From Alkanindiges illinoisensis DSM 15370 (lineage in GTDB: Bacteria; Pseudomonadota; Gammaproteobacteria; Pseudomonadales; Moraxellaceae): a stretch of DNA of 32,000 nt. Position numbers and translations under genes: made by a program. The notes beneath the pieces were generated by a model that saw only the letters and a list, made by a program, of their open reading frames with translations, searched no databases and was not told the origin of the DNA. How positions within the stretch are numbered: the first letter of the stretch is position 1; each line of letters begins with the position of its first letter. This document shows positions 1-32,000 of the stretch, piece after piece. Location of the stretch: positions 310,064 through 342,063 of the forward strand of contig NZ_JHUX01000003.1 of the NCBI RefSeq assembly GCF_000619845.1, given 5' to 3'.

Positions 1-1544
1 ATTTATCTACACAGACTGACGCACAGAAAAAAGCTGGTGAAGTCACGGTTACGGCGCTGGATGATAGTGCTAAGTCAGCAGAGGGCTTCGGCTTAACAGC
101 TAGTGCCGCTGCTGAACGCGCTGCCAAGGCTTTGGGGGTTGATCTTGATGTTGCCTTGAATAATGTCACCCGTGGCATGAAAGAAGGTGTTACACAGGTT
201 CAAACCATAGCTGCTGGTTTTGATGACCTTAAGAAAAAAGGGACTGATGCATCAGCTTTGCTGGTTGCTGGCATTGATGAGTTAATCAAGAAAGCTAAGA
301 ATCAGGCGGATCTGGATGCGTTACGAAACCTCATCAACCAATTAGGCGCTGAAGGTAAACTTTCTGTTGATCAGGTTGCGGTGGCGCTCGGTGATGTGGG
401 CAAGGCGGCAAAAAAAGTACCTGAAGATATTGATACGGCGCGCGGTGCACTGGAGGCCTTGGGTGTTGATGTTGGTAAATTTTCCAGCAAAACCACTGAG
501 GAATTCAATAAGGCCAAAACCAGTGTTTTAAATGTCGCAGAGGGATTTTCTCAGCTAAAAGCCGATGGTATTGATGCTTCAGGTGCCTTGGCTGCATCAC
601 TGCAAGAACTGCTCAAAGATGCCAAAAACCAAGCTGAAATTGAGGAAGTCCGCAAGCTGTATATCCAGTTTGGCAATGATGGCAAGCTGTCAGCGCTACA
701 GGTGGCTGAAGGGCTGCGTCAGGCCAATGAGGAGCTAAACAAGGCTGATCCCAATGCGAGCGCATTAGAGCAGGCATTAAAACGGCTGGGGGTTGAAAGT
801 CGTAAAAACCTTGAAATTCGCGCTCAGCAGCTTGAGCAGGATTTACTGGCAGCCAAGATCAGTGGGCAACTTACGGATCAGCAGCTAAAGCAGGCTGAGG
901 AAACGGTTGCCAAAGCGCGTGCAGCAGCGGATGGTGTTGAGTATCACAATAACCGGGTGAGCCAGAGCTATAACCGGGTAAGTGATGCTGCCACAGGTGC
1001 AGGCAATGCAGGCGTACGTGCAGCACAGACCACTGCCGAGGCATGGGATAACACGGTCACGTCAATATCCAAAGCAGCAGCCAAGCTGGATGAAATTACC
1101 CGCAAACAAGGCAGCATGACCGGTTCAGACTTCCTGAACGGCAATGGCAACTTAAACAAGTCACTCAATGATGCGGGTTTGTTGTCTTATTCCGAGGAGC
1201 AGATCAAGCAGAAACTGATCAGCGAGAAGGGCTATGACGCAGATCGTGCTTCACGGGAAGCCAAACGCATATTCAGTGACCAGAGCTGGGCGCGGGGTGG
1301 CGTAAGTATTGCCAATGGTCAGTTGGGCATGAGCCAGTCTGGTGATCTCACCAATTACAATTACATCAACAGCCTGTTTGACCGGATGAACAGTGTGATT
1401 AGCTCCACCACGTCAAGTAACCAGCCTGAAAAAACAGTCAATGTAAACCTGCAACTTGATGGGAAAACTGTTCCTGCAAGGGTTCCAGCCAGTCAGGAAC
1501 AAAACTTTCTCGATATGCTGAAACAGGCCAAGAAAGTTAGTTAA
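1..1544 (+). CDS. Phage tail tape-measure protein, C-terminal part (5' end lies upstream of the window)
   Basis: Frame 3 is open from nt 3, with no stop before the listed TTG at 132, so the ORF enters from upstream. Stop is TAA 1542-1544. The sequence is Ala/Lys/Gln/Leu-rich and helical. It has an internal repeat of about 110 aa (AKALGVDLDV from ~nt 123, LEALGVDVGK from ~nt 450, LKRLGVESRK from ~nt 780). It directly precedes a long tail-gene string. Called from composition, repeats and position only. Confidence 0.65.
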   Translation, partial: LSTQTDAQKKAGEVTVTALDDSAKSAEGFGLTASAAAERAAKALGVDLDVALNNVTRGMKEGVTQVQTIAAGFDDLKKKGTDASALLVAGIDELIKKAKNQADLDALRNLINQLGAEGKLSVDQVAVALGDVGKAAKKVPEDIDTARGALEALGVDVGKFSSKTTEEFNKAKTSVLNVAEGFSQLKADGIDASGALAASLQELLKDAKNQAEIEEVRKLYIQFGNDGKLSALQVAEGLRQANEELNKADPNASALEQALKRLGVESRKNLEIRAQQLEQDLLAAKISGQLTDQQLKQAEETVAKARAAADGVEYHNNRVSQSYNRVSDAATGAGNAGVRAAQTTAEAWDNTVTSISKAAAKLDEITRKQGSMTGSDFLNGNGNLNKSLNDAGLLSYSEEQIKQKLISEKGYDADRASREAKRIFSDQSWARGGVSIANGQLGMSQSGDLTNYNYINSLFDRMNSVISSTTSSNQPEKTVNVNLQLDGKTVPARVPASQEQNFLDMLKQAKKVS

Positions 1545-1550
1545 TTAGCC

Positions 1551-1580
1551 TTGAACTGACTAAAAAGCGCCCTACATATT
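1551..1580 (+). promoter_or_regulatory. Candidate sigma-70 promoter for the small ORF at 1613
   Basis: TTGAAC at 1551-1556, an 18-nt spacer, then CATATT at 1575-1580, in the 60-nt gap after the tape-measure stop. The -10 match is weak. Confidence 0.3.
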
Positions 1581-1612
1581 TAATTCACAATTAACCTGAG
1601 CGAGTGCAGCAA

Positions 1613-1834
1613 ATGTTTGTCAAGAAAGGTGAATTTTATATAAATCTTGATCATGTAATTCTGATCCAAAGGCTAGTAGTAGAGGGCAACCAACCTGCGG
1701 CACGTATATGGCACTCCCAGCCCTTGATTCATGATGAGGCAGAAGGGCCAGTGCCGTATGCCGATGCCAAGTTTGAAACTGAAGCAGAGCTTGATGCTTT
1801 TATTGAAAAAGTATTAGCTGCATCTAAATCCTAA
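1613..1834 (+). CDS. Small hypothetical protein (moron-like insert in the tail module)
   Basis: Open frame 1604/1613-1834. ATG 1613 gives MFVKKGEFYINLDH.... It follows a non-coding gap and is followed by a clean intrinsic terminator. I recognise no family. Confidence 0.45.
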   Translation: MFVKKGEFYINLDHVILIQRLVVEGNQPAARIWHSQPLIHDEAEGPVPYADAKFETEAELDAFIEKVLAASKS

Positions 1835-1855
1835 TAGCCAGTCGCCAAAACACCT

Positions 1856-1883
1856 AACCCGCTCATGTAGCGGGTTTTCTTTT
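1856..1883 (+). terminator. Rho-independent terminator
   Basis: Stem aacccgc (1856-1862) pairs with gcgggtt (1870-1876) around a 7-nt loop, followed by ttctttt. Confidence 0.7.
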
Positions 1884-1896
1884 GCCCGAGAATTTT

Positions 1897-2304
1897 ATGA
1901 AGCTAAAAAACCTGAGCACACAGGCAGTTTTAACGCTGTCTGATGAGTTGCTATGGACAGATGAGTTCGACTGGTCACCGGTTAAGACCAATGCCAGCTA
2001 CAGCATGACGGGCGCACTGATTGTCGAGCAAGGCGTGATGCAGGCAGGCCGTCCAATCAGCCTGGAGCAGCCGGACGAAACGATGGGCAAGCTGAAACGC
2101 GCCACGGCTTTAACCCTTAAAGACTGGGCAGCAATCAAGGGCCAGCGCTTTGAACTCACCTTTGAGCGTGGCGGCAATCGCACGCATACCGTGATGTTTG
2201 ACACGGACAAACCCATGACCGCCAAGCCATCCAAGGGCTTTGTTGGACTGAATTCACCAGACGACTGGTACAACGTAAACCTATATTTTATTGAGGTTGT
2301 ATAA
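1897..2304 (+). CDS. Phage minor tail protein (first gene of the tail-tip block)
   Basis: The ORF track starts at TTG 1882, which lies inside the terminator T-run, so ATG 1897 (MKLKNLSTQ...) is more plausible. The stop abuts the next ATG (TAAATG). Function is inferred from its position after the tape measure. Confidence 0.5.
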   Translation: MKLKNLSTQAVLTLSDELLWTDEFDWSPVKTNASYSMTGALIVEQGVMQAGRPISLEQPDETMGKLKRATALTLKDWAAIKGQRFELTFERGGNRTHTVMFDTDKPMTAKPSKGFVGLNSPDDWYNVNLYFIEVV

Positions 2305-4278
2305 ATGACAATCCTTTCCGGTGACATCAAGATCAAGAAATCACAGGTTATGCTGCAAACCAGTGACGGTGGCGGTGCCATGACCAACAATGTGGTGATT
2401 GATGGCCAGTCCAATAATATGTTCCGCGACATTGACGAGATTGACCGTGTTTACGGCAAGGTAGATCTTGCCAAAGTGTTTGTGCATGTGGACACCAACA
2501 ACACAGATAGTGCCTTTCAGGTGCACGCCATTATTAGCAAGATGCCTGCTGATCCGCGTGTATCGGTCAACCTGTTTACCACCAAAGACTGGTTTGACCG
2601 CAGGCCATCCCTGCAAAACTACATTGAAAACTATCTGGCCAAGGGTGTGCGCTGGGAAGGACATTTGCTGGAAACCCAGATTGCCGGGCAGCGTGCTATC
2701 CAGATCAGTATTGATGAAACCAGCACCGCCATCCCGGCAATCGGACAGACGCTGGTGTTGGTAAATAACGAGGGCTTGCCCACCGAGGTCTATCAGTATG
2801 TGCGGGTAACTGAAGTTAGCGTCGTTAAGCGCAACTTTATGTGGGGCGCCACACCCCGGATGCGGCAAGTGGTCACGCTGGGTATCTCTGACCCACTGCG
2901 TTATGACTTTATTGGCCAGTCCGTTAACTCATTTTTAAGCAATGATACGCCAATTGGTATTTTGCGTGATACCCGCGTTGCTGACAGTGCCAAATACTAT
3001 GGGATTTCACCGCTTGCCAATCCGGTAAGCCTAAACAGCGCACAGATTCAGGTTGAAAGCATTTTTAGCCAGATTGTGCCTAGCGCACAGGCCGAAACGC
3101 CACTGATTGATCTTGATGCGGCTGGCCAATCCACCACTTTTGTTGAAGCCAACGCCAGTGCCATTAGCCAAAGCATCACTACTACCATCAGTGCGGCACA
3201 AAACCTGTTTTTAGGTTCCAGCGTGATGCCAAAAACGGTGTCATTTAGCCTGTTTGGTGTGGCGATTACCGATAGCGGTGGCGAGCTTAAAAACAGCAGT
3301 GGCGTCGCAGTTGGCACGATTGACTATGCATCAGGCCTGATTCGCTGGAACAGCAATGCAGGCACAGGCAATGCCACCTTTACCATCAATTACCAGCCTG
3401 CTGTTGCTGCATCTAAACCGCAAAGCACCTTTTTACGCACAGTGACTGCTGATAACCGGGGCTACAACTGGACAAATACACTGGTTCCCATTCCAGCACC
3501 CGGCACGCTCATTGTGTCCTATACCAGTCAGGGCAAGGTTTATAGCTTGCGTGACAATGGTGCAGGCCAGTTAAAAGGCGCTGACAGTAGCATGGGTAGC
3601 GGTACGCTGTCGTATGAGACTGGTACGGTGTTATTGACTACAGGCGCATTGCCCGATGTTGGCACAGCGATTTTATACACCTGGGGCAATAAGCTGTCTT
3701 TGTTTGCCCGCGCTGATATGCCAATTGGTAAGGCGTATGTAGACATCCCGCTCGACGGCAAGTTTATTAAAACCGGAACCTTGCTCGTGAGCTGGGTACA
3801 GGGTGGAGAGAATAAAACCGCAACCGATGATGGCAATGGCAACCTGATCGGCGATGCCACCGGGGTAGTAAGCTATACCGGACGTGGTGTGCGCCTGATT
3901 CCCAGTGTCCTGCCAGCACCCGGCACCATCTTTAATGTGACCGGGCAAACCGGCAATGCACTGACTGCCACGATTACCAACAGTCCGGTCACGAACGGCA
4001 CAACCAGCTTTACTATTCCAGGCAGTGGCAACCTGCAACCCAACAGTGTCAAGCTCAATGTGCCACTCATCAATGCCAGTGGTGATGCAAGTGGTAACGT
4101 GGTGCTGCGTGATAAGCCAACCAATGCCAGCATCGGCACCATGGTTGATGATCAGGGCGTCAATCGTGGCACAATCAACTACAGCACCCGTGAAGTCACC
4201 ATTACCCCTGTGGGGTCTTACAAGGTCACACAAAAGCAGTATTCATCAGCCATGTATATCGTAAAAGGGGCAGCGTAA
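2305..4278 (+). CDS. Phage tail-tip/baseplate structural protein (657 aa)
   Basis: Long ORF packed tightly against its neighbours (0- and 2-nt gaps). The C-terminal half is Thr/Gly/Ser/Asn-rich and beta-like, as in tail proteins. No specific family recognised. Confidence 0.55.
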   Translation: MTILSGDIKIKKSQVMLQTSDGGGAMTNNVVIDGQSNNMFRDIDEIDRVYGKVDLAKVFVHVDTNNTDSAFQVHAIISKMPADPRVSVNLFTTKDWFDRRPSLQNYIENYLAKGVRWEGHLLETQIAGQRAIQISIDETSTAIPAIGQTLVLVNNEGLPTEVYQYVRVTEVSVVKRNFMWGATPRMRQVVTLGISDPLRYDFIGQSVNSFLSNDTPIGILRDTRVADSAKYYGISPLANPVSLNSAQIQVESIFSQIVPSAQAETPLIDLDAAGQSTTFVEANASAISQSITTTISAAQNLFLGSSVMPKTVSFSLFGVAITDSGGELKNSSGVAVGTIDYASGLIRWNSNAGTGNATFTINYQPAVAASKPQSTFLRTVTADNRGYNWTNTLVPIPAPGTLIVSYTSQGKVYSLRDNGAGQLKGADSSMGSGTLSYETGTVLLTTGALPDVGTAILYTWGNKLSLFARADMPIGKAYVDIPLDGKFIKTGTLLVSWVQGGENKTATDDGNGNLIGDATGVVSYTGRGVRLIPSVLPAPGTIFNVTGQTGNALTATITNSPVTNGTTSFTIPGSGNLQPNSVKLNVPLINASGDASGNVVLRDKPTNASIGTMVDDQGVNRGTINYSTREVTITPVGSYKVTQKQYSSAMYIVKGAA

Positions 4279-4280
4279 TT

Positions 4281-5894
4281 ATGGGCTTTTACACCACACC
4301 TAGCAGCACCACAACTCAGGTTATTGAAACCGGGCTATACAATAACAGCCCGGTTGATATTGCTGTTGAGTACCGCAACGCTGCTGATGCCTACGATGCG
4401 CTCAGTTCAGGCTTTACTGCTGATACGCTAAAACTGGCGCTCAATGACGGCTTTGTGCAGCAAATAGCCGCAGGCTCGGTGCGCTTTAACCTGGGCAACA
4501 GCAGCTACACTGACCGTAATGGCACCCTGTATCGTGACATTGACCCAAAAACCGGATCAGGCACTGCCGCTGGCCAGATATTCTATGGCACTGGCAATGT
4601 GGAAATCACGGACTGGAATGCCGGGCAATCCAACAATCCGGTGCTGCAATCGCTGGTTACACAGTTTGGCGGCACGCCTGTGAGCGTGGTGGCGTTTCGT
4701 ACCGCATTAACGCCATTGCGTGTGCAGTCACTGACTATCACCGCCGCGCTGCAAGATGGCACCAGCATTAATGTGTCCGCCAATAGCGCTGGCGTGATTA
4801 GCCACCCCAAAGTGACAGGCACTGTGAACTGGGAGCAGGGTATTGTCGAGCTGTACTTTGCCACCAAGACCAAGATTACCAGTGCCAACCGGCCTAACAT
4901 TGAGGCCAAGGACTGGTACGACGCCAGCATGGAATATACTGAAGGCAGTGACACCTACATCAATGTGCCGAACTGGGTACTGCCAGAAACCATTAAATAC
5001 AGTGCAGTAGCCTATAGCTATTTGCCACTGTCTGCTGATCTTTTAGGGCTTGATCCAGTGCGCTTGCCATCCGACGGGCGTGTGCCGATTTTCCGTTTGG
5101 CTGACGTGATAGTGGTTCATCATACCGCCAGTGAAAACTGGAGCAATCCCGCAATCAATGGCAGTTTAAGCATGGGACGTGGCCGTCTGGCTTATATCAA
5201 GCTGTATGACAGCACAGGCAAGGTGGTTGATCCCAATATGTATGACGTTGACCTTGATCTTGGCGAGGTGACGCTGAACAGCAATTACAGTGCTGCTGGG
5301 CTTGCACTGCCCTTAATTGCCGAGCACCGCATTGAAGATGCAGCAATGGCGCTGGATGTACAGATTAACGGGACTATCCGGCTCAACAAGCCACTCACCC
5401 ATAACTTTCCAGCGGGTTCTATGGCCAGTAGTGCATTGATGATGGGCGATATTCAAGGTCGTGCCTTTAATGTGTTTTCTCAGGCCTCATGGACAAATGA
5501 ATGGTCAGACACACGCATCGGCAACCCCATCAATGCCCAGTACAACGATGCACTATATCCGATTATTACTATCAACCGCGGTGTGATTGAAGAACGCTGG
5601 GCGCTAATCTTTACCAGCACCACAGCTTACCGTGTTGTTGGTGAGTATAGCGGTCAGATTGGCACAGGTGACATTAACTATGATTACAGTCCTCAAAACC
5701 CAGTAACGCTGGCACCCTACTTTACGATTAAAAAAGAGGGTTGGGGTAGTGGCTGGCCAGTTGGTGCTGTGTTGCGCCTTGAAACCGCAGCAGCCAGTTA
5801 TCCAGTAGATGTGGCACGTACTATTTTGCAGGGCGAAGGGACGCTTGATGATGATAGTTTCCAGATCCAGATTCGATGCGGTGTAGACCGCTAA
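4281..5894 (+). CDS. Phage tail-tip/baseplate structural protein (537 aa)
   Basis: Long ORF starting 2 nt after the previous stop, inside the tail block. No specific family recognised. Confidence 0.55.
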   Translation: MGFYTTPSSTTTQVIETGLYNNSPVDIAVEYRNAADAYDALSSGFTADTLKLALNDGFVQQIAAGSVRFNLGNSSYTDRNGTLYRDIDPKTGSGTAAGQIFYGTGNVEITDWNAGQSNNPVLQSLVTQFGGTPVSVVAFRTALTPLRVQSLTITAALQDGTSINVSANSAGVISHPKVTGTVNWEQGIVELYFATKTKITSANRPNIEAKDWYDASMEYTEGSDTYINVPNWVLPETIKYSAVAYSYLPLSADLLGLDPVRLPSDGRVPIFRLADVIVVHHTASENWSNPAINGSLSMGRGRLAYIKLYDSTGKVVDPNMYDVDLDLGEVTLNSNYSAAGLALPLIAEHRIEDAAMALDVQINGTIRLNKPLTHNFPAGSMASSALMMGDIQGRAFNVFSQASWTNEWSDTRIGNPINAQYNDALYPIITINRGVIEERWALIFTSTTAYRVVGEYSGQIGTGDINYDYSPQNPVTLAPYFTIKKEGWGSGWPVGAVLRLETAAASYPVDVARTILQGEGTLDDDSFQIQIRCGVDR

Positions 5895-5909
5895 ACCAAT
5901 TAAACCAAT

Positions 5910-5934
5910 AGCCGCATTATGCGGCTTTTATTTT
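5910..5934 (+). terminator. Rho-independent terminator inside the tail operon
   Basis: Stem agccgca (5910-5916) pairs with tgcggct (5920-5926) around loop tta, followed by tttattttg. Confidence 0.7.
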
Positions 5935-5947
5935 GTCTGGGGGTTTT

Positions 5948-7246
5948 ATGGCAACAGATACCGATGTGCAGTTTTTCAGCCACTTAAATGGCTTAACGCT
6001 TAGCAATAACTGGGGCGATATGTGCAATTTGCTGGATGCTTGTCTTGTCGACGGTGTGCAACTCACTAGCGTAACTGCAGCCAGCATTGATGCGCAGGGC
6101 GACATTCATTTATCACTTTATGCAGCGCATAATTGTTTGTTGTTCCAGGTCATTGAGTTGTCCGGTTTTGCGGATGCTATTGTTGATGGCACAACCAGAA
6201 CAATTAATGGCAAATACCGAATTAAAGGCACACCGTCTACGACGCAACTGATCTTAAAAGGCAATGTTGTACGGAGCGTGACAGATCCTGCAACAATCAA
6301 TTTAAGTACTCTTGGTGCTGCAAAACTCGCATCACTGGGCTACGACAAGGTATTCACAGCGCAGTACAAGCGGGTCTACCGTGCTAAAAATCCTAGCGCC
6401 CAGCATCCATTTATCCGGATTGATGAAACATTAAGTGGTGAGGGTGGCGGTAACTATAGCTCAACTTACGCCAAGGCGGCGATGGTGGGCTTAATTGAAA
6501 ATATGACCCATATTGATGATTATGCAGATACAAGCAAGTTGCAATTGCCACTTGATACCACCGATTTTACTAAAAACTGGAAAATCACCGGTACTGGGAC
6601 TGATGTGACAAGGGGCTGGTGTAAATGGTATTACGCATCAAACTATTACAATGCCAAAGAAACTGATACGCCCGGTGCAGGCAATCGCGGCTTTACCCTC
6701 GTTGGCAATCAAGACGCCTTTTACCTACTAAATGCGACCAACCAATCGAATCAAAATATCAAGAAATTAAACAGTTGCGGCCTGCATAGGTCAGCACTGC
6801 AAAGTGATGTTGTCCCCAACTGGTTTTTAATGGCTACGGTTAATTATAACCCGGCAGGCGCATCTACTGTTAATTACAATGCTATGGCGTTCAGCCCACT
6901 CGGCTATAACGCCATAGCCGCAAAATTCATCACACTAAAATATGACCCGGCTGCAAGACTGTCGAATCACACTTATGCTAACCCTATCGTTCCAGATTAC
7001 AAAACTGGATATTCCGGGGCATTTGGCGCATCCAATATTCCTGCGCTGGAAGTGCCATTTTATGATGACAATGGCTGGCTAATGGGGACATTGCCGCATG
7101 TGCAATATGCCGGGAAATCGCTTAATGCCTATAGCACCACGACCCCAATTTTGGCCGACCAGAGCATGTATGTCCTGGACTCATTGTATGTAAATGCCAA
7201 TACCGATACTGGTGGCGTGTATTTTTATTTAGGAGAACTGGAATGA
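5948..7246 (+). CDS. Phage structural protein (432 aa)
   Basis: ATG 5948 sits 5 nt after a GGGGG Shine-Dalgarno at 5939-5943. The track's TTG 5933 lies in the terminator tail. The stop overlaps the next start (ATGA). Confidence 0.5.
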   Translation: MATDTDVQFFSHLNGLTLSNNWGDMCNLLDACLVDGVQLTSVTAASIDAQGDIHLSLYAAHNCLLFQVIELSGFADAIVDGTTRTINGKYRIKGTPSTTQLILKGNVVRSVTDPATINLSTLGAAKLASLGYDKVFTAQYKRVYRAKNPSAQHPFIRIDETLSGEGGGNYSSTYAKAAMVGLIENMTHIDDYADTSKLQLPLDTTDFTKNWKITGTGTDVTRGWCKWYYASNYYNAKETDTPGAGNRGFTLVGNQDAFYLLNATNQSNQNIKKLNSCGLHRSALQSDVVPNWFLMATVNYNPAGASTVNYNAMAFSPLGYNAIAAKFITLKYDPAARLSNHTYANPIVPDYKTGYSGAFGASNIPALEVPFYDDNGWLMGTLPHVQYAGKSLNAYSTTTPILADQSMYVLDSLYVNANTDTGGVYFYLGELE

Positions 7247-7554
7247 AGCCTTGTTTACGAAATGCACAGCATAGTTCCAATTTTCTAGTCGGCAATTACA
7301 ACACGAATTTTGGCTTCGACAATACAGTGCGCAGCATTGCTGGTAGCGTAGACAAGCAAGGTGTTGATTATAGCAATGCACAGGTATTGATTGCCCGTAA
7401 AAGTGATTTCCAGCCGATTGCGGTTCGCAAGCCAGATGCAGCAGGCCATTACAGCATAGATGGATTAAATGCCGACGTACTGTGCTTTGTGATTGCATTT
7501 GACCAGAACGAACAAGACAACGCAGTCATTCAAGATAATGTGGTGCCAAAATGA
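7243..7554 (+). CDS. Phage hypothetical protein (103 aa)
   Basis: ATGA overlaps at both ends suggest translational coupling within the tail block. Confidence 0.45.
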   Translation: MKPCLRNAQHSSNFLVGNYNTNFGFDNTVRSIAGSVDKQGVDYSNAQVLIARKSDFQPIAVRKPDAAGHYSIDGLNADVLCFVIAFDQNEQDNAVIQDNVVPK

Positions 7555-7955
7555 TGACATTTAGTGATACGGTAATTGCAGACCGTTTAAAAGCCCTGAC
7601 CCGTGCGCTGGATGCCAAGGCCACTGGTGGCAAGCTGCTGCTTTATGGCGGCACCCAGCCAGCAGCAGGAGCTAGCACCAGCCAGACTATGCTGTGTGAA
7701 CTGGTTTTTCCCAAGCCCAGTGCAGGCACTGTGGCCAACAAGATACTAAGCATTAATAACCCAGCCGCTGCCATGGCACTGGCTGATGGTACGGTCACAT
7801 GGGCGCGGCTGGTTGACGGGGATAATGTCTGGATTGCTGATTGTGATGCAGGGGGGCAAGGCTCTACTGCGGTAGTGCGCATTCAGAATGCTGATGGTGA
7901 AGTCTATGCTGGTGGCTCAGTCACTGTAACCCTGGCACAACTCAAAGAGGTTTAA
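7551..7955 (+). CDS. Phage hypothetical protein (134 aa)
   Basis: ATGA overlap with the upstream gene. An AGAGG Shine-Dalgarno for the next gene lies at its 3' end. Confidence 0.45.
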   Translation: MMTFSDTVIADRLKALTRALDAKATGGKLLLYGGTQPAAGASTSQTMLCELVFPKPSAGTVANKILSINNPAAAMALADGTVTWARLVDGDNVWIADCDAGGQGSTAVVRIQNADGEVYAGGSVTVTLAQLKEV

Positions 7956-7959
7956 CAAT

Positions 7960-10035
7960 GTGGCTAATTACACTCCACCGGATGCCCATAATGTAATACT
8001 CAATTTTGATAAACCTTTAACGCCCGTTGATAGCCACAATGTGGTCTTAAATTTTGGTGATGACAGTGAGGGTTTAAGCCTTACATTTACTGCCGAAATT
8101 GCCGCGCCACAGCTTGAAATAGTCGCCATTGCTGAACAGTCTGATGATGTAGCAGCCAGTTTTAGTGCTGAAATTGCCAGCCCGGTTTTAACCATTGAAG
8201 CCACTGCTGCAATTAGCGCTAAAGCACAGATACTGGCAGAAATACCAGCACCAGTGCTAAGCATTGAAGCTGTTGCCGTATCAGTACCGCCGGTAGATGC
8301 TGTATTTTACGCTGAAGTGGCTGCACCGGTTTTAAGTATTACTGCCGACTATGACTTTAATGTCACCCGCTATTTGACTGCTGAATCAGGCATAGCATTT
8401 CAAGCCGCAAATCAGCACACATTATTGGCGAGTGATGGCTACCAGAATGCAGACCTGTATCGTGGCCAGCAGGCTCAACACTGGCAACAGTCGCAGGCAT
8501 TATCGGTTACTGCAAATAGTGATTATCAAAACACAACCCGCCAAACCCATGAGCAGGCGCAAGGCTGGGAAGCAGCAGGCCAGATCAGTGCAACCACAAG
8601 TGACAGCTACAGTACTAATCAGCGTGAGCGCAAAGCAAGCCAGCAGCCATGGCAATCAGCGAGTGAGCTAACACAGACTGCAAGCGACAAATACACCAGC
8701 CACATCCAGCATAAGCCTAGGCTTAATGACAACTGGCAGGCCGCCGAACAGTTATCACTGGCATTTGGATTTGGCTACGATGCAGCCACATGGATCAGGC
8801 TGCTTGACCGCATCGTTTGGGAAAAGTCCCAACATCCAAAAAATGGCCGTAGCATTGATGATGGTGGTGGCATCAAGCCAGAGCCGCCAGACTATGTAGG
8901 TACGACTGACCTTAACTTTATTTGCAAGTTAAAGAATGTTGACCCGCATAACGTCATTTTAAATTTTGGTGCGCATCCGTGTCCCGACCAGATCATACCG
9001 ACAGTACCGGTACAACAGGTTTATTTTATTATGAATGATACAAGCCTTACCCGCGTGAGTGACGGCCAGCCTATTGAGCTGTCTAGTGTGCAAATCGGCA
9101 TTGACCAGAATAGCTGGTGCTGGTCATTTAGCGCCAAGCTGCCCTTTACTGAACTGGACAAAGTTAAGCCTAATAGTGATGGCTTGATTGAGGTTGAGCT
9201 TAATATTAATGGCAACATCTGGCGAATGCTGGTTGAACAATATGACCAAAACCGTGAGTTTGCCAATAGTGATATTTCAATTTCTGGCCGCAGTGTGACC
9301 GCCATGCTGGATGCACCACTGGCCAGCACCCGCAGTTATGTACAAACCAGCGCCACCACATCACGTCAGTTAGCTGATAATGAGCTGGCGCGCGTCAGTA
9401 GTGATTTGGGCTTTAGCCTGGACTGGAATTTAATCGACAGTCTTGGCTGGTCAATGCCTGCCAATGCATGGAGCTATACCAATTTAACGCCAGTCGCTGC
9501 AATCAAGCAGATTGTTGAGGGTGGGGGTGGGTTTTTAAATAGTCACATGAATGACAGGCAATTGCTGGTTAAGCCAGTTTATCCAGTTGCACCATGGCAA
9601 TGGGCCAATACTGATCCCGACCTGATTTTACCCTATGACATTGTGCTGCGTGAAAGTCTGAAATGGGAAGAAAAGCCCATATATAACGCGGTGTATGTGC
9701 AGGGTGAAACGACTGGTGTGCGCGGCTTTGTCAAGCTCACTGGTACAGCAGGCGATTACCAAGCCCCAACGGTGGTTGATGCCATGATTGGGGATGAAGC
9801 AGCAGCCCGGCAGCGTGGCATGACTATCCTTGCGGCTGGCGGCAAGCAGGCCCGTGTATCACTTGATTTGCCAATGCATGAAACCATTGGTGTGATTGAA
9901 CCATCCATGTTGCTCAAAATTACTGGAGATAGTGACTGGTATGGCTTAAGCCGCAGCGTATCGATTAGCTCCAGCATTGCAACAGATGGCAAAATCACGA
10001 CCCGGCAAACCGTGGAACTAGAGAGGCATTACTAA
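7960..10035 (+). CDS. Phage tail hub/host-specificity-like structural protein with repeat-rich N-terminus (691 aa)
   Basis: GTG start 7960 follows AGAGG at ~7947-7951. The N-terminal 270 aa holds three repeat systems (see findings). The C-terminal ~400 aa is globular. Function is inferred from size and position. Confidence 0.55.
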   Translation: MANYTPPDAHNVILNFDKPLTPVDSHNVVLNFGDDSEGLSLTFTAEIAAPQLEIVAIAEQSDDVAASFSAEIASPVLTIEATAAISAKAQILAEIPAPVLSIEAVAVSVPPVDAVFYAEVAAPVLSITADYDFNVTRYLTAESGIAFQAANQHTLLASDGYQNADLYRGQQAQHWQQSQALSVTANSDYQNTTRQTHEQAQGWEAAGQISATTSDSYSTNQRERKASQQPWQSASELTQTASDKYTSHIQHKPRLNDNWQAAEQLSLAFGFGYDAATWIRLLDRIVWEKSQHPKNGRSIDDGGGIKPEPPDYVGTTDLNFICKLKNVDPHNVILNFGAHPCPDQIIPTVPVQQVYFIMNDTSLTRVSDGQPIELSSVQIGIDQNSWCWSFSAKLPFTELDKVKPNSDGLIEVELNINGNIWRMLVEQYDQNREFANSDISISGRSVTAMLDAPLASTRSYVQTSATTSRQLADNELARVSSDLGFSLDWNLIDSLGWSMPANAWSYTNLTPVAAIKQIVEGGGGFLNSHMNDRQLLVKPVYPVAPWQWANTDPDLILPYDIVLRESLKWEEKPIYNAVYVQGETTGVRGFVKLTGTAGDYQAPTVVDAMIGDEAAARQRGMTILAAGGKQARVSLDLPMHETIGVIEPSMLLKITGDSDWYGLSRSVSISSSIATDGKITTRQTVELERHY

Positions 10036-10271
10036 TGGCAATGGGTAATTTTTGGCAACAGTTTAAGGACTTGTTGCCCGATGAGCCGAAGCTGGTTGGC
10101 ACCATTACAGCCAATTACGGTAACAGTATGTATGGCGTTAGTCTGGTGGGTGGTGGTAGTGTGCAAGCCACATCAAACACTGACCGCCTTATTGGCGACA
10201 AGGTGTATATCATAGGCAAAGTCATTGAGGGCAAGGCACCTGACCTGCCTGACGTGGTGATTGAAATCTAA
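10035..10271 (+). CDS. Small phage tail protein (78 aa)
   Basis: TAATG overlap with the upstream gene. Short and beta-rich (…KVYIIGKVIEGKAP…). Confidence 0.45.
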   Translation: MAMGNFWQQFKDLLPDEPKLVGTITANYGNSMYGVSLVGGGSVQATSNTDRLIGDKVYIIGKVIEGKAPDLPDVVIEI

Positions 10272-10284
10272 TTTTTAGCAAATA

Positions 10285-10312
10285 AAAGGCTTCCGATTCG
10301 GGAGCTTTTTTA
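10285..10312 (+). terminator. Rho-independent terminator
   Basis: Stem gcttcc (10289-10294) pairs with gggagc (10300-10305) with one G-U pair. It is flanked by aaaa upstream and tttttt downstream. Confidence 0.6.
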
Positions 10313-10323
10313 TTGGGGGTACT

Positions 10324-10635
10324 ATGCCATTACGTGTAATAAAGGGTGATACCTTTGCTCCTGCATTTCGCCGTTTAAATGGGAAAACTCGTGCGCCGAT
10401 TGACCTCACTGGCAGCACGTTAACTGTTACCGTGCATTCGGCCAACTTTGACTTAAACGTGGTTTTGAGCTGTCAAATCCTGGATCAAGGCATTGCTGAG
10501 AATAAAGGCCGTTATGTGACTGAGCCAGTCGATACCAGCACATGGCCAGTGGGTATACTGACCATGAAGCACACCCGTGAATATGCAAGTGCCAAAGCCA
10601 GCATTATTGGCAGCATTGTGGTGGAGGCAGGCTGA
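10324..10635 (+). CDS. Phage hypothetical protein preceding the tail fiber (103 aa)
   Basis: Starts after the terminator, and its stop overlaps the tail-fiber start (TGATG). Confidence 0.45.
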   Translation: MPLRVIKGDTFAPAFRRLNGKTRAPIDLTGSTLTVTVHSANFDLNVVLSCQILDQGIAENKGRYVTEPVDTSTWPVGILTMKHTREYASAKASIIGSIVVEAG

Positions 10636-12032
10636 TGTCAGATTTTATCGAAATTTATGATACCGAAATCCTGCTCATTGAAGATGAATCGGGCAGTGTG
10701 CTTGAGTATGTGGGCAGTGCCATCATTGTTGGCGGGGCAGTGCAGAAAGTAAATGGGCAGATTGGCGATATTACCCTGACTGCTGCTGACGTCGCTGCTG
10801 ACCCATTTGGTTCTGCTGATGCAGTACGCACCCAGCTACAGTCACAGATTGATGACAAGGCTGACATTGCAACTGTTAATCAGCAAATTAATGCAATCAA
10901 TCAACAACTACCCAACCTTGCCACACAAACTTATGTGTTGACTGCGCTTACTCCCAAAGCCAGTATAGCTTATGTGGACAATGCAGTAGCTGCAAAAGCG
11001 GACGCACTGGCCACATCACAAGCCTTGGCCACAAAAGCCACCACAGTACAGCTTAATGAAGTCAAGGCGCTGGCCGAAATCAACGAGTTGAAGGTGGGTA
11101 CTAAAGCTGAGCAATCCAGTGTTGATAATTTATCAGCCACAGTGGCAGCACAGGGGCAAACCCTGCTGACCAAGGCCGATATTGCGGCCCTAACAGCACT
11201 TGCCCAACTGGTGGACACCAAGGCAGATCAGTCCTATGTTATTAGCGAGATTGCCCGGATCACTGGCAATGCCCCCGCAGCACTGGACACACTGGCCGAA
11301 ATTGCCGAGCAACTGGGCAACGATGAAACCCAGATTAATAATTTGCTCAATCAGCTTGGCAACCGTGTACGGTTTGATGCTGCACAGTCATTGACGACAG
11401 CACAGCAAAATCAGGTATTAAGTAATATTAATGCTGAAAAAGCAGGGACTGCGGCAGCGCTGGTTACTGCTATCACACCCGCAAGTATCGGCGCAGCTAC
11501 ATCGGCACAAGGTGATAAAGCTAACACTGCGATTCAGTCTGCTGATTTAGCACCAGTAGCGCTATCCGGCTCATTCTCTGATTTAGTCAATAAATCAAGT
11601 CTGTTTAATTTGGTCTACTCAGCTTATGCGCTAGGCAGCAATACAGTGATTTTGGCTACTGACACGTTAGGGCAGATGCTGGGCAAACTGCAAAGTCAAA
11701 TCAGTGCTAATGCAACAGCTATCAGCGGCAAAGAGCCTGCTGTCACGGCCGGCACGACTGCACAGTATCAGCGCGGTGATAAGTCATGGCGTGATTTTGC
11801 AACTGATGTGCGTGCAACAGCGCTGACAGGCTTATCAATGGCAAGCGCTACAGCTATCGTTGCGACTGATAGCGTGCTGTCTGCGCTGGGCAAGCTTCAG
11901 GCACAAGTCACAGCAAATAGCACTGCTATCGCTGCCAAGGTTGATGTCGTGCAGCTCACAAAAGCACAGTACGATGCCTTGTCTACCTCTGACAAGAATC
12001 TGGCTACTAAACTATACGTGATAGTGGGGTGA
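10635..12032 (+). CDS. Phage tail fiber protein
   Basis: Several motifs typical of tail fibers are present. These are the N-terminal VQKVNGQIGDITLTAADVAADPFGSA, GNAPAALDTLAEIAEQLGNDE (nt ~11265-11327) and LAPVALSGSFSDLVNK. There are heptad-like KAD/TKA coiled-coil repeats. A duplicated LGKLQ(S/A)Q(I/V)(S/T)AN(A/S)TAI segment and a C-terminal LTKAQYDAL...KLYVIVG also fit. Confidence 0.85.
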   Translation: MSDFIEIYDTEILLIEDESGSVLEYVGSAIIVGGAVQKVNGQIGDITLTAADVAADPFGSADAVRTQLQSQIDDKADIATVNQQINAINQQLPNLATQTYVLTALTPKASIAYVDNAVAAKADALATSQALATKATTVQLNEVKALAEINELKVGTKAEQSSVDNLSATVAAQGQTLLTKADIAALTALAQLVDTKADQSYVISEIARITGNAPAALDTLAEIAEQLGNDETQINNLLNQLGNRVRFDAAQSLTTAQQNQVLSNINAEKAGTAAALVTAITPASIGAATSAQGDKANTAIQSADLAPVALSGSFSDLVNKSSLFNLVYSAYALGSNTVILATDTLGQMLGKLQSQISANATAISGKEPAVTAGTTAQYQRGDKSWRDFATDVRATALTGLSMASATAIVATDSVLSALGKLQAQVTANSTAIAAKVDVVQLTKAQYDALSTSDKNLATKLYVIVG

Positions 12033-12035
12033 TTT

Positions 12036-12647
12036 ATGGTTGCACTAGCGGCAAGTGGTGAGAGAAAGTTTGTGCGTTATAAGCAGCAGGACGTTGATGC
12101 GGTTTATATCAGGGGTAATAAAATATATGGGAAAAACCTGTGGCAGTTCCCAAATAGTGGAAGCGCTTCTAGTGCGGTATATGGGGAATGGGTAACGGAC
12201 TATTTGAGTGCTGATAATCAACATCAAATCCAGCGCTATGTAAAACGTGGTACTCAAAATATTCAGTCACTCAAGCAATGGACAGGGTTATCACCAATTA
12301 ATTTTGTAGACCTCAACAAATCATATTCATTTCAGTGCAAAGTCAAATCATCCCTACAATTTGTAAGGTTATTTGTTTATATCTATGGGCAGACAAATCC
12401 AGTTACGGCATTTAAAGTGGGTGTAAACAACACAACATTTACAGATGTACAGCTCGCGAGCCTAGTGCCAAATGGATCAGCCACTAATACCGCTTATCGA
12501 GGCGTGGTTTTTCTAGGGTGGTATACTAGCGACTTCAATAATATTACGGATACTGCGTACTTTGAAGGCCATACCATTGAAGTCAAGGAAATGAAATTAG
12601 AGGAGGGCGAGCTTAGCCCGTACTCCATTCATTCCAGCCTGCTTTAA
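12036..12647 (+). CDS. Fiber-associated protein (distal receptor-binding or assembly protein), AT-rich cassette
   Basis: Starts 3 nt after the fiber stop. The sequence is beta-sandwich-like and ends ...EVKEMKLEEGELSPYS, resembling lectin/CBM-like fiber tips. It is visibly more AT-rich than the fiber gene: sampled 60-nt lines give about 32% versus 50% GC. Confidence 0.45.
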   Translation: MVALAASGERKFVRYKQQDVDAVYIRGNKIYGKNLWQFPNSGSASSAVYGEWVTDYLSADNQHQIQRYVKRGTQNIQSLKQWTGLSPINFVDLNKSYSFQCKVKSSLQFVRLFVYIYGQTNPVTAFKVGVNNTTFTDVQLASLVPNGSATNTAYRGVVFLGWYTSDFNNITDTAYFEGHTIEVKEMKLEEGELSPYSIHSSLL

Positions 12648-12660
12648 TCAACTCACCACA

Positions 12661-12724
12661 TGAGCCGAATAAACCAAACATTCGGCTCACACCAAGCCCT
12701 GACTAACACTCAGGGCTTTTTTAT
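12661..12724 (+). terminator. Double hairpin / strong rho-independent terminator ending the tail operon
   Basis: Hairpin 1 pairs tgagccgaat (12661-12670) with attcggctca (12680-12689). Hairpin 2 pairs agccctga (12695-12702) with tcagggct (12710-12717) and is followed by tttttatt. Confidence 0.8.
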
Positions 12725-12743
12725 TGGCTGAAAGGGGAAACCG

Positions 12744-13259
12744 ATGCCAGATAGCAACTACTCAACAGAGCCACCCGCTGCGTCTGCCGCGGCATTAGCC
12801 GCAATCAGCGACAAGATTAGCGACATCCGTGAAGAGCAAAAAAAGCTTGCAGAAATACCGGGCATGTTGTCGAAGATGAATATGCAGTTGGAGCAACTCA
12901 CTAAAGACCACCAGCAAACCCGGCAGGATTTGCACGAAACCCGCAATGGATTTCAAACTGAGCTTGAGAAAATCCATAAAGATGTGGACGACCTGAAAAC
13001 CAGCAAAACCCGGATCGATACATTAAGCGACTGGTTTAAATGGGGTGGGCTGGCACTGATTGCCATGATCATTTCAGCATGGGTCAATCTATCAACCAAG
13101 ATGGACGCCACGGCTGCACAGGCTGCAAATAACTCCCAGCGCATTGAAGTAGTTGAGAAAACGCAGGAAGAACGCCGGGGCATTTTAAATGATCTATTAA
13201 AGCGGATTAATGACCTGCAACTTGATTTCTACAAACGGGGCATGAGTGATGAAAAGTGA
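12744..13259 (+). CDS. Bitopic membrane coiled-coil protein at the head of the lysis cassette (171 aa)
   Basis: An AGGGGA Shine-Dalgarno precedes the ATG. There is a single central TM segment (WGGLALIAMIISAWVNL), with charged heptad-rich segments on both sides. It overlaps the next ORF by 14 nt. Confidence 0.5.
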   Translation: MPDSNYSTEPPAASAAALAAISDKISDIREEQKKLAEIPGMLSKMNMQLEQLTKDHQQTRQDLHETRNGFQTELEKIHKDVDDLKTSKTRIDTLSDWFKWGGLALIAMIISAWVNLSTKMDATAAQAANNSQRIEVVEKTQEERRGILNDLLKRINDLQLDFYKRGMSDEK

Positions 13260-13527
13260 ACATACACGCGCATGGCTGGCACTGGTTGTCATTGCCTTGA
13301 TTGCCCTGCTGGTTGCGGGGCTTTTTTTTATCCAGATTCCAGCCGACAACAAGGACTTGGTGAACATTGCACTGGGCTTTATTGCGGGTTATGCAGCGTC
13401 AGTGGTTGGTTATTACTTCGGCGACAGTGATGCCAGCCGGCACAAAACCGAGTTGCTTAACAATCAGGATGTGGCCACAGGCAAGCCCGGTGATCCGGTG
13501 CATATTGAAAATGAGGATAAGCCATGA
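13246..13527 (+). CDS. Putative holin (two TM segments, charged C-terminus)
   Basis: 93 aa with TM1 WLALVVIALIALLVAGLFFI and TM2 IALGFIAGYAASVVGYYF, then an acidic/basic tail. ATGA overlap with the endolysin gene. Confidence 0.55.
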   Translation: MMKSEHTRAWLALVVIALIALLVAGLFFIQIPADNKDLVNIALGFIAGYAASVVGYYFGDSDASRHKTELLNNQDVATGKPGDPVHIENEDKP

Positions 13528-14108
13528 GCAAGGCAGTATTTGACCAACTCCGAACATTAAGCGGTGGTGCGTTATCACAAGAGCAAGTAGATGCCGGCAA
13601 CCGTATCTTAGGCTTTGCCAATGAATCAGTCGTGCTGCAATTTTTGGGGGCAAACAACGTGCAGAAAATGAAAATCAGTCAGTATGGCACTAACCTGATT
13701 AAGCAGTTTGAATCACTGCGCCTGTCAGCTTATGATGATGGTGTCGGGGTATGGACAATTGGATACGGCACTACCAAATACCCCAATGGCCTTAAAGTTA
13801 AGCGGGGCGACAAATGCACGCAGCAGCAAGCTGAGCAGTATTTGCAGCATGATCTGGCTGAATTTGTTGATGCAGTTAACGATGCACTGACCACTACTGT
13901 TAATCAGAACCAGTTTGATGCCATGGTAAGCCTTGCTTATAACATAGGTGTGACTGCATTTAAGAACAGTACGTTGGTTAAGAAAGTAAATACTGGCGAT
14001 AAGCTGGCCGCAGCTAACCAGTTTCTGCTTTGGAATAAGGCAGGCGGTAGGGTGCTGCAAGGACTTGTAAATCGACGCAGTAAAGAACGTGCATTGTTTT
14101 TGTCATAG
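13524..14108 (+). CDS. Endolysin, glycoside hydrolase family 24 (phage lysozyme)
   Basis: LIKQFESLRLSAYDDGVGVWTIGYGTT matches the GH24 catalytic-Glu region, E-x8-D-x5-T plus TIGYG. AYNIGVTAFKNSTL and LQGLVNRRSKERALF match the conserved C-terminal part. About 48 aa of N-terminal extension precede the catalytic domain. Confidence 0.9.
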   Translation: MSKAVFDQLRTLSGGALSQEQVDAGNRILGFANESVVLQFLGANNVQKMKISQYGTNLIKQFESLRLSAYDDGVGVWTIGYGTTKYPNGLKVKRGDKCTQQQAEQYLQHDLAEFVDAVNDALTTTVNQNQFDAMVSLAYNIGVTAFKNSTLVKKVNTGDKLAAANQFLLWNKAGGRVLQGLVNRRSKERALFLS

Positions 14109-14123
14109 CAGGCCGCAAAGATA

Positions 14124-14132
14124 TGCTATAAT
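14124..14132 (+). promoter_or_regulatory. Extended -10 promoter (TGcTATAAT)
   Basis: An exact TGnTATAAT lies 16 nt after the endolysin stop, reading into non-coding DNA that ends at a terminator. Confidence 0.4.
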
Positions 14133-14139
14133 CACTTCG

Positions 14140-14256
14140 CTTTCGGATTTCTTGATCCAGCCGCCTTGTGACTGCCTAGGTATCACTTGGAGATTATGTT
14201 TAAAGTGTTGCTGCACTCTAAACATATAAAGACCGTCCTTATGGGCGGTTTTTATT
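14140..14256 (+). ncRNA. Candidate prophage-encoded small RNA (or 26-codon micro-ORF transcript)
   Basis: About 110 nt lie between the extended -10 element and a hairpin. The hairpin pairs accgtcc (14232-14238) with gggcggt (14243-14249), followed by ttttatt. There is an internal imperfect hairpin, gtttaaagtg...cactctaaac. The only ORF is ATG 14196-14276, whose GGAG sits just 3 nt upstream. Confidence 0.3.
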
Positions 14257-14374
14257 GCCCATCACATGAAACCTGATATACTGTACTTCTTAGCTGCTTA
14301 CATTTCTGGTTCTCCAGTATGTGCCTGTCACGGCGGTTCGAGAATTTGCAAATGGTGTCCAGCCATTCGCTACC

Positions 14375-14422
14375 AAAAGGGCTTTTTATGTATGTCCAGT
14401 ACATAAATCTAAGCCCTTTTTT
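14375..14422. terminator. Bidirectional rho-independent terminator
   Basis: The outer stem pairs aaaagggctt (14375-14384) with aagccctttt (14411-14420). The inner stem pairs ttatgta with tacataa. An A-run on one side and a T-run on the other would let it terminate the minus-strand int operon. Confidence 0.65.
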
Positions 14423-14473
14423 AATGCCTATCAGTTATGCCTATTAGCACTGGAAAGCATTAGCTGAATTGCA

Positions 14474-14695
14474 TTATTGCCAAAACTTCCACCATTTCTT
14501 TTCCTTCCTCACAACAAACTCCACTGCATGACCCGGCTTGCCACAATCCGCACTCACACACTCACCCTTGTGATTGACCTGTATCACACCGCATCCCTCG
14601 CAGAGTTCCATGACAAGATAGCCTGGCTTGCATAGTCCAGCCATGCCATTTTGCATACGATGGTCTTTAGCACACTGTGCGCAGTATTCAGCCAT
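14474..14695 (-). CDS. Cys-rich small protein (putative zinc-ribbon), translationally coupled to the integrase
   Basis: 73 aa with CxxC (C5, C8), C22, CxxC (C32, C35), C46 and C51. Its ATG overlaps the integrase stop (ATGGCTGA, an 8-nt overlap). Confidence 0.6.
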   Translation of the reverse strand: MAEYCAQCAKDHRMQNGMAGLCKPGYLVMELCEGCGVIQVNHKGECVSADCGKPGHAVEFVVRKEKKWWKFWQ

Positions 14696-15920
14696 TGTCA
14701 GTTACCGATCCATCAAGCCAATCTGCCCACCACTGCATCATTCCGGCACGTTTGCTTAGATACTTAGCGTGATTATAAGATGCTCTGGTCTGATTGCTAC
14801 TCACGTGTGCTAGTTGGATTTCAATCCAGTCTTCATTAAATTCGATTTCATTTAGTGTCGTTGATGCAGTAGCTCTAAAGTCATGTGCCGTTACATCTGA
14901 TAGCTCGATATTCTGAAAAACCCGGTTAATTGTGGCGGGTGATAGCATTTTTTCAGGATTATAGGGGGAAGGGAATATATACTCTGTCATTCCGCTAATC
15001 TTGCGCTGGGCTTCAAGTATTTTTAATGCCTGCGTGGATAATGGGACGATATGCGTCCTATTCTTTTTCATCAACCGCTTACCATCTTTTAGCTGCTCAC
15101 GGCTCGCCATGGGAAGTGTTAATGTTTGATTCTCAAAGTCTACATGCTCCCAGCGTGCGCGCCTGATCTCAATAGTCCGCAGCATGGTATAGAATAGTAA
15201 ATTAACAGCATTCTTAACGGTTTGGGTGCCACCATAGGCAATGAGTTTATTCTTTAGTTCCCTGATTTCGGTTTTATCAAGTGGCCGGGCATGATTAATT
15301 GGCGGTTTCTCAACAATATCCCTGACTGCATAAGTCGGATCATTATCAGCGCGCAGGGTGGCAATGGCATAGCGCATTACGCCACCAATGATCTGCCTAT
15401 TGTTAATAGCTGTAGTTTCTCCTGTGCCATAATTCCTCTGACTTGTAACCCGCTTAATAGTATTCTTGATAATTACCAGCACATCGTGACTACTTACATC
15501 CCTTGCAATTTTATCCCCAATAGCCGGGTAAATGTCTTTATTAAGGCTGACAATAATACCGTCCCTATATCGCTTTGATTTGTGTTGCAACTTGGTGGCA
15601 ATCCATTCTTCAGCAATCACCTTAAACGTATTCTTTCCCTCGTTCTGTTTTTTTAGTTTTTCATCGCGCCGATGTTTAACTGGATTAATACCTTCAGCCA
15701 CCAGTTTACGCATTTCTGCATGTAGCTCCCTTGCCCTGGATAAACCAATTAAAGGGTACTCCCCTAGGCTCATTGATGATTCTTTCTCATCAAGCACAAA
15801 CTTGTAGCGCCACAGCTTTGAGCCATTAGGCTTTACTTCAATATAAAGCCTATCCGCATCCAGCAGGCGGTACATTTTATCCTTAGGCTTTAAGTTTCTA
15901 ATTTTGGCATCTGTCAGCAT
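14688..15920 (-). CDS. int: Tyrosine recombinase, P4-type integrase (DUF4102 N-terminal domain)
   Basis: The N-terminus MLTDAKIRNLKPKDKMYRLLDADRLYIEVKPNGSKLWRYKF...LGEYP...SLSRAR is the typical DUF4102/arm-binding domain. The C-terminal catalytic motifs are TMLRTIEIRRARW, HDFRATAST, LAHV and ...RASYNHAKY. Confidence 0.95.
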   Translation of the reverse strand: MLTDAKIRNLKPKDKMYRLLDADRLYIEVKPNGSKLWRYKFVLDEKESSMSLGEYPLIGLSRARELHAEMRKLVAEGINPVKHRRDEKLKKQNEGKNTFKVIAEEWIATKLQHKSKRYRDGIIVSLNKDIYPAIGDKIARDVSSHDVLVIIKNTIKRVTSQRNYGTGETTAINNRQIIGGVMRYAIATLRADNDPTYAVRDIVEKPPINHARPLDKTEIRELKNKLIAYGGTQTVKNAVNLLFYTMLRTIEIRRARWEHVDFENQTLTLPMASREQLKDGKRLMKKNRTHIVPLSTQALKILEAQRKISGMTEYIFPSPYNPEKMLSPATINRVFQNIELSDVTAHDFRATASTTLNEIEFNEDWIEIQLAHVSSNQTRASYNHAKYLSKRAGMMQWWADWLDGSVTDNG

Positions 15921-15921
15921 G

Positions 15922-15968
15922 GACGGGTATTTTTAATGAATAAAAAAGATACCCGTCATCGTACCCGT
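15922..15968. promoter_or_regulatory. Inverted repeat abutting the integrase start codon (possible int operator/5' structure)
   Basis: gacgggtat (15922-15930) pairs with atacccgtc (15949-15957) across an 18-nt AT-rich loop. A third tacccgt copy at 15962-15968 is followed by T7. The repeat begins 1 nt from the int ATG. Confidence 0.4.
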
Positions 15969-15985
15969 TTTTTTCGAGGAATCAA

Positions 15986-16072
15986 GCGGACTAATGCGGA
16001 ATTAAGCGGATAAAAGATAGAATTATGATTTTTGAAATAATAACTTAGCGGAATCAAACGGAATTATGCGGA
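15986..16072. repeat. Two triplets of helically phased W-GCGGA-W repeats (probable integrase arm-type/RDF binding sites)
   Basis: GCGGA lies at 15986, 15996 and 16006. GCGGA, ACGGA and GCGGA lie at 16048, 16058 and 16068. Spacing is exactly 10 bp within each triplet, and the flanks are AT-rich (aaGCGGAct, atGCGGAat, aaGCGGAta, ...). Confidence 0.5.
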
Positions 16073-16284
16073 TTACAATTATTCTTTTCGAGCATCAGAA
16101 GCATCGTATTTGCAACCTTATGAAAACGGGAAAGTTAATTCATTTAAAGAGGTCGGAATGCCTGTGGAGGAATCCATAAGTCAAGAGCAGTTAAACCCAG
16201 CCCTTGAGAAGCTTATCTTAACAGTTATGTCATTATGTTTAAATGTTTAAACCCAATAATGTCGCGCTATAGGCTCTAAGCGTA

Positions 16285-16551
16285 TCAGCGCAATTGGCTA
16301 TCTTTGCTGCCACGGCGATTAAATAATTCAAATTTTTTGGCATGTGCCTCAAGCTTGCTTTGACAATCCACACAGTGTTGTACACCGGGTAGGGCAAGCT
16401 GACGGGCTTTAGGAATGGGCTTATCACATTCTTCACAAGTGTCTGCACTTGGCCCAGTTGGAATTGCCTGTCTTGCCCGTTGCAATGCATCATTTACTGT
16501 TGCTTCGATTTGTTCCTGCTCAGCGCCGTCATGTGCCCAGCCACCTGCCAT
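16285..16551 (-). CDS. ybiI: DksA/TraR-family C4 zinc-finger protein, YbiI-like
   Basis: 88 aa. It shows MAGGWAHDGA...CEECDKPIPKARQLALPGVQHCVDCQ...FNRRGSKDSQLR. The CxxC-x17-CxxC finger and the NRRGSKDSQLR C-terminus match my recollection of E. coli YbiI (88 aa). Confidence 0.8.
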   Translation of the reverse strand: MAGGWAHDGAEQEQIEATVNDALQRARQAIPTGPSADTCEECDKPIPKARQLALPGVQHCVDCQSKLEAHAKKFELFNRRGSKDSQLR

Positions 16552-16723
16552 GTCTGATCTCCAGTTTTTAAGCCTGTTTAATCAAATTCTGCATTTGCCT
16601 GCTTGAGCTTAAGCAATCTAAAATTCAATTGCCTAAACCCCATTTGCTATGAAAGATATGGGGTTAAATGGCTTATTTTCAACCAAATACATAGATGGCG
16701 AATAGACGAGCTACCTTGAATAT

Positions 16724-16740
16724 GCTCCAAATTGGTGCAT
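16724..16740. promoter_or_regulatory. NtrC-type binding site (distal)
   Basis: TGCTCC-AAATT-GGTGCA matches the consensus TGCACC-N5-GGTGCA at 11 of 12 positions. Confidence 0.5.
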
Positions 16741-16898
16741 AGCTATTTTTGAACTCAAAACGTATTTAAAAATTGAAAATATAATTATCTAATTTTACTC
16801 ATAAAAATAGAGTTAGCTTTAAGGTTTCATAAATCTTAGCTATTGATGCGCTATCTTTGCACTGAAACGAGCGATTTCTCTAGTAAAAAATAAACATT

Positions 16899-16915
16899 TG
16901 CACTATTTTGGTGCT
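16899..16915. promoter_or_regulatory. NtrC-type binding site (proximal enhancer)
   Basis: TGCACT-ATTTT-GGTGCT matches the consensus TGCACC-N5-GGTGCA at 10 of 12 positions. It lies about 150 bp upstream of the sigma-54 element. Confidence 0.55.
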
Positions 16916-17062
16916 CTAAAAAGCCTTTTGTATGAATAACAGAATTAATGATGGCAGATGGTGCATTTTTTTTAAGAGTGCGTATAATTTGTGGCGTATT
17001 ATTTTTAGGCCCTTAACAAATATTTTCTTTAAATTTATTAACTTATGATTTTTAAAGAAAAT

Positions 17063-17078
17063 TGGTATGGCTTTTGCT
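17063..17078 (+). promoter_or_regulatory. Sigma-54 (-24/-12) promoter of glnA
   Basis: TGGTATGGCTTTTGCT compares with the consensus TGGCACG-N4-TTGCW. The GG (17064-65) and GC (17076-77) have the correct spacing. The element lies about 80 nt upstream of the glnA ATG. Confidence 0.6.
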
Positions 17079-17159
17079 AATATATCAGGTATTAAATTTG
17101 TAAGGCGCACCTACAGGGTGCAGTTACCCAATACTGGGAAATACTGGAGCAAAGTGAGC

Positions 17160-18569
17160 ATGGCAAATAAAGTCCTCAACTTAATTAAAGAGCACGAGGC
17201 CAAGTGGGTCGATTTTCGTTTTACAGACACGCGCGGTAAAGAACAACACGTTACTTTCCCTGCTGGCACTGTTGATGAAGATACCTTCGAAGATGGCAAA
17301 ATGTTTGATGGTTCTTCTATTGCTGGCTGGAAAGGCATTGAAGCATCTGACATGATTTTGCGTCCAGATCCTGAAACTGCTTTTATCGACCCGTTCTTTG
17401 AAGCAACAACTGTTGTGGTGACCTGTGACGTTATCGAGCCGACCACTGGCCAGGGTTATGACCGTGATCCACGTTCCATTGCACGCCGCGCTGAGGAATA
17501 TTTAAAGTCTACCGGTATTGGCGACACTGCATTCTTTGGTCCAGAACCAGAATTTTTTGTATTTGACGAAGTGAAATTCGACATTGACATGTCAGGTGCC
17601 CGTCATACCATTTATGCTGAAGAAGCTGCCTGGTCTACCAACAAGGACTACGAAGCTGGTAATACTGGCCACCGTCCTCGTGTTAAAGGCGGTTATTTCC
17701 CGGTTCCTCCAGTGGACAGCGCGCATGACCTGCGTGTTGCCATGTGTGATGCCATTGAAGCCATTCTGGGCGAAGGCAAAGTTGAAGTTCAACACCACGA
17801 AGTTGCTTCCTGCCAGTCTGAAATTGGTGTGAGCTTTAACACACTGGTACGTAAAGGTGATGAAGTTCAGGCAACCAAATATGCCATTTTGAACGTTGCC
17901 CACCAGTTTGGTAAAACAGCAACCTTCATGCCGAAACCAATCGTTGGTGATAATGGTTCAGGTATGCACGTTCACATGTCAATCAGCAAAGACGGCAAAA
18001 ACCTGTTTGCTGGTGATGAATATGCAGGCTTGTCTGAGCTAGCACTGTTCTTTATTGGTGGTGTGATCAAGCATGCCCGTTCCCTGAACGCGATTACCAA
18101 CCCGTCAACCAACTCTTACAAGCGTCTGGTTCCGCATTTTGAAGCCCCGATCATGCTGGCTTATTCTGCGAAAAACCGTTCTGCGTCTATCCGTATTCCT
18201 TATGTTTCCAGCCCGAAAGGCAAGCGTATTGAAGCACGTTTTCCGGATTCTACTGCCAACCCATACCTGTGCTTTGCTGCACTGCTGATGGCCGGTATCG
18301 ATGGTATCCAGAACAAGATTCATCCAGGCGAAGCTGCTGACAAAAACTTGTATGACTTGCCTCCTGAAGAAGAAGCCAAGATTCCTACAGTAGCCCATAG
18401 CCTGGAAATGGCGCTGGATGCACTGAAAGCGGATCATGACTATCTGACCAAAGGTGGTGTATTCACCAAGGAAATGCTGGACGCTTATGTTGAGCTGAAA
18501 ATGGAAGACGTACGTCGCCTGAACACCACAACTCACCCAGTTGAGTTTGAAATGTACTATAGCTGCTAA
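17160..18569 (+). CDS. glnA: Glutamine synthetase type I
   Basis: ATG 17160 gives [34 protein letters not shown]..., a 469-aa protein of typical GSI length. Signature regions are FDGSSIAGW, the ATP-binding [33 protein letters not shown], and the adenylylation-loop NLYDLPPEE. The track's 17067 start adds an implausible leader. Confidence 0.97.
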
Positions 18570-18880
18570 TTAAAATAGCAGTATTAAGGCGTCTCTTTAA
18601 ACTGGAGGGATGTCTTAATGTAAGCCCGGAAGCATTGGTATCATTGCTTTCGGGCTTTTTTATTATTTATACATTCGGATATGATTTAATAAAATTCAGC
18701 ACTATTTGTCCCCTGTTTTCCTTGTTTATCAATAAACAAAGGATATGAGGCTGTGAAATAGGGGACAGATAATACTTGAGTACTGGTATTACAGAGCAAT
18801 GGCTTTAACCGATGTGCAGCTTAGAAAATTAAAACCGACTGGCAACGAGTATCAGGTAGCTGATGGTCACGGTTTTATAA
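18554..18880 (+). repeat. Direct repeat copy A: glnA 3' end + terminator + integrase 5' fragment
   Basis: Aligns by eye with 22381-22710. Copy A reads gtactatagctgctaattaaaatagcagtattaaggcg... and copy B reads gtactatagctgc-aattaaaatagcagtattaaggcg.... Collinearity continues through the terminator, a tatttgtcc-containing segment, and ...ttaac(c/t)gatgtgcag(c/t)ttagaaaattaaaac. Confidence 0.85.
18622..18662 (+). terminator. glnA rho-independent terminator
   Basis: Stem aagcccggaagca (18622-18634) pairs with tgctttcgggctt (18645-18657), followed by a T-run. Confidence 0.8.
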
Positions 18881-18933
18881 GACTTTATTGTCATCAGACA
18901 ATGGTCAACAGTATGGCATTTCTGGCTGTATAG
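18799..18933 (+). pseudogene. P4-type integrase remnant A (about the first 26 codons recognisable)
   Basis: MALTDVQLRKLKPTGNEYQVADGHGF... matches the DUF4102 N-terminus (compare MLTDAKIRNLKP of the intact int). It then diverges and stops at TAG 18931-18933. Confidence 0.65.
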
Positions 18934-19208
18934 TGATTGAGCAGGAACCTAACTAGGCGTTGGCCAAGCGCTTGCAACAATGGTATACACTGCTGGCACT
19001 CAGCCGGGTCAGCGGGTATCTGGCAAGGACTGCGCTGCCATTTGCTACGGTTTATGGCTGGGGCAAGCAAAAGTTAAAGTTAATTTAGATGAGGATAATT
19101 TTTACATAAGTTTAGTATTGTTGCTTAGAGCAGGAATGATTGCGGTAAGACCATGACCAGATCATTATTTAAGGGTCATGGCCGTGGGACACTGATTACT
19201 CACTGATC

Positions 19209-20663
19209 TTAAGTCAATGAGTAGTCTTTAGGATTAAAACTGGATAGACGTGCGCGCATTTCAAAGGTTGTCCAAGGCCATAAGGTGCTATTTCTGCCAT
19301 TGGCGTCAATAAAGTAGCTGCTGCAACCACCTTTATTCCAGACCGTATCTTTTAAGGCATCTTGTACTTCATCATTGTAGCTGGCAACGATTTCAGGTTT
19401 GACTTCAAAAGTCTGAACATTCTTTTGTTTTAACTGTTTCAGTGCATCTAGGATATACGCAAGTTGTGCTTCGAGGATAATTAATGCCGAAGAACTGACC
19501 GCAATATTGGGACCAAACGTGATAAACGCATTGGGACAACCGGGAACAACGGTTCCCAAATATCCTACCGGGCTACCATTCCAGACTTCTTCCATGGTTT
19601 TGCCATGTTTATTACGAATTTGCTTGGCAACAGGCGGATTACTAATTTCAAACCCTGTACCAAAGATAATCACATCAACTTCATGTTCGCTGCCATCATC
19701 GGCAATTAATGTATTGCCTTTAATTTCCTGAACTCCACAACGGCGTACATCAACATTCGATTTGGTTAATGCGGGATACCAGTTATTCGATTGCAGAACC
19801 CGTTTACAACCAATGGTAAAGTTGGGGATTAATTTTTCCCTTAAAGCCTTGTCTTTAACCGCATGGTTAATATTCCACTTTGCCAGACTTTCAATCTGAC
19901 GAATCAGCTTAGGATGGTGCATACTGGAATTTAAAGATTCAAATACCCCATACACACTATAACGAGTTAAACGTTGGGTAATCGGTAAGAATTTAAACAG
20001 GAGCTGGGCTGCTTTGGGCAGGCTTTGATCCATTTTGGGCAAGACCCATTGCGGGGTGCGTTGAATCAAAGTCAGTTTTGCCACTTTAGGCTGAATTTCC
20101 GGGACAAACTGAATTGCAGACGCACCAGCACCAATCACGGCAACCCGTTTGCCGGTCAGGTCAATATCATGCCGCCAGTGGGTGGAATGGAAACTTGCCC
20201 CCTTAAAACTATCCATTCCAGGAATTTCAGGATAAACCGGCTCATGCATGGGGCCGCCTGCCATAATTACAAAGCGGGCAGAAAATTCACCCTGACTGGT
20301 AGAGATGTTCCAGCGTCTGGCCTGATTATCCCAAGCCGCTTCAATCATTTCATATTGAAAGCGCACATAAGGGATTACGCCAAACTGCTCAGCGGTACGT
20401 TGCAGGTAGTGCTTGATTTCCAGTTGTGGTGCAAATACGCGGCTCCACTTTGGATTGGGTGCAAAGGAATAGGAATATAACGCGGAAGGGACATCACAGG
20501 CGCAACCGGGATAGGTGTTGGCACGCCAGACACCACCAATTTCCGTGGCTTTTTCCAGAACAACAAAATCGGTAATACCAGCTTCTTTAAGTTTGATTGC
20601 TGCGCCAATCCCGGCAAAACCAGCACCAATAATGACTACTTCAAAGATTTGGGCTTGAGACAT
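19209..20663 (-). CDS. Flavin-dependent Baeyer-Villiger-type monooxygenase (EthA/AlmA-like)
   Basis: The N-terminal FAD-binding motif is VVIIGAGFAGIGAA. FKGASFHSTHWRHD fits the type I BVMO fingerprint FxGxxxHxxxW. The second Rossmann motif is VAVIGAGASAIQ. Length is 484 aa. Confidence 0.85.
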   Translation of the reverse strand: MSQAQIFEVVIIGAGFAGIGAAIKLKEAGITDFVVLEKATEIGGVWRANTYPGCACDVPSALYSYSFAPNPKWSRVFAPQLEIKHYLQRTAEQFGVIPYVRFQYEMIEAAWDNQARRWNISTSQGEFSARFVIMAGGPMHEPVYPEIPGMDSFKGASFHSTHWRHDIDLTGKRVAVIGAGASAIQFVPEIQPKVAKLTLIQRTPQWVLPKMDQSLPKAAQLLFKFLPITQRLTRYSVYGVFESLNSSMHHPKLIRQIESLAKWNINHAVKDKALREKLIPNFTIGCKRVLQSNNWYPALTKSNVDVRRCGVQEIKGNTLIADDGSEHEVDVIIFGTGFEISNPPVAKQIRNKHGKTMEEVWNGSPVGYLGTVVPGCPNAFITFGPNIAVSSSALIILEAQLAYILDALKQLKQKNVQTFEVKPEIVASYNDEVQDALKDTVWNKGGCSSYFIDANGRNSTLWPWTTFEMRARLSSFNPKDYSLT

Positions 20664-20675
20664 GTGGTGTCATCC

Positions 20676-21515
20676 TTATTTGGTTTGTGCCAGTTTGTTC
20701 AGGCGGTTTTCATAACTCTGGCGATCCTTACGGTTCAGACCTTTAAGGATGCGGTCATCACCTGCAATACGGCGAGCAGCAGTATTGAGCCACTGGGGTA
20801 CTAAACCATAAGCACGCGGGCTATGGGTCAGATAGTGCGGTACAGCAATTTCAGGCATGTTGTCACGGATTGCACGAATCACTGCCTGTGCAACATCCTC
20901 AGGATCAACCGTTGGAATAGGAAGATCTTCACCTGTACCAGAAGAAAGCTCGGTGCGTACTTTAGATGGCATCACCGTAGATATATTGATTGGGGTATCC
21001 CGTAATTCCTGTTGCATAGAAGCGGTTAAACCCACCACAGCAAATTTGGTAGCACAATAGACACTTGCACCAGGAATTGGATATTTACCTGCTAAAGACG
21101 CCACATTAACAATATGTCCTTTTTGACGCTGTAACATACCGCCCAAAACCGCTTTCATGCCATGAATCACACCGCGCAAATTAATATCAATCTGGGCATT
21201 GGTAATGGCTTCACTTTCCTCAAGGAAATGTCCCATCGGCATAATGCCGGCATTGTTAACCAGAATATCAACTGGCCCCAGATTGCTTTCAGTAGCTGTA
21301 ATAAAGTCATTGAATGACTGCTGCGAGCGGACATCGACATGGTAACCAAAGCCATTCACGCTTTTAGTGGCCTGTTCGGCAAGCTCGGTATCAATATCAC
21401 CAATCGCAACTTTTGCACCAAGCTGTGCAAAGGCTTTTGCCGTTGCCAAGCCAATGCCACGACCTGCGCCGGTAATGACAACAACCTGGTCTTTAAAGTT
21501 ATAACTGCGTTTCAT
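20676..21515 (-). CDS. Short-chain dehydrogenase/reductase (SDR)
   Basis: Motifs are TGAGRGIG (cofactor binding), NNAG and the catalytic YCATK (YxxxK). I prefer ATG 21515 (MKRSYNFKDQVVVITG), which has an AGGA Shine-Dalgarno, over the track start at 21566. There is a 12-nt gap to the BVMO start, so the two likely form an operon. Confidence 0.85.
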   Translation of the reverse strand: MKRSYNFKDQVVVITGAGRGIGLATAKAFAQLGAKVAIGDIDTELAEQATKSVNGFGYHVDVRSQQSFNDFITATESNLGPVDILVNNAGIMPMGHFLEESEAITNAQIDINLRGVIHGMKAVLGGMLQRQKGHIVNVASLAGKYPIPGASVYCATKFAVVGLTASMQQELRDTPINISTVMPSKVRTELSSGTGEDLPIPTVDPEDVAQAVIRAIRDNMPEIAVPHYLTHSPRAYGLVPQWLNTAARRIAGDDRILKGLNRKDRQSYENRLNKLAQTK

Positions 21516-21634
21516 GGCTTTTCCTGCATATTTTGCGTCAAATTTAATCTTGGAATAAATTGTCATTTTTGGAATTAAATGTCAAATTTTAATTTTAAGT
21601 CGTTTTTAATGGATACTTCTGATAAGATTTTTAC

Positions 21635-22273
21635 ATGAATGACAAAACCACAATTTCCCGGGCGGAACGCCAGCGAATTCAATTACAGGCAGAAATTATT
21701 GAAGCTGCATTTATTGAGTTTTCCGAGCGTGGCTATCACCAAACCGCAATTTCTGATATTGCCCAGCGTCTAGGCATTGGGCATGGCACGTTTTACCGTT
21801 ACTTTCAAAACAAGCGTGATATCCTGGACAAGGTGATTGCTGATACCTCAGTGAAGATCATGGATTTACTGGCCAATGAAAATGCACCCGGTGCAGTTGC
21901 ATCGGTAGAAGAATATCGTATACAGGCTGAACGGATTGCAGGAAAGTTTCTTGAATTTGCCAGAGAAAACCCGCGTATCATGCGTTTGATTCTATTGGAA
22001 GCTACCTCAATTGATCAGCAAATGACGGCACAAGTGAATAATCTGTTGCATATGGGCGGCTTATTTACCGCATCGTATTTGAAAGACGGGGTAACAAGAG
22101 GGTTTTTAAGGGCAGATCTGGATATTGAAATGACTGGGCATGCGATTGTCGGCTTTATTGTCGCAGGCGCATTACGCTTTCTGGCTGCACCTGACAATAC
22201 AGAAGCTATGAAAAGTTATAGTCAGGCTGCCATTCAAATGATGATGTTTGGGATTGCTTCTATAGATCAATAA
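21635..22273 (+). CDS. TetR/AcrR-family transcriptional regulator
   Basis: The N-terminal HTH reads AAFIEFSERGYHQTAISDIAQRLGIGHGTFYRYFQNKRDIL. It is divergent from the SDR-BVMO operon. Confidence 0.9.
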   Translation: MNDKTTISRAERQRIQLQAEIIEAAFIEFSERGYHQTAISDIAQRLGIGHGTFYRYFQNKRDILDKVIADTSVKIMDLLANENAPGAVASVEEYRIQAERIAGKFLEFARENPRIMRLILLEATSIDQQMTAQVNNLLHMGGLFTASYLKDGVTRGFLRADLDIEMTGHAIVGFIVAGALRFLAAPDNTEAMKSYSQAAIQMMMFGIASIDQ

Positions 22274-22380
22274 GTTTGACAAGGATTATAATTTAAAAAA
22301 ATTGACTAAATTAATAGTCCCCTATTTTGTCCCTTATTTGAATATTTTTTAAATTAAGTGTTTGTTTTTTAAGACATAGT

Positions 22381-22710
22381 GTACTATAGCTGCAATTAAA
22401 ATAGCAGTATTAAGGCGCCCCTTTAAACTGGAGGGGCGCCTTAATTTAAGCCCAGAAGCATTGGTATTATTGCTTCCGGGCTTTTTTATTGTCTTATGCT
22501 TTTCAATATAATTTAATCAAATCCAGCATTATTTGTCCTCTGGTTTACTCATTTATCAATAAGTAGAGGACAGGAGGCTATGAAATAGGGGAACAGATTA
22601 TACTTTAGCGCTTGTGTTATCGGATTGCAGAGTAGTGACTTTAACTGATGTGCAGTTTAGAAAATTAAAACTAACTGGCAATAAATATCAGGTGGCTAAT
22701 GTCACGATCT
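22381..22710 (+). repeat. Direct repeat copy B: orphan glnA 3' end + terminator + integrase 5' fragment
   Basis: Starts with gtactatagctgc, the last 13 nt of the glnA CDS, with no glnA body upstream. It is then collinear with copy A. Confidence 0.85.
22412..22488 (+). terminator. Duplicated (orphan) glnA terminator region: two hairpins
   Basis: A perfect 11-bp stem pairs aaggcgcccct (22412-22422) with aggggcgcctt (22432-22442). A second stem pairs aagcccagaagca (22448-22460) with tgcttccgggctt (22471-22483), followed by a T-run. In copy A the first hairpin has decayed. Confidence 0.7.
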
Positions 22711-22867
22711 AGTGATTATTGTCCGGGCTAAAGGAATGATGCACTGGCGATATAAATATAAAATAGATGGGAAAAAGAAAAAGTTATCTTTAGGTATATA
22801 TTCTGCAGTTATGGGCAACGATAAGCCGTTTCAGGTTGGATCTAGATTTTTAAGTGGCGAAAGTTAG
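22635..22867 (+). pseudogene. P4-type integrase remnant B (frameshifted, about 65 N-terminal codons recognisable)
   Basis: VTLTDVQFRKLKLTGNKYQVANVTI reaches a stop. In another frame, IIVRAKGMMHWRYKYKIDGKKKKLSLGIYSAV matches the DUF4102 pattern LxVxxxGxKxWxxRYxxxGKxKxLSLGxYP. No catalytic domain follows. Confidence 0.65.
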
Positions 22868-23163
22868 GCAATAAACGATTAGCTCAATTTGTCCTTCAGC
22901 TTAACCACTTAAGATTGGCTCAGCCTATAGCTCCAATAGGATTTAAATCCAAACGCTATAGTCTAGCGATCTGGCTACACCAAAGCGGGTGCCTATAATG
23001 ATATTTTCTAAGGATACAATGAAGTCATTTCACTTTTTATGTTTGAACCCCACAGAACCTATGAAAGTGAATTTTTCTCATGATTTTTCTAAAAAAGATC
23101 ATTTTTATTCATGTTGTGATTCAGGTATAAATCCTCTTATAGAAATGAGGGGACCAGATCATC

Positions 23164-24141
23164 ATGAGTCAAGAGTTTACATTTGCGATTAAGCGCATTC
23201 ATTTTGATGAAAACTATCATCCGGCAGACAATACACGTCTCACTACTAACTTTGCGAATTTGGCCAGAGGAGAACATCGCCAGGAGAACTTGCGCAAAGC
23301 TTTAAAGATGATTGACAATCGTTTCAATGCCTTGGCGCACTGGGATAATCCTCACGCAGATCGTTATTCGGTCGAACTTGAAATTATTTCGGTTGATATT
23401 GATATTGAAGGTAATGGCAAGACTTTCCCTACCATTGAAATATTAAAAACCAATATCATTGATCACAAGAACAACCAGCGCATTGAAGGTATTGTTGGCA
23501 ACAATTTCTCCTCATATGTGCGCGATTATGATTTCAGTGTATTACTGCCAGAACATAATAAGCATCAAGCTCAATTTAGCACCCCAGAAAACTACGGCGA
23601 ACTGCATGGCAAAATCTTTAAAGCATTTGTGAACTCAAATGTTTATCAAGATAACTTTGCTAAATCACCTGTGATTTGTCTGAGTGTTTCAAGTAGCAAG
23701 ACTTATCATCGTACTGAAAACCAGCATCCTGTCCTCGGTGTGGAATATCAGCAAGATTCCTATTCTTTAACCGATGAATATTTCGCAAAAATGGGCTTGC
23801 AGGTTCGCTATTTTATGCCGCCAAACAGTGTTGCTCCTTTGGCATTTTATCATCGTGGTGATTTGCTCATTGATTATACGGATCTTGAGCTGATCGGCAC
23901 CATCAGCACCATGGAAACCTTTCAAAAGATTTACCGGCCTGAGATTTACAATGCCAATTCTGCAGCAGGGAAATATTATCAACCCAGCTTGAAATATCAG
24001 GATTATTCATTAACCCAGATTGTTTATGACCGGGAAGAACGTAGCCAGTTGGCGGTTAAGCAGGGCAAATTTACTGAACAGCACTTCATCAAGCCTTACC
24101 AGAAAATTCTTGAGCAATGGGCTGCCAATTATGCTGTTTAA
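23164..24141 (+). CDS. mesX: DUF1852-family protein (MesX-like partner of the core methionine synthase)
   Basis: This 325-aa soluble protein sits directly upstream of a short MetE-like gene and a flavin reductase. I recall that gene triad as characteristic of DUF1852 proteins in Acinetobacter and Pseudomonas. Family assignment is from memory of sequence and context, not from an HMM. Confidence 0.7.
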   Translation: MSQEFTFAIKRIHFDENYHPADNTRLTTNFANLARGEHRQENLRKALKMIDNRFNALAHWDNPHADRYSVELEIISVDIDIEGNGKTFPTIEILKTNIIDHKNNQRIEGIVGNNFSSYVRDYDFSVLLPEHNKHQAQFSTPENYGELHGKIFKAFVNSNVYQDNFAKSPVICLSVSSSKTYHRTENQHPVLGVEYQQDSYSLTDEYFAKMGLQVRYFMPPNSVAPLAFYHRGDLLIDYTDLELIGTISTMETFQKIYRPEIYNANSAAGKYYQPSLKYQDYSLTQIVYDREERSQLAVKQGKFTEQHFIKPYQKILEQWAANYAV

Positions 24142-24183
24142 GCTCTGATACATTTTAATTTCAAATAGATAAGATAATTAGTT

Positions 24184-25215
24184 ATGAAACGATTATTACC
24201 GACGTCAACAGCTGGCAGTTTACCCAAACCTTCCTGGCTTGCAGAGCCTGAGAAACTTTGGTCGCTCTGGAAACTACAGGATAGCGAATTGATTGATGGC
24301 AAACAGGATGCGTTACGTTTGGCATTGCAGGAACAGCAACAGGCTGGCATCGATATTGTCAGTGATGGCGAACAGACGCGCCAGCATTTTGTCACCACAT
24401 TTATTGAACACCTTAACGGCGTTGATTTTGAAAAACGTGAGACCGTGAGAATCCGTAATCGCTATGATGCGAGTGTACCCACTGTGGTGGGTGCGGTATC
24501 GCGTCAACAGCCCGTGTTTGTGGATGATGCGCGGTTTTTACGCTCGCTTACCGATCAACCGATTAAATGGGCACTACCTGGCCCGATGACCATGATTGAT
24601 ACGCTGTATGATGCGCATTATAAAAGCCGTGAAAAACTCGCCTGGGAATTTGCCAAAATCCTCAATGAAGAAGCCAAAGAGTTAGAGGCTGCTGGTGTGG
24701 ACATTATCCAGTTTGATGAACCTGCATTTAATGTGTTTTTTGATGAGGTAAATGACTGGGGTGTTGCTACTTTAGAGCGGGCACTTGAAGGACTAAAATG
24801 TGAAACTGCCGTGCATATTTGCTATGGCTATGGCATCAAGGCCAATACAGAGTGGAAAAAAACGCTGGGTTCAGAATGGCGGCAATATGAAGAAGCATTT
24901 CCGAAATTGCAACAGTCAAAAATCGATATCATTTCACTGGAGTGTCATAACTCACGTGTTCCAATCGACCTGCTTGAACTCATCCGCGGTAAAAAAGTGA
25001 TGGTCGGTGCTATTGACGTGGCTACCAACAGCATTGAAACCCCAGAGGAAGTTGCCGATACCCTGCGTAAAGCCCTTCAATTTGTCGATGCCGACAAGCT
25101 CTATCCGTCGACCAACTGTGGTATGACGCCTTTATCCCGTCAAGTTGCAAGAGGCAAGCTTAATGCATTAAGTGCCGGTGCAGAAATCGTCCGCAAAGAA
25201 CTCTTGGGCAAGTGA
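24184..25215 (+). CDS. mesD: Core (single-barrel) MetE-like methionine synthase, MesD-like
   Basis: At 343 aa it is less than half of the 753-aa E. coli MetE. It keeps the C-terminal-barrel zinc and homocysteine motifs: VHICYGYG (His-x-Cys), SLECHNS (Glu) and STNCGMTP (Cys). The N-terminus is PTSTAGSLPKPSWL. There is no N-terminal folate-binding barrel. Confidence 0.8.
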   Translation: MKRLLPTSTAGSLPKPSWLAEPEKLWSLWKLQDSELIDGKQDALRLALQEQQQAGIDIVSDGEQTRQHFVTTFIEHLNGVDFEKRETVRIRNRYDASVPTVVGAVSRQQPVFVDDARFLRSLTDQPIKWALPGPMTMIDTLYDAHYKSREKLAWEFAKILNEEAKELEAAGVDIIQFDEPAFNVFFDEVNDWGVATLERALEGLKCETAVHICYGYGIKANTEWKKTLGSEWRQYEEAFPKLQQSKIDIISLECHNSRVPIDLLELIRGKKVMVGAIDVATNSIETPEEVADTLRKALQFVDADKLYPSTNCGMTPLSRQVARGKLNALSAGAEIVRKELLGK

Positions 25216-25296
25216 TTACTGAGAGAGTAGGGCAAAAGAGTTCCCGTTTAACTGTATTTCAGGATTAAACGGGTCAATGTCATGAGGAACAATGTG

Positions 25297-25839
25297 ATGA
25301 TTGAAGCAACAGACTTTAGACATGCCATGGCGTTGTTAAGCAGTGCGGTCAATGTCATTACCACAGCAGGGCTGTCTGGTCGTTATGGATTCACGGCATC
25401 TGCGGTGTGTGGTGTCTCTGATACACCCGCAAGCTTACTGGTCTGTATGAATAAAGCTTCCCGGTCACATGGGCATTTTATAGACAATAAAATTTTAACG
25501 GTGAATGTTTTAGGCGCGCAGCATCAGCATCTTTCCCATGCATTTTCATCCGGTATGAGTTCAGAAGAGCGCTTTAAACAAGGCGTTTGGACAGAACTGG
25601 AAACGGGCGCCCCCGTCTTGGCAGATGCTCTGGTGAGTTTTGACTGTGAGATTGAGCAGATTCAGGAAGTCGGAACCCATACTATTTTTATCTGTCGTAT
25701 TGTTGCGATTCAACACGGTCAACAAGAGCAAGGCCAGCAGGATCAGGGTCTGGTTTATTTTAATCGTGGCTATCATCAAATTGGTCATCATGTCGGGCCT
25801 CAAGTTGGCCATCAGGTGGGGCAGGCCGAAACTGCTTAA
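25297..25839 (+). CDS. NAD(P)H-flavin reductase (flavin reductase-like domain)
   Basis: MIEATDFRHAMALLSSAVNVITT...FTASAVCGVSDTPASLLVCMNK...FDCEIEQIQEVGTHTIFICRIV is typical of HpaC/RutF-like flavin reductases. ATG 25297 has a GAGGA 8 nt upstream; the track start at 25282 is the alternative. The C-terminal tail is unusual, Gln/His/Gly-rich: QQEQGQQDQG...HHVGPQVGHQVGQ. Confidence 0.8.
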   Translation: MIEATDFRHAMALLSSAVNVITTAGLSGRYGFTASAVCGVSDTPASLLVCMNKASRSHGHFIDNKILTVNVLGAQHQHLSHAFSSGMSSEERFKQGVWTELETGAPVLADALVSFDCEIEQIQEVGTHTIFICRIVAIQHGQQEQGQQDQGLVYFNRGYHQIGHHVGPQVGHQVGQAETA

Positions 25840-25881
25840 GCCTACTGGTTATTTCATTTAAAACTTTCAAGTCAGTATATC

Positions 25882-26682
25882 GTGGAATTAATCATTTTCT
25901 TTGCAATTGGTGCATTAGCGGGATTTGCCGCAGGACTGTTTGGTGTTGGTGGTGGAACGATTATCGTGCCCCTGTTGTATGTGGTCTTTACCCAAATGGG
26001 CTATGACCCTGAAGTGATCATGCATATGGCGCTAGGAACGTCGTTAGCGACCATTATCGTGACATCGATAAGTTCATTAATGGCACACCATAAAAATGGT
26101 GCAGTCATCTGGCCGGTATTTAAAAACCTGACACCAGGGATGGCTTTAGGATCTTTTTTAGGGGCAGGTATTGCAGGGCTGCTGTCTGGCGCACATTTGC
26201 AACTGATTATCGGTGTGTTCGTGATCTGGGTGGCTTACACCATGTTTGCTGGTGCAAAAAAGGTCATAGATCAGAACAAAGTACTGCCATCAACCCCTAA
26301 ACAAGTCGTTGCAGGGACGGGAATCGGTGTTGCATCAGCAATTTTTGGGATTGGCGGCGGGAGCTTAACTGTACCTTATCTCAATCATTATGGTGTGGTC
26401 ATGCAAAAGGCCGTTGGCACATCAGCCGCATGTGGTTTACCGATCGCGATTGCAGGTGCTTTGGGCTTTATGTTTTTTGGTATGAAAGACCAGATTAATG
26501 TGCCAAATACGATTGGCTTTGTACATATTTATGCATTCTTAGGGATTAGCATCATGAGTTTTTTTACCGCAAAACTCGGTGCAAAAACAGCTCATGCATT
26601 ATCACCAGCCGTACTTAAAAAATGCTTTGCTGTATTGTTATTGATCGTCGGCTGTTTTTTCATCTTTAAGGGATTACATTGA
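25882..26682 (+). CDS. TauE/SafE-family (DUF81) anion permease
   Basis: 266-aa polytopic membrane protein with two internal halves, each starting with a G(V/I)GGG(T/S) motif (GLFGVGGGTIIVP and AIFGIGGGSLTVP). Confidence 0.8.
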   Translation: MELIIFFAIGALAGFAAGLFGVGGGTIIVPLLYVVFTQMGYDPEVIMHMALGTSLATIIVTSISSLMAHHKNGAVIWPVFKNLTPGMALGSFLGAGIAGLLSGAHLQLIIGVFVIWVAYTMFAGAKKVIDQNKVLPSTPKQVVAGTGIGVASAIFGIGGGSLTVPYLNHYGVVMQKAVGTSAACGLPIAIAGALGFMFFGMKDQINVPNTIGFVHIYAFLGISIMSFFTAKLGAKTAHALSPAVLKKCFAVLLLIVGCFFIFKGLH

Positions 26683-26705
26683 GATAGAGTCAGTTCATTT
26701 TCTAT

Positions 26706-27136
26706 GGGTCTTAGGAAGTTAGAGGGGGCTATTACGGAGTATAATTTAAGCAAATCGAGGTATAAAGTACCATTCCGAGGATTGAAGCGATACTCTGTTT
26801 CTTTAAGATGCAAATAAAACATCTTTTTGTCAATTCCATTAAACTTAATGAGTCTCTTTTTAGCATAGTCCCAGAATGATTCTAACCCGTTAATATGACG
26901 CTCCCCATTGGCAAACTCATTATCTCTATGATGCTTGTCAAAGCCAATGTCGACCAGACCATCATAGCCTCTCCAGCCATCAGTTTTGCTATCTTACGCA
27001 GTAAAATCCATTGTAAAAAAGCGAACAATCTGCCTGAATTTTGCTTCTGTAATTCTTGAACGAGAATATTATCTATTTTTTGCTTTCATATAAGGAAGTT
27101 ACCATACTTTTTAATATGCTTAACTTCCTAAGACCC
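26706..27136 (-). mobile_element. Internally deleted IS1595-family insertion sequence (431 bp, non-autonomous)
   Basis: The terminal inverted repeats are perfect over 16 bp: gggtcttaggaagtta (26706-26721) and taacttcctaagaccc (27121-27136). On the minus strand an N-terminal fragment reads MKAKNR*YSRSRITEAKFRQIVRFFTMDFTA*. It joins a C-terminal fragment reading DGWRGYDGLVDIGFDKHHRDNEFANGERHINGLESFWDYAKKRLIKFNGIDKKMFYLHLKETEYRFNPRNGTLYLDLLKL. Both match ISXO2-like/IS1595 transposase patterns, and the DDE core is missing. Confidence 0.8.
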
Positions 27137-27235
27137 AATTTTAAATCACCATTGGCCTATTATGTCGTGTATCGGCCTGAATCAGCCAGTTTGCCGCGTT
27201 TTGGGGCTTTTAAGGACTGGCTCATTCTGAAGTGA
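27137..27235 (+). pseudogene. LysR-family regulator, C-terminal stub truncated at the IS boundary
   Basis: The frame reads NFKSPLAYYVVYRPESASLPRFGAFKDWLILK* starting exactly at the IS end. This is a typical GcvA-type LysR C-terminus. No 5' part lies on the other side of the IS. Confidence 0.5.
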
Positions 27236-27318
27236 ATCAGGTTAAATAAATAGCATTTTTTAAAGGTATGATGTTGATCTGCTTAACTGTTGTGATGATC
27301 AACTTCCCGGGTTAGCAG

Positions 27319-27768
27319 GTGATGTATTTGATGGCCGGGCCATTAATTATGGTAGCAACTTTTGTAGGTTTTATTGGCGCCTATACCCATGCACTATTTG
27401 GCCCGGAACTGCTGTTTGTGGGTGGCGCGCTGGCTGCAGTCATTGTCACCTGGTTTACGTTTTTGCCTTCTTTCCTGTTTATTCTGGCTGGTGGGCCACT
27501 GATTGAATCTACGCATAATGATATTAAATTTACTGCACTACTGACTGCCATTACGGCTGCTGTGGTTGGCGTCATTTTAAATCTGGCGCTATTGTTTGGT
27601 TATCACGTGTTTTGGCCAAAAGGATTTGCAGGGAGCTTTGACTGGATATCGGCTTTGATTGCTTTGGGTGCGGCAATAACGTTGTTCCATTACGAGCAAA
27701 ATGTGATTCAGGTGATTATTGCTTGTGCCCTGATCGGACTAGTCTTGAGTTATATCCAGCTACCATAA
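27319..27768 (+). CDS. Chromate-transporter (CHR) family membrane protein, probably a 5'-truncated remnant
   Basis: The segment AGPLIMVATFVGFIGAY...FLPSFLFILAGGP...VVGVILNLAL fits a CHR-family half-domain. The (P/A)GP motif sits at residues 7-9, whereas I recall it about 50 aa in for short CHR proteins. An in-frame TAG lies at 27313 just upstream. Confidence 0.5.
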   Translation: MMYLMAGPLIMVATFVGFIGAYTHALFGPELLFVGGALAAVIVTWFTFLPSFLFILAGGPLIESTHNDIKFTALLTAITAAVVGVILNLALLFGYHVFWPKGFAGSFDWISALIALGAAITLFHYEQNVIQVIIACALIGLVLSYIQLP

Positions 27769-28161
27769 TCAGATTTAATGGATGAGAGAACGCTTTATGG
27801 TCACTTGCTCATAAAGCCAGTGATTCGAAAAATCTCTGCTACTGGAGTTATAGTTATTTGAGCTATAGCCAAATTTTGCAGTCATATTCTCGAGCGCTTT
27901 ATATCTTAAAAAATATCCAGTTTGTCCATTTGGTTCCAATGATGCTGGTGTTTGGTTTTATACTGAAGGGCGCCAGCAGGGGAAAATACAGCCTGATAGC
28001 AGATAATGACTGAAAGGGTATTGACCATAATTTATTCATTTATCATTTAAAAGTAAGTGTTATCATCAAACGGGATATAGCAACGGCGCATTGCCAGCGT
28101 TACATTTAACAGCGTCAATATAAGTGTGTAAAGTCATAACAGTCTAAACGAGGAATACAGC

Positions 28162-28722
28162 ATGTTCAGGGAAAGCAAATTTTTAGCCTTAGCGCTTACA
28201 CTGGTCATGAGTGGCGTGGCGCAGGCTGCCATTTATAAGACAACCGATGCCAAAGGCAATGTGGTGTACACCGACTCACCATCCAGGGAAGCTAAAACTG
28301 TTGATTTGCCGCCGCTATCCATTGTACCGAGTTTAAGTGCCGAGCAAATTGCACAGGCAAATGCCACTAATCAAGCCGCTGCACAGCCTGCTGCCATTCG
28401 TTACCAGCTCAAGTTTGCACAACCTGCTGCTGAACAAACCGTACGCAAGCCTGATCCAATTGGTGTGACAGTTAATATCCAGCCTGCATTGGCCAATGGC
28501 GATAATATGTCAATTTTGCTGGATGGCATCGTGGTTGCCAATGGTAATGGTGTTACGATTTCTACTGAACAAATGGATCGGGGAGCACATAGCCTGGCCG
28601 CACGGGTAACCAATTCGGCAGGTAAGGTCGTTAGTGAAGTCAGCACCACCGTTTATGTGCAGCAAAATAGTGTCAATTCGCCTGCAAGTCAGGCAAACAG
28701 ACCAGCGCCAGCCAAACGATAG
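28162..28722 (+). CDS. Secreted DUF4124-domain protein
   Basis: The signal peptide is FLALALTLVMSGVAQA. It is followed by IYKTTDAKGNVVYTDSP, the characteristic DUF4124 start. Confidence 0.75.
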   Translation: MFRESKFLALALTLVMSGVAQAAIYKTTDAKGNVVYTDSPSREAKTVDLPPLSIVPSLSAEQIAQANATNQAAAQPAAIRYQLKFAQPAAEQTVRKPDPIGVTVNIQPALANGDNMSILLDGIVVANGNGVTISTEQMDRGAHSLAARVTNSAGKVVSEVSTTVYVQQNSVNSPASQANRPAPAKR

Positions 28723-28803
28723 CCGTTTTTATAAACAGCACTAATTGTCAAGCTGGTGTTAAGCGTGTAAAACACTAAGGTAAATTCCACATGCCTGAGT
28801 TGT

Positions 28804-29340
28804 ATGCCTGCTAATTTATCTCATCATTTGGTGCGCTGGCATACTTCCAGACGACGATTTAATCCGTCATTATCCCATATTCCGGCTGAAATCAGGCCGT
28901 GGTTAGTGGCAAATGGTTCCTTAACCCGCCAGTTAACCCAGCTTGCGGGTGGTCAGTTTCGGGTGGAGCCATTCCGGCAGGGTTTTGAGCGTATTTACCT
29001 GCATGAAAGCCAACTGATGCAAACTGCAGTTGACCAGCAGGCCTGGGTGCGTGAAGTGTATCTGTATGGCTGTGAAGCGCAGCCCTGGGTAAAAGCGCGC
29101 AGTATTATTCCGGTACAGTCATTAAAAGGGCAGGGCTTGCGTCTGCGTTACCTAAAAAACCGGTCTTTGGGTTCTCTGCTGTTTGCCCGTACTGCACCGC
29201 AGTGTATTCGCCAGATTGCCTTGTTACCCGAAGGTTGGACACGCCGTAGCCTGTATATCTGGCATCAGCGTCCACTGATCGTTCAGGAAACTTTTTTACC
29301 GGGCTTTCAGCATTATTTGCTCAATCATTCCCAGCTTTAA
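28804..29340 (+). CDS. ubiC: Chorismate pyruvate-lyase
   Basis: GSLTRQL, WVREVYLYG..QPWVKARSIIP, SLGSLLF, W.RRS and PLIVQETFLP parallel E. coli UbiC blocks. It lies directly upstream of ubiA. Confidence 0.85.
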   Translation: MPANLSHHLVRWHTSRRRFNPSLSHIPAEIRPWLVANGSLTRQLTQLAGGQFRVEPFRQGFERIYLHESQLMQTAVDQQAWVREVYLYGCEAQPWVKARSIIPVQSLKGQGLRLRYLKNRSLGSLLFARTAPQCIRQIALLPEGWTRRSLYIWHQRPLIVQETFLPGFQHYLLNHSQL

Positions 29341-29425
29341 CTTGCCAAAGCCATGACAAAACTTACGATCCCAACAATCGCGACCATAAAAATTCTGACT
29401 ATAAAAATCATGACAAGAGGTTGCC

Positions 29426-30325
29426 ATGCAGCTTGATACGCCGCCCAGTTTGTCTCCTCTCAATTGGCAACAGCGCCTAAAGGCCTATATTCAATTGACC
29501 CGTTTTGACAAGCCTATCGGCACAGAGCTGTTATTATGGCCGACTTTTTGGGCGGTATGGATTGCAGCAGAAGGTCATCCCAGTTTTAAAATTGTGCTAA
29601 TTCTGTTTTTAGGCGTGATATTCATGCGCGCTGCTGGCTGTGCCATTAATGACTTTGCCGACCGCAAGGTGGATGGCCGGGTTGAACGTACCAAACATCG
29701 GCCATTGCCCAGTGGCCTCATTTCTGCCAAAGAAGCCCTAGGGGTATTTGCAGTATTGGTGCTGGCTAGTGCCAGTCTATTACTGTTTTTGCCAATTCAA
29801 GCATTCTACTGGTCATTTGGCGCATTGGGGCTGGCCGCAATTTATCCCTTTATGAAACGCTATACCTACCTGCCACAGTTTGTACTGGGTGCAGCGTTTT
29901 CATGGGCGATACCAATGGCTTATGTGGCACAGGGCCAGACACCGGATTTGTCGTGCTGGTTATTATATAGTGCCAATCTGTTATGGACGGTGGCTTATGA
30001 CACGCAATATGCCATGACCGATCGCCCAGATGATCTTAAGATTGGCGTAAAGTCCACTGCCATTCTGTTTGGCAAATATGACCTCACTATTATTGCCCTG
30101 TTGCAATTGGCGAGCCTTGGCCTGCTGGCATGGGTATTTGATTTACATCATCTATTCAATGGATTTACTGGATGGGCTACCCTTGCCATTGTGCTTGGAC
30201 TGTTTATTTTTCAACTGGTAAAGACACTGGATCGGCAACCTGCACATACTTTCTGGGCATTTCGGCACAATCGCTGGGTTGGATTGGTAATCTGGCTGGG
30301 CATTGTTACCAGTTACTTGCTATAG
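29426..30325 (+). CDS. ubiA: 4-hydroxybenzoate polyprenyltransferase
   Basis: It carries the UbiA prenyltransferase motifs [20 protein letters not shown] and [17 protein letters not shown]. It is a 299-aa polytopic protein. Confidence 0.95.
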
Positions 30326-30400
30326 CATGAAATTTCTATCGATGCCTTAAAGTGAATTGTTAAAAAGCTTATCTATATTAAGTAGCCTTTGGCGCTGCCT

Positions 30401-30450
30401 TGTTTACGCTTTACTACGCTTGTTTACCTGTTGTCTACGTTGGCTACAGT
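30401..30450. repeat. Five degenerate tandem decamers (helically phased yTAC repeats)
   Basis: The decamers are tgtttacgct, ttactacgct, tgtttacctg, ttgtctacgt and tggctacagt. TAC recurs at 30405, 30415, 30425, 30436 and 30445. The array lies about 100 nt upstream of the next ORF. Confidence 0.45.
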
Positions 30451-30550
30451 TGGAGGATATGTCTTATACAGGAGTACATCAGCATTAACATTTGGTTTTG
30501 CTATGCTTAATCTCATCAAGACGCAATACAAATTTGAGATGAGGTAAGTG

Positions 30551-30982
30551 ATGACTACGACGAATAATACAAAATCTAATTTAACAAATAATCAATTAAA
30601 TCAGGATGCTAATGTTAAGCAGAGTTTAACCAATCCTCAAGCTGATGCTAATCAGGCATCAGCCAGCCAAGACCGCACTGCCAATGCTGTATTTGGAAAT
30701 GATCAGGTGAGTTCACGTCAGGTAGAAGGTTTAACAGATACTGATGAGTTGAGCGAGCAAATGGCAAAGAACGCTGAAGATTTTGATAAAAGCCCGGAAA
30801 ATGCCTTAAACGAGCAAGGTGCAGCTAACCAGGCCAAAACTGAACAGAATAATGGCAGCGCAGGTAACCAGAAAATCCGCAATGCAGTTGAGCATCTCAA
30901 TGAAGATAAACTAAAGGATAATGTGCTGGAGCAGGATGAAAGAGGTACAGTAGACATACCCACGCCTGCATCGCCTGATTGA
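30551..30982 (+). CDS. Low-complexity acidic Asn/Gln-rich hypothetical protein
   Basis: 143-144 aa with a GAGG Shine-Dalgarno before GTG 30548/ATG 30551. No hydrophobic segment is present and the protein is predicted disordered. A strong terminator follows. Confidence 0.5.
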   Translation: MTTTNNTKSNLTNNQLNQDANVKQSLTNPQADANQASASQDRTANAVFGNDQVSSRQVEGLTDTDELSEQMAKNAEDFDKSPENALNEQGAANQAKTEQNNGSAGNQKIRNAVEHLNEDKLKDNVLEQDERGTVDIPTPASPD

Positions 30983-31055
30983 TTTAAGCTGTTTAGAATA
31001 TATTAATTTATAGTTTAAGAATTCATAATAATAACAAAAACAACCAGTTAACCCC

Positions 31056-31092
31056 ACACCATAAATCCCCAAAAATTTATGGTGTTTTTTTT
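31056..31092 (+). terminator. Rho-independent terminator
   Basis: Stem acaccataaat (31056-31066) pairs with atttatggtgt (31075-31085), followed by T8. Confidence 0.85.
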
Positions 31093-31229
31093 ATGTCAAA
31101 TTTCAGCATGACTTAATAGTCATTATTTTTATGATGCACGATCATTTGTTCGGGTATTTTATAAGTTCTCCTTAATTAACTCATAGTTAAAGAGAGCAAT
31201 ATTTAAAATACGTTTATGGATGAAAACGC

Positions 31230-32000
31230 ATGAAAGCACTTTTCTCCCGCCATTTGCTGGCGGCCGCCATTTTTACCAGTGCGCTTGGACTAACTGCCTG
31301 TGGTAGCGACAATGATTCGTCAGATAGCTATCAAAACAGCAGAATTTATTTGAGTGAAACCACCTATAGCCACAATCAGGGTGATTATAAAATTACCAAT
31401 GCCAATAGCATTAAGGTGATGAGCTATAACATGCCGGGTGTAGCAGGCAAAGATGTAAAAGCAACGGCCATGGTGATGACACCCAAAGGCGAAAAACCGA
31501 AGGATGGCTGGCGTGTGGTGGTATGGGCGCATGGGACAGTAGGTGTGGGTGATAGTTGTGCACCCAGCAATAATGAATTTACCAATAACCGCTTTTCAGC
31601 CATGGCAGATCAGTTGCTGGCTGAAGGCTACATGATTGTTGCTCCTGATTATGAAGGTCTGGGTACGCCGGGTATTCATCCCTACCTGAATCTGCAAAGT
31701 GAAGCCAAATCTGCTATTTATGCAGTCAATGCAGTAAAAGAGCATTATAAGACTGATATTCAGGGCAACTGGATGTCGGTAGGGCAGTCGCAAGGTGGCC
31801 ATGCGGTACTGGGTATTTCCCAGTATGCAGCCAATGATGCCAGCTATAAGGGTACAGTGGCTGGAGCACCTGCTTCCAGTTTAGGGTATATCATTACTCA
31901 GGTTGCACCGACGGCATTACAGAATCTGGTGAATAACGGCCAACCGGAAGTAGCTATTGAAGCCTATGCCGAGCTACTAGCCTATGCAGCGTATACCGCT
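31230..32000 (+). CDS. Lipoprotein alpha/beta-hydrolase, secretory-lipase (LIP)-like; 3' end beyond the window
   Basis: This ORF is not in the ORF track because it has no stop in the window. ATG 31230 gives MKALFSRHLLAAAIFTSALGLTACGSD, with lipobox LTAC. It continues WRVVVWAHGTVGVGDSCAPS...APDYEGLGTPGIHPYL...GQSQGGHA (a GxSxG nucleophile elbow). The frame is open through nt 32000. Confidence 0.8.
   Translation, partial: MKALFSRHLLAAAIFTSALGLTACGSDNDSSDSYQNSRIYLSETTYSHNQGDYKITNANSIKVMSYNMPGVAGKDVKATAMVMTPKGEKPKDGWRVVVWAHGTVGVGDSCAPSNNEFTNNRFSAMADQLLAEGYMIVAPDYEGLGTPGIHPYLNLQSEAKSAIYAVNAVKEHYKTDIQGNWMSVGQSQGGHAVLGISQYAANDASYKGTVAGAPASSLGYIITQVAPTALQNLVNNGQPEVAIEAYAELLAYAAYTA

Follow-up and report, generated by a model that had tools for sequence, protein, structure and literature searches.

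The 3' end of glnA in Alkanindiges illinoisensis very probably harbors two related site-specific integrative islands arranged in tandem, the integrases of which have both decayed. Within the 32,000-nucleotide stretch of DNA analyzed here (the window), the proposed order would be glnA, core, island A, hybrid core, island B and DUF4124-ubiC-ubiA (Table 1). The accretion of two elements at this gene end, as put forward in the original prediction, is upheld by the attachment site (att) layout, an empty site, intact relatives and the homology of the right-end arm, which were demonstrated by sequence comparison.

Table 1. Coordinates of glnA, the attachment cores and the components of islands A and B in the window
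Feature	Position	Strand	Basis or description
glnA (glutamine synthetase)	17160..18569	+	Pfam Gln-synt_N and Gln-synt_C, full length
attL core of island A	18553..18569	+	TGTACTATAGCTGCTAA, final 14 nt of glnA CDS and TAA stop
Integrase-side arm (P') of island A	18570..18798	+	folding, motif scans, homologous arms
Hairpin 1, copy A	18582-18620		folding
Hairpin 2 and T-run, copy A, predicted intrinsic terminator	18622-18663		folding
Arm-type motifs, island A P'	18707-18718, 18756-18767	+, -	motif scans
Integrase stub A, P4-type, 27 codons	18799..18879	+	tblastn with intact relative P0201
Pseudogene fragments, aa 375-425 and 513-536 of a 545-aa ORF	18867..19085	+	tblastn, blastn
Whole cargo of island A	19209..22273		Pfam
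Flavin monooxygenase, island A cargo	19209-20663	-	Pfam
Short-chain dehydrogenase, island A cargo	20676-21566	-	Pfam
TetR regulator, island A cargo	21635-22273	+	Pfam
Right-end arm (P) of island A	22275..22379	+	homology to arm left of attR core, L094/L095
Two tandem arm-type motifs in right-end arm	22316-22339		motif scans
Internal hybrid core	22380..22395	+	TGTACTATAGCTGC-AA, one T deleted
Integrase-side arm (P') of island B	22396..22634	+	alignment, folding, motif scans
Hairpin 1, copy B	about 22410-22444		folding
Hairpin 2 and T-run, copy B, predicted terminator	22448-22483		folding
Arm-type motifs, island B P'	22535, 22561-22572, 22583-22594	+, -, -	motif scans
Integrase stub B, GTG start, 59 codons	22635..22810	+	tblastn with P0201
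Island B cargo: mesX, mesD-like core methionine synthase, flavin reductase, TauE-family exporter	23164..26682	+	Pfam
IS1595-like miniature element, 433 bp	26705..27137		perfect 17-nt terminal inverted repeats
Gene debris	27131..27768	+	translation, Pfam
ChrA-family transporter, C-terminal half	27319-27768	+	Pfam Chromate_transp, profile positions 50-166 only
Eroded distal junction of island B	27769..27897		backbone comparison

The two copies of the repeated segment, A (18553 to about 18871/18880) and B (about 22379 to about 22705/22715), are collinear as judged by repeat search and MAFFT, and blastn, performed with a contig (L001) that is 100% identical to the window across copy A, returned 81.8% identity over 329 columns (E 1.4e-85). 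This alignment bears out the proposed duplication of the glnA end, its terminator and an integrase stub; identity amounts to 91% across the hairpins and 77-80% in the remaining blocks, and the similarity is not confined to the hairpins but begins at the core and reaches well into the integrase gene. On its left side it has a sharp boundary at TGTACTATAGCTGC, lying 14 nt ahead of the glnA stop codon; this edge coincides with the core (repeat search, MAFFT). No resemblance to the glnA body was found in the alignment left of 22380, and a plasmid search with the repeat gave no match. The longest glnA reading frame begins at 17067, and the ATG at 17160 yields a 469-aa product in agreement with the gene calls in relatives L082, L090 and L106.

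The core itself was defined by the identity of attL and attR in an intact island on NODE_17 (L090 9757-9773 and L095 9702-9718), where the direct repeat TGTACTATRGCTGCTAA flanks 21.7 kb and the native glnA terminator lies beyond attR. These 17 bp correspond to the last 14 nt of glnA and its stop codon. In copy B the core is without one T of the stop codon (TGCAATTAA versus TGCTAATTAA), and island A is flanked by direct core repeats of 17 nt at 18553 and 16 nt at 22380.

Immediately left of the second core, the window is 77% identical (E 2e-19) to the arm preceding the attR core in L094/L095, and the mean column identity of this right-end arm by MAFFT is 84%, a measure in which gap columns carry no penalty. 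The related motif announced for 22315-22335 is present here by motif scan, in the form of two tandem copies. Alignment of positions 22275-22393 with the right arm and core of L094 holds through the core; thereafter L094 runs on into the chromosome and the window into an integrase-side arm with homology to copy A. Given the homology of 22275-22379 to the right arm of an intact island, copy B therefore comprises the right arm of island A, the core and the left arm of island B. This order of right arm, core and next integrase-side arm, which characterizes the internal junction of a tandem array, is on sequence grounds the signature of tandem integration, and the hybrid core doubles as attR for island A and attL for island B. 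Had the glnA 3' flank undergone an ordinary segmental duplication without site-specific recombination, this would account only for the existence of a direct repeat, and we consider such an origin practically negligible: the edge of the repeat matches the independently defined 17-bp core to the base, the sequence ahead of copy B is a right-end arm with homology to the one in an intact island, and integrase homologues follow both copies.

An unoccupied glnA end was found in Alkanindiges sp. WGS2144 (CP171007.1, L106), where glnA is followed by 229 bp and then by DUF4124-ubiC-ubiA; the window aligns with this locus up to 18568 and again from 28218, its own glnA-DUF4124 gap holding ~9.3 kb. Similarly, ubiC-ubiA is located 170-760 bp past glnA in ~20 Acinetobacter species, with a single outlier at ~1.7 kb. 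An unoccupied attB is accompanied by sporadic distribution and variable cargo, the latter differing among the window, L090/L095, L093 and L107.

A first search with the stubs returned two truncated proteins only, and intact relatives surfaced after a profile search. These stub homologues, sought at glnA following the original prediction, occur in several lineages with differing cargo: three 410-aa P4-type integrases (P0201, P0206 and P0197), carrying PF13356, PF22022 and PF00589 (Arm-DNA-bind_3, Phage_int_M and catalytic domain, respectively), have N-termini 76-100% identical to the stubs and are each encoded ~230 bp past glnA, the genomic background varying between them. The stubs show 76-93% identity to the N-termini of intact integrases encoded at the equivalent position in relatives, and two further metagenome loci display the glnA-integrase layout. 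The only intact integrase gene within the window, 14688-15920, was rejected as a partner of the stubs; its product shares 27% identity with P0201, and the gene forms part of a prophage that has inserted in trpG. The decay route can be seen in relatives as well: L082-L085 is a deletion derivative of the L090 island in which integrase codon 64 is joined to a YqaJ gene, and in L107 only the hairpins remain. No relative holding only one of the two islands, A or B, came to light, exact-protein look-ups with the DUF4124 and UbiA proteins of the window gave no match and with glnA one short contig only, and the right-arm motif plus core pattern was not found in JGI metagenomes.

According to the proposed mechanism, this island family would use a 410-aa P4-type tyrosine integrase and a 17-bp core attachment site, and integration would rebuild glnA because the element carries that core. 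The insertions in the window were probably catalyzed by the integrases of which the stubs are remnants; internal deletions later cut these to 27 and 59 codons, and the distal attR was lost. Stub A, expected at about 26 codons, proved to be a decayed integrase of 27 codons, 93% identical to P0201 over aa 1-27 (tblastn). DNA homology to all relatives ends at 18875, which approximates the deletion point, and the pseudogene fragments that follow, derived from an ORF intact in relative L096, mark the deletion junction. Stub B is 72-75% identical to P0201, spread over two frames; the frameshift anticipated for it is present as a single event near codon 23, whereas its length, put at about 65 codons, is 59 (tblastn). 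The further claim that decay of both integrases had fixed the cargo stands for the decay but not necessarily for island A, because two att sites still bracket it.

On its distal side, the limits of island B are less sharply defined. Its mes genes are ordered as in A. baylyi ACIAD3524-3522 (PMC7857596), and the debris beyond the miniature element includes what is probably the 3' fragment of a regulator, with its end at 27235; its LysR-type label derives from reading a 35-residue translation alone. A third core had been suggested downstream; none was detectable, since a search of the window at up to 3 mismatches matched copy A only, and local alignment of the core and arms against 26690-28165 yielded scores within those of shuffled controls, with no right arm for island B. 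A core-like TGAGCTATAGCC at 27859 was not significant and was dropped, and a right-arm match at 26736 was rejected as lying inside the IS1595-like element. Lacking both a third core and a right arm, the distal limit of island B is placed only by the restart at 27898 of the chromosomal backbone common to L096, L107 and L106. The module at 23.2-26.7 kb, predicted to be cargo of the older island, is cargo of island B; 'older' is not decidable, because re-use of attL or of attR would yield the same final structure and the order of arrival can thus not be inferred.

The same final structure would also result if the array had come en bloc, either as a cointegrate of two elements produced by attP x attP recombination or through homologous exchange of the glnA-to-ubiC interval with a donor in which the array was already present. 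Moraxellaceae are naturally transformable, and the close relatives window, L096 and L107 differ wholly in the glnA-DUF4124 interval, yet share one backbone breakpoint at 27898. Nothing specific speaks against such an arrival, which is a variant of the main model differing only in the site of accretion; we regard it as improbable, if slightly less so than an in-place duplication of a single island, for instance if attL and attR had recombined across sister chromosomes or a dimer had integrated, with subsequent divergence of the copies and loss or gain of different cargo. A tandem array of one element would produce an equal layout of attL, internal P-core-P' and attR, and copies A and B have a common 11-nt insertion in hairpin 1. 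Moreover, among the arms sampled, the integrase-side arms A and B are closest to each other (79%, versus 71% to L090), which an old duplication, or gene conversion, would explain as well. However, the copies differ by 18-21% and have no cargo gene in common, they are further apart than the glnA genes of the window and L107, which diverge by 10%, and this near relative, L107, has an L090-type rather than an A/B-type arm. In addition, the closest intact relative of the island B arm is L112, an intact element, and variants of this kind therefore circulate independently. Integration of two related islands remains the preferred reading.

Arms homologous to the integrase-side arm of island A are present in L082, L090, L092, L108, L111 and L112. 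In the proposed model, this arm would swap the native glnA terminator for the element's own hairpin pair, of which hairpin 2 would act as an intrinsic terminator, followed by the TGTCCCCTATTT motifs and then the integrase gene. Hairpin 1 of copy A had been considered degraded, a view that folding contradicts: as RNA it forms a complete 18-bp stem with G-U wobbles and one compensatory pair. Together the two hairpins fold at -42.7 kcal/mol (z = -8.1), and the two-hairpin structure is kept across seven elements, with compensatory changes in 6 of 15 pairs; the G-U pairs function only in the glnA-sense strand. A simple terminator scan detected neither hairpin because loops or stems exceed its limits, and an Rfam scan of the window identified no known RNA family. 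The motif G[TC]CC[CT][CT]T[ACG][TG]TT has five occurrences when both strands of the 32 kb are counted, all of them in the two att regions, and is conserved in the arms of relatives. It is likely that the arm-type TGTCCCCTATTT motifs bind the arm domain of the integrase and that the hairpins end glnA transcription, thereby shielding the integrase gene from it.

Whether the two-hairpin segment has a role beyond termination, as a conserved 3'UTR module tying the element to nitrogen-regulated glnA transcription, appears doubtful. By analogy to GlnZ, a 3'UTR-derived small RNA of enterobacteria, the module could give rise to a small RNA, or it could act as a leaky insulator in which glnA read-through sets integrase expression and excision. 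If true, it would explain the retention of the hairpins in every decayed island; a plain double terminator accounts for their conservation equally well.

The glnA elements resemble P4/CP4-57-type tRNA islands in their integrase domains (PF13356, PF22022 and PF00589), in an integrase gene that adjoins attL and reads away from the target, in carrying the target 3' end so that the gene is rebuilt, and in the AlpA-type gene of intact island L090. In contrast to these, a protein gene is targeted, through the final 14 coding nt and the stop codon of glnA, and the elements supply replacement terminators. Accretion at protein genes is exemplified by ICESt1/ICESt3 and integrase-less CIME elements at the fda 3' end in Streptococcus thermophilus, and by SXT/R391 tandem arrays at prfC. 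Common to these and the present case are the internal att site between tandem elements, the att-bounded remnants without integrase and the end of a housekeeping protein gene as target, whereas integrase family, host and target differ; here, both islands are without integrase and the outer attR is gone.

As to glnA as an unusual integration hotspot, islands occur there in several lineages, and the target has a precedent in SPbeta-like Bacillus prophages, which integrate at glnA and leave it intact, with a degenerate remnant beside glnA in B. subtilis 168 (bioRxiv 10.1101/2021.11.22.469490). Those prophages are large, rely on a tyrosine recombinase of the ICEBs1-like kind and duplicate ~106 bp of glnA (bioRxiv 10.1101/2021.11.22.469490). 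Use of the glnA end with preservation of the gene is shared; unlike them, the elements described here have a 17-bp core, a P4-type integrase and non-phage cargo, no phage genes being found by Pfam, and reside in Gram-negative Moraxellaceae. A literature search on glnA att sites in Gram-negatives found nothing relevant, and the TIGER/Islander catalogue (PMC12424338) may already list such islands.

Taken together, these results define the attB of a P4-type integrase clade from Alkanindiges-like Moraxellaceae as a 17-bp site within a gene that is essential and highly conserved, and provide a full series of states that comprises the empty site, an intact 21.7-kb island, an integrase-deleted island and tandem decayed islands. 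Because both islands of the window are without integrase and outer attR, automated tools would miss them; knowledge of the glnA att site helps island annotation and could be turned into a tool for site-specific integration in these bacteria. The tandem glnA islands represent a clear, ordinary case of the known gathering of foreign genes, leaving the island concept unchanged, and account for the monooxygenase/dehydrogenase/TetR set and the mesX-mesD methionine synthase module beside glnA.

Repeat search of the window and MAFFT alignment revealed collinear similarity between 18553-~18880 (copy A) and 22380-~22715 (copy B), and blastn with contig L001, a 100% match to the window throughout copy A, gave 81.8% identity between the copies over 329 columns (E 1.4e-85). 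The repeat has a sharp left edge, TGTACTATAGCTGC, 14 nt ahead of the glnA stop, and both copies contain two hairpins, a TGTCCCCTATTT-like motif set and the 5' portion of a P4-type integrase gene (stubs A and B). The duplication of the glnA end, terminator and integrase start put forward in the original prediction is therefore present, and the alignment bears out that the glnA body is absent to the left of copy B.

Features of the window (gene order from Pfam annotation)
Feature	Coordinates	Strand	Remark
Intact integrase of the prophage	14688-15920	-	
dksA/traR-like gene			between prophage and glnA; Pfam
glnA	probably 17160-18569		
glnA stop TAA	18567-18569		
Stub A	18799-18879		27 codons retained
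Flavin monooxygenase, then short-chain dehydrogenase, TetR		-, -, +	between stub A and copy B
Stub B	22635-22810		59 codons retained, GTG start, one frameshift
mesX, mesD-like core methionine synthase, flavin reductase, TauE-family exporter	23164-26682		3' of stub B
IS1595-like miniature element	26705-27137		433 bp
Probable regulator 3' fragment, then half a chrA gene			after miniature element; regulator LysR-type, by eye only
DUF4124, ubiC, ubiA			last in order

No tRNA genes and no Rfam families were found in the window. The longest glnA ORF (500 aa) opens at 17067, 31 codons upstream of the start in relatives, which corresponds to the ATG at 17160 and a 469-aa product; the 17067-17159 extension is unlikely to be translated.

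In about 20 Acinetobacter species, ubiC-ubiA follows glnA at 170-760 bp (~1.7 kb in one exception), and in Psychrobacter and Fluviicoccus DUF4124 comes after glnA. Among named genomes, the closest to have an empty site is Alkanindiges sp. WGS2144 (CP171007.1, L106). Its order is trpG, dksA-like gene, glnA, 229 bp with one native terminator, and DUF4124-ubiC-ubiA, and the window aligns with it as far as 18568 and then from 28218 onward. Empty glnA sites were thus found both in this genome and in the Acinetobacter loci and, judged by sequence comparison, 18570-27897 is an insertion.

A first search with the stub returned truncated proteins only, likewise directly 3' of glnA in other samples, and 410-aa integrases were recovered by exhaustive HMMER search, then profile search. 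Over the first 64 residues, these share 86-100% identity with the truncated stub protein P0001 and 64-78% with stub B. Intact stub-related integrases do lie next to glnA: P0201 is encoded 228 bp 3' of glnA on a 122-kb contig (L090), and P0206 (loci L092, L093) 234 bp 3' of glnA in a different background, pgk-fba-glnA, with a monooxygenase, glyoxalase, TetR, OYE and hydrolase as cargo. The integrase-side arm of P0197 (L112) is very close to copy B, and two further JGI loci (L108, L111) show the same layout.

L090 and L095 adjoin each other on a single contig, on which the island spans ~21.7 kb; besides the integrase it contains a second recombinase, AlpA, YagK/YfjJ, DUF932, YqaJ and copper-resistance genes. 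Its right end, ~300 bp before DUF4124, reads ...CCCCCTATTTTGTCCCTCATTTG...GGATGG/TGTACTATGGCTGCTAA/GTTTTT..., with the native terminator beyond. Comparison of its attL and attR defined a 17-bp core, TGTACTATRGCTGCTAA, whose left edge coincides exactly with that of the window's repeat. The segment left of copy B plus core (22275-22393) matches the right arm plus core of this intact island (77%, E 2e-19); past the core, the contig (L094) runs into the chromosome, whereas what follows in the window is an integrase-side arm with homology to copy A. Copy B therefore comprises the right arm of island A, the core and the integrase-side arm of island B, a junction which is exactly what tandem integration of two elements would give, in support of the predicted accretion at the glnA 3' end. 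Integration of the second element into the attL or the attR of the first, or of a cointegrate, gives an identical final structure, whichever island came first. In-place duplication of one island could be suggested by the A and B arms, which are nearest each other among those sampled (79% vs 71%), but is unlikely, since the two islands have no cargo in common and are about 20% divergent, L107, a near relative, has another type of arm, and a B-like arm is found in an intact element (L112).

All intact-integrase loci share one arm plan: stop codon, two hairpins, the second followed by a T-run, then TGTCCCCTA-type motifs (one forward, two reverse) and the integrase gene. The degenerate pattern G[TC]CC[CT][CT]T[ACG][TG]TT has five matches in the entire window, both strands counted, and all of them fall in the two att regions. 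Compensatory substitutions affect 6 of 15 hairpin pairs among elements of the family, and hairpin 1 of copy A, which had been thought degraded, folds as RNA into a complete 18-bp stem kept intact by G-U pairing and a single compensatory change. The two-hairpin segment (window 18582-18663 and 22410-22489; also the integrase-side arms of L090, L092, L107, L108 and L111) stands in for glnA's native single terminator in every family element, and is retained even where the whole integrase gene is gone.

Both integrases are reduced to stubs, as predicted; stub A is one codon longer than the ~26 proposed, and the frameshift in stub B holds, not its length of ~65 codons. Homology of stub A to all relatives ends at 18875, where it adjoins fragments of a 545-aa ORF intact in the relative L096, and stub B breaks off past codon 59. 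A derivative of the L090 island (L082-L085), in which integrase codon 64 is fused to a YqaJ-like gene 9.5 kb downstream, is common to seven metagenome/read-archive contigs, so that one island lineage occurs in intact and integrase-less forms. L089 retains 47 integrase codons, and in L107 (glnA 90% identical to the window's) the hairpins alone remain. On sequence grounds, integrase loss of the window's kind is seen in all these loci.

A third core marking the far end of island B was not detectable by core search of the window and local alignment. The backbone common to the window, L096, L107 and L106 resumes at 27898, ~65 nt past the glnA stop position in the empty site; core and native terminator are therefore missing, and the distal end is eroded. 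Between glnA and DUF4124 the DNA of three close relatives, the window, L096 and L107, differs entirely, and in all three the backbone resumes at one common point, TATCTTAAAAAATATCC (27898, 9754 and 9833, respectively), at which no attR core is recognisable.

The module at 23.2-26.7 kb, suspected to be cargo, is a mesX-mesD cluster carried by the island. Here mesX is DUF1852, and the module, with its mesD-like gene, flavin reductase and TauE-family exporter, matches the A. baylyi cluster ACIAD3524-3522 for oxygen-dependent, folate-independent methionine synthase (PMC7857596). The miniature element beside it, internally deleted and ISAcra1-related, has perfect 17-nt terminal inverted repeats (TGGGTCTTAGGAAGTTA) and near-duplicate flanks (ATTTTCTA and ATTTTAAA).

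On the other side of glnA, a prophage (1-16104; lysozyme gene 13524-14108) sits in the 5' end of trpG, so that glnA is flanked by two different integration sites. Its P4-type integrase shares only 27% identity with those of the glnA type. At 16091-16104, beside the native upstream region, are the first 14 nt of trpG, now displaced (reverse complement ATGCTTCTGATGCT), and GCGGAAT-type repeats at 15986-16066 are possible arm sites; in L106, L090 and L082, trpG, the dksA-like gene and glnA are uninterrupted. Two Acinetobacter loci (L003, L009) carry a 51%-identical integrase ~1 kb upstream of glnA.

The glnA 3' end has already been reported as attB of SPbeta-like Bacillus prophages; their tyrosine recombinase is unrelated to the integrase described here and the duplication is 106 bp (bioRxiv 10.1101/2021.11.22.469490). 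In the literature searched, large island catalogues outside it, we found no report of glnA as an integration target in Gram-negative bacteria. Overall, the repeat is confirmed and its interpretation supported: the elements are standard P4-integrase-type islands, but their target is the 3' end of a protein gene, not a tRNA gene. Accretion arrays and CIME-type remnants occur at fda in S. thermophilus and at prfC for SXT/R391, and these match the tandem, integrase-less state of the islands at glnA.

Follow-up and report, generated by a model that had tools for sequence, protein, structure and literature searches.

The closest described counterparts of the locus analyzed here are those of Acinetobacter baylyi ADP1 (ACIAD3523/ACIAD3524, with the reductase ACIAD3522) and Sphingomonas koreensis, in which the genes follow the same order of mesX, mesD, and a flavin reductase gene (PMC7857596). 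MesD from these systems converts homocysteine to methionine in the presence of MesX and under aerobic conditions, without MetF or B12, and the requirement for MesX was shown genetically for the orthologs of A. baylyi and S. koreensis; the methyl donor was left unidentified by Price et al. (PMC7857596). On glucose minimal medium, E. coli is complemented by MesD and MesX alone; the complementation fails anaerobically, and the family is confined to aerobes (PMC7857596). Price et al. already reported the flavin reductase neighbor (ACIAD3522; also in Sphingomonas) and drew a redox argument from it (PMC7857596). Furthermore, MesD gives N2O-insensitive growth (PMC13059711), as expected of a cobalamin-independent enzyme, and in A. 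baumannii the DUF1852 gene and the adjacent flavin reductase gene are repressed by B12 (log2 changes of -8.3 and -2.5, respectively; PMC12892962).

MetE (TIGR01371; T. maritima, PDB 1xpg) and MesD have in common a (β/α)8 catalytic barrel, the H-x-C/E/C zinc motifs, and homocysteine activation. By contrast, MetE uses methyl-tetrahydrofolate, whereas MesD needs MesX and O2 instead (PMC7857596), and the methyl-folate site is missing from MesD because the N-terminal barrel is absent. MesA, MesB, and MesC are likewise single-barrel MetE-like proteins without the folate domain and with conserved zinc and homocysteine residues (PMC7857596); they belong to strict anaerobes and are predicted to receive the methyl group from corrinoid proteins, whereas MesD belongs to aerobes, is cobalamin-independent, and needs MesX. 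A structural-genomics entry with a crystal structure, PDB 3rpd, annotated as "Methionine synthase (B12-independent)", is a MesD ortholog, in which the methyl donor is not visible because the structure was solved without MesX.

The stretch of DNA analyzed here (hereafter the window; 32,000 nucleotides) is derived from Alkanindiges illinoisensis DSM 15370. The initial annotation, made from the sequence alone, proposed a folate-independent, probably O2-dependent methionine synthase module, and its account of Price et al. (2021), that MesX (DUF1852) and oxygen are needed and the donor was not identified, is accurate (PMC7857596). On the basis of sequence comparison, positions 23164-26682 are assigned, with a probability of roughly 0.9, to a canonical MesX/MesD operon extended here by two accessory genes.

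The four genes and their family assignments

Four co-directional open reading frames were confirmed on the plus strand at 23164-26682. The features of the locus and its flanks are as follows:

22638..22864, plus strand, N-terminal remnant (approximately 60 aa, one frameshift) of a P4-type tyrosine integrase, from six-frame translation
23068..23132, plus strand, promoter region upstream of mesX, conserved across Moraxellaceae, from the upstream alignment
23164..24141, plus strand, mesX, 325-aa MesX/DUF1852 protein (PF08908), putative oxygenase and obligatory MesD partner
24184..25215, plus strand, mesD, 343-aa single-barrel (core) methionine synthase (Meth_synt_2, NCBIfam NF006589)
25282..25839 (alternative start 25297), plus strand, flavin reductase of the HpaC/RutF class (PF01613)
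25882..26682, plus strand, TauE/SafE (TSUP) anion permease, 266 aa, GTG start (PF01925)
26685..27068, minus strand, degenerate IS1595-family transposase remnant with in-frame stops (DDE_Tnp_IS1595)
27319..27768, plus strand, C-terminal fragment of a chromate transporter, ChrA (Chromate_transp, TIGR00937)

MesX membership is defined by a full-length PF08908 match above the gathering score (Price et al., 2021), and residues 1-321 of the window protein align to profile positions 1-323 of 323 of this family, formerly DUF1852 (E of 4e-188, 624.6 bits, cutoff 25). The second defining property, adjacency to a MesD-type core methionine synthase, is found at a distance of 42 bp. MesD matches Meth_synt_2 over residues 5-329 (E of 7e-40) and the NCBIfam model NF006589 "methionine synthase" with 701.6 bits (cutoff 392), so that both family assignments of the initial annotation (DUF1852 and Meth_synt_2) hold in the profile searches. 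Its claim that the N-terminal barrel is lacking was also borne out: MesD is 343 aa long, scores 21.1 bits to the N-terminal-barrel family Meth_synt_1, below the cutoff of 27, and follows mesX after a gap of just 42 bp, into which an N-terminal barrel cannot fit. MesD is thus a single MetE catalytic barrel with no folate-binding domain at its N terminus. A full MetE was considered and ruled out, since MesD has one barrel and its score to the two-barrel TIGR01371 equivalog is far under the cutoff (112.7 bits vs. 929.95) and covers only model positions 425-752; MesD scores 113 bits to the C-terminal half of TIGR01371 and 97 bits to 1xpg. The match to PDB 3rpd is 674 bits over residues 3-342.

In phmmer searches MesD scores 702 bits (90% identity) to A. 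baylyi MesD, where membership requires at least 560 bits to ACIAD3523 and the ortholog of the A. baylyi type strain DSM 14961 (locus L007) stands in for the ADP1 protein. The zinc-ligand motifs named in the initial annotation (VHICYG, SLECHNS, and NCGM) are present, with HICYG at residue 211, LECHNS at 252, and NCGM at 311, and the predicted ligands are H211 and C213, E254, and C312, respectively. In the phmmer alignment with T. maritima MetE, the Glu motif of MesD corresponds to "SIEASRS" and the last Cys motif to "PDCGL", and a MesD-specific insertion displaces the H-x-C motif, whose equivalence to "AHMCYS" of MetE is therefore taken from inspection and from Price et al.

The third gene product is a PF01613 protein (E of 4e-37, 128 bits, cutoff 27), in agreement with the Flavin_Reduct call of the initial annotation. 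Its best NCBIfam matches are RutF (TIGR03615; 190.6 bits vs. 254.75) and HpaC (TIGR02296; 155.3 vs. 205.95); both equivalog assignments were rejected as under cutoff, and the protein is classed as a PF01613 superfamily member only. An ATG is present at 25282, and position 25297, the start given initially, is also an ATG and was chosen by the gene caller on the source contig. The Gln/His/Gly-rich C-terminal tail remarked upon earlier is real, yet the tail alignment identifies it as a lineage-specific, low-complexity extension that is missing in relatives and hence not conserved. The fourth gene, whose GTG start lies 42 bp past the reductase stop, encodes a full-length PF01925 protein (residues 7-259, E of 4.9e-52, 177.4 bits, cutoff 32.6).

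Compared with the A. baylyi type strain, MesX is 84% (627 bits by phmmer), MesD 90%, and the reductase approximately 75% identical; the proteins of both loci fall into the same Pfam and NCBIfam families, and conservation extends to the upstream promoter elements. The MesX and MesD identities to this genetically studied pair indicate that the system is already known. The window differs from the A. baylyi and S. koreensis loci in its fourth gene, TauE, in the mobile-element scars on both flanks, and in the low-complexity reductase tail.

The co-occurrence of the genes, which the initial annotation had proposed as a check, was surveyed in mesXD loci of 80 genomes from 37 genera; these loci are the query's closest relatives and do not give phylogenetically independent counts. 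The mesD gene lies directly downstream of mesX in all 80, a PF01613 reductase follows in 27, and a TauE gene adjoins in 28.

Proposed chemistry of MesX and MesD

Homocysteine would be held as a zinc thiolate by H211, C213, E254, and C312 of MesD, as in MetE. In a two-component flavin system, MesX would act as the oxygenase. Its free FMNH2 would be supplied by the downstream HpaC/RutF-type reductase or by any housekeeping reductase, and with this and O2 MesX would turn a central metabolite into a methyl donor usable by MesD. We place the odds of such a flavin-dependent oxygenase mechanism for MesX at about even. By its sequence conservation, MesX probably has neither a classical iron center nor a cysteine-bound methyl intermediate. 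The comparison is with HpaBC, RutAF, SsuED, and MsuED, in which a small NAD(P)H:flavin reductase is encoded beside an O2-dependent partner, as is the HpaC/RutF-class gene here, and other mesXD genomes carry a reductase of the MsuE/SsuE class. In two-component flavin monooxygenases, reduced flavin diffuses to the oxygenase, so that a reductase of the host can take over, in line with the activity of MesX/MesD in E. coli. Unlike the products of these systems, which are hydroxylated or desulfonated substrates, the product of MesX would be a methyl donor.

The PF01613 reductase lies directly after mesD in 11 of the 37 genera. Nineteen of its 27 loci are Moraxellaceae, and the remainder comprise Cellvibrio, Vitreoscilla, Ignatzschineria, Wohlfahrtiimonas, Rhizobium, Pseudochrobactrum, Paraburkholderia, and one Pseudomonas. 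In four further loci (three Janthinobacterium and one Achromobacter), a non-homologous MsuE-type FMN reductase (TIGR03566, 263 bits, cutoff 212.5) is located 61-153 bp upstream of mesX on the same strand, bringing the loci with any adjoining flavin or FMN reductase to 31 of 80. The "conserved flavin reductase" of the initial annotation is accordingly a recurrent neighbor (27/80 or 31/80 loci) but not a universal one, and its proposal of reduced-flavin and O2 chemistry matches the argument of Price et al. but is not new. Since MesD and MesX alone complement E. coli, the reductase is dispensable or replaceable, and its linkage to mesXD could reflect something besides MesX catalysis.

Alternatively, MesX may not be a flavin-dependent oxygenase but a methyl carrier, a MesD-activating chaperone, or an enzyme with another cofactor, the O2 requirement being indirect and due, for example, to H2O2 or to a cofactor's redox state. 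Price et al. named H2O2 as a possibility and allowed for covalent methyl carriage (PMC7857596). The AlphaFold2 model of MesX (pLDDT 92.2, pTM 0.91) appears to resemble no known flavoprotein or oxygenase fold, and in this the presumed oxygenase differs from the oxygenase components of two-component flavin monooxygenases; a Foldseek search with this model found no solved structural relative at E < 0.1, and no flavin-binding or nucleotide-binding motif or flavin-binding fold was recognized in MesX. Among 80 sequences with identities as low as 33%, a single His (H148) and many Arg, Tyr, Ser, Asp, and Glu residues are invariant but no Cys is; having one invariant His and no invariant Cys speaks against a classical iron oxygenase site. 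This alternative is nevertheless judged unlikely on balance, because two unrelated flavin reductase families have been recruited beside mesXD and because the family occurs in aerobes only and fails in anaerobic complementation (PMC7857596); the many invariant Arg, Ser, and Tyr residues, moreover, would suit a phosphorylated or anionic ligand such as FMN.

Promoter region and flanking remnants

The four genes are separated by gaps of 42, 66, and 42 bp that contain no terminator-like site. Upstream of mesX, a -10-like element at 23124-23132 (GGTATAAAT) is preceded by two MetR-box-like elements at 23068-23080 (TGAATTTTTCTCA) and 23103-23111 (TTTTATTCA). When 13 such regions from Acinetobacter, Psychrobacter, and a Moraxellaceae MAG are aligned, the columns TGAA..TCA, TTTTxTTCA, and GTATxA are invariant. 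The consensus of E. coli MetR is TGAA-N5-TTCA, and by their likeness to it the two boxes are candidate MetR sites. MetR-like LysR genes adjoin mesXD in 26 of the 80 loci, and a riboswitch search returned none. The four genes thus probably form a single transcript under a conserved MetR-type homocysteine-responsive promoter, and a promoter of this type would account for the strong B12 repression in A. baumannii.

The integrase remnant (Arm-DNA-bind_3, E of 9.3e-5, 22.9 bits, below the cutoff of 27) carries motifs matching the intact integrase at 14688-15920. The initial annotation placed the module directly after this remnant; the remnant is real but lies approximately 300 bp upstream of mesX, with the conserved promoter region in between. 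Downstream, the IS1595 remnant (DDE_Tnp_IS1595, E of 3.3e-7, 30.9 bits, cutoff 27) starts 3 bp past the tauE stop, and beyond it the ChrA fragment matches Chromate_transp (E of 1.6e-16, profile positions 50-166) and TIGR00937 (positions 254-368 of 368); chrA was probably cut short by the IS insertion. These scars on both flanks, flanking genes (TetR and SDR at one end, ubiC and ubiA at the other) that recur in none of the 80 related loci, and a MesX/MesD similarity across proteobacterial classes that is unusually high (75-78% for MesX and 85-91% for MesD to alpha- and beta-proteobacterial proteins) and compatible with horizontal spread could point to recent acquisition of the four genes on a genomic island. 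However, the genes have G+C contents of 0.40-0.47, on either side of the window mean of 0.455, a search for a tRNA or direct-repeat attachment site found none, the remnants may be unrelated insertions beside a resident operon, and the family-specific promoter and gene order are common to other Moraxellaceae, which fits vertical inheritance in the family. We therefore regard recent acquisition as rather improbable; the island-borne status suggested initially is not established, given the ordinary G+C and a gene order that recurs elsewhere.

Possible role of the permease and meaning of the locus

TauE proteins are common paralogs. The permease adjoins mesXD in 12 of the 37 genera and in three arrangements, and this recurrence in 28 of 80 loci backs the link to sulfur or anion traffic proposed in the initial annotation as reasonable. 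The four-gene order of the window is also found in Psychrobacter, Cellvibrio, and another Moraxellaceae genome (MAG), whereas most Acinetobacter loci are without TauE; homologs 72-89% identical occupy the same position in these three and in an uncultured Acinetobacter. Homologs 36-40% identical adjoin mesXD in Vibrio, Colwellia, Grimontia, Pseudoalteromonas, and others, and in Aurantiacibacter a SulP/STAS permease follows mesXD in the equivalent position. Price et al. make no mention of the TauE link (PMC7857596). In E. coli delta-cysA, sulfate import is restored by a TauE-family protein (PMC11535334), and sulfate importers are proven in both the TauE and SulP families (PMC11535334, PMC5840216). 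By analogy with such family members, which are not closely homologous to the window protein, the simplest reading, tentative and at a little under even odds, is a sulfate-uptake permease whose import of sulfate, or of a related sulfur oxyanion, would feed homocysteine synthesis; TauE probably stands outside the methyl-transfer chemistry.

It is improbable that TauE (SulP elsewhere) instead takes part in the MesX/MesD reaction, exporting an anionic by-product that remains once the donor has lost its methyl group, or importing the donor or its precursor rather than sulfate. Such a role would be consistent with the persistence of the linkage through three gene arrangements, with the SulP/STAS permease of Aurantiacibacter, and with divergent MesX-like genes that lack mesD and still lie beside SulP/STAS (L086), STAS and carbonic anhydrase (L087), or TauE (L089), where the link tracks MesX and not methionine synthesis. 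These divergent contexts, however, amount to five or six metagenomic contigs, an adjacent TauE is missing from 52 of the 80 loci, proven sulfate import in both permease families is the simpler explanation, and the sufficiency of MesD and MesX in E. coli on glucose minimal medium (PMC7857596) makes a dedicated importer unnecessary and any exporter replaceable. That the reductase and TauE are functionally unrelated neighbors of a two-gene module, through inherited Moraxellaceae gene order, is very improbable: most loci lack the accessory genes (22/80 have neither), Moraxellaceae dominate the PF01613 cases (19/27), and two genes suffice in E. coli (PMC7857596), but the reductase follows mesD in unrelated lineages too (e.g., Cellvibrio and Rhizobium, and Sphingomonas according to Price et al.; PMC7857596), a non-homologous FMN reductase adjoins mesX in Janthinobacterium and Achromobacter, B12 co-represses the reductase with mesX in A. 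baumannii (PMC12892962), and TauE spans three arrangements and 12 genera.

Because Price et al. argue the same redox point from the same neighbor, ACIAD3522, the finding of the initial annotation re-discovers published work and does not extend it. The question of the methyl source for MesX/MesD is made no easier by the copy in the window, and the MesX/MesD locus of A. illinoisensis is an ordinary copy of the system described earlier.

Identity of the module with the MesX/MesD system

Judged by its protein sequences, the module in the window is an ordinary ortholog of the MesX/MesD system described in Acinetobacter baylyi, in which ACIAD3523 and ACIAD3524 were named MesD and MesX, respectively (PMC7857596). 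In phmmer searches against the A. baylyi type-strain proteins, the window MesD scored 702 bits, the published MesD threshold being 560 bits, and the window MesX scored 627 bits. The closest database relatives of the window MesX, at 86% identity, are found in Acinetobacter and an uncultured Moraxellaceae genome, and the assembly of run SRR3313971 includes a contig with an identical sequence. The four co-directional open reading frames claimed in the initial annotation are all present, and its assignments to DUF1852, Meth_synt_2, Flavin_Reduct, and TauE were borne out by Pfam searches:

23164-24141, + strand: mesX, 325 aa; PF08908 (formerly DUF1852) over its full length, E 4e-188
24184-25215, + strand: mesD, 343 aa; Meth_synt_2, E 7e-40
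25282-25839, + strand: flavin reductase gene, 185 aa; Flavin_Reduct, E 4e-37
25882-26682, + strand: TauE-family permease gene, 266 aa, GTG start; TauE, E 4.9e-52

For the reductase gene, an alternative ATG at 25297 was chosen by the gene caller on the source contig. The four genes are likely to form one transcript because successive genes are separated by gaps of only 42, 66, and 42 bp and the terminator scan detected no terminator-like site between them. PF08908 is at present named "Putative oxygenase MesX" in Pfam. MesD scores 701.6 bits against the NCBIfam model NF006589 "methionine synthase" (cutoff, 392) and 112.7 bits against the MetE equivalog (cutoff, 929.95). Since the MetE match is limited to the C-terminal half of the model and the N-terminal-barrel family Meth_synt_1 is sub-threshold in the Pfam search, MesD is a single-barrel "core" enzyme, in agreement with the earlier remark that the N-terminal barrel is missing. 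The zinc-ligand motifs quoted for MesD were located at H211/C213, E254, and C312, and an ortholog with a crystal structure is available (3rpd, 674 bits). Proteins of Rhizobium, Janthinobacterium, Achromobacter, and Enterobacterales share 85-91% identity with the window MesD. The Gln/His/Gly-rich tail of the reductase was rejected as a functional feature because it is unconserved even among the closest relatives.

Methionine synthesis without B12 requires both mesD and mesX, MetF is dispensable for methionine synthesis by MesD/MesX, rescue of E. coli (delta-metE, delta-metF) by the S. koreensis pair took both genes and occurred under aerobic conditions only, and MesX/MesD is the sole methionine synthase in approximately one-fifth of its carriers (PMC7857596). 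In A. baumannii, both the DUF1852 gene (log2 change, -8.3) and the flavin reductase beside it (log2 change, -2.5) are under repression by B12 (PMC12892962), and rhizosphere Acinetobacter and Rhizobium carrying MesD evade the poisoning of MetH by N2O (PMC13059711). The post-2021 papers retrieved by full-text search all apply the 2021 classification, and no identification of the methyl donor was found in this literature, most subscription journals lying outside the search. The account of Price et al. in the initial annotation, namely that MesD needs MesX and O2, was accurate (PMC7857596). Its inference of reduced flavin and O2 chemistry is supported but not new, being already argued by Price et al. 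What was observed is confirmed and its interpretation supported, and both repeat the published system, flavin argument included.

Partner genes and regulation of mesXD

Conservation of the locus was surveyed with one genome per species, which gave 80 loci in 37 gamma-, beta-, and alpha-proteobacterial genera; the neighbouring genes at these loci were typed by tblastn and ORF clustering. The pair itself is kept throughout, with mesD immediately behind mesX at every one of the 80 loci. The "conserved flavin reductase" fared less well: a PF01613 reductase gene comes after mesD, in the same orientation, at 27 loci from 11 genera (Acinetobacter, Psychrobacter, a Moraxellaceae MAG, Cellvibrio, Vitreoscilla, Ignatzschineria, Wohlfahrtiimonas, Rhizobium, Pseudochrobactrum, Paraburkholderia, and one Pseudomonas), and four further loci carry, in the same orientation as mesX and 61-153 bp upstream of it, an unrelated FMN reductase. 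The latter belongs to PF03358 and is of the MsuE type (TIGR03566, 263 bits, above the cutoff of 212.5):

L012 5347-5940, L014 5300-5932, and L047 5337-5930: MsuE-type FMN reductase at three Janthinobacterium loci
L066 5255-5848: MsuE-type FMN reductase at one Achromobacter locus

The accessory genes are all missing from 22 of the 80 loci. The flavin reductase is clearly replaceable, which fits a two-gene mesXD system working in E. coli. The MsuE-type enzyme stands in for the PF01613 reductase of Moraxellaceae, a non-orthologous displacement pointing to FMNH2. The recruitment of two non-homologous flavin reductases beside mesXD independently supports a requirement for reduced FMN, which is on this ground the most likely co-substrate.

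A TauE-family gene adjoins mesXD at 28 of the 80 loci, from 12 genera, in three arrangements: behind the flavin reductase, as in the window, in Psychrobacter, Cellvibrio, a Moraxellaceae MAG, and one uncultured Acinetobacter (72-89% identity); immediately behind mesD, with no reductase between, in Colwellia, an Oceanospirillaceae MAG, and Litoribrevibacter; and upstream and divergent in Vibrio, Grimontia, Pseudoalteromonas, and some Colwellia (36-40% identity). A permease beside mesXD is not mentioned by Price et al. (PMC7857596). Because the linkage outlasts rearrangement, it suggests a functional or regulatory tie, of which sulfur supply would be the simplest reading. Sulfate import by a TauE-family protein of P. 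fluorescens makes good the loss of cysA in E. coli delta-cysA, the fitness profile of a TauE homolog follows that of sulfate assimilation (PMC11535334), and TSUP members are treated as sulfate transporters elsewhere (PMC5840216). Furthermore, in Aurantiacibacter a permease of a different family, SulP/STAS, which includes sulfate importers, follows mesXD. Its pairing with a flavoprotein differs from the TauE and flavin reductase of the window:

L085 7638-10867, all on the same strand: mesX-mesD, SulP/STAS anion permease, and FAD-dependent oxidoreductase (DAO/FAD_oxidored type) of Aurantiacibacter poecillastricola

Within the 80-locus set, SulP beside mesXD was represented by one weak match, far upstream in Erwinia, so the SulP link comes from Aurantiacibacter and a divergent MesX-like clade. 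Alternatively to sulfur supply, the permease may serve the MesX reaction itself by handling its by-product or precursor.

Regulation was examined upstream of mesX. No riboswitch was detected in the window at Rfam gathering thresholds, and a permissive scan of 22200-23300 returned sub-threshold matches to unrelated families only; a cobalamin or SAM riboswitch, prompted by the B12 repression in A. baumannii, was rejected in favour of a MetR-type promoter. Thirteen Moraxellaceae upstream regions have in common a conserved block approximately 35-100 bp ahead of the start codon, which in the window comprises three elements:

23068-23080: element 1, TGAATTTTTCTCA
23103-23111: element 2, TTTTATTCA
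23124-23132: element 3, GGTATAAAT

The MetR box is TGAA-N5-TTCA, which element 1 (23068-23080) resembles in sequence. MetR-like LysR genes lie beside mesXD at 26 of the 80 loci and in Aurantiacibacter, their best NCBIfam match being MetR at about 195-199 bits, below the cutoff; in Microbacterium the adjacent gene is also of the LysR family and has no match to MetR. Homocysteine-responsive activation by MetR, as for E. coli metE, would explain the repression by B12.

Mobile DNA around the module

The initial annotation placed the module directly after an integrase remnant and considered it possibly island-borne. The remnant is real, but recent acquisition of the module is only possible. Mobile DNA near the module is indicated by the following remnants, and by the flanking genes of the window, which are shared by none of the 80 related loci:

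22638-22864: P4-type integrase remnant, frameshifted, approximately 60 N-terminal residues
26685-27068, - strand: IS1595-family transposase remnant with in-frame stops (E 3.3e-7), beginning 3 bp after the tauE stop
27319-27768, + strand: C-terminal third of chrA (chromate transporter), beyond the IS1595 remnant

The chrA gene was probably truncated by the IS1595-family insertion. Against a recent island, the G+C contents of the module genes (0.40, 0.47, 0.47, and 0.44 in gene order) bracket the window mean of 0.455, with no compositional sign of an island across the module; the window contains no tRNA gene and hence no tRNA attachment site for the integrase remnant; and the family-specific promoter and four-gene order are common to other Moraxellaceae.

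The DNA immediately preceding the integrase remnant encodes a monooxygenase of the flavin-binding (Baeyer-Villiger/FMO) type together with a short-chain dehydrogenase (SDR) at 19209-21566 (-), and a divergent TetR regulator at 21635-22273 (+). This cluster is found at none of the mesXD loci of other genomes and has no relation to the methionine module. The TetR gene is followed at 22405-22495 by two GC-rich hairpins (aaggcgcccc...ggggcgcctt, then gcccagaagc...gcttccgggc with a T-run), which went unreported by the simple terminator scan and look like tandem or bidirectional terminators that set the TetR/SDR/monooxygenase cluster apart from the integrase remnant. The start of the window (1-14108) is a prophage-like block, in which six large ORFs of 437-691 aa have no Pfam match at E 1e-5:

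132-1544, 2305-4278, 4281-5894, 5933-7246, 7960-10035, and 10635-12032: six large ORFs
13524-14108: phage lysozyme, after the six large ORFs
14688-15920, - strand: intact P4-type integrase
17067-18569: glnA, neighbour of the intact integrase

MesX family, divergent clade, and possible chemistry

The PF08908/MesX family is compact and highly conserved, with only 338 cluster representatives at 50% identity (E up to 0.001), mostly fragments. MesX proteins of proteobacteria are 75-86% identical to that of the window; MesD/MesX identity across proteobacterial classes is far above that of typical inter-class orthologs and suggests very strong constraint, frequent horizontal transfer, or both. An alignment of 80 MesX sequences, down to 33% identity, contains 41 invariant positions, including one His (H148), many Arg, Tyr, Ser, Thr, Asp, and Glu, and no Cys; these residues sit in TRxTTNFANLAR, NFSSYxRDYDF, FGxLHG, IYRPEIY, and YDRxER, among other motifs. 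From the single invariant His and the lack of an invariant Cys, we infer that the pattern is unlike a 2-His-1-carboxylate or di-iron oxygenase site and that it would exclude any conserved intermediate with the methyl group bound to cysteine. The AlphaFold2 model derived from this alignment is confident (pLDDT, 92.2; pTM, 0.91). Neither Foldseek (best E, 0.17; TM-scores, <=0.27) nor sequence search (best E, 0.8) found a relative in the PDB, and with no solved structural relative the fold gives no mechanistic lead. The O2-dependent coproporphyrinogen oxidase at Foldseek rank 22 (E ~1; TM, 0.14-0.16) was treated as noise, and P0222, a repetitive Ig-domain protein of 2170 aa with 15 MesX-like stretches, was dismissed as a marginal match.

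A divergent MesX-like clade (loci L081 and L086-L090; proteins P0141, P0150, P0274, P0294, P0290, and P0285), which includes Synechococcus sp. CCY9202, shares 33-38% identity with the window MesX and retains the invariant residues of the family. No MesD homolog was found near these genes at the six loci, only three of which offer several kb of flank. Genes nearby include, at L086, one for a SulP/STAS permease; at L087, those for a STAS protein and an alpha carbonic anhydrase; and at L089, one for a TauE permease.

MesX chemistry may extend beyond methionine synthesis. On a broader proposal, which we consider a long shot, MesX would found a structurally new class of O2-dependent, probably FMNH2-dependent, enzymes converting a central metabolite into a methyl donor and an anionic by-product, with the adjoining TauE or SulP/STAS permeases as dedicated exporters or importers. 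In one chemically plausible but speculative version, MesX would insert oxygen, in the manner of a Baeyer-Villiger reaction, into a methyl ketone or acetyl compound to give a methyl ester or methyl carbonate, which the zinc-homocysteine thiolate of MesD would, equally speculatively, demethylate, leaving an acid anion or bicarbonate. If the proposal were true, the permease role would cover the mesD-less divergent clade, and MesX-type chemistry would also be used outside methionine synthesis.

Among known methionine synthases, MesX/MesD alone dispenses with both folate and cobalamin and yet requires O2, and its carriers can evade B12 limitation as well as the poisoning of MetH by N2O (PMC13059711). 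Where the methyl group comes from is a real biochemical question, which the window, as a routine ortholog, renders no more tractable than the 2021 paper did. Added here are two unrelated FMN reductase families and a recurrent anion permease beside mesXD, a MesX without a classical metal-site or cysteine signature and without a relative among solved structures, and a divergent MesX-like clade unlinked to mesD; these reductase, residue, fold, and permease/clade results could guide a biochemist.
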